DNA from: a phage
Reading direction: 5' to 3' (one strand)
DNA length: 64,000 nucleotides
Sequence record: PZ386957.1
Made by a program: the position numbers and the translations under genes. How positions within the stretch are numbered: position 1 is the first letter of the stretch; the number at the start of each line of letters is the position of its first letter. This document shows positions 1-64,000 of this stretch, piece by piece. The notes beneath the pieces are model-generated. The model was not told the DNA's origin, ran no database searches, and saw nothing but the letters and a program-made list of their open reading frames with translations.

Positions 1-2940
<2,940 letters not shown>

Positions 2941-2974
2941 ATACGATAATGCATAAAAAGATGAGGAAATTCTA

Positions 2975-4972
2975 ATGACTCTATTATCACCGGGTTTCGA
3001 AACGAAAGAAACTACTCTCTCCACTACCATTGTGCAATCTGCGACTGGTCGCGCGGCACTGGTAGGTAAATTTCAATGGGGTCCAGCTTTCCAGATTGTT
3101 CAAATTACTAATGAAGTGGAATTAGTAGATAAATTTGGTCAGCCGGATAATAACACCGCAGACTATTTCATGAGCGGGGCTAACTTCCTCCAGTATGGTA
3201 ATGATCTGCGCGTTGTTCGTGTACTGAATAAAGAAAAAGCAAAAAATGCTACTGCCCTCGCGGGTAACGTTGCGTTCGAAATTAGCAACGAAGGTTCTAA
3301 CTATAAAGTTGGCGATACAATCAAGGTAAAATATAAAAACTCCGAAATTGAAACTGGCGGTAAAGTTACTAAAGTAAGCTCAGAAGGTAAGATTAAAGGT
3401 ATCTTTATCCCAACCGGAAAACTGATCGCACACGCTAAAGCCGTAGGCACTTATCCAGAAGTGAACGGTTATACCGTTGAAGTTACTTCCGGTACTGGTA
3501 ACTCCGGTGCATCTGTTACTATCTCCAGCATTGTGACTGATTCCGGTTTGCTGCTTACGGATCTGGAAACTTCCCGTGACAATATCACTAATCAGACTTT
3601 CTTGACCAAACTGCAAAAATATGATATGCCAGCTATCAGCGCAATCTATGCAGGTGAGATCGGGAACTCTCTGGAAGTTGAAGTGTTGTCACGTAGCGCG
3701 TTTACTGGTACTGCACCGACTCTGACTATGTATCCTTACGGTGGTGAACGTACCGCTGCACGCAATCTGGTAGCATATGGTCCGCAGAATGATAACCAAT
3801 ACGCTATTATTGTTCGCCGTGATGGTGTCGTGGTAGAATCATTTGTCCTGTCCACCGTAAAAGGTGATAAGGATGTTTACGGCAATTCCATCTATATGGA
3901 TGATTTCTTTGCCCGTGGTGCTAGCCAGTACATCTACGCGACGGCACAAGGTTGGGTAAACGGTTTTAGCGGTATCATTTCGCTGGCGGGTGGTGTATCG
4001 GCTAACGAAGCCTCCACCAACGATCATCAAAATGATCCGTTCATCGGTGCGATGATGCAAGGTTGGGATCTGTTTGCCGAGCGCGAAACTATCCATGTAA
4101 ACCTGCTGATTGCTGGTGCGTGTGCTGGTGAAGCTGATAACTTCTCTACCGTACAGAAACACGCTGTTTCCATCGGTGATGAGCGTCAGGATTGCTTAGT
4201 GCTGGTATCTCCACCGCGTAGCACTGTAGTTAATATTCCGGTGACTACCGCAGTTGATAATCTGATCAAATGGCGTGAAGGTACTGATAGTTACTCTGAA
4301 AATAACATGAATATCAATACTACCTACGCGGTAATTGACGGTAACTACAAATACCAATATGACAAATATAACGATGTAAACCGTTGGATTCCGCTGGCTG
4401 CTGATATCGCTGGTCTGTGTGCACGCACTGATACCGTAGCTCAACCGTGGATGAGTCCGGCTGGCTATAACCGTGGTCAGATCATGAACGTCGTTAAACT
4501 GGCAATCGAGCCGCGTAAAGCACATCGTGATCGCATGTATCAGTGTGCAATTAACCCGGTAATTGGTGCGGGTGGTGAAGGATTTATCCTGCTGGGCGAT
4601 AAGACCGCTACCAGTGTTCCGAGTCCGTTTGACCGCATTAACGTTCGTCGTTTGTTTAACATGCTGAAAAAGAATATCGGCGATTCCAGCAAATACAAAC
4701 TGTTTGAAAACAACGATAACTTTACTCGTGCGTCTTTCCGTATGGAAGTCTCTCAGTATCTGAACACGATCCGCTCTCTGGGTGGTATCTATGACTTCCG
4801 CGTACAGTGTGACACTACGAATAACACCGCAGATGTGATTGATCGTAATGAGTTTGTCGCTAGCATGTTCATTAAACCTGCTAAATCTATCAACTTCATT
4901 ACTCTATCTTTCACTGCTGTTGCTACTGGTGCTGATTTCGATGAAATCATCGGTCCAGCTAATCAGGCGTAA
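2975..4972 (+). CDS. 18: Tail sheath protein
   Basis: 665 aa; N-terminus MTLLSPG and long collinear similarity to T4 gp18 (FQWGPAFQI, YAIIVRR, TATSVPSPFDRINVRRLFNML); RBS GAGGA upstream. Confidence 0.95.
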   Translation: MTLLSPGFETKETTLSTTIVQSATGRAALVGKFQWGPAFQIVQITNEVELVDKFGQPDNNTADYFMSGANFLQYGNDLRVVRVLNKEKAKNATALAGNVAFEISNEGSNYKVGDTIKVKYKNSEIETGGKVTKVSSEGKIKGIFIPTGKLIAHAKAVGTYPEVNGYTVEVTSGTGNSGASVTISSIVTDSGLLLTDLETSRDNITNQTFLTKLQKYDMPAISAIYAGEIGNSLEVEVLSRSAFTGTAPTLTMYPYGGERTAARNLVAYGPQNDNQYAIIVRRDGVVVESFVLSTVKGDKDVYGNSIYMDDFFARGASQYIYATAQGWVNGFSGIISLAGGVSANEASTNDHQNDPFIGAMMQGWDLFAERETIHVNLLIAGACAGEADNFSTVQKHAVSIGDERQDCLVLVSPPRSTVVNIPVTTAVDNLIKWREGTDSYSENNMNINTTYAVIDGNYKYQYDKYNDVNRWIPLAADIAGLCARTDTVAQPWMSPAGYNRGQIMNVVKLAIEPRKAHRDRMYQCAINPVIGAGGEGFILLGDKTATSVPSPFDRINVRRLFNMLKKNIGDSSKYKLFENNDNFTRASFRMEVSQYLNTIRSLGGIYDFRVQCDTTNNTADVIDRNEFVASMFIKPAKSINFITLSFTAVATGADFDEIIGPANQA

Positions 4973-4999
4973 TATAGCACACCAAAAGAGTTAAATCAA

Positions 5000-5017
5000 G
5001 CGGGGATTACTCCCCGC
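5000..5017 (+). other. Intercistronic hairpin GCGGGGATTACTCCCCGC between genes 18 and 19, no T-tract
   Basis: Perfect 7-bp GC-rich stem with 4-nt loop seen in sequence; lacks a downstream U-run, so more likely RNA processing/stability or attenuation than a full terminator. Confidence 0.4.
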
Positions 5018-5036
5018 TCTATTAAGGAATACAATC

Positions 5037-5531
5037 ATGGCACTTGATTTAAACGATATTACACGCGGCTTTGAATCAGGCGATTTTGCTCGTCCTAACC
5101 TGTTTGAAGTTGAGATCCCATATCTGGGTCAAAACTTTAAGCTGATGTGTAAAGCTGCTACAGTTCCGGCTGCTACCGTAGAAAAAATCGCGGTAGGCTT
5201 CCAAAACCGCAAGATTAACATTGCTGGCGACCGTGTATATGATGACTGGACTATTACGGTCTTCAACGACGATGCACACAAGATCCGTGATGCTATCGTC
5301 GCGTGGAACGCATTAACACACGGTACTGGTTCGGCAATCACTGGTTCTACCCCAGCACATTACAAAAAACAAGCTGTTCTCCGTCAGCTTAACCGTAACA
5401 CCGAAGCAACTAACGAAAAAACCCTCTATGGCATTTTCCCGCTTAATGTCGGTGAAGTTACTCTCGATTGGGATCAAAACAACGAAGTAGAAACCTTCGA
5501 GGTTACTTTCGCTATCGATTGGGTAGAATAA
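5037..5531 (+). CDS. 19: Tail tube protein
   Basis: 164 aa; collinear with T4 gp19 (FESGDFARPNLF, GFxNRKINxAGDR, TFEVTxAxDxxE). Confidence 0.95.
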   Translation: MALDLNDITRGFESGDFARPNLFEVEIPYLGQNFKLMCKAATVPAATVEKIAVGFQNRKINIAGDRVYDDWTITVFNDDAHKIRDAIVAWNALTHGTGSAITGSTPAHYKKQAVLRQLNRNTEATNEKTLYGIFPLNVGEVTLDWDQNNEVETFEVTFAIDWVE

Positions 5532-5543
5532 ATATATTATCAC

Positions 5544-5561
5544 GCGGGGATTATTCCCCGC
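5544..5561 (+). other. Intercistronic hairpin GCGGGGATTATTCCCCGC between genes 19 and 20
   Basis: Near-identical copy of the 5000-5017 hairpin; the same stem sequence recurs at 55107-55124. Confidence 0.4.
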
Positions 5562-5587
5562 TTAATATCTCCCAATCGAGGTGAATA

Positions 5588-7153
5588 ATGTTTAATAGAT
5601 TAAAGATGCTTGCGCGTTGGGCGGATTTCGACAACGACAAATACGAAGAACAAATTAAATCAAAAGCGGAATCTATCGCTGCACCAAATAACAGTGATGG
5701 TGCTACGGAAGTAGAAATAAATGATAATACACCCGCTAGTGCATGGAACTCTCTAACACAGCAATTTTACAGCACTGACCAGAAGATTAGCAATACTAAA
5801 CAGCTAATTAATACCTATCGTGGATTAATGAATAATCACGAGGTAGAAAATGCCGTTCAAAATATTGTTAATGATGCAATTGTATTCGAGGAAGGGCACG
5901 ATGTTGTATCTCTGAATCTGGAGTCTACCGGATTTAGTGAATCAGTTAAAGAGCGTATTCATGAAGAATTTAAAGATCTCTTAAACACTATCCAGTTTGA
6001 TAAACGCGGTCAGGATATGTTCCGGCGCTGGTATGTTGATTCCCGTATTTTCTTCCATAAAATCATCGGAAAGAGTCCGAAAGATGGGATTGTGGAATTG
6101 CGACAACTCGATCCGCGTAATCTGGAATATGTTCGCGAGATTATCACAGAAGATACGCCGGAAGGTAAAATTTATAAAGCAACGAAAGAATATTTCATTT
6201 ACACCGTAGGAAGTGGTTCTTATTGCGCGGGAGGACAAGTATTCTCTCCGAATAGTCGCGTTAAAATTCCACGTAGTGCTATTACATATGCGCATAGCGG
6301 CTTGATGGATTGTGACGATAAATATATCATTGGTTATTTGCATCGGGCGGTTAAACCTGCTAACCAGCTTAAATTACTGGAAGATGCTATGGTTGTTTTC
6401 CGTATTACCCGCGCGCCGGAACGTAGAGTATTCTTTATTGATACCGGAAACATGAACAACCGCAAGGCCGCACAGCACATGAACTCGGTGGCACAGTCTT
6501 TTAAAAACCGGGTTGTTTATGATGCGTCTACGGGCAAATTAAAGAATCAGCAAGCCAATATTTCTATGACCGAGGATTATTGGTTACAGCGTCGTGATGG
6601 TAAGGCTATTACCGATGTGACTACATTACCTGGTGCATCCGGTATGAGTGATATCGATGACGTTCGCTATTTTAACCGTAAACTTTATGAAGCGTTGCGC
6701 GTGCCACTGTCACGTAGTAATCTCTCAGAAGCAAATATGGTTATTGGCGGTGACGGTAATGAAATTACCCGCGATGAGCTAGAATTTTCTAAATTCATTC
6801 GTACTCTACAGACTCAATTTTCGGAAGTCCTGCGCGATCCTCTTAAATACAATCTGATTCTCAAAAATGTTATCACAGAAGACGATTGGGATCGTGAAAT
6901 AAATAATATCAAGGTTGTTTTCCATCGGGACTCTTATTATACAGAAGTTAAAGACGCGGAAATTTTAGAACGTCGAATCAACCTGATCGAGCGTATCGCC
7001 CCTTACATTGGTAAATATTTCTCAAACCAGACAGTAATGCGCGATATTCTGAAATATACCGATGACCAGATGGACACCGAGAAGAAACAGATCGAAGAAG
7101 AAGCGAACGATCCGCGCTTTAAACAAACTCCCGATGAAATAGAGGATTTTTAA
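5588..7153 (+). CDS. 20: Portal vertex protein
   Basis: 521 aa; strong collinearity with T4 gp20 (FRRWYVDSRIFFHKII, GYLHRAVKPANQLKLLEDA, MTEDYWLQRRDGKA). Confidence 0.95.
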   Translation: MFNRLKMLARWADFDNDKYEEQIKSKAESIAAPNNSDGATEVEINDNTPASAWNSLTQQFYSTDQKISNTKQLINTYRGLMNNHEVENAVQNIVNDAIVFEEGHDVVSLNLESTGFSESVKERIHEEFKDLLNTIQFDKRGQDMFRRWYVDSRIFFHKIIGKSPKDGIVELRQLDPRNLEYVREIITEDTPEGKIYKATKEYFIYTVGSGSYCAGGQVFSPNSRVKIPRSAITYAHSGLMDCDDKYIIGYLHRAVKPANQLKLLEDAMVVFRITRAPERRVFFIDTGNMNNRKAAQHMNSVAQSFKNRVVYDASTGKLKNQQANISMTEDYWLQRRDGKAITDVTTLPGASGMSDIDDVRYFNRKLYEALRVPLSRSNLSEANMVIGGDGNEITRDELEFSKFIRTLQTQFSEVLRDPLKYNLILKNVITEDDWDREINNIKVVFHRDSYYTEVKDAEILERRINLIERIAPYIGKYFSNQTVMRDILKYTDDQMDTEKKQIEEEANDPRFKQTPDEIEDF

Positions 7154-7372
7154 ATGGAAAAATTTATCGAAGCAATTAAAACCCGCGATCTAACGCTGAT
7201 CGAAAAAGAATTTGATAAGATCATGGAGGCTAAAAAAGCCCAGATCATCGAATCCCAGCGTGTCGAAATCGCATCCAGTGTCATGATCGAAGGTGAAGAA
7301 GAAAAAGACCGTGAAGATGATGAGGATGATGACCGCGAAGACGACGAAAAAGATAAAGAAGACGACGAATAA
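7154..7372 (+). CDS. 67: Prohead core protein with acidic C-terminal tail
   Basis: 72 aa; position between 20 and 68 and D/E-rich C-terminus as in T4 gp67; start overlaps gene 20 stop. Confidence 0.8.
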   Translation: MEKFIEAIKTRDLTLIEKEFDKIMEAKKAQIIESQRVEIASSVMIEGEEEKDREDDEDDDREDDEKDKEDDE

Positions 7373-7384
7373 TAGGACGCCAAC

Positions 7385-7792
7385 ATGATTAAAGATTTTA
7401 CTCCGAAAGCCGACCTGGAAACCTTTCTGCCGGAAGCACGGGAAAAGCTCGACATGTTGGCTATGTTTGAGTCAGAAGAACTATTGAAAATCGTTGAAGG
7501 TATTTCTAACGATGAGCCAGAATTGGCGGTAGCAATGCTGTCTATTATCGACGGAATTACTGTAAACGAAGCAATGGTTAAACATGTTAATGCACGCGGT
7601 GAAGTTGCCCGTAAAAAGGATCGTAAAACTCGCGAACGTAATGCATACATGACTACTGGCCTAAGCAAAGCTAAACGCCGTCAGATTGCCCGTCGTGCTG
7701 CTAAAACTAAGCGTGCTAATCCGTCGATTGAACGTCACGCGGAACGTAAACGCAAAAAAGCAATGCGCAAGCGCAAGGCATTAGGACTATAA
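7385..7792 (+). CDS. 68: Prohead core protein, basic C-terminus
   Basis: 135 aa; synteny with T4 gene 68; K/R-rich C-terminal tail. Confidence 0.8.
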   Translation: MIKDFTPKADLETFLPEAREKLDMLAMFESEELLKIVEGISNDEPELAVAMLSIIDGITVNEAMVKHVNARGEVARKKDRKTRERNAYMTTGLSKAKRRQIARRAAKTKRANPSIERHAERKRKKAMRKRKALGL

Positions 7793-7803
7793 CAGGAAAC
7801 AAC

Positions 7804-8499
7804 ATGGAAAAGAACGAATTACTGATCGAACAATGGGGCGCTCCTTGTGCTCGCGGTAGTTCGTCATTGCTTGAATCATTTGATGATAAGGCTACAGGAA
7901 ATCTCTACATTCAAGGGATTTTCCTGCAAGCCGAAACAGTAAACCGTAATAAACGCTGGTATCCACGCGCGGTACTAGAAAAAGCGGTTACTAAATACAT
8001 TCATGAACAAGTTGAGACACATCAAGCTCTGGGCGAACTGAATCATCCAGCAAGGGCAACACCAGATCCATCTAATGCTTGCATCATAATTGAAAAATTA
8101 TGGTGGGAAGGTAATAACGTTATGGGTAAAGCTCGCGTTATTGAAGGTGATAAAGGGGTCGGTGATAAACTCGCTGCGTTAATTCGCGCTGGCTGGATTC
8201 CTGGCGTTTCCTCCCGTGGATTGGGTCGTTTAAAAGATTCCGGTCGCGGTTATAATATTGTACAGGAAGGTTTTGTGTTAACGGTTGGTGTCGATGTTGT
8301 TTGGGGTCCAAGTGCTCCAGATGCGTGGGTCAAACCAGTGGTTGAATCGGAGGATATTGATTCTAGCGTCTCAGACGCACCAGAAATCGATAATCAGGAA
8401 AAAACGATTAACCCTACACCCAAGCAAGAAAACATCGTAGAATCGAATAATAACGCGTTTATGGCGTTGGCAGAGGCGCTATCTAAACGATATAAATAA
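7804..8499 (+). CDS. 21: Prohead core protease
   Basis: 231 aa; collinear with T4 gp21 (ALGELNHP, AAIIIExxWW, GDKLAAxIRAGWIPGVSSRGLG, GVDxVWGPSAPDAWV). Confidence 0.95.
   Translation: MEKNELLIEQWGAPCARGSSSLLESFDDKATGNLYIQGIFLQAETVNRNKRWYPRAVLEKAVTKYIHEQVETHQALGELNHPARATPDPSNACIIIEKLWWEGNNVMGKARVIEGDKGVGDKLAALIRAGWIPGVSSRGLGRLKDSGRGYNIVQEGFVLTVGVDVVWGPSAPDAWVKPVVESEDIDSSVSDAPEIDNQEKTINPTPKQENIVESNNNAFMALAEALSKRYK
8491..8498 (+). promoter_or_regulatory. T4-type late promoter TATAAATA upstream of gene 22
   Basis: Exact TATAAATA 32 nt upstream of the gene 22 ATG. Confidence 0.7.
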
Positions 8500-8529
8500 T
8501 ATTACGTTATCAACAAGAAGGTTATAACC

Positions 8530-9324
8530 ATGCTTAAAGAAATGCTGCTCGAAGAAGCAAAACAGATCACCGTAGACGTTGCTCTCGATGATCTGTTTGA
8601 ATCCGTCGAACTGTCGCCGGAAGTAAAAGAAAACTTTGGTACTATCTATGCTCAAGCGGTAAAAGCTAATGCCGTTGCTCTGGCAGAAAGTCACATTGAA
8701 AAAATTGCTGCTAAAGCCGATGAACTGGTAGAATCAAAGGTAGAAGAAGCTCGCACTGAAATTGAAGCTAAACTCTACGAAGATGCAGATAAATTCCTGA
8801 ATCATCTGGGCGCTAAATGGCTGGCTGAAAATAAAGAAGCTGTTACCCGTAATATTAAAGCGGATCTGTGCGAATCCCTGATTGGTTCCCTGAAAGATGT
8901 TTTCGTTACTCACAATGTTGTAGTACCGGAAGAATCTGTAGATGTTGTTGCTGAACTGGACGAAGCACTGAAAGAAGAAAAAGAGAAAACCGCTGAACTC
9001 TTTGACGCTAAACTGACTCTGGAAAGCGAAATTCGCGGCATGAAGCGTGAGCAAGCTATTACTGAAAGCACTCGTGATCTGTCCGATACCCAGAAAGAAA
9101 AAGTAACCGCGCTGATCGAAGGTCTGGAATATAGCGAAACCTTCGATAAGAAGCTGAATGCTATTGTTGAGATGGTTGCTAAGAAAGAAGAAAAACCAAC
9201 TCACATTGAAGAATCACTAAATACTGATGCCGACAAGCTGAATGTTATTGTTGAAGCTGTCGAAGAATCAGAGAAAAAAGCAACTGTAGATACTGGCGTT
9301 TCTCGCTACCTGAATTATATCTAA
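8530..9324 (+). CDS. 22: Prohead scaffolding core protein
   Basis: 264 aa, acidic coiled-coil-like protein in the gene 22 position. Confidence 0.85.
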   Translation: MLKEMLLEEAKQITVDVALDDLFESVELSPEVKENFGTIYAQAVKANAVALAESHIEKIAAKADELVESKVEEARTEIEAKLYEDADKFLNHLGAKWLAENKEAVTRNIKADLCESLIGSLKDVFVTHNVVVPEESVDVVAELDEALKEEKEKTAELFDAKLTLESEIRGMKREQAITESTRDLSDTQKEKVTALIEGLEYSETFDKKLNAIVEMVAKKEEKPTHIEESLNTDADKLNVIVEAVEESEKKATVDTGVSRYLNYI

Positions 9325-9341
9325 TATAATTCGATCTACTT

Positions 9342-9349
9342 TATAAATA
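9342..9349 (+). promoter_or_regulatory. T4-type late promoter TATAAATA upstream of gene 23
   Basis: Exact TATAAATA 34 nt upstream of the gene 23 ATG. Confidence 0.75.
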
Positions 9350-9382
9350 CTTTAGGTTAACAACAAACAAGGTTTAAAGAAC

Positions 9383-10969
9383 ATGAAAACTACCAAAGAA
9401 CTGATGGAAAAATGGTCTCCGCTGCTGGAAAACGAAAAACTGCCGGAGATTGCAACCGCATCTAAACAGAAACTGGTTGCTAAAATTCTGGAATCTCAGG
9501 AAGCAGATTTTGCAGTAGATCCGATTTATAAAGATGAGAAAGTAGTAGAAGCGTTTGGTGGCTTTATCGCAGAAGCAGAAGTTGCTGGCGACCACGGTTA
9601 TGACGCACAGAAAATTGCCGCAGGTCAGATGAGCGGTGCTATCACCAACGTAGGTCCGGCTGTAATCGGTATGGTTCGTCGTGCTATTCCTAACCTGATC
9701 GCATTCGACATTTGCGGCGTTCAGCCGATGAGCACTCCGACTAGCCAGATCTTTGCAATCCGTTCCGTATACGGTGCTGATCCTCTGGCACAGAATGCAA
9801 AAGAAGCATTCCATCCGATGTACTCTCCGAATGCGTTCCATAGCTCTCTGGCAGCAAAAGACGCGACCGCTCAGTCTCCGACTGGTACTGCATTCGCACA
9901 ACTGACCATGTCTCAGGCGATTCAGGTTGGCGATATTGTACATCACACCTTCGCGGAAACTGGCATTGCTTATCTGCAAAACGTTTCCAGTCAAGCGGTA
10001 ACTCCGTCTAAACAGGGTCAGGAATCCGAAGATGAAGTTGTAATGAAACTGATCGAAGATGGTAAACTGGCTGAAATCGCTTTCGGTATGGCTACTTCCA
10101 TCGCGGAACTGCAAGAAGGTTTCAACGGTTCTCAGAATAACCCGTGGAATGAAATGTCCATGCGTATTGACAAACAGGTTGTTGAAGCGAAATCTCGCCA
10201 ACTGAAAGCCCGTTACTCTATCGAAGTTGCTCAGGATCTGCGTGCTATCCACGGTATGGATGCTGATGCCGAACTGAATGCTATTCTGGCTAATGAAGTT
10301 CTGCTTGAAATCAACCGTGAAATCGTTGACGTAATCAACTTTACCGCTCAGGTTGGTAAGACTGGTATGACTCAGACCGTTGGTTCTAAAGCTGGTGTAT
10401 TCGACCTGCAAGATCCGATCGATACTCGCGGTGCTCGTTGGGCTGGTGAATCCTTCAAATCTCTGATCTACCAGATCGACAAAGAAGCTGCTGAAATCGC
10501 TCGTCAGACTGGTCGCGGTGCTGGTAACTTCATTATCGCTTCCCGTAACGTTGTAAACATTCTGGCTTCTGCTGATCAGGGTATTAGCGTTGCTATGCAG
10601 GGTGCTGCTCGTGGTCTGAATACCGACACCACCAAAGCTGTTTTCGCTGGTGTTCTGGCTGGTAAGTATAAAGTATTCATCGACCAGTATGCTCGTCAGG
10701 ACTACTTCACCGTAGGCTACAAAGGCGACAACGAAATGGATGCTGGTATCTACTATGCGCCGTATGTTGCTCTGACTCCGCTGCGTGCAACTGATCCTCA
10801 GTCCTTCCATCCGGTTCTGGGCTTCAAAACTCGCTATGGCATCGGTATTAACCCGTTTGCAGACAGCAAGTCTCAGTCTCCGAGTGCTCGCATTACTTCC
10901 GGTATGTTGAGCAAAGACAGCGTAGGTAAAAACGCTTACTTCCGCCGTGTATGGGTTAAAGGCTGCTAA
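9383..10969 (+). CDS. 23: Major capsid protein
   Basis: 528 aa; extensive identity with T4 gp23 (GPAVxGMVRRAIPNLIAFDICGVQPM, ATSIAELQEGFNGS, GRGxGNFIIASRNVVN, YFTVGYKGxNEMDAGIYYAPYVALTPLR). Confidence 0.97.
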   Translation: MKTTKELMEKWSPLLENEKLPEIATASKQKLVAKILESQEADFAVDPIYKDEKVVEAFGGFIAEAEVAGDHGYDAQKIAAGQMSGAITNVGPAVIGMVRRAIPNLIAFDICGVQPMSTPTSQIFAIRSVYGADPLAQNAKEAFHPMYSPNAFHSSLAAKDATAQSPTGTAFAQLTMSQAIQVGDIVHHTFAETGIAYLQNVSSQAVTPSKQGQESEDEVVMKLIEDGKLAEIAFGMATSIAELQEGFNGSQNNPWNEMSMRIDKQVVEAKSRQLKARYSIEVAQDLRAIHGMDADAELNAILANEVLLEINREIVDVINFTAQVGKTGMTQTVGSKAGVFDLQDPIDTRGARWAGESFKSLIYQIDKEAAEIARQTGRGAGNFIIASRNVVNILASADQGISVAMQGAARGLNTDTTKAVFAGVLAGKYKVFIDQYARQDYFTVGYKGDNEMDAGIYYAPYVALTPLRATDPQSFHPVLGFKTRYGIGINPFADSKSQSPSARITSGMLSKDSVGKNAYFRRVWVKGC

Positions 10970-11049
10970 TCCATTCTAACATAAAATCAGGTCGGGTGCA
11001 ATGCCCGACTTATCATAAACTTTATGACAGTGTAAAGTGTTAATTCCAA

Positions 11050-11085
11050 AGGGTAGATCCGAAAGGGTCTGCCCTTTTTGCTTTT
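11050..11085 (+). terminator. Rho-independent terminator after gene 23
   Basis: 10-bp stem (two G.U pairs) AGGGTAGATC...GGTCTGCCCT followed by TTTTTGCTTTT. Confidence 0.7.
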
Positions 11086-11103
11086 ATGCGGATTATAACT
11101 CGT

Positions 11104-11111
11104 TATAAATA
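11104..11111 (+). promoter_or_regulatory. T4-type late promoter TATAAATA upstream of the 23/24 insert module
   Basis: Exact TATAAATA 38 nt upstream of the ATG at 11149. Confidence 0.65.
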
Positions 11112-11148
11112 AGGATGCAAGCCTATATTCTAAGGGGAGCGAAAATAG

Positions 11149-11457
11149 ATGCACACACTTATAAAGACCAAAACTCCCGCCACGTCTGCACCAGTAAGCT
11201 GTATTCATAGTACGCATATGACTGTACAAATGACGGTAGAAGGTGTAAGGCAAGGGCAAAAAGTCATTGCAGAGGCTGTTTTAGAAGGTTCTCTGGATGG
11301 CAAAGGTTGGTTCACTATCTCAGAGTTGAAAGCAGATGGTAATGAATATGCAACTGACGGTGGAGCGTTTGAAACATTATGGTCATTTATTAGGGCGAAA
11401 GTAAAATCAATTTCTATTGATTCTACTGTCACAGTGTATCTTGCGAAACGGGGGTAA
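11149..11457 (+). CDS. Hypothetical protein (102 aa), first gene of the late insert module between 23 and 24
   Basis: ORF with GGGGAG RBS; no family recognised. Confidence 0.6.
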   Translation: MHTLIKTKTPATSAPVSCIHSTHMTVQMTVEGVRQGQKVIAEAVLEGSLDGKGWFTISELKADGNEYATDGGAFETLWSFIRAKVKSISIDSTVTVYLAKRG

Positions 11458-11460
11458 TAC

Positions 11461-13176
11461 ATGAAGCTGAATCCAGATGCAGTAATTAACGCTGGTTCCG
11501 TTGGTGGTGGCGGTTCCGGTGGTGGTATTCAGGTCGGTACTAATGTACCGTGTGGTATTCAGAATAATCACCGTTTCGAAAACGAGCAGGAACGAGACGC
11601 GTATTTTGCAACTAAATTCCCGGAACTGGAACGACTGAAAACAATTATTGTTTGCGGCGGTAAACTCCAGCTTTGGACTGGTGCAACTGCGCAATCACCT
11701 TATGATAATTCTAAATGGGTCGATATGACCTGGGTGATTCAGGGTGAACAAGGTACGGCAGGTGAAAAGGGTGATGCCGGAAGAGGCATTGCCAGAATTG
11801 AAGCACAAATCTCGCCGGATGATGCAAACTGGACACTTGAAATCACGTACTCTGATCAGACACAAGAAAGTCTCGTTTTCCCCGTACCGGATGTGTTGGC
11901 GAACGTAGCACAGCGTTTAACGGCGTTGGAAGTTCGATGGACGACTACCGGAAACCCTATTAACAATCTAGACGCAACATTACAACAAGGCCGTTACCCC
12001 GTAGATGTTACTACCTACGGTAAACCGCAAATGATGGCAAATAAGGGGTCTGTAGATGTATATGTCGTGGATAGTAGCGTTATTCAGGTTGTCCATTCTA
12101 TTGATGGTGGTGTGTACTCTCGCACGCGACACAATGGTAGTTGGACAGAGTGGGTATCTAAGGGATCTGGTGGTGGTTCCGGTGGTGGCTTAAATGGTGA
12201 TCAAGAAGCATTGCTCGCCAGCTTAGGTACACGTTTACCGGAAATTTCGCCAAATACCCGCGATCTAAACGCACTTCAACATCAAGGCCGTTTTTGCTAC
12301 GATGAACAATCCGCTAACCGTCCAAATGGTGTCATCACTCATGGGTCAGTAGATGTTCATGCTTGCAAAGACCATGTATTGCAAATCGCTACCAGTATTG
12401 AAGGGGTAATGTATCACAGGGCTTTAGACAAAGCAAATGGTACATGGAGTCAATGGACACAGATTAGTGATGCTACGGGAGGTGCTACCATCTATGCATT
12501 CCCTCGCGCGGCTAGTGTCTTTACGACTTCTCAGAGTCTGTTAGATGCAGCTAATCCCGGTGCTGGATTCTTTTATATTCCGTGGAAATATGTAATCCAT
12601 GATAACTATGGATGTACACCGCAGATTAAAGAGCCAAACAGACAAGCTGATGCTGATCACTGGTGGATTGCCCCGAAATCCGGTAGTTATGATATGGAAT
12701 TGATGCTTGATGTAAGTTTCATCAAGACACAAGCAACGATTCCGGTAATGCTGGTTGTTACTGCATGGCATCGTGACTCACAGGGTCATGAACACATGGC
12801 AGCACGTTACAATATGCCGTTAGATGTTACACAGAAAAACCAGAAAACGAAATCCGCTAAACTCCGACTTAATCAAATCTTGCACGGTGATATGGTCCGT
12901 TGGCAGGTTGAATTTACTGGAGGTAACTGGTCGCAGGATGACAACCCAGATGTTTCCTTTGTTCCTTTCCGAACAATGCTGATGGTCGATGAGGCAGAAT
13001 ACGACACAGCAAAACGGATCGGGCTATTGGCTTATAACACATGGGCTAATTTCCATGCTAAACCCGGTTTAGCTGCAACCGTAATTGAAGATCAGGGTAA
13101 AGCCCGTCTGAATGCGGTTAAATGGAATGTTGCAATTGATAGTATCGAGGCAACTGTACAACCAGGCCAGCCATAA
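11461..13176 (+). CDS. Fibrous protein with Gly-rich linkers, short collagen-like G-X-Y stretch and two knob-like repeats
   Basis: 571 aa; GGGGSGGG and GSGGGSGGG linkers; GEQGTAGEKGDAG; two ~70-aa repeats (LQQGRYPVD...GSVDVYVV...YSRTRHNGSWTEW and LQHQGRFCYD...GSVDVHAC...YHRALDKANGTWSQW) resembling tail-fibre knob domains. Confidence 0.8.
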   Translation: MKLNPDAVINAGSVGGGGSGGGIQVGTNVPCGIQNNHRFENEQERDAYFATKFPELERLKTIIVCGGKLQLWTGATAQSPYDNSKWVDMTWVIQGEQGTAGEKGDAGRGIARIEAQISPDDANWTLEITYSDQTQESLVFPVPDVLANVAQRLTALEVRWTTTGNPINNLDATLQQGRYPVDVTTYGKPQMMANKGSVDVYVVDSSVIQVVHSIDGGVYSRTRHNGSWTEWVSKGSGGGSGGGLNGDQEALLASLGTRLPEISPNTRDLNALQHQGRFCYDEQSANRPNGVITHGSVDVHACKDHVLQIATSIEGVMYHRALDKANGTWSQWTQISDATGGATIYAFPRAASVFTTSQSLLDAANPGAGFFYIPWKYVIHDNYGCTPQIKEPNRQADADHWWIAPKSGSYDMELMLDVSFIKTQATIPVMLVVTAWHRDSQGHEHMAARYNMPLDVTQKNQKTKSAKLRLNQILHGDMVRWQVEFTGGNWSQDDNPDVSFVPFRTMLMVDEAEYDTAKRIGLLAYNTWANFHAKPGLAATVIEDQGKARLNAVKWNVAIDSIEATVQPGQP

Positions 13177-13187
13177 GGGGGCGTTTA

Positions 13188-14114
13188 ATGGTTAGTGTAG
13201 AATCGAAAATCCGGCAATTACAAAACGGATTTGTTCAAGGCGAAATTACCCAGTTTACTGGTAATGAATCGAATGCTTTGATGGAAAGTGATGTTGAACG
13301 AATTTCTAATTCAATCAACACGGAACTAATCGATCCGGTTATTGATTTTGTTATTGCGTGCGATGACGTAATTTCAGAATCAGCGACGGAAGCACTTAAA
13401 GCGGCGGAAGCCGCTAAAAATCTTGCTGATGTAGCAGATGCCACGGCAGGGCAGTCTATGAGTAAAGCGACAGACGCGCTAGCTAAAGCAAATCATGCTG
13501 ATTCAGAAGCAACAAGGGCGCATGATCGATTAGATAAACTCAATATTCCACAAATCCCAAACTTAGACGGTCATACGTGGAATTGGCTACCGCGTTCATT
13601 TGACAGCGTATCAATTAAATTGGGTAACGGTGTTACATTAGCAGATGCGCAGCAAAAACCGCGTATTATATGGACACCAATTAGACAAAACTTTGAAACA
13701 GGTCGATATTATCTCGAAGGTAGATTTGAAGCCCGTTTTAAAGTCATGCTGATGGATTGGATTCAAACTCCCGGTTCGGGTGGTCATATTTTCTATTTGG
13801 GAGGTACTCAAAGTCTCGCATCATTTAACGGTAGGATTTATCCTCAAAACTTGTCAAATGATGTTATGAAACCTATGAGTATTCAGGTTAACGCATATTC
13901 CGCTAAAGATACCCAAATGATTTTCGGTGCTAGCGCCGATGCATCACTTTCTAATTCTCAGGAAGTGAAATTGGCTATTTTGGCAGATATTGGTTCAGAT
14001 AGATTCGACCGTTATGGCGATCCAGTTTATGTTGATTTGGTTATGACGTTCCAGCGTGACAGTGAAGGTAACTTTGGTTTTGGTAATAATTTATTCCCAT
14101 CTATTTCACCTTAA
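13188..14114 (+). CDS. Fibre-like protein, paralog A (shared N-terminal module with 14166-15521)
   Basis: 308 aa; N-terminal segment ISNSINTELIDPVIDFVIACDDVISE matches ISQTINDALIDPVVNFIAECDAVIVE in the next gene; Ala-rich helical region then distinct C-terminal domain. Confidence 0.75.
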   Translation: MVSVESKIRQLQNGFVQGEITQFTGNESNALMESDVERISNSINTELIDPVIDFVIACDDVISESATEALKAAEAAKNLADVADATAGQSMSKATDALAKANHADSEATRAHDRLDKLNIPQIPNLDGHTWNWLPRSFDSVSIKLGNGVTLADAQQKPRIIWTPIRQNFETGRYYLEGRFEARFKVMLMDWIQTPGSGGHIFYLGGTQSLASFNGRIYPQNLSNDVMKPMSIQVNAYSAKDTQMIFGASADASLSNSQEVKLAILADIGSDRFDRYGDPVYVDLVMTFQRDSEGNFGFGNNLFPSISP

Positions 14115-14124
14115 TTGTCAATTT

Positions 14125-14143
14125 TCGGGGCGCTATGCCCCGA
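14125..14143 (+). other. Hairpin TCGGGGCGCTATGCCCCGA between the two fibre paralogs
   Basis: 7-bp GC stem seen in sequence, no T-tract; lies between the stop at 14114 and the RBS of the gene starting at 14166. Confidence 0.4.
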
Positions 14144-14165
14144 TCTAATTACTGGAGAATGCTTT

Positions 14166-15521
14166 ATGCTAAGAAACCGTTTAAAAGCTGTACCGTCTTT
14201 TACTCCTGGCGAAATGGGTAACATCACCACACAAGATGAGCATTGCTTGATGGAACATGATATTCCTATCATTTCACAGACTATTAACGATGCTCTAATT
14301 GATCCGGTTGTTAATTTTATTGCGGAATGTGATGCCGTAATTGTTGAAGGTATGGGAACTATTGCCGATACCGTCGATATTATCGATAAAAAAGCCGATA
14401 ATGCAATTTCAATGGCACACTATGCTGATACTCGATCCGGTGAGGCTATGACTAAGGCAACCGAGGCCAAAACAATAGCAGACGAGAGCAAAGCAGAAAA
14501 TACCGCTTTAAAAGCCCGTATCGACACCATAGAGCCAGAAATCGGTGTAATTAATGGTAACGTAGCAGAAGCACAGAAAAACGCGTCAGACGCGCTCTCA
14601 AGCGTTTCTACGCTAAATCAGAAAGTAGACGAAGTAAAAACCGTCGCTGATAATGCAACCGTGGAGATCACTGGTATTAAACCACAAGTACAAAGTCTGG
14701 AATCCGTTGTATCAGATGCCTATAGTGGGATTGCTGTATTAAGCAAAGATGTAGAGAAATTAAAAACTGATGTACAGAGCGCAGATACAAAGGCCGCAAG
14801 CGCAGGAACTAAAGCAGGTGAGGTAGAGACACAACTCAATGCATTATCACCGCGCGTGGATACCGTAGAAAGCGATTTGGCACAAATGCAAACCACGGTC
14901 AACGGCATCAACGACAAAGTAAATGATACTACGGTTAAAGCAGATAATGCGGTAAGCAAAGCGACTGCGGCAGAGCAAAAAGTAGACTCGCTGGAGCCAA
15001 ATGTTCAAACCGCTACGCAGAATGCTGAAACAGCTTTGACAACGGCACAAGCGGCAAGTGGTGAAGCAGCAACCGCAAAAGCTAAAGCAGAAGATGCGGT
15101 CACTGAATCAGGTGAGGCTAAGTTATTGGCAGAAGAAGCCAACAATAAAGCAACCACAGCAGAATCTAATATCAATACTCTTACTAGTCGCGTTTCTACT
15201 CTGGAAACCGATAAAGTTAAGATCCAGCGTTTTACATTTATGGAAGACCGTCGAATCGGTGGCGGTGGTACAACTTTCCGACGTATTAACGTACCTGGCG
15301 TTAAAGTTGGTGATACAGCCACGTTACAAATGTATGAAGATTTTCAACACAAAAGCCTATTAATTTTGCAAGCTCATGTGATTGATGCTGATACTATCGT
15401 AACATCTGTATATAATTTGTCAACTTCCCCGATGAACATCGGCAAGAAAATGCTAGTTACTATAATTAGCTCAAATGATGTAATTACGCAGGATGTAGAG
15501 GCGGTTGTATCGTCCAACTAA
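14166..15521 (+). CDS. Fibre-like coiled-coil protein, paralog B
   Basis: 452 aa from ATG at 14166 (GGAG 8 nt upstream); track start at 14115 overlaps the hairpin. Long Ala/Thr/Lys/Glu-rich heptad-like region, small beta-rich C-terminal domain. Confidence 0.75.
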   Translation: MLRNRLKAVPSFTPGEMGNITTQDEHCLMEHDIPIISQTINDALIDPVVNFIAECDAVIVEGMGTIADTVDIIDKKADNAISMAHYADTRSGEAMTKATEAKTIADESKAENTALKARIDTIEPEIGVINGNVAEAQKNASDALSSVSTLNQKVDEVKTVADNATVEITGIKPQVQSLESVVSDAYSGIAVLSKDVEKLKTDVQSADTKAASAGTKAGEVETQLNALSPRVDTVESDLAQMQTTVNGINDKVNDTTVKADNAVSKATAAEQKVDSLEPNVQTATQNAETALTTAQAASGEAATAKAKAEDAVTESGEAKLLAEEANNKATTAESNINTLTSRVSTLETDKVKIQRFTFMEDRRIGGGGTTFRRINVPGVKVGDTATLQMYEDFQHKSLLILQAHVIDADTIVTSVYNLSTSPMNIGKKMLVTIISSNDVITQDVEAVVSSN

Positions 15522-15547
15522 TTTAATTCATCAATGGAGGTATTAAC

Positions 15548-15700
15548 ATGAGCAAGAAAATAGATGGCTATGTTAAATTAACTCAAAAACAATATGATGA
15601 ATTGATGTTAGCGATTGCATATGCAATTATTCGTTCTGATTTGGCAATTAGTTTAATTCACAAAACTAATCGTAGTATTGAGAACGTAGCCAGCAAATAA
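15548..15700 (+). CDS. Small protein (50 aa), below the ORF-track length cutoff
   Basis: ATG preceded by GGAGG; MSKKIDGYVKLTQKQYDELMLAIAYAIIRSDLAISLIHKTNRSIENVASK; followed by a terminator. Confidence 0.5.
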   Translation: MSKKIDGYVKLTQKQYDELMLAIAYAIIRSDLAISLIHKTNRSIENVASK

Positions 15701-15706
15701 CCTTTT

Positions 15707-15738
15707 AGGGGGAGTCCTTCGGGACTCCCTTTTCTTTT
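15707..15738 (+). terminator. Rho-independent terminator (GGGAGTCC-TTCG-GGACTCCC + T-run)
   Basis: 8-bp stem with TTCG loop followed by TTTTCTTTT. Confidence 0.75.
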
Positions 15739-15745
15739 ATAAATA
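15738..15745 (+). promoter_or_regulatory. T4-type late promoter TATAAATA upstream of gene 24
   Basis: Exact TATAAATA 37 nt upstream of the gene 24 ATG. Confidence 0.7.
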
Positions 15746-15781
15746 CATCATATCCATAAAACAAATACAGGATTCATAAAC

Positions 15782-17029
15782 ATGAAAGTAACCAATCAAT
15801 TTAATGAACTTTTGCGAGAGTCCACTACGTCTGTAGCAAACCAGACAGCACGCCCACAATTATTATCACTGACTCGCGCGGTTAATAACCTGATTTTCTC
15901 TGACTTAGTAGCAATCCAGCCAACCGAACAACCTGTGTGCGCTCTGTATGGCCTACGCTATCTCAATCGTGATGGTCAGATGACTTATCGTAGTGCAGCT
16001 ACTTACGGTGGTGCAGCAGGTGATCGCACAGGGATCGAAGAATTTAACAAAGAAAAAGATTATCAAGCGGGCGATCTGTTTGACTACGAAAACGTGGTTT
16101 ATCAGGTTGTTGAGGCTGGCGTAGTTAGTGCTGGCGCAACTACTGATGAAGAGGCAATTTTCAAAGGTGTAATGGCTAACAAAATCCGTTTCTATAGTGA
16201 TTGTGCACCAACGGAATATTTCGAAGATGCAAACACCGAAATTTCCACAACTAGCATGGATTTTGATAAATGGCAGGTTAATGTAGGTTCTCGTAAACTG
16301 AAAACCGAATTTACTACCGAGTTTATGCAGGATCTGGAAGCAAACCAGATGAACTCCGAAAATGCAGTAGTGGATCTGTTGGCTACGGTAGCCTCAGAAG
16401 AAATTAACAAAGATATCATGCAGAAGTTGATCACTATATCAACTCGTTATAAAATTAAAGGTGTAACCCCAGATGGTGTTCTTTCTTTGGTGGGTGTACA
16501 GGATGCACCGAAACAAGCGCGTGAACTCTACAGATATGCATGTGAAATGAGTAATCATATGCTTCGCACTTCGTCCTTTGGTGGCACTTACGTTCTTGCG
16601 TCTTCCCGTATAGTCGGACTTCTCCAGTCTACTGGATGGATGGAAGAAACTGATAATGCATTAAGTGAAGGCCGTTTACGTTGTGGCTTAGAAGTCTATG
16701 CAGATACTGTTACCCCGTTTGATTATATGCTCGTTGGTTGTAAACATATGATCGGTGACATGGAAAGCATTGGATCTCTTTTCTATTCTCCATACACAGA
16801 AGCCGATGGCGCTGGTGCATATAAGAGCGTAATTGATCCGAATAGTTTCAACCATAAAGTAGCAATCATGAATAGATATGCACTTTCAGTTAACCCATAC
16901 ACCGCCAAACAAGATCAAGATGTACATACTCCAGTTAAAGGCGATGAATGGAATAAACTGGCAGGTCGTTCAGAAATGTCTTATATTCTGGGTATTGAAC
17001 TGCCACCGCTTGAAATTGATAATGCCTAA
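15782..17029 (+). CDS. 24: Head vertex protein
   Basis: 415 aa; collinear with T4 gp24 (NELLRESTT, SANPYT near the C-terminus). Confidence 0.93.
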   Translation: MKVTNQFNELLRESTTSVANQTARPQLLSLTRAVNNLIFSDLVAIQPTEQPVCALYGLRYLNRDGQMTYRSAATYGGAAGDRTGIEEFNKEKDYQAGDLFDYENVVYQVVEAGVVSAGATTDEEAIFKGVMANKIRFYSDCAPTEYFEDANTEISTTSMDFDKWQVNVGSRKLKTEFTTEFMQDLEANQMNSENAVVDLLATVASEEINKDIMQKLITISTRYKIKGVTPDGVLSLVGVQDAPKQARELYRYACEMSNHMLRTSSFGGTYVLASSRIVGLLQSTGWMEETDNALSEGRLRCGLEVYADTVTPFDYMLVGCKHMIGDMESIGSLFYSPYTEADGAGAYKSVIDPNSFNHKVAIMNRYALSVNPYTAKQDQDVHTPVKGDEWNKLAGRSEMSYILGIELPPLEIDNA

Positions 17030-17617
17030 CTAAATACCAATCCAATCTAATGTAGATCCGCCCAAGATTTTTTCAACGGCGGATCTATTTTCCTGATGAT
17101 ACAAGTTAAAGCATGGTATCCCATGTCTACGAGCAACATAAACAGCAATTCGAGTTCCTCCCGAAACGATTCCATTTACTTCTTTCGCCCAGAATATCAC
17201 ACAATCCACAGGATCATCAAGTGTCTCACCCAAGACTTGAGCAACATTTCTAGAAAACAGATTTTGCATGTATAACGGTATAGAACGAGGATTATCATAA
17301 ACATGTTCTAATTCATCCATTGCCAGATTCTTTTGTTCTAAAGTTTGCCAAGCAATAACATCATGACCGTTATGCTTATGGTCATAAAACTTCCAATTTG
17401 GTATGAATATTTTTCTATAATCAGGGTCGTAATACTTCATGAAAGCATTATCCATACCGTAAGCCCCTCCAGAATGAGCTATAACGCGATTTTCTGACAA
17501 TACCCTCCCAATGGTACTAGCCAATACTAAAATGTCGCTAGGCGCTTTTCTAGAGCCGATTAAAGCACATCTACGAAGTGGTTTTACTCCAAATAGATCT
17601 TGTAACTGGTCAAACAT
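17030..17617 (-). CDS. DprA/Smf-like Rossmann-fold protein (putative ssDNA-binding recombination mediator)
   Basis: 195 aa; motifs LIGSRKAP, VIAHSGGAYGMDNAF, FSRNVAQVLG, IVSGGTRIAVYVARRHGIP resemble the DprA core; RBS GGAGG. Confidence 0.6.
   Translation of the reverse strand: MFDQLQDLFGVKPLRRCALIGSRKAPSDILVLASTIGRVLSENRVIAHSGGAYGMDNAFMKYYDPDYRKIFIPNWKFYDHKHNGHDVIAWQTLEQKNLAMDELEHVYDNPRSIPLYMQNLFSRNVAQVLGETLDDPVDCVIFWAKEVNGIVSGGTRIAVYVARRHGIPCFNLYHQENRSAVEKILGGSTLDWIGI
17043..17085 (+). terminator. Terminator for gene 24 embedded in the 3' coding end of the convergent minus-strand gene
   Basis: Perfect 10-bp inverted repeat TAGATCCGCC...GGCGGATCTA with 15-nt loop followed by TATTTTCC. Confidence 0.5.
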
Positions 17618-18001
17618 AATATTTCCTCCATAGAAAGCAATATCATACTACAAGTTAATAACAAATACAAGTATCCGCGTAGCGGAAGCGAGCACAGCGA
17701 GCAATAAAACACTTCCAGTAATTGATTAATAAATGTTCGAAACAAATTTTTATTATTCTATAAGATAAGTCTTCGTTTTGATCATAATTTAATCATACTA
17801 ACAAAACTGATCATCAAAGATATCGCTTCGCGAACTCCTTCGGAGTATAACATTTATGTTACAATATGTGGTGTTTAATTATTAACCAAAGATACAATTT
17901 CTATATCTATAAGATACTTCTTCGTTTTGATTATATTTTAGTCAAACTGTATTATTTGTGTACTAATGTAAACTTAAAGTGTGTAAAAATAGATACAAAA
18001 A

Positions 18002-18021
18002 AGCCGCCCAGAAGGACGGCT
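18002..18021 (-). terminator. Rho-independent terminator for the 19118 early operon
   Basis: On minus strand AGCCGTCC-TTCT-GGGCGGCT followed by TTTTTT. Confidence 0.65.
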
Positions 18022-18029
18022 AAAGTTAA

Positions 18030-18467
18030 TTATTTGTTAATAATGATTTGATTCTGACGGATCGTTACATTGCTTTTAGAGATGATCAGGTCATCCGGCA
18101 CTACGTTAGTTTTGTATGGCTGGAAGCGAACAAGCATCTGATTGCGTTTAGACCCTTCTTTGATCTTGATCTCCATTTGGATATTCCCACCTACACGCAC
18201 TACTGCGACCTGACCTTTATTTTCGTATACCCATTTGCTAGTATCATCACCAGCGAAAGCCTTAACGATCTGCAACGCTTCGTCATATGCAGTAGAGCTA
18301 TGAACTTCTAACAGACCTGCCGTTGCCAGACGGGAGCAGGTGATCGCCGGAGATTGCCATACATCAACATTGATTTGCTCGATCAAAGTTGCACCGCCCA
18401 GATCAACTGCTTTGAATGCTTCGAACATTGCTTTTTTCATTGCTACGTGGTTTTTACGGAATTTCAT
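18030..18467 (-). CDS. Hypothetical protein (145 aa)
   Basis: ORF with GAGGTG RBS; no family recognised. Confidence 0.7.
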   Translation of the reverse strand: MKFRKNHVAMKKAMFEAFKAVDLGGATLIEQINVDVWQSPAITCSRLATAGLLEVHSSTAYDEALQIVKAFAGDDTSKWVYENKGQVAVVRVGGNIQMEIKIKEGSKRNQMLVRFQPYKTNVVPDDLIISKSNVTIRQNQIIINK

Positions 18468-18513
18468 AATTATTCACCTCTATTGATTAAGTATTCATAT
18501 TGTCAATTTCAAA

Positions 18514-18798
18514 TCAGGACAATGCCTTATTGAATGCGTCCATTATAACAGTGTTTTTCGGTGTGTCAACTCTTTTTATTGTTGCTGGCTTAACTTTTTT
18601 GCGGTTCTTGTTAATGTGACGTTTGCGATAAACTACCTTTTCACGGTTGGCGTAAGCCTCGCGAGCGTCTTTAACCATTAACCATGCTTTCGCGGCTTCT
18701 TGTCCACTGATACCGCCTAGTGTTCTAGCAATATCAACAAAGTTCATACCTTTGTCCTCGCGGAGCATGTAAACCATCAATGCTTTCTGTTTGTCCAT
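18514..18798 (-). CDS. Small basic protein with helix-turn-helix-like segment
   Basis: 94 aa; MNFVDIARTLGGISGQEAAKAW looks HTH-like; K/R-rich C-terminus. Confidence 0.6.
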   Translation of the reverse strand: MDKQKALMVYMLREDKGMNFVDIARTLGGISGQEAAKAWLMVKDAREAYANREKVVYRKRHINKNRKKVKPATIKRVDTPKNTVIMDAFNKALS

Positions 18799-18995
18799 TA
18801 TTTCGCACCATCAACGATTAACAGGATAGTGATCAGTACCGGAATCTGGATCATGACAGTACCAAAAAACCGGATAAACGCATTTTCTGACTTCCATACA
18901 TTACACGCTGCTAGCTGATAGCACATTGTTGCAACCAGAGCAAGAATATAAACAGAAAGTGGTGTAACTTCGATCAGTCGCAAAATCTCATTCAT
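18798..18995 (-). CDS. Small membrane protein (two hydrophobic segments)
   Basis: 65 aa; LSVYILALVATMCYQLAA and VMIQIPVLITILLIV; RBS GAGGTG. Confidence 0.6.
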   Translation of the reverse strand: MNEILRLIEVTPLSVYILALVATMCYQLAACNVWKSENAFIRFFGTVMIQIPVLITILLIVDGAK

Positions 18996-19003
18996 AATTC
19001 ACC

Positions 19004-19075
19004 TCATACATTCATAAACACAACAACGAATAAGACAGTAACAGTTATCAATGCCATTTTCAACCCCATATTCAT
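19004..19075 (-). CDS. Candidate 23-aa hydrophobic peptide (MNMGLKMALITVTVLFVVVFMNV)
   Basis: ATG 8 nt after GTGAGGA, just downstream of a consensus promoter; too short to be certain. Confidence 0.3.
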   Translation of the reverse strand: MNMGLKMALITVTVLFVVVFMNV

Positions 19076-19117
19076 AATATTTTCCTCACTAGGACGAGCT
19101 ACCCGTCGATGTGTGCC

Positions 19118-19145
19118 ATTATAGGCCACTAAACCACGCTGTCAA
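19118..19145 (-). promoter_or_regulatory. Sigma70-type early promoter (TTGACA-16-TATAAT)
   Basis: Consensus -35 and -10 hexamers on minus strand upstream of the 19075-18030 operon. Confidence 0.7.
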
Positions 19146-19160
19146 GCATAAAAACAAAAA

Positions 19161-19180
19161 AGCCACCCTCTCGGATGGCT
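19161..19180 (-). terminator. Terminator after hoc-like gene 1
   Basis: Hairpin AGCCATCC..GGTGGCT followed by TTTTTTGTTTTT on minus strand. Confidence 0.6.
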
Positions 19181-19191
19181 TAAGATAAAAA

Positions 19192-20424
19192 TCACGCAGG
19201 AGGCGCTTCACGGATGCGTAGCACCCGCTCTAAGATCTCGCGATCAAGTTTGTGGAACTCTTTGGAATTGTACATGAAACCGTTTCGTGATTCCATGCAA
19301 ATGCAGTCGCTATATTTTTCTTCTGCCGCTGCAATCGTCTCCAGATCACGCGCGTATCGGCTTGTTTCATAAACATGACGTTCGCGCCATTCTAAACCAG
19401 CTTCATTGAATTTAACAATCTCATCGAATACCCACCAGCCTATATAAATGAAGGATGTTTTACGCCACGGGATCGGGTGAACATATCGCCACATTTTGTG
19501 TAGGGAATCAACAATGGTCATTGTGCATTTTCGGCTTTCCTGATAGGAAAGTTCTACTGTCGCACTACCAATAGTCTGGTAAAGTTTAGCGATACACCAG
19601 AAAGACGCATGATCATCATGTGTTGCTCGTTCTTTAAACAGATGACCATCTGGCATAATGGCAAACCCTTCTAATACCTCACCTACTTCTGTTCCAAGTA
19701 AAGTCGGTTTAGCTTGTCCTTCGCGTTGCAGATACCAATTATATTTGATTGTTAGTGCTGGCATACCGCTAGAATCGCCTACAACGTCCTCTGACACGCT
19801 AAACGGCAATAGAATCTCCTTACCTACAGCTACGATTTTTGACGCTGGTACATCGCTTTCTGTGCGCAATGATGCAAGCATTACTTTAACCGATGAACTA
19901 TCAGCCGATGCCTCATTTTCGCCCCATACTTTAACAGTATACACACCATTATCAGAATTGCTAAAATCCTGAATTGTTAAATTCTCTTGTATTCCTAAAT
20001 CTTCTCCACCTTTACTCCATTCATAATGGATCACGTATGAATCGGAAGGAGCTTTACCGCCTGAATATGAAACCTTAGTATGCAATACTACGTCAGTGTG
20101 AGTAGGAACATAGAAATGTGATGGTTCGGTGATCGTCACAACTAATGCTGTTTCGTCCATGCGAAGTGCATCGCTGGTTACTTCTTCGCCTGAATCGGTA
20201 TCACGCACCGTAATTTTATATGCACCTGCATTTGCGGCAGTGGCATTAGCAATGCTTAAAGTTGCTGTATCCCCTTCATGTGGTTTATTATCTTTTGTCC
20301 ATGTATAAGTCAGATTGCTGGGTAATGGATCGCCTCCAACCGCTTCAACCGTCGCAGTTAGTGTAAATGCATCACCAGGAAGAAAACATGCTTTATCTGA
20401 CTTGAGTTTAACAGTAAATGCCAT
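19192..20424 (-). CDS. hoc: Hoc-like outer capsid protein, short paralog (Ig-like domains + Hoc capsid-binding C-terminus)
   Basis: 410 aa; Ig-like repeats; C-terminal RYVHPIPWRKTSFIYIGWWVFDEI...ESRNG matches the T4 Hoc C-terminal domain (YVHPLP...GWWVMDEI...ESRNGY). Confidence 0.85.
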   Translation of the reverse strand: MAFTVKLKSDKACFLPGDAFTLTATVEAVGGDPLPSNLTYTWTKDNKPHEGDTATLSIANATAANAGAYKITVRDTDSGEEVTSDALRMDETALVVTITEPSHFYVPTHTDVVLHTKVSYSGGKAPSDSYVIHYEWSKGGEDLGIQENLTIQDFSNSDNGVYTVKVWGENEASADSSSVKVMLASLRTESDVPASKIVAVGKEILLPFSVSEDVVGDSSGMPALTIKYNWYLQREGQAKPTLLGTEVGEVLEGFAIMPDGHLFKERATHDDHASFWCIAKLYQTIGSATVELSYQESRKCTMTIVDSLHKMWRYVHPIPWRKTSFIYIGWWVFDEIVKFNEAGLEWRERHVYETSRYARDLETIAAAEEKYSDCICMESRNGFMYNSKEFHKLDREILERVLRIREAPPA

Positions 20425-20445
20425 ATAGCCACTCCATAGAGAAAA

Positions 20446-20463
20446 GTCGCCCCGAAGGGCGAC
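20446..20463 (-). terminator. Hairpin terminator between the two hoc paralogs
   Basis: GTCGCCC-CGAA-GGGCGAC followed on minus strand by TTTTCTC. Confidence 0.55.
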
Positions 20464-20469
20464 TATTAA

Positions 20470-23013
20470 TTAAAATAGTTGAGTACCATCAACCAGATAA
20501 CCGTTTCGGGATTCAAGAACATGCGTATTGCTATAATGATGCAGCGATGCCGCAATAGTCTCGACCTCGTCCGGGTAACGGGTATGTGTAAAGTCCTCTA
20601 ACCAGTTAAGACCTTCGCGGTTACAACGATCAATCTCATCCATTACCCAATACCCTTGATACTGGAAGGATGTACGTCGCCATGGGATCGGGTGTACATA
20701 TCGCTTAAGCTGTGCGGTAGTGAATACCACACGGATTTTTTCAGTATGAGCAACATGACCCGCGTCATCGGTGATCTCTGCGTAGTAAGTCGCCTGGTCT
20801 TTATCCTTGCTGATTTGATCTTTCGGGATGGTATAAGTTTTGTCATTCGCGCCCTGAATAACGCTATCTTTACCGCCCTGTACTTTATGCCACTTCCAGC
20901 TAACTACCTTATTCGGCGTGATATGTTCCGCGTCAGCCTTTAACACAATATCCTGATCCTGACCTTCTTTAGCCACCACATCCACTGGATGTTGAAGGAT
21001 ATTAATGTTAGTATGTGGATTCAGCACAATAACAGCCGGATTAGTTTCTAGAGTACGCTCTGCGGCAGTAACTACAGCCGTGTAAGTCCCCGCATCGGAT
21101 GGTTTAGCGTGATCAATTATCAGCACCTCATCATTAGCGCCCGGAATAATCTGACCATCTTTTTTCCACTGATACGATGGTTTAATGCCGATAGTGTTCG
21201 TCGCTTGCGCATGTAGCATAATCCGCTGGTTGTAGTTGACATTATTACTTTGCGGGTGAATCGTAATTTGTGTATCATTAGGAACTACAGTCGGATCATC
21301 GGTGATCAGTACGCGCACGGCATCGGACATTTTAGATACACGATGATCGCCAAAGCCAGCCGATACACGGCAAGTATAAACGCCAGTTGATGACAATTGC
21401 GCGTGATCTTCACCATATACATTTCGTTGTTCAATTCCGGTTGGGAATAAATCCTCACCATCTTTAAACCAACGGTAACGAACTGGCAAAGCATCATTCG
21501 ACGTTGCTGTAATGCTTAACGCCCACTGTCCACCGGAACGAATGCTAACCGCTTTTGGTTGTACCGTGATGTTTAGCGTAGATTTAGAATCATCTACGGT
21601 AACTTGAACAGGATTAGATTCTTTAGTGATTCGGTGGTTCTGAATACCCATAGAAACTACGCACTTATACTGTCCTTCGTCGGCTTTTGTGATCGCGGAG
21701 AAATGTAGCGCATTAGACGTTTTACCCGGCAACAATTCATTATCTTTATACCACTGATAAACAAGTTTATAATGCTCGTAGTCAGTGGTCGCCTGACAAA
21801 TCAATGATTGAGCGGAACTAACACGAACATTAGTTAACTGCTGCGGTTGCTGTGTGATTCGAATTTCAGGCGCAGCACCGACCAGCAAACTTGCTTCTTC
21901 TGTGTCTACTGTTATATTATCACCGTAGGTCAATTTGGCTTTATATTTCGCCTGATTATATTCCTGAGTAGCCGGAATAATATGCAACTCGTTATTAACC
22001 GCACCAACAATCGGTTTAAATTCAGGATCGCCGTTTTTCTGGACATACCATTGAATTTTTACCGGAGAATAGTTGGTTGCATATTCAACGCGGAATAAGC
22101 CAAGAGCACCAGCGCCCACATTAAGTGTCTGTGGTTGCTGAATAATACGGAAGAAAGCATGATCACTGATGATCACATTACAATCTTTCGAATATACGGT
22201 AGTCTCTGCTTGTCGAACTTCCATTCGCCAGATTCCCGCGTCTGCTTTAGTAACATGGGTAATAATCAGCGATTGACCGTTTTGATCCGGTACAATCTTG
22301 CCGTTATGAATCCACACATACTCAATCGGGCGAGTAGTATCATCTGACACCACATGAGCGACTAACTCCAGTCGACCATCTTCTGGAATAGTTACAGACG
22401 ACTCGTATTGTTCAGTAATATGAACTTTCGGTGCATCGGTGTTTTGTTCCACGACTACCGGTTCGATCCAATAGTGAGAACGTGCATCATCCTGTACAAA
22501 TACTTTACAAGTGTAGTTACCAAAATCCTCATAACCTACACGATCAACGTGTACGGAAATGTTATTACGAATCTTACTCGGATCTAGTAATACATGGTTT
22601 TTATACCAGATATAAGCCGCATTATGATTATCTTCGATAAACGGGGTAGCGAAAATATCCAGTGATTCACCTAAACGCTTGTAAATGTACGTCGGAGATT
22701 GGTCTTGTGGAGCAATAAAGATTCGACGTTCAACAAGGATTGGTTTAATATCCACATATTCCTGCGGATTTTCTTTGAGTTTTACACGCGCGGTGTAAGT
22801 ACCGAACTGCTGATCTGTCATTTCTGCAATATACAGAGATTGATCTGGTTCGGTAACTTGTTCCGCTGGTACACTCTGCCCGTTTAGCTTCCATTCTACA
22901 ATATAGTCTTTAAAATCTGCGACACTAACAACCAGTCGCAAAACCAATTCATGACCTACTGATGCATAAACCGGACCTACTGTTTGATGTAAGATATTGA
23001 TTTTATCAGACAT
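20470..23013 (-). CDS. hoc: Hoc-like outer capsid protein, long paralog (~8 Ig-like domains)
   Basis: 847 aa from ATG at 23013 (AGAGGA RBS); repeated ~90-aa Ig-like units; C-terminus KRYVHPIPWRRTSFQYQGYWVMDEI...ESRNGYLV as in Hoc. Confidence 0.85.
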   Translation of the reverse strand: MSDKINILHQTVGPVYASVGHELVLRLVVSVADFKDYIVEWKLNGQSVPAEQVTEPDQSLYIAEMTDQQFGTYTARVKLKENPQEYVDIKPILVERRIFIAPQDQSPTYIYKRLGESLDIFATPFIEDNHNAAYIWYKNHVLLDPSKIRNNISVHVDRVGYEDFGNYTCKVFVQDDARSHYWIEPVVVEQNTDAPKVHITEQYESSVTIPEDGRLELVAHVVSDDTTRPIEYVWIHNGKIVPDQNGQSLIITHVTKADAGIWRMEVRQAETTVYSKDCNVIISDHAFFRIIQQPQTLNVGAGALGLFRVEYATNYSPVKIQWYVQKNGDPEFKPIVGAVNNELHIIPATQEYNQAKYKAKLTYGDNITVDTEEASLLVGAAPEIRITQQPQQLTNVRVSSAQSLICQATTDYEHYKLVYQWYKDNELLPGKTSNALHFSAITKADEGQYKCVVSMGIQNHRITKESNPVQVTVDDSKSTLNITVQPKAVSIRSGGQWALSITATSNDALPVRYRWFKDGEDLFPTGIEQRNVYGEDHAQLSSTGVYTCRVSAGFGDHRVSKMSDAVRVLITDDPTVVPNDTQITIHPQSNNVNYNQRIMLHAQATNTIGIKPSYQWKKDGQIIPGANDEVLIIDHAKPSDAGTYTAVVTAAERTLETNPAVIVLNPHTNINILQHPVDVVAKEGQDQDIVLKADAEHITPNKVVSWKWHKVQGGKDSVIQGANDKTYTIPKDQISKDKDQATYYAEITDDAGHVAHTEKIRVVFTTAQLKRYVHPIPWRRTSFQYQGYWVMDEIDRCNREGLNWLEDFTHTRYPDEVETIAASLHHYSNTHVLESRNGYLVDGTQLF

Positions 23014-23090
23014 TTGATATCCTCTTTTTAATTGCATAACGGAACTACAATTAAAATCATAACAAATATTTCACATCTACACTCTCAATA

Positions 23091-23804
23091 TTACTTGAGT
23101 GTGTGGAATTGGCTATGTTTAGTCTCGCGTACCTTGACAGATCCATCACGCTTGATATAATAGATCAGTGATTTAAGGGTATCATGGACATACACATGCG
23201 GGAAACGTTCTGGGTGTTTCTTCCAGTCTGGGGTATTCTGAATCCAGTCGAAGATCCACCATGGGCAAGTGTAATAGCCACGACCGCCACCAATCAAGCT
23301 AATGGTAGGACGAAATCCAGTGAGATCGCAGAGTGTTTCGGAATCAGGAATACCACGATGTTCTGCCTCATCTGAGAAGATGTTAGCGACCGGAGATTCT
23401 TTAACTTCCGGCAATTCTACATTGATTTCGACGTGTTCCGGTTCCGGCTTGACTTCTTCTACGATTTCAATTACAGTAGGCTGTTCTTCCGGTTCTTTCA
23501 TTGCTTCAACCAATGCCGGACGTGCTTCGTCAAATACAACTTTATCTTCTGCGGTATCAGCCGCAATAATCAGATCGGTAATACTGGTTCCTTCTGCTGG
23601 AGTTTCATTATTCATTTCAGATGCCATATTATTGAGTTCTGATTCTACGTTGGTGATCATGGTTTCCAGCGACCAAGTTTTTTTCACCTTAATGTCAAAT
23701 TGTTTTGCGTAATCTGCTAATTCTGCTTTAGCTGTCTTCTGGGCTTCCTTATCGTCAGAAGCCGCGATCAAGCGGAGTTCTTCAAAGTATTCTTTATCAA
23801 ACAT
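23091..23804 (-). CDS. inh: Putative Inh-like head protein (assigned by synteny only)
   Basis: 237 aa from ATG at 23804 (AGGAG RBS); position between hoc and uvsW as T4 inh; acidic central region. Confidence 0.5.
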   Translation of the reverse strand: MFDKEYFEELRLIAASDDKEAQKTAKAELADYAKQFDIKVKKTWSLETMITNVESELNNMASEMNNETPAEGTSITDLIIAADTAEDKVVFDEARPALVEAMKEPEEQPTVIEIVEEVKPEPEHVEINVELPEVKESPVANIFSDEAEHRGIPDSETLCDLTGFRPTISLIGGGRGYYTCPWWIFDWIQNTPDWKKHPERFPHVYVHDTLKSLIYYIKRDGSVKVRETKHSQFHTLK

Positions 23805-23833
23805 GTTATATTCTCCTAGTTTGATGGTGTTTG

Positions 23834-23841
23834 TATAAATA
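23834..23841 (+). promoter_or_regulatory. T4-type late promoter TATAAATA upstream of uvsW
   Basis: Exact TATAAATA 36 nt upstream of the uvsW ATG. Confidence 0.65.
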
Positions 23842-23876
23842 TTGTATATTGTATTTATTGAGTGAGGCTGTTCGCT

Positions 23877-25379
23877 ATGCAGGATATTAAAATTCACTTT
23901 ATTAATTATTCGCATGTTCAAATTGAATGTAGCGATTCAATTCTAATGGAAATGCGAGAATATTTTAGTTTTGAAGTTGAGGGAGCACAGTTCCAAAAAC
24001 GTGTGAAATACGGATCTTGGGATGGGCGTATTCGTCTTTTAGACTACAACGGAAAGTTGCCTATTGGCCTAACAAAAACCGTCGGTATCTTCGCTAAAAA
24101 TATGGGCTATAGCGTATGGGTAGACCCTCGCTTATTCGAAAAAGAACAAGTTACAGAAGAAGAAATTACAAAATGGTGTAATGACTTAGAATTATATTCC
24201 GGTGCTAACAGGATCACCCCGCACTGGTATCAATCAAAGGCAGTCTTTGAAGGTATTCATCATAAACGTAGAATGCTTGTTCTTCCAACGTCTGCGGGTA
24301 AGTCTGCGATTGCTTGTATGTTGTCTCGTTGGTACTTAGAGAACTACGAGGGAAAAGTGTTGATCATTGTCCCGACCACATCTCTTGTTCTCCAGATGCG
24401 TGATGACTTTGTTGATTATCGCCAGTTTCCTTATGAAGCAATTCACACTATCATGAGCGGTACTAGTAAACACGTAGGTGATCGCCTGATCGTTGTTAGT
24501 ACGTGGCAATCAGCATGTAAACAGCCTCGTGAGTGGTTCCAGCAATTTGGGATGGTGATTGTTGATGAATGTCATCGTGCTACCGCCAAAAACCTGCTGA
24601 ACATCGTTACTGACATGGACCACTGTCAATTTAAGATCGGTATGACTGGTTCCCCGCGAGATGGAAAGGCTAACATGATGCAATATGTCGGGTTGTTCGG
24701 TGATATTTCTAAGATTGTTAGTATTGACCGCTTAATGGAAGATGGACAGGTTACAAAGCTGAAAATTAACTGTCTATTCCTTCGATATACCGACGAGGAA
24801 TGTGCTGCTGTTAAAGGACGAGATTATGCCGAAGAGATCAAATACATCACCTCACATGGGCGACGAAATAAGTTTGTATGTAATTTGGCGCTAAAACTCG
24901 CTAGAAAGAACGAAAACGTCTTCCTGATGTTCCGCAATACCAAGCATGGAAAAATGATGTATGAAGCCTTACAGAAGGTACACGATAAGGTTTACTACAT
25001 TGACGGTGGCGTTAAAACCACCGAACGTGATGAATTTAAGAAATTAGCGGAAGGTGAAACAGGGATCATTTGTGTTGCATCCTATGGTGTGTTTTCTACT
25101 GGTGTTTCTATCAAGAACTTGCATCATGTAATTTTTGGTCATCCTGTAAAAGAATCCACTATCGTTAGACAGAGTATCGGGCGATCATTGCGTAAACATG
25201 GTTCTAAGGATATTGCGACCGTCTGGGATGTTGTTGATCACCTTGCTATTAAAACAAAGAGCAAGACCGCTAAGAAACAATTCAGCCACCTGAATTACGC
25301 GCTTAAACACTCGTTAGAACGCATCCGTGTTTATGGGGAAGATCGATTCGAGTACGTGACCAAAACAATTGAGATTTAA
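23877..25379 (+). CDS. uvsW: UvsW RNA-DNA/DNA helicase
   Basis: 500 aa from ATG at 23877 (MQDIKIHF; GAGG RBS); collinear with T4 UvsW (NLPTSAGKS, IIVPTT, DECH, GxSGSxRDGKANIMQYVG, VASYGVFSTG). Confidence 0.93.
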   Translation: MQDIKIHFINYSHVQIECSDSILMEMREYFSFEVEGAQFQKRVKYGSWDGRIRLLDYNGKLPIGLTKTVGIFAKNMGYSVWVDPRLFEKEQVTEEEITKWCNDLELYSGANRITPHWYQSKAVFEGIHHKRRMLVLPTSAGKSAIACMLSRWYLENYEGKVLIIVPTTSLVLQMRDDFVDYRQFPYEAIHTIMSGTSKHVGDRLIVVSTWQSACKQPREWFQQFGMVIVDECHRATAKNLLNIVTDMDHCQFKIGMTGSPRDGKANMMQYVGLFGDISKIVSIDRLMEDGQVTKLKINCLFLRYTDEECAAVKGRDYAEEIKYITSHGRRNKFVCNLALKLARKNENVFLMFRNTKHGKMMYEALQKVHDKVYYIDGGVKTTERDEFKKLAEGETGIICVASYGVFSTGVSIKNLHHVIFGHPVKESTIVRQSIGRSLRKHGSKDIATVWDVVDHLAIKTKSKTAKKQFSHLNYALKHSLERIRVYGEDRFEYVTKTIEI

Positions 25380-25383
25380 TAAA

Positions 25384-25408
25384 TAGGGGCTATATGCCCC
25401 TTTATTTG
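25384..25408 (+). terminator. Terminator after uvsW
   Basis: GGGGC-TATAT-GCCCC followed by TTTATTTG. Confidence 0.6.
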
Positions 25409-25423
25409 ACGGAGATTAAAAGA

Positions 25424-25663
25424 ATGTGTATTAGTTTTAAAAGATTTCTGGTTGAGGCTGCAATTGACGGCTTTATGAATAAAATCTATTCCTGCAATAC
25501 TCTCGATGGTTTAGATGAACTTGAGGGATATTACGAGAAGCGTAAAAAAGAGACTGAACTGAAACCTGCTGATGATATTTCTATACGTGATGCCATCGCC
25601 GGACGACGTAAACAACTGGAAGCCGAGAACGAGCCAGAAGAAGAGCCAGAAGAAGATTTTTAA
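25424..25663 (+). CDS. UvsW.1-like small acidic protein
   Basis: 79 aa from ATG at 25424 (GGAG RBS); acidic C-terminus EPEEEPEEDF. Confidence 0.6.
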   Translation: MCISFKRFLVEAAIDGFMNKIYSCNTLDGLDELEGYYEKRKKETELKPADDISIRDAIAGRRKQLEAENEPEEEPEEDF

Positions 25664-25674
25664 GATACAAAAAA

Positions 25675-25693
25675 GCCCCATCAATGATGGGGC
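25675..25693. terminator. Bidirectional terminator between convergent transcription units
   Basis: GCCCCATC-AAT-GATGGGGC flanked by an A-run upstream and T/A-rich sequence downstream. Confidence 0.65.
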
Positions 25694-25735
25694 AATAAAA
25701 ATAACCAATCGGTAAAAAGGTTATCAACATTGATT

Positions 25736-25912
25736 TTACATTAAGAGCATTGTTTGCTCTACGAGTTGCTCTTGTTCTTCAACGTCTGAATTTTCACTTA
25801 ATTGACGTTCGGTTACTAGCTGTAAACAATAGCCAGTGTGAGCAACGCCGTGTTCTGTTTGGACTGCTAAAGCGTCTTCTACAGGTTGCTTGCAACAAAT
25901 ACAGATTTTCAT
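25736..25912 (-). CDS. Small Cys-containing protein (58 aa) downstream of uvsY
   Basis: ATG with AGGAGG RBS; MKICICCKQPVED...; position of T4 uvsY.-1/-2. Confidence 0.5.
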   Translation of the reverse strand: MKICICCKQPVEDALAVQTEHGVAHTGYCLQLVTERQLSENSDVEEQEQLVEQTMLLM

Positions 25913-25933
25913 AAAAATTCCTCCTACCGTTAT

Positions 25934-26341
25934 TTATCGACCGGATTCCAACATACGCAATTCTATAGCATTCTTGATCGCAAAACCACGGGATTTAATA
26001 ATATCCAATGCCTTGCTTGCGAAGTCCATAACCATCTGATAATATGCAATTTTGGTATCAATTGGTAGGATCTCATCGTCTGCCGTCATAACTACTTTCA
26101 ATTCGGTTGAAGAGTATTCAACTCTACACCACTCATCACTACGGTTAGTATAAAAATCAAGTTTATTTTTAACCGCTTTCTTTTTCTTTGCCTCAAGAGC
26201 AATGATCTCGCGTTTCGCCTCGCTATACACTCGCAACCACTTAGAGTAAACTACAGGGTTATTGAGTGCTTCCCATTGCAGTTTCGTTGCATCGATTTTA
26301 ACGTCGTTGTCAAGCTGGTCTTTTAATTCATTCAGATCCAT
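25934..26341 (-). CDS. uvsY: UvsY recombination mediator
   Basis: 135 aa from ATG at 26341; collinear with T4 UvsY (YSKWL, IKSRGFAIK). Confidence 0.9.
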   Translation of the reverse strand: MDLNELKDQLDNDVKIDATKLQWEALNNPVVYSKWLRVYSEAKREIIALEAKKKKAVKNKLDFYTNRSDEWCRVEYSSTELKVVMTADDEILPIDTKIAYYQMVMDFASKALDIIKSRGFAIKNAIELRMLESGR

Positions 26342-26356
26342 AATAAAACACCTCAA

Positions 26357-26743
26357 TCATTTGGACAATCTTACTCTTAGTTGTTCTAACTCTTCGGGGT
26401 TGTCTATAACAGAAAAGTAAATTGTTACGATAATCGAGTTATCATCATACTGTGGAGTGACTTCTACGTCAAGTTTTTTTACGCGCGGTTCATAGTTCCT
26501 GATCGACTCGTTGATGTTCTTTGATAGTGTATCCACTGTCAGTGGATTTATATTCTCAAACAGCGTTCTGTTTAAGTCGCAACCAAAATTAGGATCAAAT
26601 GGTCGAGATCCTTTAGCGGTGGTTATGATTAGCAATAAAGAATCTTTAACCGCTTTAATCCCTGTATTCTTTTTTATATCATTGTTCCATGCTCGCTTAA
26701 ACTCTAGGTTTAAATCAGTGTACATCTGGTTAATCGTTGCCAT
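26357..26743 (-). CDS. 25: Baseplate wedge protein gp25
   Basis: 128 aa; TTxKGSRPFDPxFGCDL, RNYEPR, FSVIDNP as in T4 gp25. Confidence 0.93.
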   Translation of the reverse strand: MATINQMYTDLNLEFKRAWNNDIKKNTGIKAVKDSLLLIITTAKGSRPFDPNFGCDLNRTLFENINPLTVDTLSKNINESIRNYEPRVKKLDVEVTPQYDDNSIIVTIYFSVIDNPEELEQLRVRLSK

Positions 26744-26750
26744 AATTGCC

Positions 26751-27380
26751 TCAAAGAATCGTTAGAAATTCATCAAGACCTCTGATCGAATGAATGCCAG
26801 ATTCACCACAATCACACTTGATCGGCACTGCTAGTGTGATTTGTGGTTTTGTTAGCTCATCGATGATAGTCTCTACGTGTTCTGTTGTCAACATGCTTAG
26901 GATTGTGTCGAAATCTTGTTCGTTCAGGTCACTAATGTCAAATTCCTGATTGTCTATGACAATGTATTCTATACACGCAATAACCATCTGCATAATATCA
27001 TTATCTTCTGTGAATCTCGGAGAACGAAATTTAATTTTTATCCCACCCAAATCCAAAAGATATGGTTCGGCTTCTGGGATCTGAGTTCGTTCTACATTAA
27101 GTGAATACTCCTTCTCTTTGTTACATACTCCACACACCCACGTAGATTTAAAATTATCTTTTGCAAGGCTATGACACCATAACATAAGGAAAATATATTC
27201 AGCTTCGCATTTATCCAATTCTAGAGCATTAATTCCGGTACAATCTCTGATAATCTCTAACACCGCTTCTTTAAGTCTTCCAGTGTTCTTATATTCTACT
27301 AATTTCTGAAATTCTTTGTAGGTGAATGCTCTCGTGGTGACTGTCTTGTCGCCTATTTTAATCTTGAAAATATGTTGCAT
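26751..27380 (-). CDS. 26: Baseplate hub protein gp26-like
   Basis: 209 aa from ATG at 27380 (AGAGGTG RBS); size and position match T4 gp26; shares CxxC...KEK motif with the divergent gene 51-like ORF. Confidence 0.65.
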   Translation of the reverse strand: MQHIFKIKIGDKTVTTRAFTYKEFQKLVEYKNTGRLKEAVLEIIRDCTGINALELDKCEAEYIFLMLWCHSLAKDNFKSTWVCGVCNKEKEYSLNVERTQIPEAEPYLLDLGGIKIKFRSPRFTEDNDIMQMVIACIEYIVIDNQEFDISDLNEQDFDTILSMLTTEHVETIIDELTKPQITLAVPIKCDCGESGIHSIRGLDEFLTIL

Positions 27381-27421
27381 AGTATACACCTCTTATAGTA
27401 CATAGAAATTATTTAGTATTT

Positions 27422-27429
27422 TATAAATA
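27422..27429 (+). promoter_or_regulatory. T4-type late promoter TATAAATA upstream of gene 51-like ORF
   Basis: Exact TATAAATA 21 nt upstream of the ATG at 27450. Confidence 0.65.
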
Positions 27430-27449
27430 CCCGAAAGGGGGATTTTATC

Positions 27450-28220
27450 ATGAATGTTATACGAATTAAAATGCCGGATGGTGCTAAACGATTTAAACCA
27501 TTTACCGTAAAAGACTATCGCGATTTTCTTTTAGTGTCTGCTGATATGAAGGGGAATCCGGCGGAGGAACAAACGATTCTAGATGAATTGCTGGAAGAAT
27601 TATATCCTGATGTAGATCCAGTGTTCCGTCCATATGTATTTCTTAACGTGTTCACATCTTCTATCGGCAAAACAAAAATACCGCTTTCATTCAAATGTCC
27701 AACATGCGGAAAAGAAAAGCGGATAATGTTGAATCTTGCGGTTCCTGCATTGCAACCAATCATCCTAGAAACTGCTGGGCTTAAAATTACGTTTAAGTAT
27801 GTGAAACCGTCCACCGACTACGCAAAAACGTTTCTAGAAGCGATTGAGCGCGTTTCTGATGGGGTTAACGACTACGCATGGAATGAACTATCGGAAGACG
27901 TTCGGGATCAGGTGATTGACGCTATATCGTTTGCTGAATTTGAGGACGTGGTAAAGAAAATGCACACAATTTTGATTGAGCAGAAAATCAAATGTTGTGA
28001 TACCCACGAATTAAGATACACCGATTTACTAGGGCTTTATAAGCTACTTCTTAATCCAGATGAAATTTTTACTTTTTATAGGATCTCGCATTTGCTTGTA
28101 AAAAATAATTATTCATTTGGTGATCTGATGAATATGATCATGGTCGAAAGGAATATAGCATTGGCGCTAGTTGAAAAAGACGTTAAGGAGGCTAATAATG
28201 CAAAGACCCGGATTTCCTAA
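27450..28220 (+). CDS. 51: Baseplate hub assembly protein gp51-like
   Basis: 256 aa; position upstream of gene 27 and size as T4 gp51; assignment by synteny. Confidence 0.6.
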   Translation: MNVIRIKMPDGAKRFKPFTVKDYRDFLLVSADMKGNPAEEQTILDELLEELYPDVDPVFRPYVFLNVFTSSIGKTKIPLSFKCPTCGKEKRIMLNLAVPALQPIILETAGLKITFKYVKPSTDYAKTFLEAIERVSDGVNDYAWNELSEDVRDQVIDAISFAEFEDVVKKMHTILIEQKIKCCDTHELRYTDLLGLYKLLLNPDEIFTFYRISHLLVKNNYSFGDLMNMIMVERNIALALVEKDVKEANNAKTRIS

Positions 28221-29307
28221 TGTCTCCATAAAGCTATATCAAGATTATGAGGCATTTTCAGAAAACAGATTTGTTGAGTTAGGTGCTACGTTCATCACTA
28301 TGACTCTTCGCGATTCCTTACGCGGAATTAATGAGGGGCTATTACAGATCTATGACTCCAAAGCCTTACATACAAAATTGGCAGGAACAGAGATCATACA
28401 AATTTCATTGTCAACGGCTAATACTGAACAAGTATTCAACCGTATATATGGCATTGCTCATAGCAATGTGACAGTTGATTCTAAGGCTGATAATATAATC
28501 ACCTTTCAGTTAAAAAGCTATCACGAAACATTGAATTTAAAGTTCTCTCGCGGTACTGATACTAACGCGGTGAACAATATCACTAGTATGATTGATGCGA
28601 TTTATAAGGATGTTCCCTTGTGGAAACCTGCCATTAATGGAATAAACGTATTCATCCCCAAGTGTCCGTGGGTGAGTACCATTAATGACTATTTTGAATA
28701 TATCCGAACGCACGGACAGAGCGTAGAAAATGAATCATTTGTCTATTGCTGGGAAGATTTCGATGGTATTAAAATAATCGACCACAAACTGTTGATGGAA
28801 ATTGATCCTATCCCTGCAATCGTCACTGAGCCGACCTTGATGGGGCAATTTATGGATATGGGCGATTATCTAATGGTGTTTAACTTTGAATGGGATACTA
28901 AGAGCAACGCGGTTACAAAAAATTCATTCAATAATGTCACATACACTACCATAGATTTCATAACAAAACAATATAATAAAATTATTGTTGGTAACGGTAA
29001 TAATATTGCTCATTTTGCACATGGTGGTGTATATGGTGACTTGACATATAAAAACGCATATCTCGAAGGAACTAAACTTGCAACCTTCGGGCAATATGAT
29101 TCTTATGCTAGTGCGATTTGTCATGGTAATTTCTCATTGCGACCAGCACAAAAGCTGAGATTCTTTGATGCTAAACAGCAAATTCGTACTGACTTTATTG
29201 TCGATGAAGTTGTGCACGAAATATGTCGCGAGCAATCGCTGACGCATATTCATATGTTTAGCCATAGTGAGATTTTAAAAGACGTTACATTTGAAGGTAA
29301 AATATGA
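28198..29307 (+). CDS. 27: Baseplate hub protein gp27
   Basis: 369 aa from ATG at 28198 (AGGAGG RBS); MQRPGFPNVSIKLYQDYEAFSENRFVELGAT collinear with T4 gp27. Confidence 0.9.
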   Translation: MQRPGFPNVSIKLYQDYEAFSENRFVELGATFITMTLRDSLRGINEGLLQIYDSKALHTKLAGTEIIQISLSTANTEQVFNRIYGIAHSNVTVDSKADNIITFQLKSYHETLNLKFSRGTDTNAVNNITSMIDAIYKDVPLWKPAINGINVFIPKCPWVSTINDYFEYIRTHGQSVENESFVYCWEDFDGIKIIDHKLLMEIDPIPAIVTEPTLMGQFMDMGDYLMVFNFEWDTKSNAVTKNSFNNVTYTTIDFITKQYNKIIVGNGNNIAHFAHGGVYGDLTYKNAYLEGTKLATFGQYDSYASAICHGNFSLRPAQKLRFFDAKQQIRTDFIVDEVVHEICREQSLTHIHMFSHSEILKDVTFEGKI

Positions 29308-29825
29308 TGATTGATACTAAACCATCTTTAAAATTTGTCGTTCCTGTCAAGAATATCACTGTTAACGACAAACAGATTAAGATCCCCAAAATGGGGATCA
29401 AACAGCACCGATTATTAAAAGATGTTCGTAGCTGTGATGAGACTTTAAAAATTCTACTTGATTCTATTCATCCAGGATTAAATGCAGCCGAAGCAGAATT
29501 GGTTATGCTTCATATATGCGCTTTTAATGGAAAGTGTTTAGAAGAAAAAGACGGTTTGCGATTGGATGATGTTTATATTTGTACGGAATCGGAGTTTGAA
29601 TTTAATGGCGAGAAATTCAAGTTTACCCCGCCTATGTTATCTTCTGAATATACACATGATGATGCAAATTTCCTAAGCAATCACTATCACGATCCTAGCG
29701 TAGACTTTCATGATTTCCCAGCGTTTATTATGAATTGGGCTACAGGATTAAGAAAAACAGTTGCCTTAGATACGCCGGACGGCACTATCTATGGAGGCAT
29801 TAACATATTGGATCGCCTATCATGA
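29304..29825 (+). CDS. 28: Baseplate hub distal subunit gp28-like
   Basis: 173 aa; synteny and size; start overlaps gene 27 stop (ATGA). Confidence 0.75.
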   Translation: MMIDTKPSLKFVVPVKNITVNDKQIKIPKMGIKQHRLLKDVRSCDETLKILLDSIHPGLNAAEAELVMLHICAFNGKCLEEKDGLRLDDVYICTESEFEFNGEKFKFTPPMLSSEYTHDDANFLSNHYHDPSVDFHDFPAFIMNWATGLRKTVALDTPDGTIYGGINILDRLS

Positions 29826-31504
29826 ATGACGCATTAACATCATTTCGCGGAATGCGTAAAGACGCAGATACTGTAAATCCGCTTGATAAGTTAGAAAAAT
29901 TAGATAAACTTGATTCATTAGATGATATGCAAGCTGCGACCGAAATGGTCGCAGAGACAGTAGAACAAAAATCTAATGAAGTTATTGAATCTGTGGAGGA
30001 TAACACCGCCGCAAGTGAATTGACGGCAGAGAATACTCAATCTACCGCCAGCAATACCCAAAAAACTTATGAGGAATTGCAAAAACTGAATAATTTCTCT
30101 TCTCAAATGAATGAGAAATTACGCGGGTTTGGGATCATGATGGAACGGCGATTCAGTGTCGTTTCCAAGATTACTAGCGGGCTGGATGCAATCGAAAAGG
30201 CTATCAAGGACGAGAAACAGCCAGAGCAGACTATGCCTTCTCCGCAACCAATTTTGCCAACTGTACCTGAACAACAAAACAATAATAACTATCCTACGTT
30301 ACCTAAAAAGCCTAAAGACGATAAAAAGAAAAACGACGATAATAACCGCGATCAAGATAAAAATATGCAGATGTTGATCAAAGTGGTTCGTGGTGGATTT
30401 AAAGAAACGATGGGGATTTCTAACAAGATATTCTCTATGTTGTTTAAAATGACCATAACTGCGATGCTAGAGGCTGCTAAATGGGGTGTTATCTTGCTGG
30501 GGATCGTTGTTGCTATTGATACTCTGTTGATTCATTTTAGGCACTGGAGCAAGCTGTTTAATACCAATTTTGAACAGTTTAAAGACAAAGCCGGTAATTG
30601 GGGTTCCACATTAGACACTATTTTAACTACTGTGCAGAATATTAGAGATTATTGGGAAAATAAAGAATATAGCGAAATGATCGCTGAATTTGTCACTGGT
30701 ATGGCAAAAGCACTGAGAGATGCGTTTTTCCAATTGGATAGAATAATCACTAAAGGTATTGCGTCGGTTCTTCGTTCGATCCCTGGTATGAGTTCATTGG
30801 CTGATACTCTGGAATATGGCGCATTGAAACAAGCCAAAGAACACGGCGGCGTTAAAATGGATGCGCGTGAAAAAGAATTATATGCCCGTATGAAGAAAAA
30901 AGAAGATATGCAAGCTGGTATGCTTACACAAGCAAAAATAGCGAATGTACAATACAGCACTGTCGCTAGTATGCAAGTAGAGCCTATTCTGTCTGAGGAT
31001 GAACAATATAAAATCGATAGGATGAAAGAACTAAAAACTGTTAGTGATGATGCATACACAAAGAGTAGTGATATAACAATAGATATTGAAACCGATATGG
31101 CTAAAAACATTTCTATGGTTGAAAACGTAAAACCGGGAACAAGACCTGATAAATTGGCTAGTCTTGATAAAGATGTTAACGAACATCGTAAAGCATTAGA
31201 CAATCCTGATTTGCTTTCTACTGATAAACAGAGAATTAAACAACTTTTAGACCGCTATGACCGAATCCGCGCTACTAAAAATACTCCTGCGGTGACTCCA
31301 CCACCACCGGATGAAACAGATACAGGAAAACAAGCTAATTCTATAGAGAAAGGTCAATTGCAGAATATCAGAAACGACAATACTGTTACAAATACTGCTA
31401 ATGTTGCAAACACACAGGTCTATAACAATAATAGGACTGTACAAATAACCAGACCTCAAACTAATACACCGTCGCCTGGTTTATTGCAGAAAGGAATAGT
31501 TTAA
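29822..31504 (+). CDS. 29: Baseplate hub / tail length determinator gp29-like
   Basis: 560 aa; synteny and size; start overlaps gene 28 stop. Confidence 0.75.
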   Translation: MNDALTSFRGMRKDADTVNPLDKLEKLDKLDSLDDMQAATEMVAETVEQKSNEVIESVEDNTAASELTAENTQSTASNTQKTYEELQKLNNFSSQMNEKLRGFGIMMERRFSVVSKITSGLDAIEKAIKDEKQPEQTMPSPQPILPTVPEQQNNNNYPTLPKKPKDDKKKNDDNNRDQDKNMQMLIKVVRGGFKETMGISNKIFSMLFKMTITAMLEAAKWGVILLGIVVAIDTLLIHFRHWSKLFNTNFEQFKDKAGNWGSTLDTILTTVQNIRDYWENKEYSEMIAEFVTGMAKALRDAFFQLDRIITKGIASVLRSIPGMSSLADTLEYGALKQAKEHGGVKMDAREKELYARMKKKEDMQAGMLTQAKIANVQYSTVASMQVEPILSEDEQYKIDRMKELKTVSDDAYTKSSDITIDIETDMAKNISMVENVKPGTRPDKLASLDKDVNEHRKALDNPDLLSTDKQRIKQLLDRYDRIRATKNTPAVTPPPPDETDTGKQANSIEKGQLQNIRNDNTVTNTANVANTQVYNNNRTVQITRPQTNTPSPGLLQKGIV

Positions 31505-31505
31505 T

Positions 31506-32561
31506 ATGAAAATTCAAGTTTTAGATGAGGCAAAGACCACATTAAAAAATGGTATTAAAACATCGGCTGGGTTTACCAGTAAACGCACAGATACTACATT
31601 AACCGCTCAATTTCCTTCTGAGCGCGCAAGCGGTAATGATGCGTCTGGTATATACATCAATGACCTTTATAATAACGGGTTATTGTTTACTGCCTATGAT
31701 TATAAAAATCGCGCAACTGATTCACTGCGAAACTTTCGAAATAAAGGGAATACCGTAGCTGGGTTTGGTTTGAGCATTAACAGTAGCGGAAAGGTTGAAA
31801 CCACAAGCAATAGAGAAGTTGGCTTTGACCGAAGTGCGGTTGCTAATATTCTTCTTCCTCGTAGTCAATCAGATGTTGATGCTGTCAGTCATAAGTTTAA
31901 TGATGTTGGTGAATCCCTCGTTACTCGCGGTGGTGGCACTATTTCTGGTGCATTGTCTGTTATGGCATCGACCGCTGTATTTGGTGGTCTTGAGAGCTTG
32001 ACGGGTGGTTATCTTGCGGATAAAAACGAACAGATCTATAATACTGCAAGGAGCATGTATGCTGGCGCTGACCCGCGAACTAAAAACTATGTTTGGCACT
32101 TAACCCCTCGTAGTATTGAAGATCTTCGAAATATACTGATTATCTACGAAACATTTTTAGAATTATCTTATGGTTCAAGTGGTATTTCCAGCACTGCAAA
32201 GCAATTGAAAGCCGAAGTTGATGCATGGTATAAAAACACAATTCTTTCTAAGACGGTTCCTGATGGTGCTGATACATCAAACACGGTATTTGAAGGAATT
32301 ACTGATTTTTTAACCAACGTAACCACTGTATCGAATCCGACAATTTGGATGATCTCTAATTTTGGTAAAAGATCTACCTATGAAGGAAGAAGCGATATTT
32401 TCGGACCCGCTCAAATTACCAGTGTGAGACTTGATAAATCCCCTGATGGTAAATTTAATGGGTTGGCAATTTCTCCTAATTTACCTAGTACCTTTGTTCT
32501 GGAAGTATCATTTAGAGAAATTCTTACTCTTTCCCGTGGTACTATATTTGGGAGTCAATAA
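31506..32561 (+). CDS. 48: Baseplate tail-tube cap gp48-like
   Basis: 351 aa; synteny and size. Confidence 0.75.
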   Translation: MKIQVLDEAKTTLKNGIKTSAGFTSKRTDTTLTAQFPSERASGNDASGIYINDLYNNGLLFTAYDYKNRATDSLRNFRNKGNTVAGFGLSINSSGKVETTSNREVGFDRSAVANILLPRSQSDVDAVSHKFNDVGESLVTRGGGTISGALSVMASTAVFGGLESLTGGYLADKNEQIYNTARSMYAGADPRTKNYVWHLTPRSIEDLRNILIIYETFLELSYGSSGISSTAKQLKAEVDAWYKNTILSKTVPDGADTSNTVFEGITDFLTNVTTVSNPTIWMISNFGKRSTYEGRSDIFGPAQITSVRLDKSPDGKFNGLAISPNLPSTFVLEVSFREILTLSRGTIFGSQ

Positions 32562-33490
32562 TGTTTGATTTAAATGATTTCAACGAACAAGCTGCAAACC
32601 TTGATTTTCAACGTTCTAACCTATTTTCGGTGGCGTTTGCCACCGTTCCTAGTAGCAAGACGCAACAAGTTTTAGAAAATTTTGGTGGCGCTGTTTACGA
32701 CCTTATTCCCGGAACTCTCAATGATGTTTTTGGTATAACTAGCGGTGAATATACCGATGCAGTAACTCATTTGGCTATACAAGGTGTGCGCAAAGTAACA
32801 GGTTCCAGTGGCGTTAAAAAGTATTTGTTAGGTGCAATGTCCTCCCGTGTTGTTCAATCTCTATTGGGGCAATTCACTGTAGGTACATATGTCATGGATT
32901 GGTTTAATATGGCATATCAAACAAGCGGATTGCTAGTCTATGCAGTGAAAGTGCCGGAAAATAGACTGAGCTATGAAATGGATCGTAACCATAACGCGCC
33001 AAACGTTCGTATTACCGGACGTGATTTCGACCCGCTTGTATTGAGCTTTAGAATGGACGCTAGCGCATCAAATTATAGAGCAATGCAGGATTGGGTTAAC
33101 TCGGTCGAAGATCCCGTTACAGGGCTTCGTGCGCTTCCGGTAGACGTTGAAGCAGATATTCAGGTCAACTTGCATAACCGTATGGGTGTACCTCACACTA
33201 TTATGATGTTTGGTGGTTGTATTCCTGTCGGTGTAAGTGCGCCTGAGTTGAGTTATGAAAATAACAACGAGATTACTACATTCGACGTTACCTTTGCTTA
33301 TCGTACAATGCAAGTTGGTGCGGTGGGTGAACAAGCCGCTAGAGAATGGGTTGAAGATAAGGCCATAAACCTAATTCAAAATACTATTGGTCAAGGTAAG
33401 GATAATTCATTGTCTTCTGCTGGTAGTGCATTATCTAGATTGCAAGGTGTTGGTGGTAGGGTAGTTAATACTATCACCAGATTATTTTAA
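32561..33490 (+). CDS. 54: Baseplate tail-tube initiator gp54-like
   Basis: 309 aa; synteny and size; similarity to the tail tube protein family. Confidence 0.75.
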   Translation: MFDLNDFNEQAANLDFQRSNLFSVAFATVPSSKTQQVLENFGGAVYDLIPGTLNDVFGITSGEYTDAVTHLAIQGVRKVTGSSGVKKYLLGAMSSRVVQSLLGQFTVGTYVMDWFNMAYQTSGLLVYAVKVPENRLSYEMDRNHNAPNVRITGRDFDPLVLSFRMDASASNYRAMQDWVNSVEDPVTGLRALPVDVEADIQVNLHNRMGVPHTIMMFGGCIPVGVSAPELSYENNNEITTFDVTFAYRTMQVGAVGEQAAREWVEDKAINLIQNTIGQGKDNSLSSAGSALSRLQGVGGRVVNTITRLF

Positions 33491-33495
33491 TACAA

Positions 33496-33518
33496 AAAAG
33501 GGGCATAGCGCCCCTTTT
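33496..33518. terminator. Bidirectional terminator after gene 54
   Basis: AAAAGGGGC-ATAGC-GCCCCTTTT, A-run and T-run on either side. Confidence 0.7.
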
Positions 33519-33519
33519 A

Positions 33520-34032
33520 TTATTTGATTAGATCATCACATTGCTTACGTAGTTTATATTTGTATTCTTTAGAACGTAGCATTTGTACTTTTTCATAATC
33601 TCCTTCCTGAAATGCAGACGAGAGATCATCTTGATATGCTGCCTCCGTTCCAATAACACACATACCAAATTTACGACGTTGATCCGCTTCTTCCATAGCT
33701 TTGCGGTTCATTTCTTCAATTGAATTTTCACGACCATAATAATATTCGTAAATGCGTTTCTTCTCTGCTTCTTTATCGGCTTTAATCTTTGCGATCTGTT
33801 CTGCTGATTCCGGCTGACGGCCTAAACGCTGTAATGCCGCATCTTTCTTTTCAAGATAGTTAATCACGCAATCTTCAACACTATTGAATGGAAAACGTGG
33901 TTCTTGCTGCCATCGTGCACATGAGCGTGCAAACTCTTGTGTATTCTTAGATGCAAGTGCCAGGTCATGCACAGCGCACCCATTAAGCATAGCCACTAAA
34001 GCCGCAAGACCAATCAGTTTAATCATTTTCAT
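33520..34032 (-). CDS. Putative lipoprotein (signal peptide + lipobox LNGC)
   Basis: 170 aa; N-terminus MKMIKLIGLAALVAMLNGC; start overlaps upstream stop (ATGA). Confidence 0.6.
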   Translation of the reverse strand: MKMIKLIGLAALVAMLNGCAVHDLALASKNTQEFARSCARWQQEPRFPFNSVEDCVINYLEKKDAALQRLGRQPESAEQIAKIKADKEAEKKRIYEYYYGRENSIEEMNRKAMEEADQRRKFGMCVIGTEAAYQDDLSSAFQEGDYEKVQMLRSKEYKYKLRKQCDDLIK

Positions 34033-34853
34033 TTAGTCACCTCACCGAAAATTGTAAATTGTCTACGATTCTCATCACCGAAAGATTCTACTACGTCGTT
34101 TACCTTGATGCAAGTCCCACGCGGTAAAATTACTTCACATTCGCAAGGGTTCCATGCAATCGACCCAACAACAAAACCTTTATGATCTTTTACATCAATC
34201 ACCCACGAAACATTACAAGAATGTTGCATCTTTCCGGTCATTGATTCATATCGATTTTCGCAATAAAGGCTAGTGCTATTTGAAAGCCAGCCTCCAAAGA
34301 TGATCGGTGTCATGCTGGTAGATACAAAGTTTTTAAAGGTAAATTCCTTATCTTCAATAATACGCTCTATTGTCTGAATGTCAAGATGTTGACCGCGATA
34401 AAGAGTACCGTTTAACTTTTCGGTTTTATCCATGACACAATCCATCAAATCAACCATTTCTGATATTTCGTCGGTCATGTCTTCTTCCCCTAAGAGAGCA
34501 CCATTTACCCATTCGTAATGCTCGGAGATATAATCGCAGATCGCATCATACTCGGCTGGGGTAAGATTGGTGTGTCCATAATGTTTGAATACACTATCTC
34601 CGAAGTCTTCGGATTGTACTTCGTACATGACATTAATGATCTTCTTGACAAATCCATAATCTTGTGTTTCTCGCTCAAGAAAACGGATAACCTTAACGTA
34701 ATCATCAAAGTTAATATGATCGCTGATCATCTCAGTGATCATGTAACCATTAATACCCTCAATGTCATATGTTTCAATATAATTGTCCATACGTTCCATC
34801 ATGGTTTCGCGTGCTTCTTCTGAAAGACGAAAACCCTGTAATTGTTTGAACAT
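34029..34853 (-). CDS. ADP-ribosyltransferase (Alt/Mod-like, R-S-ExE signature)
   Basis: 274 aa; LYRGQ (Arg), FVSTSM (STS), CECEVILPRG (ExE) aligned with the same motifs in the adjacent Alt; GGGAGG RBS. Confidence 0.75.
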   Translation of the reverse strand: MFKQLQGFRLSEEARETMMERMDNYIETYDIEGINGYMITEMISDHINFDDYVKVIRFLERETQDYGFVKKIINVMYEVQSEDFGDSVFKHYGHTNLTPAEYDAICDYISEHYEWVNGALLGEEDMTDEISEMVDLMDCVMDKTEKLNGTLYRGQHLDIQTIERIIEDKEFTFKNFVSTSMTPIIFGGWLSNSTSLYCENRYESMTGKMQHSCNVSWVIDVKDHKGFVVGSIAWNPCECEVILPRGTCIKVNDVVESFGDENRRQFTIFGEVTK

Positions 34854-34877
34854 TTTAAACCTCCCATATAACAGAAA

Positions 34878-34906
34878 ACGGGGCTAGTATAAAACTAGTC
34901 CCCGTT
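34878..34906 (-). terminator. Hairpin with T-run between alt and the downstream ART gene
   Basis: 11-bp interrupted inverted repeat ACGGGGCTAGT / ACTAGTCCCCGT followed on minus strand by TTTTCTGTT. Confidence 0.5.
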
Positions 34907-34931
34907 TGAGTCAACCATTATTTCTTAAAAA

Positions 34932-36983
34932 TTACATTTTAAATTTATCTGGCATTGCGTCTACAGATACCAGATCAGCAATAAGCTGGCGTAGAGTTGC
35001 TTTGTCTGCTTTCTTGCGTTCTGTCTTAGCTTCGGTAATAAAGCTGGAGAAAGACAGGTCAGAAGCAGGTTTAACAACACCTTCACGGATGAATGCATCA
35101 CCGTCCGCGATCATCTCGCCAGATTCTTGTAATGCTGCCAGTTCATTTTTGGTCATAATATGTGCCTCAATGTAATAAGTTTCTTGTGAATCCGTCGATG
35201 CCGTAGCACGAGTTACCGTATCAAAGGATAACACAACACCGCGAGGAAGTAAAATCTCGCATTCTTTGTAAGCAAATGCTTTGTTACCTACTGGCAATAC
35301 AGGGATGTTTTCCGCGCCAGCAATGGAGAAAGCAACATTAGCGCCACCTTCACCGCGAGATCCAGCCATAGAATCAACACCAGCAACGGCACTAGCCACG
35401 TTTGCATTCCAGCCACCAAAGATATTAGGTGCAAGGGATGTGCTCACATAGTTTTTAAAGTAAAACGCTTTTTGCTTACGTGCAGTTTCCCACATTTGCG
35501 ACCGGAAGTCCATACCACGATACAGAATAGTACCCGGATCAAGTTTAACTCCATAGTTAGCGAAGGCATTATCCAGTGCATCACACATCTTGACCAATTC
35601 TTCTGGATCTGCTACACCTTCAAACTCTTCCAGTTTTCGATCTGTCAGGAAGTTGTTCATGTTAATGTATGCTGCATCGGCGTATTCGCTTAATACAAAA
35701 CCTTCCGCACCTGGTAGGTCAAGATCAATATCTGCCATCATTTCACCCATGTTGCTAGCAATTGCTTCAAACATACCGGAAGCAACATTACGCAGGGCAT
35801 CGGTTTTAATCTGGGTGATATGACTACGCAGCATTTCAGCTTTTATGTCTGCTGGCATAGCCGGATCTACTCGGTCCATTGCAAGGGCAGTGATCTTGTT
35901 TTCGAATACTTCCTCGCTCATGATTTCTTTTAAGCGTTTAATTGATGCCGCGATAACTTCCGCAGACAACGGATCATATTGGTCCTGAACTTTTACCAGT
36001 TCACTTACTGCGTATTTTGCATCGGCTTCGCTTTCAAAGATAGTACGCATAAAGCCATAGCGAGTGATAATATCACTTGTCCAGTCATTCAAAGAACGGG
36101 CGGTTGAACGTTCTAAGGCTTGACGATCGATCAGAGTATTAAACTGTTTCTTCGGTTCCGCTTCGGTAATGTCTTCTTCCGGTTTAAGATTAATTTTTTC
36201 TGGATGATTGACATAATCACCGTTATATGTCGCTTGAGTTTTCAGCATTTCTTCTTTAGTCAAACGAGATTTAGCCGCTACGCGTTGTTCCGCTTCCGCG
36301 TTTCGTTCTTCTTCTGCTGCAAGGCTAGCCGCATATGCTTCATCTTTAGTAAGAGATTCGCCAGTAGCTTTAGATACCCAGCGATCACCTAAATCACTTT
36401 CTACTTTAGTGAACAAGGACTCATCCAGTTTAATCCCTTTAATCTTATCAATCGCCATCCCTCGACGCTTGACAACAACTAAAGCGATCTTTTTGCTGGT
36501 CATTACTTCCTGCTGGAATACTTCAAACTTCGGAGTACGACGCACTAAACGCTCTATAACTCGTTTAACCAGTTCGGTCTTGCCTTTCATACGGGAAACA
36601 TTAAAACGGAACATAACAGCGTCTAATTGAGCTTTACGGGCGGTTTCCATCACCACATCAAAAGCACTTGCCATAACAGCAATCGGGTTATCGCCTAGAC
36701 CATTTTTAAGCTGTACAATTCGACCGCTTTTATTCATCTCACACAGGACCACATGCGCGGTTTTATCACCCACGCGAATAATTTTAGGTGTTTTGTTGGT
36801 GAAGTTGCAAAGACGAACAATCACATCTTTATCGCGTGTCTGTACTGCAAAAAGCTGTTTTGGGTTCTGCTTCGGCTTTAGGCACTGTACAGGGGCAATG
36901 CTACCAAAGTTTTCTTCCTCTTCTGTTAACAGCCATTTCTCAAAAGATTCAATCATTAGATCGTCGATTTCTAAGTTAAACAT
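34932..36983 (-). CDS. alt: Alt-like ADP-ribosyltransferase
   Basis: 683 aa (T4 Alt is of similar size); C-terminal ART motifs ILYRGMD, YVSTSL, KECEILLPRG; synteny downstream of DNA ligase. Confidence 0.85.
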   Translation of the reverse strand: MFNLEIDDLMIESFEKWLLTEEEENFGSIAPVQCLKPKQNPKQLFAVQTRDKDVIVRLCNFTNKTPKIIRVGDKTAHVVLCEMNKSGRIVQLKNGLGDNPIAVMASAFDVVMETARKAQLDAVMFRFNVSRMKGKTELVKRVIERLVRRTPKFEVFQQEVMTSKKIALVVVKRRGMAIDKIKGIKLDESLFTKVESDLGDRWVSKATGESLTKDEAYAASLAAEEERNAEAEQRVAAKSRLTKEEMLKTQATYNGDYVNHPEKINLKPEEDITEAEPKKQFNTLIDRQALERSTARSLNDWTSDIITRYGFMRTIFESEADAKYAVSELVKVQDQYDPLSAEVIAASIKRLKEIMSEEVFENKITALAMDRVDPAMPADIKAEMLRSHITQIKTDALRNVASGMFEAIASNMGEMMADIDLDLPGAEGFVLSEYADAAYINMNNFLTDRKLEEFEGVADPEELVKMCDALDNAFANYGVKLDPGTILYRGMDFRSQMWETARKQKAFYFKNYVSTSLAPNIFGGWNANVASAVAGVDSMAGSRGEGGANVAFSIAGAENIPVLPVGNKAFAYKECEILLPRGVVLSFDTVTRATASTDSQETYYIEAHIMTKNELAALQESGEMIADGDAFIREGVVKPASDLSFSSFITEAKTERKKADKATLRQLIADLVSVDAMPDKFKM

Positions 36984-37029
36984 TTTATATCCTCTAGTTG
37001 ATAACCTATAAACCTATATTTATGAAAAA

Positions 37030-37044
37030 GGGGCTTTACGCCCC
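37030..37044 (-). terminator. Terminator after small early gene
   Basis: GGGGC-GTAAA-GCCCC followed by TTTTTC on minus strand. Confidence 0.6.
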
Positions 37045-37045
37045 A

Positions 37046-37225
37046 TTAAAACATCTTAGAAATTAATTCTGCTTTGATTTCGCAGAGAACATCTAAAGAT
37101 TTCTCGTCACCTGCTTTTGCTGCTTCTGCTTGCATTTTTGAAATGGCTTCGAGGTCGGTGCAATTATAAGCCGCCTGAACTTTAGCGATTGCGATGATTG
37201 CAGATTCGATTGTTAAGTGTTTCAT
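37046..37225 (-). CDS. Small early protein (59 aa)
   Basis: ATG with AGGAGA RBS 34 nt downstream of a perfect TTGACA-17-TATAAT promoter; MKHLTIESAIIAIAKVQAAYN... Confidence 0.65.
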   Translation of the reverse strand: MKHLTIESAIIAIAKVQAAYNCTDLEAISKMQAEAAKAGDEKSLDVLCEIKAELISKMF

Positions 37226-37257
37226 GTTTGATTCTCCTTTCGTTTCGGTATGTGTGC

Positions 37258-37286
37258 ATTATAGGGGATCGGTGATCCCCTGTCAA
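37258..37286 (-). promoter_or_regulatory. Early promoter cassette TTGACA-17-TATAAT with palindromic spacer GGGGATCACCGATCCCC
   Basis: Perfect -35 and -10 hexamers; spacer is a palindrome containing two GATC sites. Confidence 0.8.
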
Positions 37287-37293
37287 CAACTTT

Positions 37294-37812
37294 TTAGTTA
37301 TTTTTTAATTGCTCATCTTGCAATAATGCAATCACATGCTGGCGATGTTCTTCCGATTGAGGCACACCGAAAAAGTTTGTTTTGTAGAAATATTCTAATC
37401 GATCTTCTCGTGTGCTCTCTTCCATCATGATAGCTGGTAGACCAAGATTGCGAAAACGTCGCTTTTCTGCTGGCGTAAAATCGCTGTAATACAACATAGA
37501 ATCATCATTACCAGCAATGCTAAACTCATCCTTCATGAAAGAGAATATTGCGTTTAAACGCTGTTTACCGTCCACGATTTCGATCTCATAGCGAGAGCCA
37601 TCATCAATCTTAGCCATTGCGATAGCGCCTACCGGAAAATCATTAATAAGGTTTTCGACAAACATGCGTTTGTTTTCTGTATTCCATACCAACTCACGCT
37701 GATAATCTGGGTTCATGTTGATATAGCCATCTTCTAACCATGCCTCATAGACAGAGATGACAAAGTTTTTAGTATTGGTATAGTAACGGCGTTTAGGCGT
37801 TAAACGGTTCAT
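37294..37812 (-). CDS. DUF262/ParB-like nuclease-domain protein
   Basis: 172 aa from ATG at 37812 (AGGAG RBS); motifs DYQRELVW and VDGKQRL typical of the ParB/DUF262 (GmrSD N-terminal) fold. Confidence 0.7.
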   Translation of the reverse strand: MNRLTPKRRYYTNTKNFVISVYEAWLEDGYINMNPDYQRELVWNTENKRMFVENLINDFPVGAIAMAKIDDGSRYEIEIVDGKQRLNAIFSFMKDEFSIAGNDDSMLYYSDFTPAEKRRFRNLGLPAIMMEESTREDRLEYFYKTNFFGVPQSEEHRQHVIALLQDEQLKNN

Positions 37813-37813
37813 A

Positions 37814-38146
37814 TTATAGTCTCCTGAATGGATCATCACGTAGGTCAATATCTTTTAAGAACTCATCCCATGAATGCCGGATATTGTTCTTAGTTCTCCA
37901 GATAAGAGCAGGAATCGAACGCTCTCCCATCTGGAAGTAAGGATCATATGATCCATATGCCCAATATGCTACTACAATTCCACAATCAGCGCAATAGTAT
38001 TCTATTTCACTTGCTGGCGACCAAAGACCATCAATATGATCGGTGATCTTGCTTTCGATGTTATGGCTATGACAATCAGGGCAACGGATGCAATGACCTT
38101 GTTTATCGTAATTTGACGTTAGCGAATACTTGAATAATCTCATCAT
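37814..38146 (-). CDS. Zinc-ribbon protein
   Basis: 110 aa; CIRCPDCHSH...YYCADCG (two CxxC pairs); start overlaps upstream stop. Confidence 0.65.
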   Translation of the reverse strand: MMRLFKYSLTSNYDKQGHCIRCPDCHSHNIESKITDHIDGLWSPASEIEYYCADCGIVVAYWAYGSYDPYFQMGERSIPALIWRTKNNIRHSWDEFLKDIDLRDDPFRRL

Positions 38147-38859
38147 AGATCCTTATTGGCTTCAAATACTGCCTTTGCAAATCCGCGCGGGGTAAGTGAC
38201 CGGATAGTCTTTGTTCTGGTTCCTTTCCCGCCTAGCTTAGAATGCTGTTTACTGTACCCTTTCTCAATTGGTATCGGTTTCTTTTCTGGCATTATAAAGC
38301 CTTGTCCAGTCCATAGGCAAGTCTTTTTAGGATACATGTCACGGGCGGCGATATAATCAGGGAAGGTCGGATGTATATCATCTTCCGGTAAATATCCGCC
38401 ATATTCCCACGGGTGGAACATATAATCGGGTTTACGCCACATGCTAGAGATAACGCTTACAGGATTCTCTATCATGTAGGGAACGCCCAACCATTCGCCC
38501 AAATAAGCCGATATTTTCGCTGTTTGTACATCTCTGTGTTGAATGAGTGGACCTAGAGTTTTTCTCTTACGTTCAAAGTGTGCAGCACCACTAACCGCTA
38601 AATTTGAACAGCTAGGAAATGCAAAAATCATATCCGGTTTGCCCCATTCAAGATCCATTGCTCTTTCTAGCCAATCCAAATCAATCCAGGTGTTTACATA
38701 GGTAATGTTTGGATGCTCAAATCGGGTATTATACTTTTTGTATGTACCGTGGTCGCCATCGTCAGCATTAAAGCAGATCACCTTATGACCTGCTTTAGCC
38801 CATTCTAGCCCCATTATCCCCGATCCGTCAAAGTTGCAGAATATTAATTTTTGTTTCAC
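38143..38859 (-). CDS. Compact C5-cytosine DNA methyltransferase-like protein
   Basis: 238 aa, GTG start overlapping upstream stop (GTGA); motif I-like FDGSGIMG, PCQ-like FPSCSNLAVSG with Cys, ENV-like MIENPV, C-terminal RSLTPRGFAKAVF resembling RxLTPRExxRLQGF. Confidence 0.65.
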   Translation of the reverse strand: MKQKLIFCNFDGSGIMGLEWAKAGHKVICFNADDGDHGTYKKYNTRFEHPNITYVNTWIDLDWLERAMDLEWGKPDMIFAFPSCSNLAVSGAAHFERKRKTLGPLIQHRDVQTAKISAYLGEWLGVPYMIENPVSVISSMWRKPDYMFHPWEYGGYLPEDDIHPTFPDYIAARDMYPKKTCLWTGQGFIMPEKKPIPIEKGYSKQHSKLGGKGTRTKTIRSLTPRGFAKAVFEANKDL

Positions 38860-39107
38860 GCTGCCCCCATTGGTTTGATAGTAACAGAATCTAAAAGACC
38901 TTTGTTAGCCAGTTCGCGGCAAGTTTTCAGATCCGCAACTTCCCAGCCAGCCGCAATCAGATTATCGATGAGGCTGTTAGCAACGTATTCGCTCATGAAA
39001 GAGCACTGTTTGCCGATGGTGTAGCGTACACGCTGTAATTTAAGTTTACGGAAGCCTTTAACGTTCAGGTCTTTAGCGATTTTCTTTGCGGTTTCGATGT
39101 TAGCCAT
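38856..39107 (-). CDS. Hypothetical protein (83 aa), first gene of the MTase operon
   Basis: ATG with GGAGAATC RBS downstream of promoter at 39148-39176. Confidence 0.65.
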   Translation of the reverse strand: MANIETAKKIAKDLNVKGFRKLKLQRVRYTIGKQCSFMSEYVANSLIDNLIAAGWEVADLKTCRELANKGLLDSVTIKPMGAA

Positions 39108-39147
39108 TGTTTGATTCTCCTAAGTGGTATCTCGTCTTGATGTGTGT

Positions 39148-39176
39148 ATTATAGGGGATCTCCCGATCCCCGTCAA
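39148..39176 (-). promoter_or_regulatory. Early promoter cassette TTGACG-17-TATAAT with palindromic spacer GGGGATCGGGAGATCCCC
   Basis: Hexamers and GATC-containing palindrome seen in sequence. Confidence 0.75.
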
Positions 39177-39190
39177 CAACTTTTTTAAAA

Positions 39191-39472
39191 TTATTCGTGA
39201 TTAGTTTCGATGTTATACATTTTGCACCAGTTCAGCCAATCACCCAGATCCTGATAGTTGATGCTTTTATCTGCTGCCATCGTTTTTGTCTTGATACCCA
39301 TATGTGCGTTATGAGTAACCATTTTTACAGTGAACTCAATTTTATCGCCTTTGGCCTTAACATCAACCAGTTTGGTCCACTGGCTACCAGCGCCGCGAAT
39401 GTTCATACCAACGATGTTTCCGATGTATGCTTCTTTGTTTTTCAGGATTTCGGTTGCTTTGATGAATTTCAT
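39191..39472 (-). CDS. Hypothetical protein (93 aa)
   Basis: ORF with RBS and own promoter. Confidence 0.65.
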   Translation of the reverse strand: MKFIKATEILKNKEAYIGNIVGMNIRGAGSQWTKLVDVKAKGDKIEFTVKMVTHNAHMGIKTKTMAADKSINYQDLGDWLNWCKMYNIETNHE

Positions 39473-39505
39473 TTTTGATTCTCCAGTTCGTTTCGGTATG
39501 GGTGT

Positions 39506-39534
39506 ATTATGCTATGTTCTTACTTTGGTGTCAA
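39506..39534 (-). promoter_or_regulatory. Early promoter cassette (TTGACA-17-CATAAT)
   Basis: Shares the extended conserved context AAAAAGTTGTTGACA ... CATCGAAAC with the other cassettes. Confidence 0.65.
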
Positions 39535-39542
39535 CAACTTTT

Positions 39543-39812
39543 TTAGATATTTTCAGAAATAAATTTTAAAACTTGACGTAAATGTTTCTCATCTTTGATA
39601 GTCGCCGGAAGTTCTTCTTTTACTTCCTGTGCAAGATAGATATTGCCGTTCCAAGTGAAAGATCCGTCTTCGTTTACGCGGTAGCTGAACATCCACTCGC
39701 AATCATTTTCGACTTCATAAACACACAGAAGGGTGTAATCATTAAAGTTATTGATTTCAAGGTCGAGGCCGTGACGTTTTGCAAAGTTGGTAGTGGTTTT
39801 AGTCAATGCCAT
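39543..39812 (-). CDS. Hypothetical protein (89 aa)
   Basis: ORF with GGAGAATC RBS and own promoter. Confidence 0.65.
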   Translation of the reverse strand: MALTKTTTNFAKRHGLDLEINNFNDYTLLCVYEVENDCEWMFSYRVNEDGSFTWNGNIYLAQEVKEELPATIKDEKHLRQVLKFISENI

Positions 39813-39852
39813 TGTTTGATTCTCCTAAGTAGTATCTCGTTTCGATGGGTGT

Positions 39853-39881
39853 ATTATGATATAGGCGTGATCTGGTGTCAA
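39853..39881 (-). promoter_or_regulatory. Early promoter cassette (TTGACA-17-CATAAT)
   Basis: Consensus context as above. Confidence 0.65.
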
Positions 39882-39910
39882 CAACTTTTTTAAAATTTAG
39901 GCAATAAAAA

Positions 39911-39928
39911 GCCGACACTAAGGTCGGC
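39911..39928 (-). terminator. Terminator GCCGACC-TTAG-TGTCGGC + T-run (repeated at 40413)
   Basis: Hairpin followed by TTTTTATTGC on minus strand; the ~35-bp terminator block recurs identically at 40413-40430. Confidence 0.7.
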
Positions 39929-39933
39929 ACATT

Positions 39934-40188
39934 TTAAAAATTCTTGCTATATATGCAAGCCTCATAATCTAGAGGATGACCGCCAATCCTACCAGGCTTA
40001 ATATTCCAACCGCATCGATATTTGCTGACCATGCTAACCGTTTCGGTTCTTAGAGCATTTCTTTGCAAATCATACCCCCTAAATTCTTGTCTATAAGGAC
40101 AGTCCGCTTTGCAAGTTGGCGGTTCTACGTCATTTAGCGGGTCAGAAGCAGTTGGCTTTATTATCAATTCTTTGTTTGCAATAATCAT
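39934..40188 (-). CDS. Hypothetical Cys-containing protein; start uncertain, overlaps upstream ORF in another frame
   Basis: Track ORF 39934-40251; first ATG at 40188 lies inside the ORF ending at 40142, with no clear RBS. Confidence 0.4.
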   Translation of the reverse strand: MIIANKELIIKPTASDPLNDVEPPTCKADCPYRQEFRGYDLQRNALRTETVSMVSKYRCGWNIKPGRIGGHPLDYEACIYSKNF

Positions 40189-40321
40189 AAGCACATCCCA
40201 TTGAAGGCAATTTAACATCTTCGCAATAAGTGTTGAATCCGTCAAATACAATCACTTCGTATTTGACTCCATCGGCGATAGCTTTTACTTTATACCATCC
40301 ATGCTTGTATAAAATCTTCAT
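40142..40321 (-). CDS. Small Cys-rich protein (59 aa)
   Basis: ATG at 40321 with GAGGGAAA RBS downstream of promoter 40355-40383. Confidence 0.6.
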   Translation of the reverse strand: MKILYKHGWYKVKAIADGVKYEVIVFDGFNTYCEDVKLPSMGCAYDYCKQRIDNKANCF

Positions 40322-40354
40322 CTTTATTTCCCTCAATCTCGTTTCGATGGGTGT

Positions 40355-40383
40355 ATTATGCTATACACAGGATCTAGTGTCAA
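40355..40383 (-). promoter_or_regulatory. Early promoter cassette (TTGACA-17-CATAAT)
   Basis: Consensus context. Confidence 0.65.
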
Positions 40384-40412
40384 CAACTTTTTAAAATTTT
40401 ATGCAATAAAAA

Positions 40413-40430
40413 GCCGACACTAAGGTCGGC
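40413..40430 (-). terminator. Terminator (second copy of the 39911 hairpin block)
   Basis: Identical hairpin and flanks. Confidence 0.7.
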
Positions 40431-40438
40431 TAATAAAA

Positions 40439-40747
40439 TCATTTAGACAAATAATCATTCTGTGCAATCCGGTCAGCATGTTCCGGCGTTACGTCAATCG
40501 CAATCACTTTAACGCGTGCTTTCTTGCGACCTGGGTTTTCTCGTAACCAGTGCTCATGACCGTGAACATTTTTATACTGCGATGCTTCTTCGAAGGTACG
40601 GATCGGACCTGGGTAATCAGCGTAAAGGATCTCTAGATCTTCGGTGATGTAAAAATATACATCGTAATTGCTGTTCTCTAGCTTAAGCAGAGACTTTCGG
40701 AACATTGGGAGATTTTCGCGGGTAAATTCAAAGATATTATCTTTCAT
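40439..40747 (-). CDS. HxHW-motif family protein, paralog 1
   Basis: 102 aa; YFYITEDLEI...HGHEHW...VIAIDV. Confidence 0.7.
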   Translation of the reverse strand: MKDNIFEFTRENLPMFRKSLLKLENSNYDVYFYITEDLEILYADYPGPIRTFEEASQYKNVHGHEHWLRENPGRKKARVKVIAIDVTPEHADRIAQNDYLSK

Positions 40748-40797
40748 AGTATTATCCTCAATAGTTGGATGAAAAGGGGGCTTAACGCCCCCATATA

Positions 40798-41085
40798 TTA
40801 AAACAGCCCTTCCTGTACACCGTAGTAGAGTTCGTCACTGATAATTTCATTAATGCGACGGTGTGCATATTCCTGATTTGCGAAGTTGTCAGCAAGTTCT
40901 ACTTTAGTTTCGCCGTCATGAGTCCATTTAGTGATAACTTTACCATCTGCAAATTTGAAGTTGAACTCTTTAGCTACTGCATCGCGTACCAGACGTGCAA
41001 ACTTGTTGTTACGGATTGCATTATCGGTTTCGTGTGCAGCGTGAGCAAATTTGTTAACTTTCAGCGTGATAGTGATGTATGCCAT
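40798..41085 (-). CDS. Hypothetical protein (95 aa)
   Basis: ORF with GGAGAAT RBS. Confidence 0.65.
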   Translation of the reverse strand: MAYITITLKVNKFAHAAHETDNAIRNNKFARLVRDAVAKEFNFKFADGKVITKWTHDGETKVELADNFANQEYAHRRINEIISDELYYGVQEGLF

Positions 41086-41131
41086 AATTTGATTCTCCTA
41101 GTTAGAAAGTGTATCTCGTTTCGATGGGTGT

Positions 41132-41160
41132 ATTATGCTATACACCCGATCTTATGTCAA
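41132..41160 (-). promoter_or_regulatory. Early promoter cassette (TTGACA-17-CATAAT)
   Basis: Consensus context. Confidence 0.65.
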
Positions 41161-41166
41161 CACTTT

Positions 41167-41445
41167 TTATAAAATAATTTTTTGATATTTTTCTATGATG
41201 TTTGTGTAGGTCACGTCAACCGCTAGCACCGTTGCTTCGAATCCACCGTTTAACCAATGGCTATGATCATGGTCGTGAAAGAAACCTAGACCAGTACGAA
41301 GACCTTCTTTATATTCTGCGCGTACATTCAGTTTGTCGTCGATAAACAGATAAAACCATGAATTTTTACTAGGATTGATGATACAACCTTTCAGATTAGG
41401 GAGAATATCACGACTAAGAATAAACTTATCACCTACTTTGAACAT
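41167..41445 (-). CDS. HxHW-motif family protein, paralog 2
   Basis: 92 aa from ATG at 41445 (GTGAGGA RBS); FYLFIDDKL...HDHDHSHW...VLAVDV. Confidence 0.7.
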   Translation of the reverse strand: MFKVGDKFILSRDILPNLKGCIINPSKNSWFYLFIDDKLNVRAEYKEGLRTGLGFFHDHDHSHWLNGGFEATVLAVDVTYTNIIEKYQKIIL

Positions 41446-41449
41446 AATA

Positions 41450-41770
41450 TTAGTCCTCACTTATAAGGTCAAACCAATTGTTTTTCGCATAATGCTTAAT
41501 GCGTGCTTGATCTGCTTCCGATGGTGATAGATTCCATGCAACCACTACAACTTCTGACGCATCGTCATCCGTTTCTGATACCCAATGATTGTGATTCATA
41601 CAGTTATTTGCTATCGAGTGAGCAAATGATTTCATCACTGGAGACGTATAATCATAGTAACGGATTTTCAGATTTTCATCAACGTACAAATAGATCGTAT
41701 AAGGTTTATATTCAGTAACCAGTAACAGACAGTTACGCAATTCTGGGAAAATATTTTTAGTTAATTTCAT
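41450..41770 (-). CDS. HxHW-motif family protein, paralog 3
   Basis: 106 aa; IYLYVDENL...MNHNHW...VVVAWN. Confidence 0.65.
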   Translation of the reverse strand: MKLTKNIFPELRNCLLLVTEYKPYTIYLYVDENLKIRYYDYTSPVMKSFAHSIANNCMNHNHWVSETDDDASEVVVVAWNLSPSEADQARIKHYAKNNWFDLISED

Positions 41771-41972
41771 ATTCTAGTTCTCCGTAATACACGGTAATCC
41801 ATTTTTCTTCATACTTTGTATCTTTCCAACACACAATCCCGTTTACTGTGCAATCTTTGGAATTGACGAATGATTCATATTGTTCTGCATCTTCCATCAT
41901 TGCATGAGCGGTCTTTTCATCGAATATATCGCAGATCGCTTTATATGCTCGATAATCTTTAAATTTGCTCAT
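41757..41972 (-). CDS. Small protein, tandem paralog a (MSKFKDY...)
   Basis: 71 aa from ATG at 41972; about 50% identical to the adjacent 41975-42184 product. Confidence 0.6.
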   Translation of the reverse strand: MSKFKDYRAYKAICDIFDEKTAHAMMEDAEQYESFVNSKDCTVNGIVCWKDTKYEEKWITVYYGELEYEIN

Positions 41973-41974
41973 AA

Positions 41975-42184
41975 TTAAGACCACTCAAGAGTTTTTGAAA
42001 ACACATCTATCCATTGTTGAGTATATGCGGTTTCTTTCCATGATACAATACCAGTCGAATAATGGTTTTTGTTTCCAGAAAAGGACGGGCATTTTGAGGC
42101 ATCTTCCATCATCTTTTCGGCGAACTCTGGTTCGTATACTCGCAAGATCTGTTGATATGCTTTATAATCTTTAAATTTGCTCAT
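41975..42184 (-). CDS. Small protein, tandem paralog b (MSKFKDY...)
   Basis: 69 aa; shares MSKFKDYxAY...MMEDA...GIVxWKxTxY with the neighbour. Confidence 0.6.
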   Translation of the reverse strand: MSKFKDYKAYQQILRVYEPEFAEKMMEDASKCPSFSGNKNHYSTGIVSWKETAYTQQWIDVFSKTLEWS

Positions 42185-42449
42185 AATTGTTAACTACCTT
42201 ATCAGCTTCTTTTATTGTTTTTACATCAACTGCGATAATCCGTAAAGGTTCGTCGAAGGTCCACCAATGATCGTGAATATCGGCTTGTGATTTATCACCA
42301 AAGGAATCACGAATATCATTTTTACATTTATAGCCAATGTGACCTTCATAGTCAACATAAAGGTAATTATCGAAAATCGGCGTTTTTAAGATCATACCGA
42401 AAAATCTTTCTTTGTGTGTCTTATCCAGTGTTGCAGTAATTCTCATCAT
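42171..42449 (-). CDS. HxHW-motif family protein, paralog 4
   Basis: 92 aa; YLYVDYEG...IHDHWW...IIAVDV; AGAGGAA RBS. Confidence 0.7.
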   Translation of the reverse strand: MMRITATLDKTHKERFFGMILKTPIFDNYLYVDYEGHIGYKCKNDIRDSFGDKSQADIHDHWWTFDEPLRIIAVDVKTIKEADKVVNNYEQI

Positions 42450-42461
42450 AATATATTCCTC

Positions 42462-42641
42462 TTAGAAAGGGATGGTCATTTCTTGAGCTTGTACATTCTC
42501 GTTAGGATTAAACTTCATCCAACCGATATTGTCTACCAGCATATGCACATTTTTATCATATCCTACGTGAGTAGTCAACACTAAATGTGTTTTACCTTCA
42601 ACGATGATTTCCATGTACTTCTGAACTTCGATAGCTTTCAT
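42462..42641 (-). CDS. Small protein (59 aa), below the ORF-track length cutoff
   Basis: ATG at 42641 with GGAGA RBS, 33 nt downstream of promoter 42674-42702. Confidence 0.5.
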   Translation of the reverse strand: MKAIEVQKYMEIIVEGKTHLVLTTHVGYDKNVHMLVDNIGWMKFNPNENVQAQEMTIPF

Positions 42642-42673
42642 TTTGATTCTCCGTTTGTTGTCTTGATGGGAGT

Positions 42674-42702
42674 ATCTTACTACTCCCTTTAATCATTGTC
42701 AA
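42674..42702 (-). promoter_or_regulatory. Early promoter cassette (TTGACA-17-TAAGAT) with GGGAGT...ACTCCC palindrome
   Basis: -35 consensus, weaker -10, palindromic spacer. Confidence 0.5.
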
Positions 42703-42705
42703 CTA

Positions 42706-42873
42706 TTATTTGTTAATTTCCGGTGCGTTGCTCGGATAGTAACCTTCTTTAACACCCAGATATTTCGCAACCATTCCGGTGATCTTCTGTGCTACTACGA
42801 TATCGAATTTCAGGTAGTCTTCACCGTGGTTTGCTACAATGTATGCTTCGCATTCTGCTTTAGTCTGGAACAT
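42706..42873 (-). CDS. Small protein (55 aa)
   Basis: ATG at 42873 with AGGAGA RBS downstream of promoter 42908-42936. Confidence 0.55.
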   Translation of the reverse strand: MFQTKAECEAYIVANHGEDYLKFDIVVAQKITGMVAKYLGVKEGYYPSNAPEINK

Positions 42874-42907
42874 TTTTGATTCTCCTATATCTCGTTGGTA
42901 TGTGTGC

Positions 42908-42936
42908 ATTATAGGGGATCACCGATCCCCTGTCAA
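42908..42936 (-). promoter_or_regulatory. Early promoter cassette TTGACA-17-TATAAT with palindromic spacer GGGGATCGGTGATCCCC
   Basis: Perfect hexamers and GATC palindrome. Confidence 0.8.
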
Positions 42937-42943
42937 CAACTTT

Positions 42944-43252
42944 TTATTCTTCATCTTCAACTTTATCTTTATATGCGTATTTCATAAATTTGTCTGCTAC
43001 TTTGTCGGCCTTTTCTGGTTTGACGTCTGACGCCAGGACAATGGCTAGATCGGTTTCGTCGTTCCCACCATACCAGTGATTATGTGTGTCGTTTTCATCA
43101 ATATAGAATTTATCACCTTCGTAAGTTCGAGCAAATACATCTAAATTCCCATCGATGTAAAAGATCCAATCTTCGTAAAGAATAACCGTATTAGCAAGGT
43201 TCTTGTTGCCTTCAACGAAAGGTTCGGTTACAAACAAATTGGTACGTTCCAT
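42944..43252 (-). CDS. HxHW-motif family protein, paralog 5
   Basis: 102 aa; IFYIDGNL...THNHW...AIVLASDV; GAGGA RBS. Confidence 0.7.
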   Translation of the reverse strand: MERTNLFVTEPFVEGNKNLANTVILYEDWIFYIDGNLDVFARTYEGDKFYIDENDTHNHWYGGNDETDLAIVLASDVKPEKADKVADKFMKYAYKDKVEDEE

Positions 43253-43308
43253 AATATTATCCTCAAATTATGGGAGAGTATTACCCTCCCAATGATTGTT
43301 ATATTACA

Positions 43309-43629
43309 TTACACAAAATGGCGTGTCAATGCTTCTTTTGCTGTTCCGCTAAGACTTTCGATCTCGCCTGGCATAACATCAACTGCCAGAACTTCTACAA
43401 CATCCTCGGACCATAACCAGTGAGTATGACCTTTGTAGAACTTGATAACCAGACTACCTTCCTCGTCCCATTTAACGCTATCGCTAGCCCACCACACATC
43501 ACCGTCGATAAAGTTGATGTAAAGTACGCTACGCCACATAGAATTAGTTACTTTTAGGACCGCGCCTTTCATCTCTTCCACGGTGTGGTCTTCCATTTTG
43601 AAGACCTCGCCTACCTGAACTTTTGCCAT
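43309..43629 (-). CDS. HxHW-motif family protein, paralog 6
   Basis: 106 aa; LYINFIDGDV...GHTHW...VLAVDV; AGAGGTG RBS. Confidence 0.7.
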   Translation of the reverse strand: MAKVQVGEVFKMEDHTVEEMKGAVLKVTNSMWRSVLYINFIDGDVWWASDSVKWDEEGSLVIKFYKGHTHWLWSEDVVEVLAVDVMPGEIESLSGTAKEALTRHFV

Positions 43630-43646
43630 TTAGTCACCTCTCTTTA

Positions 43647-43826
43647 TTACATAACAATCACGCCAGCCGTTGAAAGTTGATGTTTCAGTTGAGCATTTTC
43701 TGCTACCGTCAAATCAATGATTTCTTGTGACGCTGCAATCATATAACCATTGGTGATATTGTTTTGCATCAGTTCAATGGTTTCTTCGTTGTAGCGGATT
43801 TTAGCGATGATTTCGTTGAAGTTCAT
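43647..43826 (-). CDS. Small protein (59 aa)
   Basis: ATG at 43826 with AGGAGAATC RBS downstream of promoter 43861-43890. Confidence 0.55.
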   Translation of the reverse strand: MNFNEIIAKIRYNEETIELMQNNITNGYMIAASQEIIDLTVAENAQLKHQLSTAGVIVM

Positions 43827-43860
43827 AATTGATTCTCCTAGTTCGTTTCGGTATGTGTGT

Positions 43861-43890
43861 AGTATAGGGGATCGGTGATCCCCTGTCAAC
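43861..43890 (-). promoter_or_regulatory. Early promoter cassette (TTGACA-18-TATACT) with palindromic spacer GGGGATCACCGATCCCC
   Basis: Consensus -35, imperfect -10, GATC palindrome. Confidence 0.6.
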
Positions 43891-43902
43891 AACTTTTTTG
43901 AA

Positions 43903-44379
43903 TTATTTTTCTTGATGCTCGCGCTCATACTTTTCGAAATAAAATTCTACTGGCTGGTCGTGGATTGACAGTAAGCCAAAGCGTTTAGCCGCGCGTAATC
44001 CCATGTTACGTTGAATGTACTTCTGGAAGTTCTCGCGTATACACTTACGCCAGTATTCTAAGCCCATACAGCTTTTATAAAGATTGCATTGCACACACGA
44101 CGGATTCATGTTATCAAGTATATCATGTTCCGGTTTATGCATTCCTACAACCTTATACTTCCACGATCCATCATCATTACGGGAAATTCGTCCATTTTCA
44201 TCATAGACTACTTTTGAGCGTCGCAATACTGGTTTGATGTGGTCTGCGTGCCAGCGATCCCCTAGTTCCTCGCCACAATAGGCACAACGTCCACCGTATT
44301 TCATTTTCAGGATCTGGCGTTGCTCTTTCTTTGACAATTTTTTAGGTTTAGGGGCTTTCGCCCCTTCATTATCACACAT
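43903..44379 (-). CDS. HNH endonuclease
   Basis: 158 aa; CAYCGEELGDRWHADHIKP (CxxC...HxDH) and later Cys pair; start overlaps DNA ligase stop. Confidence 0.75.
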   Translation of the reverse strand: MCDNEGAKAPKPKKLSKKEQRQILKMKYGGRCAYCGEELGDRWHADHIKPVLRRSKVVYDENGRISRNDDGSWKYKVVGMHKPEHDILDNMNPSCVQCNLYKSCMGLEYWRKCIRENFQKYIQRNMGLRAAKRFGLLSIHDQPVEFYFEKYEREHQEK

Positions 44380-45868
44380 CGAATACCTCTTTTACTGTAT
44401 TTGCAGTTGTCTTATCGTAGCGAATACGTTTGATGATTGGGAGAAATAACGAGAACTCCGGTTCATCTTCTTTACGTGACTTGCTGCGAATATACCCGTT
44501 ACATGTCATCTCAATGACTTTTCCAATCAGGTTATGACGATCAGACCATAGCATTTCTCGGTCTAGTTCATTTCGACGGTCAAACGGAATCACACGTTCA
44601 ATACCATCATCACCTTTTTCGGTTGTAGTGTCGGTTAATCCCGATCCGGTATTAGTCATCATTCGTCCACACGCACTACGGACAGTAAAACCGCCTACCT
44701 TATTAGGATCTTTACTATGCGGATATACATCAACAATTTCCGCATCGAAGTCAATCACTTCTTTAAATTTGACCTGATCTTTACTGCGACGATCTTCAAA
44801 TACGCCATGTAAATTTTTAAGGATAATGCCTTCTAAGCCCATGTTTACATAGCGATGATATACTTCGCGAGCTTCATCGATATTGTTAACTACAGTATTT
44901 TCGATTATCTGAACACGAGGATCGTTGAGTTCGTCAACAATCTGTTTTAGTTCTTCGAATCGATCTTTATATTGCTTCGTTGCTTTCTCATTTCCGTAGT
45001 ACACATCACGGTCGATAACATCCCAGACAGTGTAAACAATACACTGGGCTTCTTCTTTTGGAATAGTTCCTTTCAGTGATTTGTTGAGGATACCATTTCC
45101 GGTCTGACGATCTGCAACAACGGATTCTTTAACCGCTTCCGCTACTGGCGTTAATGGCATTTCCTCTTCTTCAAATATCCATGACAGAGTACCATCATAA
45201 ACGCTCTCAACGAAGTTCTGTGCTGGTGTTTGCGAAAGGGTAGGCATATATACCAATTCGCCATCTAGAACAATTCCACGGCCTCGTAGACGCTCTAAAA
45301 CAGCAAACAAATCATCAAGCCCCTGATAGGTATTGCCTGAACGGGTATAGATTGCTAATGTTTCCCCGTCAATGTCAGCCATCCCACGAGCGCCATCACT
45401 TTTAAGTTGTGCATACGCCGGATATTTGATATTAGCAATAGTCTTATCAGAATATGACGATGCAAGGTGACATGGTTGCTGAGGAATCAGTTTCTTCCAT
45501 ACCTTGTTTGCGGTAGTAGCGGAACAACCGCACTCCAGATCACGATTCAGGACCATCATTGCAACTTTAGCATCATCTTCTGACAAGCAAGTCAGAGTAT
45601 CGGTAACTAGCTGTAATGCAGCATTGCCAGTTACTTGACGCGTGGCAAGTTTATTTTTAAAGACCTGTAATGCACCGGATAAAGACAATACAGATGAATA
45701 ACGAGAAGGTTTATCGTATTTCTTTACGCCAAACGTAACCTGTTTGCAATATGCCAGATAAAAGCATTCTTTCAGCGTTTCATTGCTTGCAGATTCTTTC
45801 AGAATCTTTTCTTTCAGCGATGTTTTGTCCGTTGCCGAAAGCTGATTAATGATATTAAGAATTGACAT
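44372..45868 (-). CDS. 30: ATP-dependent DNA ligase
   Basis: 498 aa from ATG at 45868; KSDGARG adenylation motif and collinearity with T4 gp30 (TGNAA, DLECG, ANKVW, LDGELVY, NGIxNKSLKGTIxKEEAQ, GLEGIILKN). Confidence 0.93.
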   Translation of the reverse strand: MSILNIINQLSATDKTSLKEKILKESASNETLKECFYLAYCKQVTFGVKKYDKPSRYSSVLSLSGALQVFKNKLATRQVTGNAALQLVTDTLTCLSEDDAKVAMMVLNRDLECGCSATTANKVWKKLIPQQPCHLASSYSDKTIANIKYPAYAQLKSDGARGMADIDGETLAIYTRSGNTYQGLDDLFAVLERLRGRGIVLDGELVYMPTLSQTPAQNFVESVYDGTLSWIFEEEEMPLTPVAEAVKESVVADRQTGNGILNKSLKGTIPKEEAQCIVYTVWDVIDRDVYYGNEKATKQYKDRFEELKQIVDELNDPRVQIIENTVVNNIDEAREVYHRYVNMGLEGIILKNLHGVFEDRRSKDQVKFKEVIDFDAEIVDVYPHSKDPNKVGGFTVRSACGRMMTNTGSGLTDTTTEKGDDGIERVIPFDRRNELDREMLWSDRHNLIGKVIEMTCNGYIRSKSRKEDEPEFSLFLPIIKRIRYDKTTANTVKEVFDV

Positions 45869-46334
45869 TTTCACCTCGTTTTGTTAAACGTTCACGAATA
45901 TCATTGAGGATACTACAAAATTCTGATTCAGTCAATATAGTCTTTAATGGATCTGTTCCACCTATACTGTGACGCAATTTCTTATTTCCTGTAGCAAGCA
46001 ATGCTTTACAAAAATCTGGGTTATTCCGTGCCATCGTAACAAATGCCAGATGTACCAGTCTGTAATAATGCTCACTCATTCGATGAATCGGGCGACCCTG
46101 AAAATATAACATGTGATTCTCTATCTTTTCAGTCCTTCCGGTTCTTTTTGCTTTGCCACCGTGCATCAAAAAGATTTCTCTTTGTCTCTGAGGGTTCTTA
46201 AATCTTAACCCCTGTAAAAATCCTTCTGTGCTGTTAATATCGCAACCAAATAGACGGAATGGTCTTTTATTGAAATTACTCAACTCACCCGATGGATAAG
46301 GTCCACCAGCATAGATATCAATTTCAGAAGTCAT
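45855..46334 (-). CDS. NADAR (DUF1768/YbiA)-like protein
   Basis: 159 aa; N-terminal GELSNFNKRPFRLFGCDINSTEGFLQGLRF fits the NADAR signature (LSNF..PF...G..F.S.E...Q..KF). Confidence 0.55.
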   Translation of the reverse strand: MTSEIDIYAGGPYPSGELSNFNKRPFRLFGCDINSTEGFLQGLRFKNPQRQREIFLMHGGKAKRTGRTEKIENHMLYFQGRPIHRMSEHYYRLVHLAFVTMARNNPDFCKALLATGNKKLRHSIGGTDPLKTILTESEFCSILNDIRERLTKRGENVNS

Positions 46335-46488
46335 TGAAACTAATCTCGCTAATCAGAGAGAACGGATCATAATCGTCATGAGGAATATCGATAGTAATCG
46401 AATGAGGATTTACCCATACACCAAACTGGTCTTCTTCGGTGAATACTTCGGTATGAATTTCGTGGATGTTTACATTCATAGTTTTCAT
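46324..46488 (-). CDS. Small acidic protein (54 aa) overlapping the NADAR start
   Basis: ATG at 46488 with AAGGAA RBS; ends 11 nt inside the NADAR ORF. Confidence 0.45.
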   Translation of the reverse strand: MKTMNVNIHEIHTEVFTEEDQFGVWVNPHSITIDIPHDDYDPFSLISEISFNDF

Positions 46489-46540
46489 AATAAAAATTCC
46501 TTAATAATCAATAACTTACAAAATCATATAGCCAAAATAT

Positions 46541-46559
46541 AGGCGGGATTATTTCCCGC
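46541..46559 (-). terminator. Terminator after gene 31
   Basis: GGCGGGA-AATAA-TCCCGCC followed by T-rich sequence on minus strand. Confidence 0.6.
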
Positions 46560-46570
46560 CGTTTAAATCA

Positions 46571-46894
46571 TTAACCGTAAACTACCACAATATTCTGTTT
46601 GTGCGTTACAGTCCATTTCAGGTCGATCTCTTCTTCCTTCTTAACGCCGTTAATAACGTCTGGATGAGGAACTTTATTAAGTTTGCCATGAGGAAGCAGT
46701 ACAATTTTACCCAGCAATTCTTTATCTACATTCTCGCCAATATCAATGATTTTACCTACTAGCGGAATCTCACCCATAGTGCGCTTTTGCTCAATGATAA
46801 TACCCATAGAGCTTTTAACTTCGGTTCCTGCGCTTTCTGCTTTAGCTTCGATAATTACATAATCACCAAGTGCTTTAGGAGTTTTAACGGTCAT
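46571..46894 (-). CDS. 31: GroES-like co-chaperonin for capsid folding
   Basis: 107 aa; LPHGKLNKVPHP resembles T4 gp31 LPVGQIRNVPHP; position next to cd. Confidence 0.8.
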   Translation of the reverse strand: MTVKTPKALGDYVIIEAKAESAGTEVKSSMGIIIEQKRTMGEIPLVGKIIDIGENVDKELLGKIVLLPHGKLNKVPHPDVINGVKKEEEIDLKWTVTHKQNIVVVYG

Positions 46895-46935
46895 AATTTT
46901 ATTACCTCTTCAAATCAATACAGTTTAATGATGAA

Positions 46936-47256
46936 TTATTTATAAATTTCGACGATCTGCGCTGGAGCCAATCCGTCTACGTGAATCAGTGTATCAAGCC
47001 CGAAGCTACGAAAACCTTCAACTGCAATTTCATATACTGGCAAAGATGTTTCTGATTCTTTACGCGGTTTTTCAACATTCGGAACTAACCATTTTTCGTA
47101 TGTTTCAAATGGCATCAATGCTGGATCGCGAGTAGCAATCATATCTCGGACAGTACCATCTTTCTTAGTAAACTGTAAAGCGTGAGTACCTACCGAAAAC
47201 ATTTTCTTTAGTGCTTCACGAAGTACGATATTATCAATTTGTTCAATCATTATCAA
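46936..47256 (-). CDS. Hypothetical protein (106 aa)
   Basis: ORF between cd and gene 31. Confidence 0.6.
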   Translation of the reverse strand: MIMIEQIDNIVLREALKKMFSVGTHALQFTKKDGTVRDMIATRDPALMPFETYEKWLVPNVEKPRKESETSLPVYEIAVEGFRSFGLDTLIHVDGLAPAQIVEIYK

Positions 47257-47749
47257 TACCCTTCAAATCAGTCAATAATGCTTTTGGAATACGCGTAACC
47301 GTAATGTCGGCTTTATACAAAATATCAGCCCAATCACGCCCACCATTTCGGTCGTATGTATCGCAATAGTATAGATGTTTAATGCCACTGTTTGCAATTG
47401 CTTTAGCGCAATCTGGGCATGGTGAAGCAGTACACCACATACTAGCGCCTTCAATCGATACACCGCTACGGGCAGCAAACAAAATAGCATTTAATTCAGC
47501 GTGGATCTCGTTTTTATGCGACCATGCGCTATGTTCCGGTCGTTTTGCTGGGATCATGTTGCCGTCATCATCCAGCCATCCGCTTTTATGTGCATGACAG
47601 CTACAGTTTTCTTGCCCTGCTGGAGTGCCATTAAATCCGGTAGAAATGATTCGCCCGTCTTTTTCAATCAGTGCGCCTACCTTCCACGAAACACATTTAG
47701 AGTTCTTTGCGATCAGATAGGCGATCTGCATGTAAGTTTGTGATAACAT
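47243..47749 (-). CDS. cd: dCMP deaminase
   Basis: 168 aa from ATG at 47749 (GAGGA RBS); HAELNAI and SPCPDCAKAI zinc-binding motifs; collinear with T4 Cd. Confidence 0.92.
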   Translation of the reverse strand: MLSQTYMQIAYLIAKNSKCVSWKVGALIEKDGRIISTGFNGTPAGQENCSCHAHKSGWLDDDGNMIPAKRPEHSAWSHKNEIHAELNAILFAARSGVSIEGASMWCTASPCPDCAKAIANSGIKHLYYCDTYDRNGGRDWADILYKADITVTRIPKALLTDLKGIDND

Positions 47750-47770
47750 AATATAATCCTCACTTATCAT

Positions 47771-47974
47771 TTAACCGTATACGCGAAAGTATTCTACGGA
47801 CCCGTCGCTATACTGTTTTACATTGAATGTATTCACACCATGATTATTGCTCATGATGACATATACACTACGACGTTCATCGCTAAACGGCATAACTGGT
47901 GCTGGTTCAATCTCAACATTAAAACCACGTTTAGCAAGTGCTTCGCCTAATTGCTTGATTTTATCGGTAAACAT
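47771..47974 (-). CDS. Hypothetical protein (67 aa)
   Basis: ORF; start overlaps pseT stop. Confidence 0.55.
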   Translation of the reverse strand: MFTDKIKQLGEALAKRGFNVEIEPAPVMPFSDERRSVYVIMSNNHGVNTFNVKQYSDGSVEYFRVYG

Positions 47975-48852
47975 TAAAAGTCTCCGTAGTTAACCTGAAA
48001 ACATTCTACACCGATTGCGCGGTACATGTCAACCACTTGATCACGGTCATCTACTGCCAAAACAACATGATAACGCGGTGCAATTTCAGAGAAGAAAATC
48101 TCTTTCTTAACTTCATGGTCCGGTCGGCGATCATTAGTTTCACGCTGAAAGTGATCACTAGGTTCGATCCCTTGTTCACGCAACCATTGCAGCGTATCTT
48201 CTTCGCAAATGTCCTCACGTCCAGAACATGTAATGATCCGATAACCATTATCACGATACAGTTTAAGCATTTCGATAACCTGCGGACGTGGTTTATCTTC
48301 TTTGACCTTTGTCCAGTCAAAAGGATGACGATCGCCCTTATCCGCTAATGTCCCATCAATATCAAAGATCACTGCTTTCGGCAGCATGGTATTCGGTTTG
48401 TATACTTCTTGACCCATATATTCCTGCATCAGATAAAATTGGTTGCGCAGATTGGAAAGCGGAATTGCTTTCTCTCCACGATAGAAATTACGTTTCTTTA
48501 GTGTCTCAAATGATTCATTGAATACTTGTTCAGTATACACTGCGTCAAATTCTTTTGCAAGTTCTTTATAGAACACTCGATGTTTTTCTTTCAGGTTAGT
48601 ATCAGAGATAATGATACTTAATCCGCGTGATAGAGTCTCGCGAGCAATCATTCTCTGTACAGACTCTACCAGCTTTTCTTTTTCTTTAGTGTATTTGTAT
48701 TTCAGAAGCGAATCAACACCAAACAACATAAGACGCAGGTCATCACGATTTACATTACGATAATTACTAAACCGTTTACACGTTTCCATCGCCCAGGTGG
48801 ATTTACCGGACCCAGAACAACCAACGGTTAAAATCACTTCACATTTCGACAT
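47974..48852 (-). CDS. pseT: Polynucleotide kinase / 3'-phosphatase
   Basis: 292 aa; P-loop GCSGSGKST, HAD motif IFDIDGTL, C-terminal VDDRDQVVDMYRAIGVECFQV collinear with T4 Pnk. Confidence 0.93.
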   Translation of the reverse strand: MSKCEVILTVGCSGSGKSTWAMETCKRFSNYRNVNRDDLRLMLFGVDSLLKYKYTKEKEKLVESVQRMIARETLSRGLSIIISDTNLKEKHRVFYKELAKEFDAVYTEQVFNESFETLKKRNFYRGEKAIPLSNLRNQFYLMQEYMGQEVYKPNTMLPKAVIFDIDGTLADKGDRHPFDWTKVKEDKPRPQVIEMLKLYRDNGYRIITCSGREDICEEDTLQWLREQGIEPSDHFQRETNDRRPDHEVKKEIFFSEIAPRYHVVLAVDDRDQVVDMYRAIGVECFQVNYGDF

Positions 48853-49319
48853 TATTTCTCCTTCGGTTTACACCGTTCCTCGTTAAGTTCTTTTCGATAA
48901 TAACACATGATCATCTTACTTTCAAGTGTATATCTCTTAATATCCGCTAGCCATATTCTGAACTTTTGGGAATCTTCCCAACTCATCATGACCATTGCTT
49001 TTCCTCGTATTGTATCCACTTTCAGATCAATGTCAACTGGTTCTACTGGTGCTGGTAATACCGGATGCATTGCCGGATCTGCTGTATAGTGAGGAAGTGA
49101 ACATGAAGACAGAAGAAGCACTAACGGAATAGCAAATGAATGGATGATAGCAATTTTAACTCCTTTCTGAGTATTGCGAAAAATGTAATACACTATCCGT
49201 AAAGCAACGACCATTAGGAATAACGCACATACCCCGACCCCCAATTTCTCCGCAAGGTTAAATCCTTGTATCTCGCTGAATGATGGAAGACCATTCCATA
49301 GATCACTAAGAAAGTTCAT
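48852..49319 (-). CDS. Membrane protein; candidate o-spanin-like lipoprotein
   Basis: 155 aa; two hydrophobic segments, internal LLLSSC lipobox-like site then Pro-rich stretch; AAGGAG RBS; position as T4 pseT.2. Confidence 0.45.
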   Translation of the reverse strand: MNFLSDLWNGLPSFSEIQGFNLAEKLGVGVCALFLMVVALRIVYYIFRNTQKGVKIAIIHSFAIPLVLLLSSCSLPHYTADPAMHPVLPAPVEPVDIDLKVDTIRGKAMVMMSWEDSQKFRIWLADIKRYTLESKMIMCYYRKELNEERCKPKEK

Positions 49320-49639
49320 TGTGTGATCTCCTTAATCTCTTTGGTAAATTCTTTAAATGATTCATTGAGTTTAGGTTCTACCAACTTAGGTTTCTTTGCG
49401 ACAATATCACCCCTTACAGCGTCTTTAATCGCCTGATTTTGTTCCGATACAAAATTACTTCTGATATCGTTTATTTCTTTCTGTAAGCCGTCTAAAACCT
49501 TTAATTTTTCATTAGTCTGTTTACGGTATTCTGTGAACTCCTGATTCAGTCGTTCTACCTCCTGTTTATTTTCCCACCACATATTTCCCATGAAGCCTAA
49601 AATCAAAGACACCAAAACCACATAAACGATTTTTATCAT
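49316..49639 (-). CDS. Candidate i-spanin (N-terminal TM + coiled coil)
   Basis: 107 aa; MIKIVYVVLVSLILGFMG then helical charged region; position as T4 pseT.3. Confidence 0.5.
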   Translation of the reverse strand: MIKIVYVVLVSLILGFMGNMWWENKQEVERLNQEFTEYRKQTNEKLKVLDGLQKEINDIRSNFVSEQNQAIKDAVRGDIVAKKPKLVEPKLNESFKEFTKEIKEITQ

Positions 49640-49659
49640 AGTACCCCCAACGACAAAAG

Positions 49660-49675
49660 GCGGGGCAAGCCCCGC
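49660..49675 (-). terminator. Terminator after rnlA
   Basis: GCGGGG-CTTG-CCCCGC followed by CTTTTGTCG on minus strand. Confidence 0.55.
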
Positions 49676-49681
49676 TTATTA

Positions 49682-50851
49682 TTACCAGTCAATCTTATCG
49701 GCCGGAATCAGTTTCTTGTAATTCCGTAGATAATAAGTTTTAAGTGAATCCAGCATACGGTCATAATCAAGACCATCAAAGGCAATCATCAGACACATGA
49801 AAATATATGCTTGTGCATCACCATGTTTACGTGATTCGACGGTAGCATTAGCCGCATATGTTTTACGGTCTTCCCCTGCATGTAATGCATGAAACTCTGT
49901 AGTTTCTTTAAATGCTTTACGCAGAATAGATCTAAATGCTTCCTCGAACAATTCAATTCGTTCCAGTGCTTCCGGTTCTCCTTCATATGCAGCACGAAGA
50001 TCATCGGTTTCGCTCTCTACGACATAATAGATCAGATTGTTGGGAAAAAGCGAAGTGCTCTTGATGTTATGCACACCAATATACCATTCACTCTTCACCT
50101 TGAACATTTGACCGTCTTTAGTGCGTGCAACAATTCCTTCTACACCTTCCGCTACCCGAACTTCATCAAGAATATGCGTAAACCGCGCTGAATCAACCTG
50201 TAACGCATTTACCAGATGAGGACGTAGGATTGCATCAGAGAACAGCATTTGATGCGGTACGTACTCCCCTGTGACGTTATGGCGTACATTCAGCAGTGTT
50301 AGCGACGGTTCATTGTATTCTACAACAATTCGGTTGCTTGGTGCTGTGTATTCAAAGTTGAAAGTATAATCAGACCCAATATCAGAGATCTTAGCGCGTA
50401 GTTCTGCATACTTCTCTGAATACAGAAGACCATTTGCTCGCTCTGCCTGGCTTGAGTATAAAGCCGCTTTAGATTTTAGCTGAACATACCCATTATCAAT
50501 GTATGTGCTAACTAGACTCCCGTCCATTTTGTCCATGACCATTTCAACATCTTCCGGCTTGAAATGTGATCGAGCATTTTCACCTAAATTAAAAAACTTC
50601 TCCATAGGACGAGATGCAATGCGGACAGGACGGTCTTTATCATCAATTTCAAACATGATCCCGCGACACTCTAAAGCATCTGGCTTATTCCACATTTCCG
50701 GCTTGCTCAAATAGAGATAGCTAAAAATACGCATACGCGATTGCATTGGCGTAATTTCATCTTTGTAATAGAACGTATCGGACCCGTCACACAGTGCCAT
50801 CAGATTTTTGAACAATGCTAAAACTTTTTTGTTGTTTTCTTTTGTTGACAT
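49682..50851 (-). CDS. rnlA: RNA ligase 1
   Basis: 389 aa; collinear with T4 Rnl1 (PDALECRGIMFE, VRIASRPMEKFFNL, DKMDGSLVSTY, EGIVA..KDG..FKxKSxWY, CGKDRKTYA). Confidence 0.9.
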   Translation of the reverse strand: MSTKENNKKVLALFKNLMALCDGSDTFYYKDEITPMQSRMRIFSYLYLSKPEMWNKPDALECRGIMFEIDDKDRPVRIASRPMEKFFNLGENARSHFKPEDVEMVMDKMDGSLVSTYIDNGYVQLKSKAALYSSQAERANGLLYSEKYAELRAKISDIGSDYTFNFEYTAPSNRIVVEYNEPSLTLLNVRHNVTGEYVPHQMLFSDAILRPHLVNALQVDSARFTHILDEVRVAEGVEGIVARTKDGQMFKVKSEWYIGVHNIKSTSLFPNNLIYYVVESETDDLRAAYEGEPEALERIELFEEAFRSILRKAFKETTEFHALHAGEDRKTYAANATVESRKHGDAQAYIFMCLMIAFDGLDYDRMLDSLKTYYLRNYKKLIPADKIDW

Positions 50852-51248
50852 AATTTGTGTTCCATTCTGGTTTAAATTTGGTGATCAAAACAGGTTCTTC
50901 GATATCGGCAGTGCTTATAATATCCTTACCTTCTGGATTCTCGATATACAACTCGAAACACTGGCGATAATAGAATGTTACTTGTTTCCCTTCCTCTAGC
51001 GCCTTATGAATATTCTTACTCTTGCGAGTGTCCGCTGTTGGTGTTTTTCTGTTAATGCTAGTTCGGTAATAGTTGATCCGCTTTCTGAGATTAACAGTCT
51101 GACCAATGTATACCAGTTCATCATCAACCACAATAGCATAAAGAACATTTAAACGGTTCTTCTGAGGCGGTAGAATCACATCACCATCTTTACACTCTAA
51201 ACATGAATATTTAACGAATCCATAGTTTTCTATTAGCTCATTAATCAT
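50787..51248 (-). CDS. GIY-YIG endonuclease (seg-like)
   Basis: 153 aa; VLYAIVVDDELVYIGQTVNLRKRINYY fits GIY-(10)-YIG...R; 3' end overlaps rnlA start by 65 nt. Confidence 0.7.
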   Translation of the reverse strand: MINELIENYGFVKYSCLECKDGDVILPPQKNRLNVLYAIVVDDELVYIGQTVNLRKRINYYRTSINRKTPTADTRKSKNIHKALEEGKQVTFYYRQCFELYIENPEGKDIISTADIEEPVLITKFKPEWNTNYVNKRKQQKSFSIVQKSDGTV

Positions 51249-51273
51249 TATCCTTTCCTCACGTCATAACAAA

Positions 51274-51291
51274 GGCGGGATTTCTCCCGCC
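51274..51291 (-). terminator. Terminator
   Basis: GGCGGGA-GAAA-TCCCGCC followed by TTTGTT on minus strand. Confidence 0.55.
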
Positions 51292-51298
51292 CACCTTA

Positions 51299-51697
51299 TT
51301 AGCTTTCCAGAATATCGCGAGCTTCGTTACGCTCTTTGATGATTTTAAGGACAAACTCCAGTTTTTCTTTGTTCAGTGTCCCGTTTTCCATTGCTTCTTT
51401 GGCAGTGAATACTCCGCCACCTTGACCATACACAGTGACAGTAATTTCGCCTAACATGGTGATGTGAAAACCGCCAATTTTCGGTGATTCGAAAGAAACA
51501 ATCACCTCGCGGACAGTATTACCGTCGTTGATTTCTGAGAGGGTAATGTCGTTTTTGTAGGCGGTTGCTTTAACCATACGGATCAGCATAGTCTGATCTG
51601 GGGAGATGGTCATTTTGTCCATTGCATGTTGCAACGCAGCGTAACCGAAAACTTTAACGAAATCCAGAACGTCTTTGCGAGTTTGAAACTTAATCAT
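51299..51697 (-). CDS. Hypothetical protein (132 aa)
   Basis: ORF with AGGAG RBS and own promoter. Confidence 0.65.
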   Translation of the reverse strand: MIKFQTRKDVLDFVKVFGYAALQHAMDKMTISPDQTMLIRMVKATAYKNDITLSEINDGNTVREVIVSFESPKIGGFHITMLGEITVTVYGQGGGVFTAKEAMENGTLNKEKLEFVLKIIKERNEARDILES

Positions 51698-51738
51698 CTT
51701 GATACTCCTTAGTAAGTTAGTTTCGTTTCGATGGGGGT

Positions 51739-51767
51739 ATATTACTACCCCCGTTTCATGCTGTCAA
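51739..51767 (-). promoter_or_regulatory. Early promoter cassette (TTGACA-17-TAATAT) with GGGGGTA...TACCCCC palindrome
   Basis: About 45 bp nearly identical to the cassette at 52002-52048. Confidence 0.6.
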
Positions 51768-51986
51768 CTACTTTTTAATGACAAGTTCGAATTTTGCTAC
51801 CTTGCGTCCTCGCTTATTGAAAGCAACCCACGGACGGTTTTCAATGTAGAACAATTCTTCGCCAATAATTAATACTGGCTGATTGTAAAGGCGACCCATC
51901 AGGTCACGCTGGCGAATGGTAGTAGATTTGTAAACTTCGCCTACTACAAAGTGTTTGCTGATAGAGTCGGTGCAAGTAAATTTCAT
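51768..51986 (-). CDS. Hypothetical protein (72 aa)
   Basis: ORF with AGGAGAATC RBS and own promoter. Confidence 0.6.
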   Translation of the reverse strand: MKFTCTDSISKHFVVGEVYKSTTIRQRDLMGRLYNQPVLIIGEELFYIENRPWVAFNKRGRKVAKFELVIKK

Positions 51987-52019
51987 TTTGATTCTCCTTT
52001 GTTTCGTTTCGATGGGGGT

Positions 52020-52048
52020 ATATTACTACCCCCGTTATTCAGTGTCAA
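52020..52048 (-). promoter_or_regulatory. Early promoter cassette (second copy of 51739 block)
   Basis: Same sequence block as 51721-51767. Confidence 0.6.
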
Positions 52049-52055
52049 CTACTTT

Positions 52056-52274
52056 TTACTTGTTGTATTCATTCCACCATTGGGTGAGCTTATCAATTAT
52101 TTTTGTGTTTCTATCCAACTTATCCCACCGTTTTCGAGGGTTTATCAACCGGAATAGGTAAGGTGTACTTGTTAAGTGGACTCGGTCAATATAGTGATTG
52201 ATGTACTGTTTTTCGATTCTAAGTTTCATCTTTTTACGATGAAAATATGCAATGACTTGTTCTTCTGTTTCCAT
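52056..52274 (-). CDS. Hypothetical basic protein (72 aa)
   Basis: ORF with GGAGGAAC RBS and own promoter. Confidence 0.6.
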   Translation of the reverse strand: METEEQVIAYFHRKKMKLRIEKQYINHYIDRVHLTSTPYLFRLINPRKRWDKLDRNTKIIDKLTQWWNEYNK

Positions 52275-52298
52275 ATGTTCCTCCGTTTCGATGTGCGT

Positions 52299-52327
52299 AT
52301 TATGCTATGGCAAGATCCTATTGTCAA
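52299..52327 (-). promoter_or_regulatory. Early promoter cassette (TTGACA-17-CATAAT)
   Basis: Consensus context. Confidence 0.6.
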
Positions 52328-52344
52328 CACCCAATAACAAAAAA

Positions 52345-52362
52345 GTCGCCACTATGGGCGAC
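52345..52362 (-). terminator. Terminator after HAD-like gene
   Basis: GTCGCC-CATAGT-GGCGAC followed by TTTTTTGTT on minus strand. Confidence 0.6.
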
Positions 52363-52374
52363 TTTGAACAAACA

Positions 52375-52851
52375 TTAATCATGACCGTGATTTGCAATAT
52401 CCGCTCGCGTCTTATCTTTGTGATTTCCTACGTCAAAGACACGATAACCATTTTCACGCAAAACTTTAATCACTTCTGGGTTATCTTCGAATACTCCCAC
52501 CACTTCATCTTTATCAAAGGATTTAATTACCTCTAATTTGATGTGATAGTCTTTACGGGAATCATTGCGACCTCTCATAAAGATTTTATCGAAACACACA
52601 TCATTAGCGATCAGCCATTCCACCGTTTCCATGTAAGCATGTGAACTTCGTCCGGTGAGGATGTAAATCAAATGCCCGTTGTCGGAAAGAGCATTGATAA
52701 CACGGATTACATCGTAAATGGGGGAATCTCCCCCACATGCCTTGTTATATTCGATCCATGACTCGACTTTATCAAGATTTTCGGTTGGCATCTTTGCTAG
52801 TCGATGCGTTGGATCTGTGATCGTAAAATCTAAATCGACAAAATATATCAT
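52375..52851 (-). CDS. HAD-superfamily phosphatase-like protein
   Basis: 158 aa; N-terminal FVDLDFTIT (DxDxT motif). Confidence 0.6.
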   Translation of the reverse strand: MIYFVDLDFTITDPTHRLAKMPTENLDKVESWIEYNKACGGDSPIYDVIRVINALSDNGHLIYILTGRSSHAYMETVEWLIANDVCFDKIFMRGRNDSRKDYHIKLEVIKSFDKDEVVGVFEDNPEVIKVLRENGYRVFDVGNHKDKTRADIANHGHD

Positions 52852-54008
52852 AGATATTTCCCGAATCGGTTGTAGTCGTCGTCTGTTAAATCGGTATTAA
52901 CCTGAGATACCAGATACATAATCTCTACTTCTTGCGCCGCGTTTTGAACTTCGTCAGAGTTTAACCACTTACGCATCCACGGTAAAGGATGACGACGAAC
53001 ACTAAACGGGCTTTTCAGTCCGGCAGCACGCATACGGGAATCTGCCAGGTATTCTACATAGGTTTTCAGAATTTCCGGTGACAGGTTAGGAATTGCCCCC
53101 ATTGCGAATAGGTGGTCTACCCATTCTTTTTCTTGCTCGACAACATCCAGAAAGATTTTCGTTGCTTCGTCTTCAAGTTCTTCCGCAATCTGTTTCCACT
53201 CATCACCGTCAGCCCCCGTTTGCCATTGACGAATAATGTATTGTGTGCCTTTTAAGTGAAGTTGTTCATCACGCGCAATAAATTTCATGATCTTCGCGTT
53301 ACCTTCCAGTAAACCACGTTCGGCAAAGCTGAAAGTACATGCAAAGGACACATAAAAACGGATTGCTTCCAAAGCATTAACGCAGTGTGCACACAGATAA
53401 ATCGACGCCATCAGATCTCGTTTTGTATCTTCAAAAAATCTTCTTGCATCATCTAATGCTGTCTGGTCGTCTCGGTCTTCCCAATAGCGGAGATCTTCTT
53501 TTGCATTCTCATACTTACGAATCCAATAAAGAACATCATCATAATATTGCCCGATAGATTCCGCTCGCTTCATGATAGCAGGGTTATCGATGATCTGGTC
53601 GAACTCACTAGCCGGATCAATAAAACAGTTACGCATAATGTGAGTATAACTGCGGCTATGAATCGTTTCGCTGAATGTCCATGTTTGCAACCATGTATCA
53701 AGAGTCGGATCAGATACAATTGGACCAAATACACGGGCAGGCGCTCTGCCTTGAATAGAATCAAGCAAAGTCTGATAACGTAAGTTCTCGGTGAAGAAAC
53801 GCTTTTCAACATCGCTCATATTCAGATATTGAATGCGGTCAGTCGCTAGCGAGATCTCTTCTGGACGCCAGAAAAATGACAACTGTTTTTCGATCAACTC
53901 TTCAAATACTTGATGACGCTGGATATCATAACGAGCAATCCCTAAATCACTACCAAAAAACATCGGTTCAGTCATAATATCAACATGTTCACGATTAAAT
54001 ACGCTCAT
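52848..54008 (-). CDS. nrdB: Ribonucleotide reductase small subunit
   Basis: 386 aa from ATG at 54008; size and position match T4 NrdB; helical ferritin-like di-iron protein. Confidence 0.85.
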   Translation of the reverse strand: MSVFNREHVDIMTEPMFFGSDLGIARYDIQRHQVFEELIEKQLSFFWRPEEISLATDRIQYLNMSDVEKRFFTENLRYQTLLDSIQGRAPARVFGPIVSDPTLDTWLQTWTFSETIHSRSYTHIMRNCFIDPASEFDQIIDNPAIMKRAESIGQYYDDVLYWIRKYENAKEDLRYWEDRDDQTALDDARRFFEDTKRDLMASIYLCAHCVNALEAIRFYVSFACTFSFAERGLLEGNAKIMKFIARDEQLHLKGTQYIIRQWQTGADGDEWKQIAEELEDEATKIFLDVVEQEKEWVDHLFAMGAIPNLSPEILKTYVEYLADSRMRAAGLKSPFSVRRHPLPWMRKWLNSDEVQNAAQEVEIMYLVSQVNTDLTDDDYNRFGKYL

Positions 54009-54010
54009 CA

Positions 54011-54550
54011 CTATTCTCCATCAATTTTGTTTATATTGTAACCTACGTTGCCTTTTTCTATTTCTTTCAACGCAACTGAATTAAACGCTCTTGCCGCATC
54101 TTGTTCGCTATCAAATCTCCCTATATGAACACTCTTTCCTTGTATATTAATATGAACTAGCCATCTATTTGTGTACTTACACCAACTTACCCCGTTATAT
54201 TTTGATGACGCACCTTTAAATTTAGTCCTGTTTCTATTATTGACAGAATAATCAGTGCCTCGTAAATTTTCTATATGATTGTTCAGCTTGTTTCGGTCGA
54301 TATGGTCTATAACTTTAGGCTTATGTCCATGAAACATATGATAAATCACATGATGTATTAACTTCTTTCTATTGTCTACTGTTAGTTGAAGATATCCTCC
54401 GTTATGTGGACTTCCAACCTCATCACCAACTTTAACTTTATTGCTTGTTGAAACCTTTCTGAAAAGTTTACCGTCTTCGTATTTAAATAGATAGTGATAC
54501 CTTTCGTAAAGTATTCGGTCCTCTTCCGTATAATGTATTACCTCATACAT
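54011..54550 (-). CDS. HNH endonuclease with AP2-type DNA-binding domain (mobE-like position)
   Basis: 179 aa; HHVIYHMFHG...VIDHIDRNKLNNHIENLR (HNH) followed by YNGVSWCKYTNRWLVHINIQGKSVHIGRFDSEQDAARAF (AP2-like). Confidence 0.7.
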   Translation of the reverse strand: MYEVIHYTEEDRILYERYHYLFKYEDGKLFRKVSTSNKVKVGDEVGSPHNGGYLQLTVDNRKKLIHHVIYHMFHGHKPKVIDHIDRNKLNNHIENLRGTDYSVNNRNRTKFKGASSKYNGVSWCKYTNRWLVHINIQGKSVHIGRFDSEQDAARAFNSVALKEIEKGNVGYNINKIDGE

Positions 54551-54560
54551 AATATTTTAC

Positions 54561-54728
54561 TCACTTTTTAACACAAAAGAACTTAGTATTTCTGTTTATT
54601 TCGTTATCCTGTTGCAATTCCTGCACGGCTTCAAAACAACTTTGATGTGATGAAAACTCCACGCTGGTAACAGTTCCTTTATTATATGAGCCTACGCTAA
54701 CGGAAAGCAATAACCATATTGTAGCCAT
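54561..54728 (-). CDS. Small hydrophobic-N-terminus peptide, tandem paralog B (55 aa)
   Basis: MATIWLLLSVSVGSYNKG...; start overlaps the stop of paralog A (TAATG). Confidence 0.45.
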   Translation of the reverse strand: MATIWLLLSVSVGSYNKGTVTSVEFSSHQSCFEAVQELQQDNEINRNTKFFCVKK

Positions 54729-54901
54729 TAGTTCACCTTCTGCTTTTCAACACAGTACAGATTCATAAAGCGTTTATTGTCTTCGCGGATAATCTCGCGA
54801 GCTTTAACGCAATCCTGCTTTGTTGCAAATTCAATGCTTGACATATTTCCGTAATTATACATTGAATTGCTGATTGCAATCAATAACCATACAGTAGCCA
54901 T
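54728..54901 (-). CDS. Small hydrophobic-N-terminus peptide, tandem paralog A (57 aa)
   Basis: MATVWLLIAISNSMYNYG...; start overlaps upstream stop. Confidence 0.45.
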   Translation of the reverse strand: MATVWLLIAISNSMYNYGNMSSIEFATKQDCVKAREIIREDNKRFMNLYCVEKQKVN

Positions 54902-55068
54902 TATTCGACAACCTCAAAGCATTTATCATCAGGTAGAATAGCCCATTCTACGCCGTATTCATCCTCAACGTAGTAGCAAGCCCCATCATGTCGAGCATCA
55001 TATACATCACCGACAACAAAGCTATCAGCTAGCTCAAAATCTACAGCAACACATTTTAATTTGATCAT
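54901..55068 (-). CDS. Small protein (55 aa)
   Basis: ATG at 55068 with GTGAGGA RBS downstream of promoter 55100-55128. Confidence 0.5.
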   Translation of the reverse strand: MIKLKCVAVDFELADSFVVGDVYDARHDGACYYVEDEYGVEWAILPDDKCFEVVE

Positions 55069-55099
55069 AATAAAATCCTCACTTGTTTTTGATGGTTGA

Positions 55100-55128
55100 A
55101 TTATAGCGGGGATTTCTCCCCGCGTCAA
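55100..55128 (-). promoter_or_regulatory. Promoter/stem-loop cassette TTGACG-17-TATAAT whose spacer is the hairpin GCGGGGAGAAATCCCCGC
   Basis: The hairpin plus flanking A/T runs also reads as a terminator for the upstream nrdA fragment. Confidence 0.65.
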
Positions 55129-55140
55129 CACTTATTTTTT

Positions 55141-56178
55141 TTACAGTTTGCAAGATGAACATTCGCTAGCGTCTTCCGTACCATCAGCACCATCACGAAC
55201 GTTAGCGTAATACAGTGTCTTGAGGCCGTAATATTGAGCAAACAGCATATCATCTAACACATCAACAATATCGACTTTACCAGTCTTATAAGTGCTTGGA
55301 TCGTAGGATGTATTGGAACTAATCGCCTGGTCTACAAACTTCTGCATGATCGCTGCCAGTGTCAGATAAGGCTTGTTACCTTTCTTGATCAGTGTCCAAA
55401 GCAGGTCAATAACATCAGCATTATTCTCTACGTTCGGAATAACCTGATTAAATTGTCCTTCCTTTGATCCTTTAACCGATACAATCCCGCGAGGCGGTTC
55501 AATACCATTTGTGCTGTTAGATACCTGAGAAGACGACTCACAAGGCATCAGCGCCGAAAGCGTACTGTTACGAATGCCATATTTTTTCAGGTCTTCGCGC
55601 AGTTCTTCCCAATCCATCTCATACACCGGATCAACCAGTTCATCTACTGTCTTTTTGTACCAGTCGATAGGCAGTTCACCGCGTCCATAACGTGTTTCGT
55701 GCATCAGTTCGCAAGCACCCTTCTCTTTAGCCAGTTGCACACTAGCCTTAATCAGAGCATATTGCAAGCGTTCAAACGTTTTATGCGTAAACTCGTTAGC
55801 GTCTTCATATGTGAAGAAATTATCCGCCAAATATGATGCAAAGTTAGTCACACCAACACCCAGAGAGCGACGTTTTTTGGCTGTCAGAGCTTGTTCTACA
55901 GGATAATCCTGATAATCTAACAGGTTGTCAAGTGCACGCACCATAACCATAGCAATGCGTTCTACTTCTTCCATGTTTTCGATATCGAAATTACCTAAAA
56001 CATAGGCAGCTAAGGTGCATAGTCCCACCTCGGCGTCTTCTTTCCCCATCGGAGAAGTGGGGAGTGTAATTTCCATGCAGTTATGTACTAAAATATCATT
56101 AGCGAAGAAAGAATGTGTATCTTCTACGGTAATGTCGTAAACCGGAATTTCAATCTCAATATATTCAATCTCAACCAT
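55141..56178 (-). CDS. nrdA: nrdA C-terminal fragment: split-intein C-half fused to NrdA C-terminal part (from catalytic Cys)
   Basis: 345 aa; first 33 aa MVEIEYIEIEIPVYDITVEDTHSFFANDILVHN are intein blocks F/G, followed by CMEITLPTSP...LCTLAA (compare E. coli NrdA SNLCLEIALPT...ALCTL). Confidence 0.85.
   Translation of the reverse strand: MVEIEYIEIEIPVYDITVEDTHSFFANDILVHNCMEITLPTSPMGKEDAEVGLCTLAAYVLGNFDIENMEEVERIAMVMVRALDNLLDYQDYPVEQALTAKKRRSLGVGVTNFASYLADNFFTYEDANEFTHKTFERLQYALIKASVQLAKEKGACELMHETRYGRGELPIDWYKKTVDELVDPVYEMDWEELREDLKKYGIRNSTLSALMPCESSSQVSNSTNGIEPPRGIVSVKGSKEGQFNQVIPNVENNADVIDLLWTLIKKGNKPYLTLAAIMQKFVDQAISSNTSYDPSTYKTGKVDIVDVLDDMLFAQYYGLKTLYYANVRDGADGTEDASECSSCKL
56080..56178 (-). 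mobile_element. Split intein C-terminal half (IntC, 33 aa)
   Basis: Ends FFANDILVHN followed by Cys, as in known phage-type split inteins. Confidence 0.8.

Positions 56179-64000: not shown

Follow-up and report, generated by a model that had tools for sequence, protein, structure and literature searches.

The DNA analysed here is a 64,000-nucleotide stretch of a phage genome (sequence record PZ386957.1; hereafter the window), and on the strength of its 92-94% nucleotide identity to 59 Krischvirus records we assign its source to Krischvirus, the RB49-like T4-type coliphages. Three neighboring ORFs occupy the minus strand: alt (36983..34932), encoding a 683-aa Alt-like RNA polymerase ADP-ribosyltransferase (ART); a gene for a short, 274-aa ART that is an Alt-family paralog and that we refer to as ART2 (34853..34029); and a 170-aa ORF with a lipobox, encoding a predicted lipoprotein (34032..33520). 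A first-pass annotation of the same DNA had described these three ORFs and had placed the start of the lipobox ORF within the stop of the ART gene, and both observations hold, the ATG of the former overlapping the TGA of the latter as ATGA. Between alt and ART2 lies a 78-nt spacer (34854..34931, minus strand), while a terminator hairpin and a late-promoter-like motif are found upstream of alt (37014..37044, minus strand). At the other end, a terminator scan located a bidirectional intrinsic terminator with T-runs on both strands (AAAAGGGGCGCTATGCCCCTTTT, 33496..33518), common to the lipoprotein gene on the minus strand and gp54 on the plus strand. The order alt, ART2, lipoprotein and convergent gp54 was observed in every lineage found to carry either of the small genes.

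The trio is already known from public annotation of RB49-like coliphages, and its novelty is low. The RefSeq entry for RB49p183 names an ADP-ribosyltransferase “similar to C-terminal part of T4 Alt”, RB49ORF183c was interpreted as a paralogous duplication of alt by Nolan et al. (2006), and in the record of phage W115 the third gene is annotated as a putative lipoprotein. Our literature searches turned up no data on the function, transcripts or proteome of RB49p182/p183 and no published enzyme assay for any member of phrog_15144, the family to which ART2 belongs.

Alt itself matches phrog_802 (E 5.6e-179), with residues 425-611 matching Pfam family PF03496 (36.5 bits, E 4e-9), and shares 98% amino acid identity with RB49 Alt and 26% with T4 Alt over the full length; a search of the PDB returned no Alt homologue. 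Its catalytic triad consists of the Arg in YRG (488-490), STS (514-516) and ECE (574-576). Upstream of the gene, the terminator scan identified a hairpin at 37044..37030, followed at 37023..37016 by CATAAATA, a late-promoter-like motif positioned 33 nt ahead of the alt ATG. This spacing agrees with that of TATAAATA sites ahead of late genes on the plus strand, which lie 31-37 nt before the ATG in six cases out of seven (20 nt in the seventh), and the combined hairpin/CATAAATA element is kept in RB49, AV108 and W115.

Residues 82-266 of ART2 score 56.1 bits for PF03496 (ADPrib_exo_Tox), whose cut-off is 23.4 (E 4e-15), and phrog_15144 (‘ADP-ribosyltransferase’) spans the entire protein (E 4.8e-189), similarities that chance would not produce. 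The first-pass annotation had noted the R / STS / ExE triad in the same order as in Alt, and this is borne out by BLASTP, which aligns ART2 with Alt at 36% identity over 135 aa (E 1e-16) with all three motifs in register: R153 (within YRG 152-154), S178-T179-S180 and E238-C-E240. These residues (R153, STS178-180 and E238/E240) are invariant in alignments of ART2 homologues down to 23-31% identity. An AlphaFold2 model (pLDDT 82.5, pTM 0.81) adopts the ART fold, with R153 in strand 150-158 (β1), STS in strand 177-180 (β2) and E240 opening strand 240-243, so that the ExE motif marks the start of a strand. The best Foldseek matches were Vis, Certhrax, C3bot, iota Ia and CDTa (E 7.6e-11 to 1e-8); by sequence the best PDB match was Lmo0066, a weak one (E 0.003), and PADLOC gave no match to ART2. 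With the triad intact and invariant and an ART fold predicted, the earlier proposal of a genuine Alt-family paralog stands, and we classify ART2 as a mono-ADP-ribosyltransferase paralog of the Alt/VIP2-family R-S-E clade whose activity is predicted. In ARTs of the R-S-ExE type the ExE motif predicts arginine specificity, and ART2 is thus predicted to be an arginine-specific mono-ADP-ribosyltransferase. ART2 sequences form a clade of their own, apart from Alt, and constitute an old and distinct orthologous group, kept as a full-length ORF across lineages at 30-72% identity. The protein does not have the full architecture of a T4 Alt ortholog: it aligns with positions 333-602 only of the 674 in phrog_802, lacks the N-terminal ~330 aa of Alt and its conserved C-terminal tail of ~80 aa, and carries no signal peptide. 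PF26846 (Tevenvirinae_ADPRT), which covers an N-terminal region, matches Alt-sized proteins only.

The first-pass annotation took ART2 and the lipoprotein gene to be cotranscribed with alt. Within the spacer, however, a promoter of the form GTTGAC(T)-17-TATACT (34915..34886; consensus matching only, 10/12 positions, with TATACT as the -10 box) overlaps a G4/C4 hairpin of 12 bp with a T-run after it, such that the -10 box sits inside the hairpin, and a Shine-Dalgarno sequence (GGGAGG) lies downstream of the hairpin and ahead of ART2. The hairpin has a predicted stability of about -20 kcal/mol (z -2.3). Promoter/hairpin patterns of this class occur 10 times in the window, where 0.35 would be expected, and all 10 are on the minus strand. 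The motif agrees with the published definition of PeSL (promoter-early stem-loop) cassettes and with the RB49 early -35 consensus, and we interpret the spacer as a PeSL-type element, that is, a predicted early sigma-70 promoter overlapping a terminator-like hairpin. It is identical in AV108 and W115, differs from that of RB49 by a single T indel, and is kept in five lineages (L007, L012, L013, L015 and L010) with two compensatory stem pairs, persisting where the proteins are just 30-60% identical. Given this conserved element and the late-promoter-like motif ahead of alt, cotranscription with alt is probably wrong, and the ART2 and lipoprotein genes most likely form a separate early transcription unit. 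The hairpin does contain a bulge and its T-run is short, so read-through from alt is possible. We also weighed a second sigma-70-like site, within ART2 (34384..34357), as the promoter of the lipoprotein gene and rejected it, as codon-level conservation is absent there in divergent lineages.

The imperfect hairpin bears on the suggestion, one half of the original “second injected or early ART”, that ART2 is made late by read-through from the alt late promoter, packaged in the virion and injected alongside Alt. ART2 does share a strand with alt and the baseplate genes that it adjoins, head packaging has often been inferred for phage ARTs found in T4-alt-like contexts (PMC9503650), and LSE (10-12) and ITE (39-41) near its N-terminus are LxE/IxE motifs like those at which the prohead protease cuts. 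Three-residue motifs of this kind are nevertheless expected by chance, and ART2 is without both the N-terminal region common to T4 and RB49 Alt and the C-terminal tail. Furthermore, an early promoter and a terminator, both conserved, stand between it and alt, the sequence scan showed an early-type promoter and no late-promoter motif ahead of ART2, and the protein would be co-translated with a predicted exported lipoprotein. We therefore favor the early half of the suggestion and regard the injected half as quite unlikely.

In all lineages found, the ART2 stop and the lipoprotein start overlap or are separated by no more than 12 nt, and the two genes are conserved as a pair with coupled translation. 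T4-type genomes commonly have overlapping starts and stops, and this coupling need not imply a functional link. The predicted lipoprotein begins with MKMIKLIGLAALVAMLNGC-A, which comprises a positively charged n-region (MKMIK), a hydrophobic core and the lipobox L-N-G-C with Ala at +2, giving a signal peptide of residues 1-18 and a predicted lipid-modified Cys19; further conserved Cys residues are at 38, 55, 125 and 165. The Asn at -2 is unusual and the strict PROSITE pattern [LVI][ASTVI][GAS]C does not match, the lipobox call coming from motif analysis rather than a dedicated predictor. Other alleles carry LTGC, MTGC or LFGC, and in the family alignments the signal peptide and lipobox are retained throughout, with Cys19 invariant; on these grounds we consider the 170-aa protein a predicted lipoprotein. 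It matches phrog_16112 and returned no match in Pfam, NCBIfam or PADLOC, and its model (pLDDT 81.7) is all-α over a mature domain of 151 aa for which the PDB held no fold match. A profile search against 1.84 billion representatives gave 10 matches, nine of them lipoproteins of the same kind and one a spurious repeat protein (P0020). The alt.-3 product of T4 was considered as a relative and proved unrelated.

The mature domain has been replaced between phages: lipoproteins that are 37-38% identical are encoded beside ART2 proteins that are 95-100% identical, and between swapped alleles nucleotide identity falls off at about codon 20 of the lipoprotein gene. This exchange weighs on the idea that the two products form a toxin-immunity or other obligately interacting pair, in which the downstream gene would neutralize or direct the ART. 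The strict conservation of the gene pair and its tight spacing fit such an arrangement, as does the fact that some bacterial ART toxins carry a downstream immunity gene, with the 6drh pair among the fold matches of ART2. A specific binding partner would scarcely be expected to exchange its mature domain freely next to an almost constant ART2, though, and the two proteins would occupy different compartments, since a signal peptide is absent from ART2, whereas its neighbor has one of the lipoprotein type, together with four conserved Cys residues suited to the periplasm. We consider an obligate pair very improbable. It is harder still to credit that ART2 is what is left of a degenerating alt duplicate and that the lipoprotein is the outer-membrane spanin of the lysis cassette, although T4 has truncated alt duplicates (alt.-1/alt.-2) at the same position and phages of Gram-negative hosts usually have an o-spanin as their lipoprotein. 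The conservation of the full-length ART2 ORF, its invariant triad and its confident fold contradict decay. The spanin pair of RB49 (pseT.3/pseT.2) is annotated ~17 kb away, the only other lipobox ORF found being the pseT o-spanin, and the 151-aa all-helical mature domain is encoded between ART2 and gp54 with no adjacent i-spanin gene. Taken together, ORF conservation, fold and the spanin pair elsewhere largely refute both halves of this explanation.

The first-pass annotation had also suggested that the lipoprotein might be exclusion-related, which we consider no more than a reasonable guess. We compared allele class with the type of gp38 adhesin and found no co-variation, all three classes occurring with both gp38 types. 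Such independence counts against simple blocking of the phage's own receptor in the manner of Llp or Cor; it weakens an Llp-type identity and leaves the case for action at the level of the envelope undiminished.

The reading that we prefer, and to which we give a probability of roughly 0.65, is that alt encodes a large injected ART and is followed by a PeSL-led early unit of ART2 and a coupled envelope lipoprotein. By homology with T4, Alt would be a late product that is packaged into the head and then injected. Downstream of alt, the PeSL-type element would drive a two-gene early unit that stops at the bidirectional terminator shared with gp54. ART2, consisting only of a helical lead-in and the catalytic domain of an Alt-type enzyme, would be cytoplasmic, synthesized de novo early in infection, and would modify host proteins as the functional counterpart of a T4 Mod enzyme and not as its relative. 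The disulfide-stabilized helical domain of the lipoprotein would act on the envelope, its most likely role being superinfection exclusion or another envelope-level conflict function. In this scheme the gene structure, homology, fold, synteny, conservation of the catalytic residues and of the promoter/hairpin, and allele swapping of the lipoprotein are shown by the analysis, whereas expression timing, the activity and targets of the enzyme, and the localization and role of the lipoprotein are what we infer.

A bolder version, which we regard as unlikely, would make ART2 and the lipoprotein a dedicated early takeover and envelope module of Krischvirus. Here ART2 would replace one T4 Mod or ADP-ribosylate a host defence protein, and the lipoprotein, hypervariable, disulfide-bonded and placed in the outer membrane, would represent a new kind of superinfection-exclusion or anti-defence factor that stands in for Spackle and Imm and diversifies as cassettes are exchanged where the signal peptide ends. 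A search of a Krischvirus composite genome detected no homologue of Sp or Imm.

The trio is real but ordinary, with functions that are predicted, and its annotation value is small, as the genes are in RefSeq and PHROGs and the paralogy with alt was published in 2006. As a lead it has modest value. Phage ARTs are of renewed interest, given RNAylation by ModB and ART anti-CRISPRs. A putatively packaged Alt and a putatively early ART2 that share a catalytic domain family would allow target choice to be compared cleanly. In the lipoprotein a very narrow distribution goes together with fast swapping and a fold without known relatives, and a role in exclusion or anti-defence in therapy phages is a reasonable proposal for it.

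Compared with known systems, the closest counterpart of ART2 is RB49p183 (NP_891754; phrog_15144), an ortholog with 94.5% amino acid identity and the same length (both 274 aa) that likewise lies between alt and the lipoprotein gene, with no material difference. PeSL cassettes, described for RB49 and phi1 (Arbiol et al. 2010; Comeau et al. 2014), consist of a stop codon in AT-rich sequence, sigma-70 -35/-10 boxes, a polyG/polyC stem-loop over the -10, a Shine-Dalgarno sequence and a start codon (Arbiol et al. 2010), and every one of these components is present in the alt-ART2 spacer; the cassettes border a variable ORFan, whereas the spacer borders a conserved gene pair. The lipoprotein resembles T5 Llp and phi80/N15 Cor in being a small phage lipoprotein, predicted to be early and to reside in the inner leaflet of the outer membrane, that diverges rapidly. 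It differs from them in showing no detected similarity of sequence or fold, in being ~2.5 times larger and all-helical with four Cys, and in that its gene does not lie beside a receptor-binding gene.

With T4 Alt, ART2 has in common the catalytic family and the triad (LYRG/LYRS, VSTS, ExE), at ~31% identity over the catalytic region, but it falls in a separate clade and is preceded by an early-type promoter where Alt has a late one. The small ARTs of T4, ModA and ModB, are encoded elsewhere, as the first-pass annotation correctly stated. Like ART2, which is predicted to be early, they are small, have a sigma-70-type early promoter and carry an R / S / ExE active site. When the ARTs were aligned, ART2 aligned with Alt and reached just 15-17% identity with ModA/ModB in a forced alignment; neither Mod protein matched PF03496, and they are not homologous to ART2 at the family level. 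RB49 has a single mod homologue, RB49p014, which adjoins srd as ModA/ModB also do, implying a complement of Alt, ART2 and one Mod in Krischvirus against Alt, ModA and ModB in T4. The role that we propose for ART2 would accordingly be analogous to that of ModA/ModB, namely a de novo-made ART that extends what the injected Alt began.

Three consecutive genes lie on the minus strand: alt (36983..34932), which encodes an Alt-like ADP-ribosyltransferase (ART) of 683 aa, a paralog of 274 aa that we call ART2 (34853..34029), and a predicted 170-aa lipoprotein (34032..33520), whose ATG overlaps the ART2 stop codon as ATGA. The first-pass annotation had described these three reading frames, the overlap of the lipoprotein start with the ART stop and a shared R/STS/ExE motif triad, and all of this was confirmed by the ORF list, Pfam and BLASTP. 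Both ART2 (E 4e-15) and Alt (E 4e-9) match Pfam PF03496 (the ADP-ribosyltransferase exoenzyme family). In a BLASTP alignment of 135 aa the two are 36% identical (E 1e-16), with YRG 152, STS 178 and ECE 238 of ART2 falling on YRG 488, STS 514 and ECE 574 of Alt. A megablast search with positions 33400-37100 matched 59 records from phages, with identities of 90-95%; every one of these is an RB49-like Escherichia/Shigella phage of the genus Krischvirus. In the RB49 RefSeq entries the trio appears as RB49p184 (alt), RB49p183 (‘ADP-ribosyltransferase; similar to C-terminal part of T4 Alt’) and RB49p182 (hypothetical), the third gene being labelled ‘putative lipoprotein’ in phage W115. PHROGs likewise holds one family per small gene, phrog_15144 (‘ADP-ribosyltransferase’) covering the full length of ART2 (E 4.8e-189), and phrog_16112, listed without function, representing the lipoprotein. 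Nolan et al. (2006, PMC1524935) moreover interpreted RB49ORF183c, 44RRORF188c and T4 alt.-1/alt.-2 as paralogs that arose by duplication of the neighbouring alt. Given these annotations the three-gene feature is real but, as far as annotation goes, already known, its paralogy is published, and its novelty is low. Our additions are incremental, namely a conserved regulatory boundary separating alt and ART2, the keeping together of the ART2-lipoprotein pair, a cassette-like replacement of the mature lipoprotein domain, and an ART complement of Alt, ART2 and a single Mod protein, from all of which straightforward experiments follow.

ART2 corresponds to positions 333-602 of the 674 in phrog_802 (Alt), and thus comprises a helical lead-in and the catalytic domain without the N-terminal ~330 residues or the conserved ~80-residue C-terminal tail of Alt. 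Its earlier assignment as an ART is upheld by the PF03496 match, by the triad and by the predicted fold: R153, S178-T179-S180 and E238/E240 are invariant in alignments of all homologues found, down to 23-31% identity, and an AlphaFold model (pLDDT 82.5, pTM 0.81) has R153 within strand 150-158 and the STS motif within the strand that follows (177-180); E240 opens strand 240-243. When this model was compared with the PDB by Foldseek, the matches included the ARTs Vis, Certhrax, C3bot, iota-toxin Ia and CDTa, with E-values between 7.6e-11 and roughly 1e-8. The ExE residues thus fall on an ART fold, and the outcome that the first-pass annotation had named as refuting the ART assignment, ExE residues off such a fold, did not occur. 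Because the ExE ARTT motif is a hallmark of arginine-specific enzymes in the R-S-E clade of ARTs, ART2 would be expected to catalyze arginine-specific mono-ADP-ribosylation. A recent tandem copying of alt is ruled out as its origin, as identity in the catalytic region is about 30% between ART2 and the Alt of the same phage and 31% between ART2 and T4 Alt, and the ART2 sequences of five lineages group in a clade apart from the Alt sequences. Nor is ART2 a Mod protein, since ModA and ModB lack a PF03496 match and RB49 has its own mod homologue by srd. A third architecture alongside Alt and ART2 was seen in two proteins from the homologue search, P0016 (415 aa) and P0017 (316 aa), which are Alt-like ARTs with the conserved tail (DGD...ETG..., ending ...KFKM or ...KFII). 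As these proteins keep the tail without the N-terminal ~330 residues, the two regions of Alt look like separable modules.

The first-pass annotation also regarded ART2 and the lipoprotein as cotranscribed with alt, which is probably wrong, judging from a conserved element between alt and ART2 that resembles the promoter-early stem-loops (PeSLs) of RB49 and phi1. The minus strand of this 78-nt spacer reads TAATTTTTAAGAAATAATG-GTTGACT-caaacggggactagttt-TATACT-agccccgttttctgttatatGGGAGGtttaaaATG, giving a -35 box (GTTGAC) and a -10 box (TATACT) at 17-nt spacing. GTTGAC, with G at -33, is the early -35 consensus of RB49 (Nolan 2006, PMC1524935), and the window holds 10 matches to the pattern GTTGAC-N15-19-TAWAMT, where 0.35 would be expected; all 10 are on the minus (early-gene) strand. 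A G4/C4 hairpin of 12 bp, with a T-run behind it, overlaps the promoter; PeSL elements whose hairpin overlaps the -10 box have this architecture. In PeSLs, of which those with the stem-loop over the -10 box are a common subclass, the promoter drives the downstream gene and the stem-loop attenuates upstream transcription (Arbiol et al. 2010). The spacer is identical in RB49, AV108 and W115 save for one T indel (in RB49), with ~6% difference in the surrounding coding DNA. In metagenomic lineages whose Alt and ART2 are only 30-60% identical, the -35 box, -10 box, G4/C4 stem and T-run are all kept, and two stem pairs show compensatory double changes.

Upstream of alt, CATAAATA lies 33 nt before the alt ATG; the plus strand has seven canonical TATAAATA late promoters, one of them 20 nt from its ATG and the other six at distances of 31-37 nt. 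A motif scan found no late motif upstream of ART2. A terminator scan placed a minus-strand terminator upstream of alt (37044..37030), and a bidirectional terminator common to the lipoprotein gene and gp54 (33518..33496, both strands) ends the ART2-lipoprotein unit. Our reading is that alt would be a late gene, as in T4, and that ART2 and the lipoprotein gene would form a separate early bicistron, with read-through from alt at most attenuated. Of the two options offered earlier for ART2, injected or early, the former is the less likely. Elsewhere in the window are five perfect or near-perfect minus-strand sigma-70 promoters (37287..37258, 39177..39148, 42937..42908, 43890..43861 and 55129..55100), the first four with near-identical GGGGATC...GATCCCC hairpins inside their 17-nt spacers and the last with a different G/C-rich hairpin (GCGGGGA...TCCCCGC); all five are classic examples of the PeSL repeats in RB49's hyperplastic region. 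The ART2 reading frame itself contains, ahead of the lipoprotein gene, a promoter-like TTGACA-16-TATTAT site (34384..34357, minus strand; 11/12 consensus positions), which is probably a chance match, because the peptide encoded there, HLDIQTIERI, is not conserved across divergent lineages.

In RB49, AV108 and W115 the 70-aa ORFan RB49p185 sits between alt and RB49p186. It has no tblastn match anywhere in the window, where its slot is 36984-37045 (minus strand), between alt and a 59-aa ORF (37225..37046). The window does have RB49p186-p189, with 91-99% identity. The ORFan has been inserted or deleted directly beside the terminator upstream of alt. The same hyperplastic region holds, a short way upstream of alt, two further minus-strand genes: an early gene orthologous to RB49p187 (37294-37848; a DUF262 domain protein in the W115 annotation) and an ortholog of RB49p189 (38143-38859; a DNA methyltransferase in the RB49 annotation).

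The description of the third gene product as a lipobox protein holds with one reservation. By motif analysis its N-terminus, MKMIKLIGLAALVAMLNGC-A, has a charged n-region, hydrophobic core, lipobox and Ala at +2, but Asn at -2 of the window allele fails the strict PROSITE pattern, all related alleles having a canonical LTGC. Signal peptide and lipobox are essentially invariant in family alignments, and four further conserved cysteines (38, 55, 125 and 165) would be compatible with two periplasmic disulfides. The gene was found by tblastn in 59 phage records, all RB49-like (Krischvirus-type), and adjoins ART2 among the matches listed. Three allele classes are distinguished by identity to the window: six records at 80-90%, JK32 and Whisky at ~46%, and the other ~50 (RB49 type) at ~30%. 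Protein identity between the window and RB49 is 98% for Alt, 95% for ART2 and 38% for the lipoprotein; between RB49 and AV108 it is 100% for ART2 and 37% for the lipoprotein. Around codon 20 of the lipoprotein gene, nucleotide identity falls from ~99% to ~50%, and in the RB49/AV108 pair it rises again in gp54. The mature domain is thus swapped in cassette fashion. The window also has a mosaic boundary between 30960-33975 and 33975-37000, with a switch point that again falls near codon 20 of the lipoprotein gene; in nucleotides, gp29, gp48 and gp54 are only ~50-90% identical to RB49 and ~65-90% to AV108, and alt and ART2, across the boundary, are 94-99% identical.

When 1.84 billion representative proteins were searched with a profile of the lipoprotein family, 10 matched, nine of them same-type lipoproteins of 103-174 aa (one a truncated or frameshifted copy). 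On contigs of sufficient length, even the most divergent members directly follow a gene for a PF03496 protein of 264-282 aa. The lipoprotein start overlaps the ART2 stop or is at most 12 nt away from it, divergent members included, and the divergent pairs lie behind a 660-683-aa Alt and are convergent with gp54.

The earlier suggestion that the lipoprotein is exclusion-related is a guess, although an envelope-level conflict role is plausible. A spanin is ruled out, as the RB49 spanins pseT.3/pseT.2 are annotated elsewhere; screening about 200 kb of Krischvirus sequence for lipoboxes gave only that o-spanin and the lipoprotein. Homologues of T4 Spackle and Imm were not detectable in the Krischvirus composite genome. 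The lipoprotein allele classes show no correspondence with gp38 adhesin type, and this speaks against a simple Llp/Cor-style blocking of the receptor that the phage itself uses.

RB49 has a single mod homologue, RB49p014 (positions 8917-9420 of its genome, minus strand; 167 aa, annotated modB), which adjoins srd and carries R44, S70 and E132-x-E134, and T4 ModA had no significant tblastn match in the Krischvirus composite. In T4, by contrast, a modA-modB tandem stands where RB49 has this one gene. Counting Alt, ART2 and the single Mod, Krischvirus phages have three ARTs; T4 also has three, in the form of Alt, ModA and ModB. In T4 the slot between alt and the convergent gp54 contains alt.-1, alt.-2 and alt.-3, and according to the annotation alt.-1 and alt.-2 are an old duplication that covered the 5' part of alt.

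Follow-up and report, generated by a model that had tools for sequence, protein, structure and literature searches.

A conserved C-variant box upstream of alt in an RB49-like phage, probably a late promoter of the gp55 type

The alt locus

The DNA analysed here is a 64,000-nucleotide stretch of phage sequence (PZ386957.1, referred to as the window), which belongs to an RB49-like Krischvirus (about 94% identity). On its minus strand, the interval between a 59-aa ORF and alt reads, in this order, as the stop codon of the ORF, the stem-loop GGGGCgtaaaGCCCC (37044..37030), TTTTT directly after it (37029..37025), the octamer CATAAATA, 33 nt containing GAGGA, and the ATG of alt. The features of the locus are as follows.

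37258..37286, minus strand: early sigma-70 promoter, TTGACA-17-TATAAT with 12 of 12 matches in a consensus scan, which drives the 59-aa ORF
37046..37225, minus strand: 59-aa early ORF, without a Pfam match, orthologue of RB49p186
37025..37044, minus strand: intrinsic terminator by terminator scoring, stem-loop GGGGC-GTAAA-GCCCC (37044..37030) followed by T5 (37029..37025)
37017..37024, minus strand: CATAAATA, proposed -10-like element (-13 to -6) of a gp55-type late promoter, from sequence and conservation
37009..37014, minus strand: predicted late transcription start zone, with a nominal +1 at 37011, the sixth base past the box, and purines nearby, by T4 numbering (PMC1524935, PMC2988020)
36984..37016, minus strand: 33-nt segment from box to ATG, with the Shine-Dalgarno sequence GAGGA at 36994..36990, from sequence
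34932..36983, minus strand: alt, encoding a 683-aa ADP-ribosyltransferase (Pfam ADPrib_exo_Tox), orthologue of RB49 and T4 alt

An earlier note on this DNA had pointed to a late-promoter-like variant box about 30 nt before the alt start codon. We find CATAAATA at 37024..37017 (minus strand), with its last base exactly 33 nt from the ATG (36983..36981), and the span 36984-37025 covered by that note corresponds to the box and its leader. The box matches the canonical TATAAATA at seven of eight positions; the ATAAATA core is intact, and the sole deviation is a C for T at -13. Directly 3' of the box, TAGGTTTATAGGTTAT is A+T in 12 of 16 positions (75%), though with GG within the first 6 nt, and thus provides the A+T-rich downstream segment described for promoters of this type (PMC2988020). 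The G+C-rich stem-loop and T-run of an intrinsic terminator are found at 37044..37025 only, a site that carries a terminator annotation in several Krischvirus records. Because the box lies outside this interval, the terminator is a neighbour of the box and not an explanation of it.

By consensus scan, no sigma-70-type promoter (TTGACA, 16-18-nt spacer, TATAAT) was found from 37044 to 36984, and the only strong one near alt is that at 37286..37258, upstream of the 59-aa ORF. Nor does TGCTT, the mark of a MotA-dependent middle promoter, occur in 37060..36984 on the minus strand; for some of the five genomes of their study, Nolan et al. (PMC1524935) identified no homologue of MotA. The A/T-rich segment does contain several TATA-like hexamers (CATAAA, TAAATA and TATAGG), any of which might act as the -10 of a weak host sigma-70 promoter that transcribes alt early or constitutively. 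However, the segment has neither a -35 element nor a TG extension, the candidate hexamers lack the critical final T, and the genuine early promoters of this phage are near-perfect TTGACA-17-TATAAT sequences, so that we regard a sigma-70 promoter at this site as extremely improbable.

Further features of the locus are recorded here as observations in their own right. The 59-aa ORF occupies the slot of T4 alt.1, a correspondence of position only, with no homology to alt.1 implied. The spacer GGGGATCaccGATCCCC of the early promoter at 37258..37286 can fold as a stem-loop. A cassette of a promoter and a 70-aa ORF, present between the 59-aa ORF and alt in every listed Krischvirus match, is absent from the window; it amounts to about 290 extra nt in each listed match (read directly in RB49 and two IMG/VR contigs), and, as judged from the sequences, a cassette seems to have been gained or lost between promoter modules that are repeated (RB49 L001 4263-4335). 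Just 3' of alt lies a second ADP-ribosyltransferase gene (274 aa, 34029-34853, minus strand; ADPrib_exo_Tox, E = 4e-15). A sigma-70-like promoter of its own (TTGACT-17-TATACT) and the lack of a late box make its product probably an early enzyme, unlike Alt.

Late-promoter-like boxes elsewhere in the window

Raw counts of the octamers gave no evidence for promoters. In the window, CATAAATA occurs three times against 5.3 expected from shuffled sequences, and is thus not over-represented, and TATAAATA eight times against 6.5; with no enrichment over the shuffles, counts were set aside and a placement test was used instead. For this test, 94 genes were called crudely, and the zone 15-60 nt upstream of each start, in the sense orientation, was taken as the place of a promoter; between 6.9 and 9.6% of composition-matched 8-mers fall into this zone. 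All eight copies of TATAAATA did so (P about 8e-9), as did two of the three copies of CATAAATA (P = 0.014) and, by automatic count, three of the four copies of AATAAATA. The third CATAAATA (57094-57101, plus strand) lies antisense inside the HNH coding sequence described below and is probably a chance occurrence, and the AATAAATA at 25378, which sits upstream of a terminator, is probably not a promoter.

The exact TATAAATA boxes stand 20-42 nt before the starts of genes 18, 22, 23, 24, uvsW, 51, an inserted four-ORF block and a 107-aa minus-strand gene. The earlier note had counted six on the plus strand where there are seven, together with one on the minus strand (46944..46937). Its statement that every plus-strand late gene with a recognisable promoter uses the exact box needs a small correction, as A(-13) AATAAATA precedes gene 20 and also inh. 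The copy at 5527-5534 (plus strand) lies 53 nt before gene 20 with a hairpin in between, and that at 23852-23859 (minus strand) precedes inh (ATG 23804) by 47 nt and is divergent from the TATAAATA of uvsW at 23834. From their sequences, both are likely to be A(-13) late promoters, conserved in RB49.

At a third site, ACTAAATA (27410-27417, minus strand; also present in RB49) lies 29 nt before the ATG of gene 26 (27380), back-to-back with the TATAAATA of gene 51 (27422-27429, plus strand). It resembles the late consensus of the Aeh1 type, with a/gC at -13/-12; read in this way, it would have C at -12, one of the bases that gp55 inserts into a pocket in T4. In IME08, PEi20 and DLP2, the gene 26/51 site has exact TATAAATA on both strands. 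We also note two differences from RB49. First, the four ORFs (102, 571, 308 and 468 aa) between genes 23 and 24 (11104-15521, plus strand) stand behind the exact TATAAATA at 11104, and the last two (308 and 468 aa) are coiled-coil or alanine-zipper-like; RB49 has the promoter there, only about 500 nt, and none of the four ORFs. Second, an 855-aa ORF (20470-23037, minus strand) lies between hoc (19192-20424) and inh (about 23094-23804), where RB49 has only a 65-aa ORF.

The remaining copy of the C variant belongs to the disrupted nrdA gene.

57149..57156, minus strand: second CATAAATA, 33 nt before the ATG of the HNH gene (57115), in the loop of a hairpin (57167..57119)

This agrees with the earlier note, which had reported the same variant in a hairpin loop upstream of the nrdA HNH gene. 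The gene behind it encodes a 314-aa HNH endonuclease, and the hairpin (AACTCCTTGTG / CACAAGGAGTT; dG -24 kcal/mol, z = -5.8) holds the Shine-Dalgarno sequence AAGGAG in its 3' arm. Late promoters inside hairpins that mask a ribosome-binding site are known for I-TevI, segB, Aeh1 mobE and fractured-gene endonucleases; in such an arrangement, transcripts that read through mask the site, and only those started by the late promoter within the hairpin are translated (PMC2988022; PMC2677866). The second CATAAATA (57156..57149) has exactly the same design, and by this analogy would be a case of the C variant in use at a place expected to have a late promoter. The closest homologue of the HNH protein (49% aa identity) is in Yersinia phage TG1, in which nrdA is likewise split and the loop of the homologous hairpin carries the canonical TATAAATA.

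The nrdA locus itself (55141-58788, minus strand) has the layout of a 'fractured gene'. Its N-part (57181-58788) ends in an N-intein and is followed by the free-standing HNH gene (56171-57115), the 3' end of which overlaps the next gene by 8 nt, and by a last piece made up of a C-intein and the NrdA C-part (55141-56178), the Pfam intein matches being below the curated cut-off. The layout agrees with that described by Dassa et al. 2009 (PMC2677866), but the enzyme is of the HNH type. The insertion (roughly 1.4 kb) is absent from all 59 other Krischvirus records, in which nrdA is contiguous.

Conservation of the alt box

The 2 kb around the alt box matched 59 phage records at 90-95% identity, all of them RB49-like Krischvirus coliphages. 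A 47-nt segment consisting of TTT, the box, the leader and the ATG is 100% identical in 59 of 59 records. With a 58-nt query that extends into the T-run, the 59 records split 35 to 24 by one mismatch, which in RB49, read directly, lies inside the T-run and outside the box. The window and RB49 agree at every position of the 47 nt and differ at 40 positions of the 553 nt behind them, for the most part third positions of codons. The T-run, the hairpin and the upstream gene content vary among the Krischvirus records, and the box and leader are constant; RB49, for example, has the same box and leader, an extra 70-aa gene upstream and the hairpin GGGGGCgttaaGCCCCC. The RB49 box (114483) is the only NATAAATA on either strand in 110.5-118.7 kb of that genome. 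The invariance of the 47 nt could partly reflect functions of the leader or of translation and not of a promoter alone.

The feature tables of the 59 public Krischvirus records contain no promoter annotation at the alt box. Similarly, the late promoters predicted for RB49 with a hidden Markov model (HMM; 17 sites, PMC1524935 supplement) include no entry at RB49 114483. The plus-strand entries of that list agree with the current RB49 record. Its top-scoring prediction, Pl:112065 (minus strand, score 15.9; Nolan et al. 2006 supplement, PMC1524935), maps inside RB49p183 (NC_005066 112023-112065; L001 1565-1607), where there is no TATAAATA-like sequence, a mismatch that may be a coordinate error in the published table. 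This entry could not be reconciled with the current record and was given no weight in either direction; the lack of one at 114483 counts against the alt box.

The regions upstream of alt were also compared in 15 further lineages of Straboviridae, with two IMG/VR Klebsiella-type contigs counted together with K65. These relatives were sampled by tblastn on a phage collection, and a scan of IMG/VR with the N terminus of Alt gave only four loci. In 13 of the 15 lineages, ATAAATA occurs at the alt slot (as NATAAATA), 20-34 nt before the annotated start, and in most of these the box follows directly after a GGCCttcgGGCC-type hairpin and a T-run. MAFFT had set the Krischvirus box 2 nt off (TAAATATA against TATAAATA), and the register was fixed by eye. 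The base at -13 is distributed as follows.

T, eight lineages: T4, two other Tequatrovirus, a Klebsiella phage group, Karamvirus, Gelderlandvirus, Tegunavirus and Moonvirus
C, three lineages in addition to Krischvirus: Dhakavirus IME08, Kanagawavirus PEi20 and Lazarusvirus DLP2
G, one lineage: Roskildevirus FBB1
A, one lineage: one Acinetobacter phage

The other two of the 15 lineages showed no box; one is an Aeromonas phage (TTTAAATA), and in the other the hit was to a second, tandem copy of alt. Since ATAAATA is present in 13 of 15 lineages while the base before it varies, the heptamer is fixed at the alt slot, and position -13 is free.

Candidate boxes in the upstream zone were also collected from 50 kb of late genes in each of IME08, PEi20 and DLP2, and are overwhelmingly T at -13 (11-13 in each genome). 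C boxes in these regions precede alt in all three and the gene 15 orthologue in PEi20 and DLP2, the DLP2 gene 15 box resting on the crude gene caller. C(-13) is thus a minority form, at about 3 of 51 non-alt candidate boxes (about 6%) in four genomes, and its excess at alt is marginal (Fisher P = 0.04, or 0.11 with Dhakavirus and Kanagawavirus counted as one event). The view that the C variant is unusual holds only in part, since -13 is the most variable position and C recurs at alt in Dhakavirus, Kanagawavirus and Lazarusvirus.

The same comparisons bear on whether CATAAATA and the 33 nt behind it are part of an RNA or terminator element (a translation initiation region, a processing site or terminator context) and not a promoter. 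The box abuts the T-run of the terminator, all 47 nt are invariant and not the box alone, and the leader core ACTAGAGGATAT has a counterpart in T4, as such an element would predict. Across genera, however, the leader varies in sequence and in length (20-34 nt) while ATAAATA is fixed, and the Lazarusvirus box falls within the 3' end of gene 54 and has no terminator beside it. Further, the motif is a known gp55 element, and the folding of 36975-37060 is unremarkable (z = -1.4), for which reason a structural RNA reading of the alt leader was dropped. We consider an RNA or terminator role in place of a promoter very unlikely.

It is also improbable, if slightly less so, that the box is a decayed and essentially inactive relic, with alt transcribed by read-through of the terminator, from early transcripts or from distant late promoters. 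A relic would be expected to drift, whereas the box and leader are identical in 59 genomes in which neighbouring sequence varies, and ATAAATA is kept at the alt slot in distant genera. As for distant late promoters, the nearest other NATAAATA upstream on the same strand of the window is the TATAAATA at 46944, about 10 kb away, and the same C variant lies in the HNH hairpin device, which is sensible only as an active late promoter. What speaks for decay is that C(-13) departs from a consensus whose variants are of unmeasured strength (PMC2988020), that the terminator has only five G-C pairs and may leak, and that the alt box is missing from the published RB49 list.

A probable late promoter for alt and its known counterparts

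Overall, we conclude that the CATAAATA at 37024..37017 on the minus strand is very probably the T4-type late promoter of alt. It is in the sense orientation, a few tens of nucleotides before a gene placed in the late class through orthology with T4 alt only, and promoters of this type require no -35 element. The proposal of the earlier note, a variant late promoter for alt, draws support from the equivalent slot in T4 and T6, the invariance in 59 Krischvirus genomes, the recurrence of ATAAATA across genera (NATAAATA in 13 of 15 other lineages) and the lack of a sigma-70 site from 37044 to 36984. From its sequence and conservation, the box is almost certainly real, conserved and unannotated, but an ordinary gp55-type late promoter of a known kind.

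With regard to timing, T4 alt RNA is detected from 7 min and the protein from 8 min, after gp33, gp45 and gp55 (PMC9697503), and, by orthology, this agrees with the expectation of the earlier note that Alt is made late. We infer the following course for gp55 dependence, start point and timing in the window phage. Early in infection, the sigma-70 promoter at 37286..37258 would transcribe the 59-aa ORF, and transcription would stop at the terminator at 37044..37025, which would insulate alt from early transcription and so leave little alt mRNA at that stage. The reader of the late promoter would be the host RNA polymerase carrying the sigma-like gp55, helped by gp33 and the gp45 sliding clamp. 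After the onset of replication, this polymerase would open the DNA at the box and start about 6 nt downstream, around 37011. The resulting leader, roughly 26-31 nt long, would leave the GAGGA ribosome-binding site accessible, and late synthesis of Alt would follow in time for packaging into heads; T4 Alt is a late, head-packaged protein.

The T4 late promoter lacks a -35 element and is made up of an 8-bp TATA box roughly one turn of the helix ahead of the start, and of 50 that have been listed, 32 are perfect, nine have A(-13) and the others show single deviations (PMC2988020). Variants are used in vitro and some are tied to 5' ends in vivo, with their relative strengths unmeasured (PMC2988020). 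Position -13 is the most variable of T4-type late promoters (PMC2988020; PMC1524935), and Nolan et al. noted little conservation of T(-13) in RB49 and further phages of the T4 type (PMC1524935). The bases that gp55 flips into pockets in the open complex seen by cryo-EM are -12, -9 and -8, and -13 is not among them (PMC7892883), a placement that would fit tolerance at -13. In our reading, the C, which stands at the upstream margin of the element, is a deviation that the promoter tolerates and that may lower its strength somewhat.

A stronger proposal would be that C(-13) has been selected and marks an attenuated class of late promoter, used where a late product is needed in few copies or could do harm. 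If true, this class would cover Alt, an enzyme packaged in low copy, as well as the gene 15 orthologue and the homing endonuclease, and would explain why C recurs at alt in four distant genera although only about 6% of the other candidate boxes in those genomes have it. We think such a class unlikely. Two separate orthologous comparisons nevertheless provide natural pairs with C in the window phage and T in the relative, as read from the sequences, namely alt (T4 against Krischvirus) and the nrdA HNH gene (TG1 against the window phage), and these could be used to gauge the contribution of -13 to the strength of gp55 promoters. The value of the alt box is mainly for annotation, and the understanding of T4-type late transcription is unchanged: in scans for exact TATAAATA, true late promoters of the kind seen at alt and the HNH gene go unnoticed, and a scan for NATAAATA combined with a position filter recovers both.

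Among known promoters, the closest counterpart is that of alt in T4 and T6, to which the window box is orthologous by position. In T4, the order is the alt.1 stop codon, the hairpin AGGCCttcgGGCCT, TTAATTT, TATAAATA, 28 nt and the ATG of alt; the T6 GenBank record X69894 annotates the box as 'T6 late promoter', and the record of Tequatrovirus Lutter likewise annotates the 8-bp alt box as a promoter. The window shares with T4 and T6 the GC-rich hairpin, the T-run, the 8-bp box, a leader of about 30 nt, a GAGGA-type Shine-Dalgarno sequence and the alt ATG, and its leader core ACTAGAGGATAT resembles the T4 core ACTAGAGAGGATATG. It differs in having C and not T at -13, in a leader of 33 and not 28 nt, and in the upstream gene, since T4 has alt.1, co-transcribed with gene 30, and the window an unrelated early ORF of 59 aa under a promoter of its own. 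In comparison with the hairpin promoters of the I-TevI, segB and mobE type, the alt box has no such hairpin, and an upstream terminator takes the place of translational masking. Among the top-ranked papers of a full-text literature search for CATAAATA, none was relevant. With its ATAAATA intact, the box resembles the sites of the T4 family that lack T(-13), such as the nine A(-13) promoters of T4 and the mixture of A and T in RB49, KVP40 and S-PM2; the usual alternative at -13 in the literature consulted is A, whereas here we find C, which precedes alt in four genera, gene 15 in two phages (PEi20 and DLP2) and, in the window, the HNH gene.

Follow-up and report, generated by a model that had tools for sequence, protein, structure and literature searches.

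Promoter-early stem-loop (PeSL) cassettes were defined in phages RB49 and phi1 by Arbiol, Comeau, Kutateladze, Adamia and Krisch (2010, Genome Biol Evol 2:140; PMC2839356) as an AT-rich region, a sigma70 promoter, a stem-loop, a Shine-Dalgarno (SD) sequence and an ATG. The stem-loop, often of polyG/polyC type (GGGG..CCCC), takes one of five positions, and in the commonest subclasses the hairpin lies in the −35/−10 spacer or overlaps −10; about 51-52 PeSLs occur per genome, chiefly in hyperplastic regions upstream of ORFans (PMC2839356). Promoter and terminator activity was assayed at the RB49 locus orthologous to the 37.0-44.0 kb interval considered here: PeSL206/205 gave strong lacZ expression (~13,000 Miller units), and termination by the PeSL211/210 stem-loop equalled that of rrnB T1 (PMC2839356). 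For RB49, the early consensus fits the 5' ends mapped on early transcripts (Nolan 2006). The PeSLs of T4/PST and of vibriophages nt-1/KVP40 (Comeau et al. 2014, Genome Biol Evol 6:1611; PMC4122927) likewise combine an early promoter with a stem-loop in hyperplastic regions with differential ORFs. However, they differ in promoter consensus (TTTACW..TAYWAT; TTGYVH..TAWWAT) and in stems (AGNA-loop-TCNT; A3-4G3-loop-C3T3-4), with no G-run or GATC stems (PMC4122927).

The window analysed here, a 64,000-nucleotide stretch of sequence record PZ386957.1, is from a Krischvirus (RB49-like T4-type coliphage) and shares 92-95% identity with 59 Krischvirus genomes. Its 37.0-44.0 kb interval is the hyperplastic region between alt (PF03496) and gene 30, encoding DNA ligase gp30 (PF01068), and its counterpart in the alignment with RB49 is ORF185-212; compared with RB49, the window lacks ORF185, 189.1, 191, 192, 207, 210 and 211. 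Because the window is RB49-like and this interval is orthologous to the locus of Arbiol et al. 2010, the promoter blocks repeated along it are very probably PeSL cassettes. As such they are already known, having been published in 2010 for RB49 and phi1, and their detection here is a correct rediscovery. An earlier note on this DNA had likened the blocks to T4-type PeSLs, and the likeness extends to the same locus and to every sequence-level feature that defines a PeSL. Genus, locus and architecture (AT-rich tract, TTGACA-N17-TATAAT, stem-loop, SD, ORFan ATG) are those of the RB49/phi1 cassettes, including cassettes at the ORF191/192 and ORF210/211 presence/absence junctions that served as examples in PMC2839356, and nothing differs in kind. 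The window has its own combination of ORFans and its own chimeric cassette (39176).

Promoter cassettes of the window

We searched both strands of the whole window for TTGACA-N16-18-TATAAT with at most one mismatch in 12. Twenty sites were found on the minus strand versus one on the plus strand, against a chance level for both strands together of 2.96 on average and 10 at most (first-order Markov simulations); the at least 17 minus-strand promoters claimed earlier are thereby borne out. The promoter positions given in the earlier note, which mark the final base of the −10 hexamer (37258, 39148, 42908, 43861, 19118, 51739, 52020, 52299, 55100, 61378, 62822 and 63901 among them), were all correct. 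Cassettes 43329, 42702, 34914 and 18569 lie outside the positions it listed, and some of them were possibly among its 17. An extended consensus had also been proposed. Its blocks occur far above chance (GTTGTTGACA, 15 matches, 5.1 expected; CATCGAAACGA, 11 matches, 1.4 expected; GGAGAATCAAA, 11 matches, 2.0 expected), and an ATG lies 24-74 nt past −10 in every cassette, but the full consensus (upstream AAAAAGTTG, leader and SD) is well kept in only about 12-13 cassettes rather than in all 17. Distal copies such as 63928, 19145 and 18569 have little in common beyond the two hexamers. Both reported block duplications are present: 51721-51767 agrees with 52002-52048 at 41 of 47 positions, the last 35 being identical, and terminator block 39896-39928 has 32 of its 33 positions in common with 40398-40430. 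The features, all on the minus strand, are listed below, with each cassette named by the first base of its −35 hexamer.

37030-37044 (-): stand-alone terminator GGGGCGTAAAGCCCC-TTTTT, after a 59-aa ORF
37223..37301 (-): PeSL 37286; −35 TTGACA 37286-37281; −10 TATAAT 37263-37258, then GGAGAATCAAA; spacer hairpin GGGGATCACCGATCCCC 37280-37264, two GATC (RNA fold −14.1 kcal/mol, z −2.73); ATG 37225 of a 59-aa ORF, the RB49p186 orthologue
39105..39198 (-): chimeric PeSL 39176; −35 TTGACG 39176-39171; hairpin GGGGATCGGGAGATCCCC 39171-39154, two GATC (fold z −2.49); −10 39153-39148; ATG 39107, 83-aa ORF
39470..39549 (-): PeSL-type early promoter 39534, without hairpin; −35 39534-39529; spacer ccaaagtaagaacatag kept in 9 of 9 relatives, no structure by folding (z −0.17); −10 CATAAT ending 39506; ATG 39472, 93-aa ORF
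39810..39928 (-): PeSL 39881; upstream terminator hairpin GCCGACcttagtGTCGGC-TTTTT 39928-39911; −35 39881-39876; spacer ccaGATCacgcctatat, one GATC; −10 CATAAT ending 39853; ATG 39812
40319..40431 (-): PeSL 40383, near-duplicate of 39810..39928; terminator hairpin 40431-40412; −35 40383-40378; spacer ctaGATCctgtgtatag, one GATC; 6-bp hairpin GTGTAT/ATACAC over −10; ATG 40321
40776-40792 (-): terminator GGGGGCGTTAAGCCCCC-TTTT, similar to 37030-37044
41083..41175 (-): PeSL 41160; −35 41160-41155; spacer with one GATC; 8-bp hairpin GGGTGTAT-agcata-ATACACCC overlapping −10 (fold z −3.62); ATG 41085, 95-aa ORF
42639..42717 (-): PeSL 42702; −35 42702-42697; hairpin GGGAGTA-gtaaga-TACTCCC overlapping −10 (TAAGAT; fold z −3.38); ATG 42641
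42871..42951 (-): PeSL 42936; −35 42936-42931; spacer hairpin GGGGATCGGTGATCCCC 42930-42914, two GATC (fold z −1.98); −10 TATAAT ending 42908; ATG 42873, 55-aa ORF
43250..43340 (-): weaker PeSL-like cassette 43329; −35 43329-43324; −10 TAATAT ending 43301; hairpin GGGAG-ggtaata-CTCCC downstream of −10, ~43287-43271; ATG 43252
43824..43904 (-): PeSL 43889; −35 43889-43884; spacer hairpin GGGGATCACCGATCCCC 43883-43867, two GATC (fold z −3.00); −10 TATACT ending 43861; ATG 43826, 59-aa ORF
34851..34929 (-): PeSL 34914, upstream of a 274-aa ADP-ribosyltransferase-like ORF and identical in 9 of 9 relatives; long hairpin ACGGGGACTAGT-tttat-ACTAGCCCCGT over −10, then TTTT
51695..52063 (-): tandem PeSLs flanking a 72-aa ORF, −35 at 51767 and 52048; identical hairpin GGGGGTA-gtaata-TACCCCC over −10 and same leader (fold z −2.99)
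52272..52365 (-): PeSL, −35 at 52327; spacer with one GATC; upstream terminator hairpin AAAGTCGCC-catagt-GGCGACTTTTTT
55066..55143 (-): PeSL, −35 TTGACG 55128; non-GATC spacer hairpin GCGGGGA-gaaa-TCCCCGC (fold z −4.12)
61344..63943 (-): three consensus early promoters, −35 at 61405, 62849 (terminator hairpin upstream) and 63928 (counterpart of the RB49-annotated 'early RB49 promoter' upstream of gene 32)
18465..19181 (-): two consensus early promoters, −35 at 18569 and 19145, the latter preceded by terminator hairpin AAGCCATCC-gaga-GGGTGGCTTTTTT

Hairpin position, pairing and read-through

Hairpins occupy four of the five published PeSL positions and are stable in eight of ten tested (z −2.0 to −4.1). 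Four cassettes are without any hairpin (39534, 63928, 61405 and 18569), and the core of cassette 39881 has none, its only hairpin being the upstream terminator. Pairing is kept through compensatory changes, so that structure rather than sequence is conserved: stems vary from GGGGATC/GATCCCC to GGGGAG/CTCCCC and GCGGGGA/TCCCCGC, and from GGGGGTA/TACCCCC to GGGAGTA/TACTCCC, and the GGGTGTAT/ATACACCC stem of cassette 41160 has the compensated form GGGGATAT/ATATCCCC in orthologues.

These data bear on the idea that a dimeric phage DNA-binding protein uses the palindromic spacers as operators to turn off the early promoters, and could thereby stand in for a missing AsiA/MotA system. The position of the palindrome between −35 and −10 would suit such a role, and neither a motA orthologue nor a middle-promoter consensus was found in RB49, and the only AsiA orthologues reported in that study belong to other phages (Nolan 2006). 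However, the inverted repeats take up four or more registers with respect to the promoter, and their stems are unrelated in sequence and vary with compensation. Together these features indicate selection on pairing and not on a recognition sequence, and we regard the operator explanation as very improbable.

As PeSLs, the cassettes pair an AT-rich UP-like tract with a near-consensus sigma70 −35/−10 pair, which unmodified host RNA polymerase would read immediately on infection. A short conserved leader comes next, then a GGAG Shine-Dalgarno and the ATG of an early gene that is small and in most cases an orphan. The G-run/C-run hairpin, whether in the −35/−10 spacer, across −10, ahead of −35 or past −10, would form in RNA coming from upstream promoters and attenuate or terminate read-through, so that every small gene would be insulated, with a promoter of its own to drive it. 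From −35 through ATG, cassette 42936 is identical to RB49 PeSL206/205, and the spacer of cassette 43889 is 2 nt off the PeSL211/210 stem-loop. Promoter strength, terminator activity, mini-circles and 5'-end mapping are taken from the literature, and we infer that they extend to every copy here. The upstream hairpins at 39911-39928, 40412-40431, 52342-52365 and 19160-19181 resemble intrinsic (Rho-independent) terminators in having a GC-rich stem and T5-6. By contrast, the spacer and −10-overlapping hairpins run into the −10 box or leader with no U-tract; UAUAAU follows the spacer hairpins in place of a canonical U-tract, and a simple terminator scan was negative for them. For the spacer and −10-overlapping hairpins, terminator activity is predicted from a single published reporter assay, made on a related stem-loop.

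Gene-content breakpoints and probable cassette exchange

When gene content in 37.0-44.0 kb was compared with nine relatives, 7 of 12 local breakpoints fell inside cassettes, which make up 18% of that interval (p = 0.002). In the comparison with RB49, made across the whole window, 7 of 25 breakpoints fell in the 3.9% of sequence made up of cassettes (p = 4e-5). The earlier note had named absence of cassettes from such breakpoints in relatives as evidence that would count against it; cassettes do sit there. Breaks occur at 37227-37239 in ECD7 and G37-3 (cassette 37286), at 39191-39198 and 39092-39110 (cassette 39176), at 40336 in relatives (cassette 40383), and at 43842 and 43916-43919 (cassette 43889, just upstream of which RB49 ORF210 and ORF211 are absent). 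At 43250-43271, six of nine relatives carry an insertion of ~150-185 bp (185 bp in five, ~152 bp in G37-3), and breakpoints versus RB49 at 51780, 51982 and 52058 fall in the span of the tandem PeSLs. Cassette 39176, at which RB49 ORF191 and ORF192 are missing, is a chimera, its 5' half matching RB49 PeSL192/191 and its 3' half PeSL191/190.

It may be asked whether the cassettes are simply ordinary early promoters and terminators, alike through the same functional optimum and with no special role in shuffling, at which indels land because indels must be intergenic. Under a fairer, junction-level null, in which indels must sit at gene junctions, 6 of 10 PeSL junctions versus 4 of 13 others were affected, a difference that is not significant (Fisher p = 0.16) and is consistent with this explanation. 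So are the four to five local breakpoints off cassettes, including 38843-38858, 41966, 43627-43629 and 37046-37050 (junctions without a PeSL), and the large insertions of the window versus RB49, none of which is at a cassette. On the other hand, likeness among cassettes reaches far past the hexamers and takes in AAAAAGTTG upstream, a leader of 16 nt and the surroundings of the SD. Cassette 39176 joins two RB49 cassettes in a clean chimera that lacks the ORF between them, and spacers at orthologous sites exchange for alleles seen at other loci. Moreover, PeSL x PeSL junctions have been sequenced in mini-circles (Arbiol 2010, PMC2839356). We therefore consider it unlikely, though not negligibly so, that the cassettes are ordinary promoters and terminators only. 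As PeSLs, they would allow efficient phage homologous recombination to delete, insert and swap ORFans between them, yielding chimeric cassettes, because near-identical stretches of ~80-100 bp recur many times, all in one orientation.

GATC sites in the spacers

Four spacers of the form GGGGATC-N3/4-GATCCCC, each with two Dam sites, had been described in the window, and all four were found with two GATC each: three copies of the N3 form, versus 0 expected (37264-37280, 42914-42930 and 43867-43883), and the N4 variant GGGGATCGGGAGATCCCC at 39154-39171. Dam-sensitive promoters include IS10 transposase pIN, dnaA P2 and P1 cre, where the −10 or −35 hexamer shares bases with the GATC and dependence on methylation has been measured. 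The sites described here share with them a GATC in the RNA polymerase footprint and a supply of Dam methylase from host and phage; unlike them, they occupy the spacer and are not kept at orthologous sites.

If paired spacer GATC made some early promoters sensitive to Dam methylation, methylated parental DNA could be told from newly replicated DNA, or dam+ from dam- hosts. GATC is unbiased genome-wide and enriched in PeSL spacers (5x in RB49, 9x in the window) at fixed positions 3/4 and 11, and it occurs at position 4 even where this lies outside any hairpin. Only 1 of ~90 distinct unrelated promoters sharing the −35 context has a spacer GATC, and a D12-class dam gene, conserved across the genus, is present in 59 of 59 Krischvirus records. 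GATC is mentioned in neither PeSL paper (PMC2839356, PMC4122927), and would be the only unpublished detail of the cassettes. Yet GGGG, CCCC and GGGA are enriched 14-26x, above GATC, indicating that the GATC signal tracks the hairpin consensus, and GATC counts are not independent, since descent and gene conversion link the cassette copies to one another. Orthologous sites have either lost one GATC (GGGGGTC; GTATCCCC) or exchanged the entire stem for GATC-free GGGGAG/CTCCCC. The majority of PeSLs have no GATC, and the stems of T4/PST and nt-1/KVP40 PeSLs are different (PMC4122927). These comparative data speak mildly against Dam-dependent regulation by spacer GATC, which we consider improbable; the GATC in the four spacers are most likely just the inner pairs of a single hairpin variant that was successful and spread by copying.

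Promoter cassettes between alt and gene 30

The repeated blocks can be recognised by simply reading the minus strand of 37200-44000. A scan of the window for TTGACA-N16-18-TATAAT that tolerated one mismatch across the 12 positions returned 20 minus-strand sites and a single plus-strand site, against about 3 expected (maximum 10) for both strands pooled in first-order Markov simulations of the window. Eight of them, matching at 11-12 of 12 positions and every one on the minus strand, lie between 36.9 and 44.0 kb. The promoters listed in the earlier note are all correctly placed, each coordinate marking the final base of a −10 box; here we name each minus-strand cassette by the start of its −35 box. 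The motifs GTTGTTGACA, CATCGAAACGA and GGAGAATCAAA gave 15, 11 and 11 matches, against 5.1, 1.4 and 2.0 expected, respectively. The whole of the extended consensus is common to only about 12-13 cassettes. Palindromic GGGGATC/GATCCCC spacers, also proposed earlier, were recovered (the N3 form three times against 0 expected, with an N4 variant at 39154-39171), as were two pairs of duplicated blocks, identical at 41 of 47 and 32 of 33 positions.

Across the 7-kb interval, identity to 59 phage genomes is 92-95%, and every one of these is a Krischvirus (RB49-like T4-type coliphage). The interval is bounded by alt, the ADP-ribosyltransferase gene, and by gene 30, which encodes DNA ligase, its ORFs are annotated as 'hypothetical' in all relatives, and it is colinear with ORF185-212 of RB49. 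Promoter-early stem-loop (PeSL) cassettes were first described in RB49 and phi1 (Arbiol et al. 2010, PMC2839356), at 51-52 per genome and chiefly in hyperplastic regions ahead of ORFans. They consist of an AT-rich tract, which usually includes the stop codon of the preceding gene, a promoter that matches the sigma70 consensus exactly, a stem-loop, a Shine-Dalgarno sequence and the next start codon; the stem-loop is often polyG...polyC and takes five possible positions relative to the promoter (PMC2839356). The likeness to PeSLs suggested from the sequence holds, with the 20 minus-strand cassettes fitting this definition and their hairpins falling into the published subclasses. Each has a near-consensus sigma70 promoter, TTGACA-N17(±1)-TATAAT. 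Upstream of the −35 box lies an AT-rich region, AAAAAGTTG or variants of it, and stop codons are found 5-15 nt upstream (e.g., TAA at 39191-39193, 41167-41169 and 43903-43905). A Shine-Dalgarno sequence and a start codon, typically of an ORFan, form the 3' end; an ATG follows the −10 box by 24-74 nt in 20/20 cassettes, and 13 of the downstream ORFs are at most 110 aa long.

Individual copies can be matched to published ones. Cassette 42936 is identical from −35 through ATG to RB49 PeSL206/205, whose promoter activity is about 13,000 Miller units, and the spacer of cassette 43889 differs by two bases from the stem-loop of PeSL211/210, a terminator comparable to rrnB T1 (PMC2839356). Promoter or terminator activity has been published for PeSL193/192, 206/205 and 211/210 of RB49/phi1 (PMC2839356). 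The feature is therefore already known, down to orthologous copies, and what remains new is the GATC pattern, along with minor comparative details. Judged by the consensus match, host sigma70 polymerase would transcribe early from every cassette. Reporter assays and 5'-end mapping published for RB49 cassettes that are identical or nearly so support this step (PMC2839356; Nolan et al. 2006). The RB49 early promoter consensus agrees with early-transcript 5'-end mapping, and neither a motA orthologue nor a middle promoter consensus was found in RB49 (Nolan et al. 2006). By analogy with T4, the GGAG Shine-Dalgarno sequences might be cleaved by RegB, and regB is present in RB49.

Searches of 34-46 kb and of the complete window gave no Rfam 15 match at gathering score. 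An exact IMG/VR scan with TTGACAGGGGATCNNNGATCCCCTATA found just two contigs (164.7 kb and 150 kb), so this motif looks confined to this phage group, and no further diversity was gained. A metagenome search using AAGTTGTTGACA-N17-YATAMT lacked specificity: the matches listed were for the most part unrelated strong promoters, often preceding tRNA genes, and included only one Krischvirus-like locus (L102).

The sole perfect-consensus promoter on the plus strand, TTGACA-N16-TATAAT at 23134-23161, has one GATC directly 3' of its −35 box and another just past its −10 box. It lies within or adjoining the minus-strand ORF 23091-23921 and may be an early promoter of the plus-strand uvsW gene.

Stem-loops and their conservation

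A stable stem-loop was found in 16 of the 20 cassettes; four have none. Five hairpins lie in the spacer, six over the −10 box, five upstream and one downstream of the −10 box, one cassette having two.

Minus-strand cassettes by position of the hairpin
37286, 39176, 42936, 43889, minus strand: spacer hairpin GGGGATC..GATCCCC
55128, minus strand: spacer hairpin GCGGGGA..TCCCCGC
34914, 40383, 41160, 42702, 51767, 52048, minus strand: hairpin over the −10 box
19145, 39881, 40383, 52327, 62849, minus strand: upstream hairpin, classical terminator with T-run
43329, minus strand: hairpin downstream of the −10 box

RNA folding of 10 cassettes gave z scores of −2.0 to −4.1 against shuffles in eight of the 10; the core hairpin was not found by folding in cassettes 39534 and 39881. 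The hairpins may attenuate read-through from upstream cassettes, in line with one published reporter assay. Those upstream are canonical terminators, and those in the spacer are without a U-tract.

We compared stems among 87 distinct cores with a 17-nt spacer from RB49, the window, eight other relatives and the two IMG/VR contigs. Four hairpin registers occur, and pairing is kept despite differing stem sequences: GGGGATC/GATCCCC, GGGGAG/CTCCCC and GCGGGGA/TCCCCGC are among the variants, as are GGGGGTA/TACCCCC and GGGAGTA/TACTCCC. At one orthologous site the paired stem takes two alternative forms, GGGTGTAT/ATACACCC and GGGGATAT/ATATCCCC. At the level of sequence comparison, these exchanges indicate that selection acts on hairpin structure and not on a binding sequence. 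A role of the spacer palindromes as a repressor operator was rejected, given that stem sequence and register vary while pairing is kept. Cruciform extrusion followed by endonuclease VII cleavage was also considered as a trigger of recombination; the stems are merely 6-8 bp.

In the GGGGATC-NNN-GATCCCC hairpin, the loop varies far more than the stem. The three loop nucleotides are ACC or the reverse complement GGT, and also GCC or GGC (37264-37280, 42914-42930, 43867-43883 and orthologous sites in loci L001-L009). The loop flips both among cassettes and at one orthologous cassette in different phages, which points to hairpin-mediated inversion or template switching, or to cassette-to-cassette conversion. 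Two near-identical minus-strand terminator hairpins with no promoter attached, GGGGCGTAAAGCCCC-TTTTT at 37030-37044 and GGGGGCGTTAAGCCCCC-TTTT at 40776-40792, make up another small repeat family of this region.

GATC sites in the spacers and the phage Dam

The sole loose end with potential is the unremarked GATC in the commonest stem, in a genus having its own Dam. Neither GATC nor Dam is mentioned in the PeSL papers (PMC2839356; Comeau et al. 2014, PMC4122927). Genome-wide, GATC is unbiased (346 against 352 expected in the window, 945 against 887 in RB49), yet in PeSL spacers it occurs 13 times against 1.4 expected in the window and 19 times against 3.8 in RB49. These counts are not independent, since descent and conversion link the cassette copies to one another. 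The metagenome matches listed provide a rough control: among about 90 distinct unrelated promoter spacers, 1 has a GATC.

We asked whether the GATC sites, present in about a quarter to half of PeSL promoters, could be under selection such that, with the phage Dam, these promoters read template methylation. The sites lie nearly always at spacer positions 3/4 and 11, and a GATC also occurs at position 4 in spacers where it belongs to no hairpin. A D12-class dam gene, outside the window, is present in RB49 and conserved in 59/59 Krischvirus records. Against such a role, GGGG, GGGA and CCCC are enriched 14-26x in PeSL spacers, exceeding GATC, and the majority of PeSLs are GATC-free. Orthologous cassettes in RB49, G37-3, KMB43, SFHK24 and W115 have also lost GATC or have another sequence in its place. 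One GATC is gone in GGGGGTC of RB49 and in GTATCCCC of PeSL211/210, and at the 43889 site of G37-3 and KMB43 the full stem is swapped for GGGGAG/CTCCCC. The conservation of GATC in the polymerase footprint among orthologues that marks a Dam-regulated promoter was thus not found in these cassettes. We regard methylation-reading promoters, and any functional link between Dam and the PeSL promoters, as very unlikely. If such promoters existed, early ORFan expression would be switched in step with replication or according to host dam, in a phage group without reported MotA/AsiA orthologues; if GATC in the commonest stem proved functional, early-gene control would gain a new, if small, layer.

Gene-content breakpoints and insertions

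Shuffling of small accessory genes, each moving with its own promoter and terminator, is documented for PeSLs in T4-type phages. We aligned 34.0-46.5 kb to nine relatives, chained the matches and took each cassette as −95 to +30 around the −35 box, which covers 18% of this region. Seven of the 12 local indel or replacement junctions fall inside cassettes (p = 0.002), and an eighth misses one by 13 bp. In the comparison with the complete RB49 genome, 7/25 junctions of the window are in cassettes, which make up 3.9% of the sequence (p = 4e-5). The expectation that cassettes mark the breakpoints of relatives is therefore borne out against random positions, but the fairer null is one in which indels are confined to between genes. 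Breakpoints occur at 6/10 PeSL junctions versus 4/13 others, which is not significant (Fisher p = 0.16). With this small sample, the association is in the expected direction and unproven.

A clearer, concrete case involves the RB49 order ORF193 - PeSL - ORF192 - PeSL192/191 - ORF191 - PeSL191/190 - ORF190. ORF192 is missing from five relatives, and ORF192 and ORF191 are both missing from the window, Brandy and UPWr_E1. Cassette 39176, the single one left there, is a chimera, its 5' half deriving from PeSL192/191 (TTGACGgggatcgggagatccccTATAATacacaca) and its 3' half from PeSL191/190 (tcaagacgagataccacttaggagaatcaaacaATG), and is the product expected under the published recombination model. ORF192 and ORF210, both in the interval, were worked examples of that study, in which circular ORFan-plus-chimeric-PeSL molecules (mini-circles) were recovered by inverse PCR and their junctions sequenced, supporting ORFan shuffling by PeSL recombination (PMC2839356). 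Homologous recombination between cassettes would likewise shuffle ORFans here, as the chimera and the breakpoint pattern suggest. The window adds a further genome in which these cassettes and hot spots recur, together with a new chimeric junction, and so confirms the published model without extending it.

Several single-ORF indels against relatives also lie away from PeSLs, at 38843-38858, 43250-43271 and 43627-43629. They sit at short direct repeats or overlapping stop/start junctions, with flanking alignments overlapping by 16 bp or 22 bp, and therefore suggest that ORFans are also gained and lost by a second route, of the microhomology type, beside PeSL recombination. Minus-strand ORFans of about 100 aa form a paralogue family sharing H-x-HW and V-x-A-x-DV motifs.

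Members of the H-x-HW family
40439-40747, minus strand
41167-41445, minus strand
41450-41770, minus strand
42944-43252, minus strand
43309-43629, minus strand

The ORF at 42171-42449 probably belongs to this family as well. Two minus-strand ORFs starting with MSKFKDY (41757-41984 and 41975-42184) are 46% identical. The presence of ORFan paralogues between cassettes (40439-43629) thus suggests that shuffling was accompanied by local duplication.

A 238-aa minus-strand ORF (38143-38859), annotated as 'DNA methyltransferase' in relatives, has C5-methyltransferase-like motifs by eye (FDGSG, PSCSNLAVSG, IENP) and no Pfam match at E = 0.01. Two ORFs downstream, with a 110-aa zinc-ribbon ORF between, lies a small minus-strand protein with a GmrSD_N (DUF262) domain (37294-37830, E = 6e-19). 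MIZ4 is without the entire block 37047-39092.

Two large insertions relative to RB49 lie away from PeSLs. The first (11157-15547) separates g23 from g24 by 4.4 kb and carries three ORFs on the plus strand, of 571, 308 and 468 aa, the latter two coiled-coil or alanine-zipper-like. The second (20470-23037) holds an 855-aa ORF adjoining hoc; its product has at least five immunoglobulin domains and may be another Hoc-like decoration protein, larger than the first. The gp17 ORF for the large terminase (plus strand, 1-2940) is 979 aa long versus about 607 aa in RB49. The extra length comes from two in-frame insertions, 495-1159 (663 bp) and 1435-1879 (443 bp), which split the Terminase_6N domain and are possibly one or two inteins; the sole match in an intein-splicing search was very weak (E = 0.033). 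The nrdA gene (minus strand, 55141-58788) is split into three ORFs.

ORFs of the nrdA region
57181-58788, minus strand: N-terminal part of nrdA, 535 aa, ending in the N-half of an intein splicing domain
56171-57145, minus strand: free-standing HNH endonuclease ORF, 324 aa
55141-56178, minus strand: C-terminal part of nrdA, 345 aa, starting with the C-half of an intein splicing domain

In RB49, nrdA is uninterrupted (1406 bp here versus 2 bp there). Its organisation here resembles that of a 'fractured gene' carrying a split intein; the intein matches score 31.6 and 26.6 bits, under the Pfam cut-off of 35.8.

Follow-up and report, generated by a model that had tools for sequence, protein, structure and literature searches.

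An early Krischvirus gene cluster carries a putative compact Dcm-like C5-methyltransferase beside apparently independent accessory genes

A methyltransferase-like gene that shares a promoter with genes for a zinc-ribbon protein and a DUF262 protein raises the question of whether such a cluster forms a dedicated DNA modification or exclusion system or is an ordinary mix of phage genes. The window analyzed here, i.e., the whole 64,000-nucleotide stretch (PZ386957.1), comes from a Krischvirus, an RB49-like T4-type coliphage, and its DNA is ~93% identical to that of RB49, JSE, and 57 other Krischvirus records. According to the open reading frames, all four genes and both flanking promoter cassettes are located on the minus strand. 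From the promoter onward, the genes encode an 83-aa ORFan (38856..39107), a 238-aa protein with a GTG start (38143..38859), a four-Cys zinc ribbon of 109 or 110 aa (37814..38146, starting at 38146 or 38143), and a stand-alone “mini” DUF262 protein of 172 aa (37294..37812). Judging by sequence, these are the orthologues of RB49p190, p189, p188, and p187 (NC_005066), respectively, and early clusters of this RB49p190–p187 type are conserved and already known. For the DUF262 gene, a start at the ATG of MNRLTPK (172 aa) is preferred, and a 184-aa ORF beginning with TTG is less likely. An initial annotation had described the same four products, tightly packed behind one promoter, and the ORF list and promoter scan agree with this layout on the minus strand, apart from corrections to coordinates and starts. 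Our preferred answer, to which we assign a probability of roughly 0.72, is that the cluster is an early Krischvirus transcription unit comprising an orphan Dcm-like methylase and three independent accessory genes, with no dedicated multi-protein system.

We started from the layout of the unit. The junctions read, in gene order, GTGA, in which the GTG start of the methylase gene overlaps the stop of the 83-aa gene, ATGA (or TGATG), and TAAtATG with a GGAG Shine-Dalgarno sequence. With stops and starts overlapping or abutting in this manner and a Shine-Dalgarno sequence at hand, translational coupling of the four genes is therefore plausible. Upstream, a PeSL (promoter-early stem-loop) cassette was delineated at 39129..39201 (minus strand) from a five-copy repeat family, a promoter scan, and folding. 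It contains a sigma-70-type early promoter (39176..39148; TTGACG-N17-TATAAT), in which a 17-nt spacer separates the −35 element TTGACG (39176-39171) from the −10 element TATAAT (39153-39148) and 11 of 12 positions agree with the consensus. This near-consensus promoter, upstream of the 83-aa gene and common to all four genes, corresponds to the single consensus promoter proposed earlier. A GGGGATC..GATCCCC stem-loop is embedded in the promoter spacer (−14.9 kcal/mol, z = −2.9). Since the cassette is a member of a 73-nt repeat family with five copies within 20 kb, the promoter is not a chance match. A second PeSL cassette was found downstream, at 37239..37311 (minus strand), from repeat family D1, the promoter scan, and folding. 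Its stem-loop, GGGGATCACCGATCCCC, folds at −14.1 kcal/mol (z = −3.2) and is a probable attenuator or terminator for the transcript of the four genes. The promoter of this cassette (37286..37258), which scores 12/12, drives the gene that follows, an ORF of 59 aa (37225..37046, minus strand). With their sigma-70 promoters, their stably folding stem-loops, and their recurrence in a hyperplastic region as repeat families D1 and D2, the cassettes thus bear the hallmarks of PeSLs. PeSLs were described in RB49/phi1 and assayed there as promoters and terminators (PMC2839356); the terminator function of the stem-loop was shown on another PeSL of phi1/RB49, and modular shuffling driven by these cassettes is on record for the same phages. 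The four-gene cluster is flanked by two of them in a hyperplastic region of a type known for gene shuffling, and the inserts at the junction of its first two genes differ among Krischviruses. For instance, ORF189.1 (246 bp) occupies this junction in RB49 and many relatives and is absent from the window.

The 238-aa protein carries the C5-methyltransferase features initially pointed out, namely motifs I, IV, and VI, the RxLTPR segment, and little room for target recognition, with Ser-Cys in motif IV. Motif I reads FDGSG (residues 10–14), with G12, S13, and G14 invariant among 36 homologues, motif IV reads FPSCSN, with an invariant Cys84 at the catalytic position, motif VI is ENP (E131-N132-P133, invariant in the homologue alignment), and the C-terminal segment is IRSLTPRGFA. 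The residue preceding Cys84 is Ser in the window allele, whereas it is Pro in the methylase family, whose motif IV consensus is FPPCTD. Motif VIII is separated from the C-terminal segment by only ~60 residues, and these are conserved family-wide rather than variable; the protein therefore has no variable target-recognition domain (TRD) of the kind placed between motifs VIII and IX. Because this TRD-equivalent region is highly conserved across the family, its sequence argues for one specificity common to the compact methylases.

Direct sequence searches of Pfam, NCBIfam, and PDB with the 238-aa protein returned nothing, and its assignment consequently needed structure prediction and a family-level scan. 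The expected similarity to PF00145 held for the family, of which 23 of 36 members matched weakly (best E = 1.3e-6), but not for the protein itself, which was unmatched even at E = 1 in the Pfam search and did not reach the gathering threshold. Against the PDB, the profile of the methylase family recovered motif I of M.HaeIII alone, and marginally so (E = 0.8). The methyltransferase fold on which the earlier proposal hinged nonetheless emerged clearly from structure prediction, which gave an AdoMet-dependent methyltransferase fold with solved C5-methyltransferases as the closest structures and DNMT3A/3B as the nearest ones. The protein also matched phrog_757 (E = 1e-88) and has 5283 homologues of ~230 aa each, including bas01_0030 of AugustePiccard (58% identity) and bas06_0055 of KarlJaspers (55%, full length), which both carry the BASEL annotation “Dcm-like C5 cytosine methyltransferase”. 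On the basis of the predicted fold, the 238-aa protein is best described as a compact, orphan, Dcm-like C5-methyltransferase of a known family. The K42 and KarlJaspers enzymes are near-identical. The 711-bp dcm gene of K42/KarlJaspers triggers retron Ec86 and increases 5mC in msDNA as measured by LC-MS, and K42 Dcm is active when expressed alone in E. coli and dead as a C82A/E128A/K175A/K176A mutant (bioRxiv 10.1101/2023.08.16.553469). These four K42 residues align to C84, E131, K178, and K179 of the window enzyme, and their numbering is exact in methylase-family members of 234–237 aa.

The window allele has peculiarities of its own. FPSCSN is found in the window and in phage phiS, the RB49 type is FPPCTN, and Asp86, near-invariant in the methylase family, is replaced by Asn in all Krischvirus enzymes. 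In M.EcoRII, Pro-to-Ser or Pro-to-Ala changes lowered activity without abolishing it. Owing to the Ser-Cys dipeptide of the window and phiS and to the genus-wide Asn, the activity of the Krischvirus methylase may be reduced or altered. A further-reaching reading is that the enzyme is attenuated or repurposed, that virion DNA is effectively unmethylated, and that something other than self-protection maintains the gene; the enzyme might bind DNA, or might methylate host DNA or a special substrate only. Its weak resemblance to PF00145, below detection for the window protein, agrees with this reading, as does the routine growth of RB49 on E. coli B, the native carrier of the retron Ec86 that an active homologue triggers.

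Published data on virion DNA bear on the same point, since bulk cytosine modification is absent from that of TB34 and RB49. In TB34, which has the same operon as the window, modified nucleosides were undetected by HPLC/MS and BrxU did not cut the DNA, and RB49 DNA from growth on E. coli B was cut by HpaII and NheI. Such cutting excludes global methylation but not site methylation of the CCWGG type. Sparse site-specific 5mC could likewise have escaped the HPLC/MS assay of TB34, and, had TB34 been propagated on a dcm+ strain, it would look the same as methylation by the host Dcm. In k-mer statistics of the window, CCWGG is strongly depleted (observed/expected 0.34), as in unprotected phages, which is unexpected if methylation by the phage fully protects this site. 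GGCC, CCAAG, and GAGCC are also depleted, and CTWGG, the deamination product, is not enriched. With several words depleted in this way, the k-mer statistics did not single out a methylase target, and the pattern resembles a general avoidance of restriction sites. An attenuated enzyme seems unlikely to us, since the gene is still constrained (dN/dS 0.04–0.12, indicative of purifying selection), the catalytic Cys, the Glu of ENP, the SAM-binding motif, and both Lys of the KK pair have been preserved, and the TB34 and RB49 assays were unable to reveal sparse site-specific 5mC.

We then turned to the DUF262 protein. It matches PF03235 above the gathering score (E = 5e-19) and contains the motifs QRxxxW, DGxQR, and FxxxN (as YQRELVW, DGKQR, and FYKTN), which upholds an assignment first made from DYQRELVW and DGKQRL. 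Its sequence and predicted structure indicate a genuine ParB/sulfiredoxin-fold, NTP-binding DUF262 domain without a nuclease, in keeping with the description of DUF262 as the nucleotide-binding half of GmrSD, i.e., the NTP-binding sensor half. The “nuclease-fold partner” that had been suggested, in contrast, was not recovered: the 172-aa protein ends after its DUF262 domain, profile searches found no HNH/DUF1524 nuclease domain in any of the four proteins, and the zinc ribbon is devoid of conserved HNH residues. A word-index search with the DUF262 protein gave 9 matches, and an exhaustive representative search was used instead. Stand-alone versions of 160–190 aa are found repeatedly, in T4-like phages as well as in prophage ST64B, and the N-terminal extensions of 260–290-aa relatives contain no Pfam domain.

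The nearest defence-protein profile to the 172-aa protein is NsnA, followed by PD-T4-2_A, and the N-terminal domain of BrxU is matched in both sequence profile and fold. These likenesses are what could be expected from a protein that serves counter-defence or competition without involvement of the methylase, either as a decoy or dominant-negative protein binding host ParB-DUF262 sensors (GmrSD/BrxU, SspE, Menshen NsnA, PD-T4-2) or as an NTP-dependent DNA binder with a part in shielding phage DNA or in excluding other phages. The three intact motifs, the recurrence of stand-alone forms, the early position of the gene, and the purifying selection on it are all compatible with such a role. However, Krischvirus DNA is largely unmodified, and GmrSD-type enzymes are thus no obvious threat; furthermore, an anti-defence role of this kind was not described in the literature searched. 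We consequently hold this function to be rather improbable.

Across homologues, the zinc ribbon conserves CxxC...CxxCG, in accordance with the double CxxC by which it had been recognized, and (Y/F)WAYGSYxP. It matches phrog_2993, a family of unknown function (E = 1.9e-33), and weakly Zn_Ribbon_TF (E = 5e-4), and a word-index homologue search with it yielded 1 match only. A split GmrSD, with the zinc ribbon as HNH partner on account of its “DHI” and CxxC pairs, was rejected, as the His and Asn are not conserved in the Nonagvirus or Felixounavirus homologues and no HNH/DUF1524 profile matched. The 83-aa protein belongs to phrog_14908, a family of unknown function (E = 6e-58), and tblastn retrieved its gene from 57 records, all Krischvirus, at 95-99% identity. 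A weak PADLOC match of this protein to RT_UG35 (E = 1.8e-4, 64 residues) was taken as chance. Selection on the methylase, zinc-ribbon, and DUF262 genes is clearly purifying (dN/dS 0.02–0.12) and is strong on the zinc-ribbon gene (0.02-0.06). For the 83-aa gene, dN/dS values of 0.11-0.21 against RB49, phiS, and TB34 and of 0.58 against UPWr_E1 are uninformative because each comparison involves 3-7 substitutions. We regard the zinc ribbon and the 83-aa protein as independent small accessory proteins.

If the methylase, the zinc ribbon, and the DUF262 protein acted together, the zinc ribbon or the DUF262 protein could supply the DNA recognition missing from the TRD-poor methylase, or the trio could mediate modification-dependent exclusion of competing phages. 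The tight packing with overlapping stops and starts and the strong purifying selection on the zinc-ribbon and DUF262 genes would suit such a system, as would the sensing of modified DNA by the DUF262 domains of GmrSD, BrxU, and SspE. The complete set of four genes is confined to Krischvirus, where 57/57 records contain it, and this retention is compatible with functional linkage without requiring it. The distribution of the genes elsewhere nevertheless speaks against joint action. A total of 1519 phage records contain the methylase, which mostly stands by itself among the matches listed, and the zinc ribbon and DUF262 proteins occur in 329 records each, with differing neighbours among the matches listed. 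No methylase lies near the zinc-ribbon gene in the Nonagvirus and Felixounavirus loci (in FelixO1, it adjoins frd/td) or near the DUF262 gene in the Pseudotevenvirus, Slopekvirus, and ST64B loci. P-GXEC-L2P5 (88 kb), considered as a case of methylase–zinc-ribbon adjacency in a Felixounavirus, turned out to belong to Dhillonvirus; its methylase is fragmented, and it lacks the zinc ribbon. In the nearly complete KarlJaspers genome, the methylase is present and both partners are missing. In each of the six non-Krischvirus loci examined, the gene found there occurs without its partner genes, and among the matches listed the distributions are disjoint outside Krischvirus, i.e., the genes do not co-occur in unrelated genomes. 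In addition, K42 Dcm is active in E. coli without partners, inserted genes that differ from strain to strain split the members of the cluster, and the cluster contains no nuclease or other effector. The modification or exclusion module envisaged in the initial annotation thus loses its footing, with genes that separate outside Krischvirus, PeSL cassettes on both sides, and no nuclease, and we judge joint action to be very unlikely.

A still more speculative idea, to which we give slight credence, is that the gene combination peculiar to Krischvirus is no accident and that the mini-DUF262 protein, perhaps with the zinc ribbon, serves counter-defence, in that it neutralises host ParB-DUF262 sensors or blunts the danger signal of the phage's own methylase; the latter, if true, might help explain the growth of RB49-type phages on Ec86-carrying E. 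coli B. Lastly, Krischvirus SAP was reported with fully glucosyl-hydroxymethyl-cytosine-modified DNA. That the methylase starts post-replicative hypermodification (5mC to oxidised or glycosylated forms) would explain this in a genus without hydroxymethylase or glucosyltransferase genes, and broad action by a C5-methyltransferase that recognizes its target only minimally is conceivable, but the idea is barely credible given that TB34, 99.96% identical to SAP, is unmodified, that 5mC-sensitive enzymes cut RB49 DNA, that profile searches found no TET/JBP oxygenase or glycosyltransferase in the cluster, and that the SAP profile is that of seven co-isolated Tequatrovirus phages, so that the discrepancy is probably due to a mixed stock.

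Altogether, the evidence favours an ordinary gene mix over a novel system for modification or exclusion. In the preferred reading of an orphan methylase among independent accessory genes, the shared promoter would express four accessory genes of a hyperplastic, PeSL-bounded part of the genome. The methylase would transfer methyl groups from SAM to a cytosine that is flipped out, attacked at C6 by Cys84, and contacted at N3 by Glu131, and a short family-conserved segment would recognize DNA in place of a large TRD, as in DNMT3-type enzymes. Made early, it would methylate replicating phage DNA at one particular short motif and, as a side effect, the same motif in host DNA; by analogy with K42 Dcm, the target is probably CCWGG-like. 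Methylated progeny would then escape restriction enzymes cutting at that site, which is the most likely role, although catalysis by the window allele, the site it targets, and a role against restriction are all inferred. The DUF262 protein would be an independent ParB-like NTP-binding protein without a nuclease. The value of these results lies mostly in annotation: the RB49p189-type “DNA methyltransferase” joins a compact Dcm-like family in which a Drexlerviridae member methylates DNA and triggers Ec86, and Krischvirus thereby gains testable anti-restriction and defence-trigger functions. The adjacent DUF262 gene should not be annotated as a restriction nuclease or as a sign of a modification-dependent system. 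Both the WAYGSYxP zinc-ribbon family and the DUF262 proteins that phages encode in stand-alone form would be targets of modest interest.

Compared with known systems, the window cluster is closest to those of RB49, phi1, JSE, and TB34, in which the four genes follow alt with order and strand unchanged and encode proteins ~91–99% identical. It differs from RB49 in the absence of ORF189.1 and in FPSCSN, as in phiS, versus FPPCTN. The flanking cassettes are of the type described in RB49/phi1 and show no differences from the PeSLs of T4-type phages (Arbiol et al. 2010; Comeau et al. 2014), i.e., they are ordinary PeSLs. The methylase resembles that of K42/KarlJaspers (Drexlerviridae, bas06_0055) in sequence (55% identity), length (236 versus 238 aa), catalytic and binding residues, and nearest solved fold (DNMT3A/3B for both the K42 and window enzymes), and departs from it in motif IV (PPCTD in the K42 type versus PSCSN) and in genomic context. 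With classical C5-methyltransferases (M.HhaI, M.HaeIII, Dcm/M.EcoRII, DNMT3A/3B; PF00145), it is predicted to share the Rossmann-type AdoMet-methyltransferase fold, motif I FxGxG, the motif IV Cys, motif VI ENx, and the C-terminal R-x-L-T-x-R-E/G; in contrast, it is ~90–240 residues shorter than the bacterial enzymes, almost without a TRD, lacks the Pro-Cys dipeptide in the window allele, and is marginal in its similarity to PF00145. Finally, the DUF262 protein is homologous to the N-terminal ParB-DUF262 sensor domain of the GmrSD family (BrxU, Eco94GmrSD, SspE) and of Menshen NsnA, but it lacks the DUF1524/HNH domain, the ParBDB DNA-binding domain, and the ATPase or effector partner genes of these systems, and it is phage-encoded and one-third to one-quarter their length.

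The cluster comprises four minus-strand genes that, according to the ORF list, encode an 83-aa protein (39107..38856), a 238-aa methylase with a GTG start (38859..38143), a zinc-ribbon protein of 110 or 109 aa (38146 or 38143..37814) and a 172-aa DUF262 protein whose best start is the ATG of MNRLTPK (37812..37294). Their tight packing, claimed in the initial annotation, is borne out by the successive junctions GTGA, ATGA/TGATG and TAAtATG; a GGAG lies ahead of TAAtATG. A promoter scan placed the cluster promoter, TTGACG-17-TATAAT, at 39176..39148 (minus strand; 11/12 of the sigma-70 consensus) and a second promoter (12/12) directly after the DUF262 stop at 37286..37258 on the same strand. Both are copies of one 73-nt repeat, present five times inside 20 kb. 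The 2-kb region of the cluster is 92.6–93.7% identical to that of 57 Krischvirus genomes, including RB49, phi1, JSE and TB34, and its genes correspond to RB49p190, p189 (annotated "DNA methyltransferase"), p188 and p187, just upstream of alt. Directly downstream of the cluster, a 683-aa minus-strand ORF (34932-36983) is the orthologue of RB49 Alt, a capsid-packaged RNA polymerase ADP-ribosyltransferase, which confirms the conserved genomic position.

The initial annotation, accurate as an observation overall, had also proposed that the methylase, zinc ribbon and DUF262 protein may form one module, a reading that their distribution does not support. Matches were found in 1519 phage records for the methylase, 329 each for the zinc ribbon and DUF262, and 57 for the 83-aa ORFan, which is confined to Krischvirus; those 57 Krischvirus records are the only set common to all four genes. 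When the four proteins were compared by local tblastn with loci fetched from other lineages, just the bait gene of each locus matched, and in the nearly complete genome of the Drexlerviridae phage KarlJaspers the same search recovered the methylase and neither the zinc ribbon nor DUF262. Zinc-ribbon homologues occur in Nonagvirus and Felixounavirus with no methylase nearby; they conserve CxxC...CxxCG and (Y/F)WAYGSYxP, and no HNH-type His or Asn. The cluster is best explained as a set of co-transcribed, functionally independent accessory genes gathered between two promoter-early stem-loop (PeSL) cassettes.

The repeated promoter/hairpin cassettes of the window match the published PeSLs of RB49 and phi1, which combine strong early promoters with stem-loop terminators, concentrate in hyperplastic regions beside ORFans and mediate modular gene shuffling (Arbiol et al. 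2010). Lying at 37239-37311, 39129-39201, 39487-39559, 39834-39928, 40336-40430, 41113-41207, 42889-42961 and 43842-43914, they divide the minus-strand small ORFs into units of one to four genes. Krischviruses have an indel hot spot where the 83-aa gene meets the methylase gene: in RB49 and TB34 this position is occupied by ORF189.1 (246 bp; 4657-4902 of locus L001), phiS carries a different 537-bp ORF (1972-2508 of locus L006), and the window has no insert, with a direct GTGA overlap at 38856-38862. This strain-to-strain variation is consistent with PeSL-mediated gene shuffling. Elsewhere in the region, three adjacent minus-strand ORFs of 102, 97 and 106 aa (40439-40747, 41167-41460 and 41450-41770) appear to be paralogous, since patterns such as 'Y.Y.DE.L.I.Y.DY...H.HW' and 'V.A.DV/L' recur among them, and a 90-nt direct repeat (41887-41976 / 42099-42188; 73% identity) spans the 5' ends of two more ORFs. 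Together, these features suggest that genes have been duplicated locally within the hyperplastic region.

The DUF262 assignment holds. The protein matches PF03235 (5e-19) and contains QRxxxW, DGxQR and FxxxN, all invariant in 47 stand-alone relatives; its family profile matches BrxU (2e-9) and SspE, and the fold of its model (pLDDT 95.9) matches ParB-N, BrxU, PadC, SspE, KorB and sulfiredoxin. The 172-aa protein is therefore a minimal ParB-like NTP-binding domain, complete in itself and without a nuclease. Stand-alone relatives of 160–190 aa are common, and those in Pseudotevenvirus, Slopekvirus and prophage ST64B adjoin unrelated genes.

Searching Pfam, NCBIfam and PDB sequences with the 238-aa protein itself gave no match. 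Its identification as a methyltransferase was nonetheless upheld by phrog_757 "DNA methyltransferase" (1e-88), by 23 of 36 homologues reaching PF00145, weakly, by 5283 homologues, each of about 230 aa, by a confident AlphaFold model from the family alignment (pLDDT 89.6) and by residues that this alignment shows to be invariant: GSG of motif I, Cys84, ENP and, within the C-terminal IRSLTPRGFA segment, the IRSL.R core (I219-R220-S221-L222, R225). Where a target-recognition domain would lie, there is a short stretch that is strongly conserved across the family. This compact family is already known rather than novel; its annotation in BASEL phages is "Dcm-like C5 cytosine methyltransferase" (the window protein is 58% identical to the AugustePiccard enzyme and 55% to KarlJaspers bas06_0055). 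All Krischvirus copies replace the near-invariant Asp86 with Asn. Two alleles of the central block (residues about 76-115; about 38515-38635) are in circulation: FPSCSN...KRKTLGPLIQHRDVQTAKI in the window and phiS, and FPPCTN...KK(R/L)EQGPLIQVHDVRAAKI in RB49, TB34 and UPWr_E1. Mismatches between the window and RB49 cluster in this block of about 40 residues, whereas those with phiS fall mostly in the first ~180 nt, ahead of the block. The methylase gene exceeds its neighbours several-fold in synonymous divergence (0.4–0.8 versus 0.02–0.32), which suggests mosaic recombination; with dN/dS values of 0.04–0.12, it is under purifying selection despite its unusual residues.

The DNA of Krischvirus SAP has been reported to carry T6-like modifications (hmC, glucosyl-hmC and gentiobiosyl-hmC), and the phage to be sensitive to BrxU (PMC13390438). 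TB34, 99.96% identical to SAP, is unmodified, known pathway genes are absent from Krischvirus, and seven co-isolated Tequatrovirus phages have the same modification profile (PMC13390438). A mixed stock is, to us, the simplest explanation, although the paper itself does not decide the matter. In TB34, which also has the operon, HPLC/MS detected no modified nucleoside and the DNA was uncut by BrxU (PMC13390438), and HpaII and NheI cut RB49 DNA from E. coli B (PMC4041780). These data argue against bulk modification and are compatible with sparse site-specific methylation. In the 64-kb window, CCWGG is depleted (25 observed, 73 expected; O/E 0.34), as are GGCC (0.33), CCAAG/CTTGG (0.32), GAGCC (0.33) and AGCT (0.62), with GATC at expectation and no enrichment of CTWGG deamination products. 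The pattern resembles avoidance of restriction sites by a phage whose cytosine is largely unmodified.

By analogy with a characterized homologue, from which activity, target site and role are drawn, the window methylase most likely performs site-specific self-methylation against restriction. That homologue is the 711-bp dcm of phage K42 (genome 95% identical to KarlJaspers), the trigger of retron Ec86; K42 Dcm increases 5mC on msDNA by LC-MS, its target is inferred to be the CCTGG motif of msDNA, and it is described as resembling DNMT3A (10.1101/2023.08.16.553469). BL21(DE3), derived from a B strain, natively has Ec86 (bioRxiv 10.1101/2023.08.16.553469), and RB49 was grown on E. coli B (PMC4041780); the methylase that triggers this retron is 55% identical to the Krischvirus enzyme. 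The C82A/E128A/K175A/K176A substitutions abolish K42 Dcm activity (10.1101/2023.08.16.553469), and their exact counterparts in the alignment with the window methylase are C84, E131, K178 and K179.

Follow-up and report, generated by a model that had tools for sequence, protein, structure and literature searches.

The locus studied here raises the question of whether a small phage protein with NADAR features could remove the ADP-ribose that a host toxin places on phage DNA, and whether the even smaller acidic protein encoded just upstream of it takes part in this function. The window, that is, the whole stretch of 64,000 nucleotides of phage DNA that was analysed (sequence record PZ386957.1), carries on its minus strand a 159-aa ATG ORF (positions 45855..46334) with a predicted pI of 9.75. 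It is preceded by a 54-aa ATG ORF (46324..46488, minus strand), the end of which overlaps the start of the larger ORF by 11 nt (ATGACTTCTGA on the coding strand; 46324..46334, minus strand). The original prediction, made from the sequence alone, had described the larger product as a NADAR-like protein and a plausible counter-defence factor. The coordinates, lengths and 11-nt overlap that it gave, as well as the acidity of the small ORF product, all proved correct upon comparison with the ORF list and calculation of pI and charge.

Comparison of the 1.1-kb region with phage records revealed 60 matches at 95–99% identity, all of them to Krischvirus, a genus of RB49-like coliphages. A 2003 record of RB49 (AJ550428) gives the names gp30.3 and gp31.-1 to the two ORFs, marks their ribosome binding sites and places them between gene 31 (co-chaperonin) and gene 30 (DNA ligase); RB49 gp30.3 is 99.4% identical to the 159-aa protein of the window. 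In all 25 Krischvirus records among the matches listed (60 records match), gene 30.3 is labelled as 'hypothetical protein', 'phage protein' or plain gp30.3. A search of viral contigs for related loci returned only two, both being near-identical Krischvirus contigs. Among four Krischvirus sequences, 30 of the 34 variable sites of 30.3 are located in third codon positions, which indicates purifying selection on gp30.3, a protein that is thus presumably functional. The 159-aa and 54-aa ORFs are genuine genes, and chance ORFs are ruled out. The internal out-of-frame ORF 30.3' (75 aa) of T4 has no counterpart inside the 30.3 gene of the window: the longest same-strand ORF found there in an alternative frame encodes only 37 aa from a GTG start (45962-46075, minus strand), and 30.3' is therefore not conserved here.

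The 159-aa protein matched Pfam family PF08010 (Phage_30_3) with 133.2 bits against a cut-off of 36 (E = 7.4e-39), the alignment covering positions 2–138 of the 138 in the profile. The match to the Pfam NADAR family PF08719 was 15.8 bits (E = 0.017), which is below the gathering score of 35.1, and in the NCBIfam scan the model 'NADAR family anti-phage protein' was far below threshold (13 bits versus a cut-off of 240). All 63 of the 63 aligned relatives match PF08010, and 13 of these also match Pfam NADAR at E ≤ 0.01. With the 159-aa protein as phmmer query, no NADAR was retrieved from PDB sequences; YbiA was reached by sequence only with a family profile (E = 7e-4), which aligned the S-x-E...Q..K motif. 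The profile did not reach 8bau and 8bat even at E ≤ 10, and the residue mapping to PnNADAR therefore rests on motif alignment and published equivalences. The sole phmmer match of the protein among PDB sequences, to a DltA ligase (E = 7e-4), was rejected as spurious.

An AlphaFold2 model of gp30.3, built with 14 homologues, had a mean pLDDT of 94.2 and a pTM of 0.89, and Foldseek searches of this model against PDB and against viral models both agreed with a NADAR (YbiA) fold limited to the core domain. Thus, the N-terminal NADAR signature on which the original prediction was based is real, the fold evidence being decisive, but it is weak at the sequence level. The two computational checks proposed along with it gave a corresponding picture: structure prediction recovered the NADAR fold, and the HMM search succeeded with the phage-specific PF08010 profile but remained under the gathering score with PF08719. 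The family is widely distributed, with homologues detected by tblastn in 1,510 phage records spread over the T4 superfamily and 976 cluster representatives obtained at E ≤ 1e-3 in an exhaustive HMMER scan.

Architectures not described for the T4-like single-domain proteins were also observed among metagenomic sequences. In nine of them (P0025, P0041, P0066, P0085, P0098, P0110, P0113, P0116 and P0152), the gp30.3-type NADAR domain is C-terminal in proteins of about 465–500 aa. Four others (P0020, P0068, P0114 and P0142) contain two matched stretches each, with N, A or Q in place of the catalytic Glu in the aligned stretch.

The function of this family has been established in T4. Schuller et al. 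(2023) reported that the guanine ADP-ribosylation performed by DarT1 is reversed by NADARs (PMC11543638); an RB49-type protein was not found in their list. In vitro, T4 gp30.3 hydrolyses guanine-ADPr and leaves thymine-ADPr intact (Toxins 2024, PMC11125620; also PMC12945103). Johannesman et al. (2025) renamed the T4 protein AdfN, for anti-DarT factor NADAR, and found that, following its deletion, T4 and T2 no longer form plaques on DarTG1 cells, while its expression rescues RB69 on such cells; AdfN is both necessary and sufficient for the DarTG1 resistance of T4 and T2 (PMC11825919). In the same work, the purified enzyme removed ADP-ribose from DarT1-modified DNA, and T4 AdfN did not counter DarTG2. 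The activity of T4 AdfN was weakened by the E36A and K43A substitutions and by loss of the C-terminal helix, the latter also resulting in DarTG1 sensitivity in RB69 (PMC11825919).

By both position, between genes 31 and 30, and sequence (38% identity), the protein of the window is the orthologue of T4 gp30.3, which supports the counter-defence idea of the original prediction. We conclude that this Krischvirus orthologue of AdfN is a minimal core-only NADAR that probably reverses DNA modification by DarT1. The proposed role should be refined in three respects: the case for this family has already been published, the predicted target is DarT1 (guanine) only, DarT2 (thymine) being excluded, and this orthologue, the activity of which is predicted, has Arg at the position of the phosphate-binding Lys. 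RB49 gp30.3 is a long-annotated member of a family whose activity and anti-DarTG1 role were published in 2023–2025, and this function is thus already known. The main practical value of the present assignment lies in annotation, since 30.3 in Krischvirus records can now be named an AdfN-type NADAR DNA ADP-ribosylglycohydrolase, a predicted anti-DarTG1 factor.

The residues expected of such an enzyme were analysed by counting their conservation over 163 members of the gp30.3 family. The catalytic Glu of the S-x-E motif is present as E37, aligned with E36 of T4 (E43 of PnNADAR), and Glu occupies this position in 159 of the 163 members. A His in the last strand, which distinguishes phage NADARs from those of the YbiA family, with Glu, and of the DarG1 family, with Asp (PMC11125620, PMC11543638), is also present: H122 in the L-R-H-S-I-G stretch aligns with H123 of T4, and 160 of the 163 members have His here. 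The C-terminal helix was predicted at residues 136–152 in the AlphaFold2 model, and the alignment extends to the last residue of the T4 protein. Two positions deviate from the common state. The phosphate-binding Lys (K43 in T4, K95 in E. coli C7 NADAR, K50 in PnNADAR) is replaced by Arg44, and the usual Trp at position 78 is replaced by Phe (W in 137 and F in 13 of the 163). At the Lys position, the family has K in 149 members, R in 11, Q in 2 and T in 1. Arg44 is shared with a 69%-identical relative (P0002) and is absent from two 60%-identical ones (P0003 and P0004), while elsewhere in the family at least eight further unrelated branches have Arg at this position.

These two replacements could mean that the Krischvirus NADAR has been weakened or inactivated and is retained for ADP-ribose binding or for another role. 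The K95R variant of the E. coli C7 NADAR fails to protect cells from DarT1 (PMC11543638), RB69 is only partially rescued by T4 AdfN carrying K43A (PMC11825919), and Arg at this position is a minority state. However, the same K95R variant still hydrolyses guanine-ADPr in vitro (PMC11543638), which suggests that a Lys-to-Arg change is compatible with catalysis but could lower its efficiency. Moreover, the recurrence of Arg in unrelated branches argues that it is tolerated, R44 has been kept in the P0002 relative, purifying selection is strong, and the protein retains E37, H122 and an intact C-terminal helix. A weakened or inactive protein kept for such a role is considered highly improbable. The natural Lys-to-Arg variant nevertheless provides a small testable structure–function question in NADAR enzymology, in which the class of mechanism is already known.

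If gp30.3 acts as an AdfN-type hydrolase, its mode of action can be proposed by analogy with the T4 enzyme. Once the host DarTG1 system is triggered, DarT1 would modify guanines of the phage DNA with ADP-ribose at N2, and replication would be blocked. Gp30.3 would then bind the ADP-ribose moiety, contacting its pyrophosphate through Arg44 and surrounding its distal ribose with Glu37 and His122, and hydrolyse the N-glycosidic bond, thereby restoring unmodified DNA and allowing replication to proceed. It should be taken into account that the characterised T4 enzyme is only 38% identical to gp30.3 of the window, and, as full activity of T4 AdfN was seen only during T-even infection (PMC11825919), its behaviour in another genus is uncertain. 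Both the enzymatic activity of gp30.3 and its specificity towards DarT1 products are thus predicted on the basis of the orthologue.

One could also hypothesise that gp30.3 is an active NADAR hydrolase with a substrate in Krischvirus other than DarT1-modified DNA, such as guanine-ADP-ribosylated RNA, DNA modified by YarT- or pierisin-like ART toxins, or soluble ADP-ribose derivatives. In vitro, G-ADPr is also removed from RNA by NADARs belonging to each of the four families, the T4 enzyme among them (PMC12945103), and R44 and F78 are found where other NADARs bind the pyrophosphate of ADPr, so that a change of substrate might underlie them. On the other hand, T4 and T2 genetics identified anti-DarTG1 activity as the phenotype of the orthologue, and three independently acquired phage NADARs all counter DarTG1 (PMC11825919). 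In addition, the common host range (E. coli) implies exposure to the same DarTG1 systems. A different substrate thus appears unlikely, and reversal of DarT1 modification is the preferred function of gp30.3.

T4 encodes another protein acting against DarT, AdfA (61.2), for which no significant match was found in the window (best tblastn hit with E = 0.32). None of the 487 matches of T4 61.2 in phages is less than 60% identical to it, as would be expected if they all came from close relatives of the T-even phages. AdfA is therefore probably absent from Krischviruses, and gp30.3 may be their sole recognisable anti-DarT1 factor. This would bear on attempts to predict which DarTG1-positive E. coli hosts therapeutic RB49-like phages can infect. 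No publication linking Krischvirus with DarTG was found in the literature.

Gene 30.3 is located in a tight string, 31.-1 > 30.3 > 30, downstream of a terminator-like GC-rich hairpin followed by a T-rich tract, which lies between gene 31 and 31.-1 (46542..46560, minus strand); a 'terminator' is annotated under the matching region in phages G2494 and G37-3. The 82-nt spacer that precedes 31.-1 contained no sigma-70-like promoter, the only type scanned for. Given the hairpin after gene 31 and the lack of such a promoter, expression of 31.-1, 30.3 and 30 would need read-through or an unrecognised non-sigma-70 promoter. Gene 31.-1 has a Shine–Dalgarno sequence AAGGA (46498..46502, minus strand) 9 nt before its ATG, and a ribosome binding site is annotated at the equivalent place in AJ550428. 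For 30.3, there is a weak Shine–Dalgarno GAG inside 31.-1 (46345..46347, minus strand), which is the ribosome binding site annotated in RB49. The overlap of 31.-1 with 30.3 has been kept in divergent relatives, being 11 nt in contig L006 and 8 nt in L007, where gp30.3 is 69% and 61% identical, respectively. Since the Shine–Dalgarno sequence is weak and the overlap is kept, translational coupling of 30.3 to 31.-1, as judged from these sequence features, is plausible.

A special meaning of the start/stop overlap of 31.-1 and 30.3 was considered and rejected, because overlaps of 8–14 nt are the norm in this string: the end of 30.3 overlaps the ATG of the DNA ligase gene 30, as annotated in RB49, by 14 nt (45855..45868, minus strand), cd overlaps 31.1 by 14 nt, and gene 30 overlaps the HNH gene by 8 nt. 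In T4, 30.4 overlaps 30.3 by 8 nt. Such overlaps therefore reflect ordinary T4-like gene packing, and the overlap alone implies no functional link between the two proteins.

The product of gene 31.-1 has a pI of 4.17 and a net charge of -10, with 11 Asp and Glu residues and only 1 Lys or Arg. It belongs to phrog_15277 (E = 6e-42), while no Pfam, NCBIfam or PADLOC family was matched. In a tblastn search of phage records, matches were found in 60 Krischvirus records only, and a large protein database added just a few divergent contigs. These divergent homologues, found in three metagenomic contexts, are 38–41% identical and equally acidic (L006 and L007/L008, 54 aa; P0167, called at 81 aa). Both the P-x-DDYDP-x-SL motif and the net charge of -10 are conserved in gp31.-1 homologues. 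In the two contexts examined, gp30.3 is 61–69% identical to that of the window, and the small ORF overlaps 30.3 in both. The AlphaFold2 model of gp31.-1, a beta-hairpin, was of low confidence (pLDDT 67.5). No similarity was detected between gp31.-1 and T4 30.4, nor with any ORF of at least 30 aa near gp30.3 in T4, KARL-1, PM2, Merlin and Asfd_1. Gene 31.-1 is a separate accessory gene restricted to the Krischvirus lineage.

The position of gp31.-1 makes it tempting to consider it a dedicated partner of gp30.3, acting as a cofactor, regulator or chaperone in a two-gene anti-DarT module. Adjacency and overlap have been kept where gp30.3 diverged to 61–69% and the small protein to 38–41% identity, the two proteins carry opposite charges (pI 4.2 and 9.75), and T4 AdfN appears to need some phage factor for full activity (PMC11825919). 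However, the contigs that carry the pair are close relatives with the same gene order, so that the adjacency may simply be inherited, and overlaps of this size are usual in the string. Furthermore, gp31.-1 is confined to the Krischvirus lineage, while gp30.3 in about 1,500 phage records is accompanied by unrelated small upstream genes or by none; the upstream genes of T4 (30.4), KARL-1, PM2, Merlin and Asfd_1 share no similarity with gp31.-1. The low-confidence model and the lack of any matched domain also argue against a dedicated partner, which is considered quite unlikely. That gp31.-1 is itself an anti-defence factor acting together with gp30.3 we judge very unlikely. If it were true, gp31.-1 could be a phage-encoded helper of the kind that T4 AdfN seems to require or, alternatively, a DNA mimic or DarT-binding inhibitor compensating for the Lys-to-Arg change in the Krischvirus NADAR.

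Several other genes of the window, all on the minus strand, deserve mention. Directly downstream of the DNA ligase gene, with an 8-nt overlap, lies a 158-aa ORF (43903-44379), the positional equivalent of RB49p212, an annotated HNH endonuclease gene; in T4, this place is taken by alt.1 and alt. The gene 31.1 homologue (46936-47256, 106 aa) matched Pfam WYL_2, an Sm-like SH3 beta-barrel (E = 2e-9), and also, weakly, a PHROG labelled as tail fibre protein. Four small ORFs of about 92–106 aa (41450-41770, 42171-42449, 42944-43252 and 43309-43629), with other ORFs between them, look paralogous: they share an H-x-H-W motif ('HNHWVSETDDD', 'HDHWWTFDEP', 'HNHWYGGNDETD' and 'HTHWLWSEDV') and, after it, an acidic stretch and '(A/V)VDV'. 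A tandem duplication is also suggested by two neighbouring ORFs of about 70 aa with a slight overlap (41757-41984 and 41975-42184), the starts of which, MSKFKDY(R/K)AY..., are nearly identical.

Among the known systems, E. coli YbiA (PDB 2b3w, PF08719) has Glu in the last strand, where gp30.3 has His122, and has been associated with swarming and with N-glycosidase activity on riboflavin intermediates, neither of which is a phage function. Gp30.3 therefore belongs to the same superfamily but to a different family, and is not of the YbiA type. It is not of the DarG1 type (BC4488 family; E. coli C7 and G. lovleyi NADAR, PDB 8bat) either. DarG1 NADARs have a catalytic Asp in the last strand and an N-terminal extension that forms an electropositive DNA channel, and are about 230 aa long, while the 159-aa gp30.3 has His in place of Asp and lacks the extension. 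It is an orphan without adjacent DarT1, its neighbours being 31.-1, gene 31 and gene 30, and the PADLOC scan gave no match. T4 AdfN is unable to substitute for DarG1 in uninfected cells. The same axis of defence and counter-defence includes AdfA (T4 61.2) and AdfB, two small proteins of phages that bind DarT and block it. No other precedent exists for a small anti-DarT protein without enzymatic activity, the role imagined for gp31.-1; AdfA and AdfB have no sequence similarity to it, and nothing ties gp31.-1 to DarT.

The closest known counterpart of gp30.3 is T4 AdfN. The loci differ in gene content: seven extra genes (30.4–30.9 and rIII) separate 30.3 from 31 in T4, where the window has 31.-1 alone, and 30.1 and 30.2 are located between 30.3 and 30 in T4, while in the window the ligase gene follows 30.3 directly. 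The proteins differ at the position of K43 in T4, which is Arg44 in the window, and at position 78, with Phe instead of the common Trp. Nevertheless, both proteins belong to PF08010, have the core-only NADAR fold and are encoded between genes 31 and 30. Their 38% identity extends from end to end, including the C-terminal helix, and the catalytic Glu, the phage-NADAR His and this helix, which is needed for full activity of the T4 enzyme, are all present in gp30.3 of the window.
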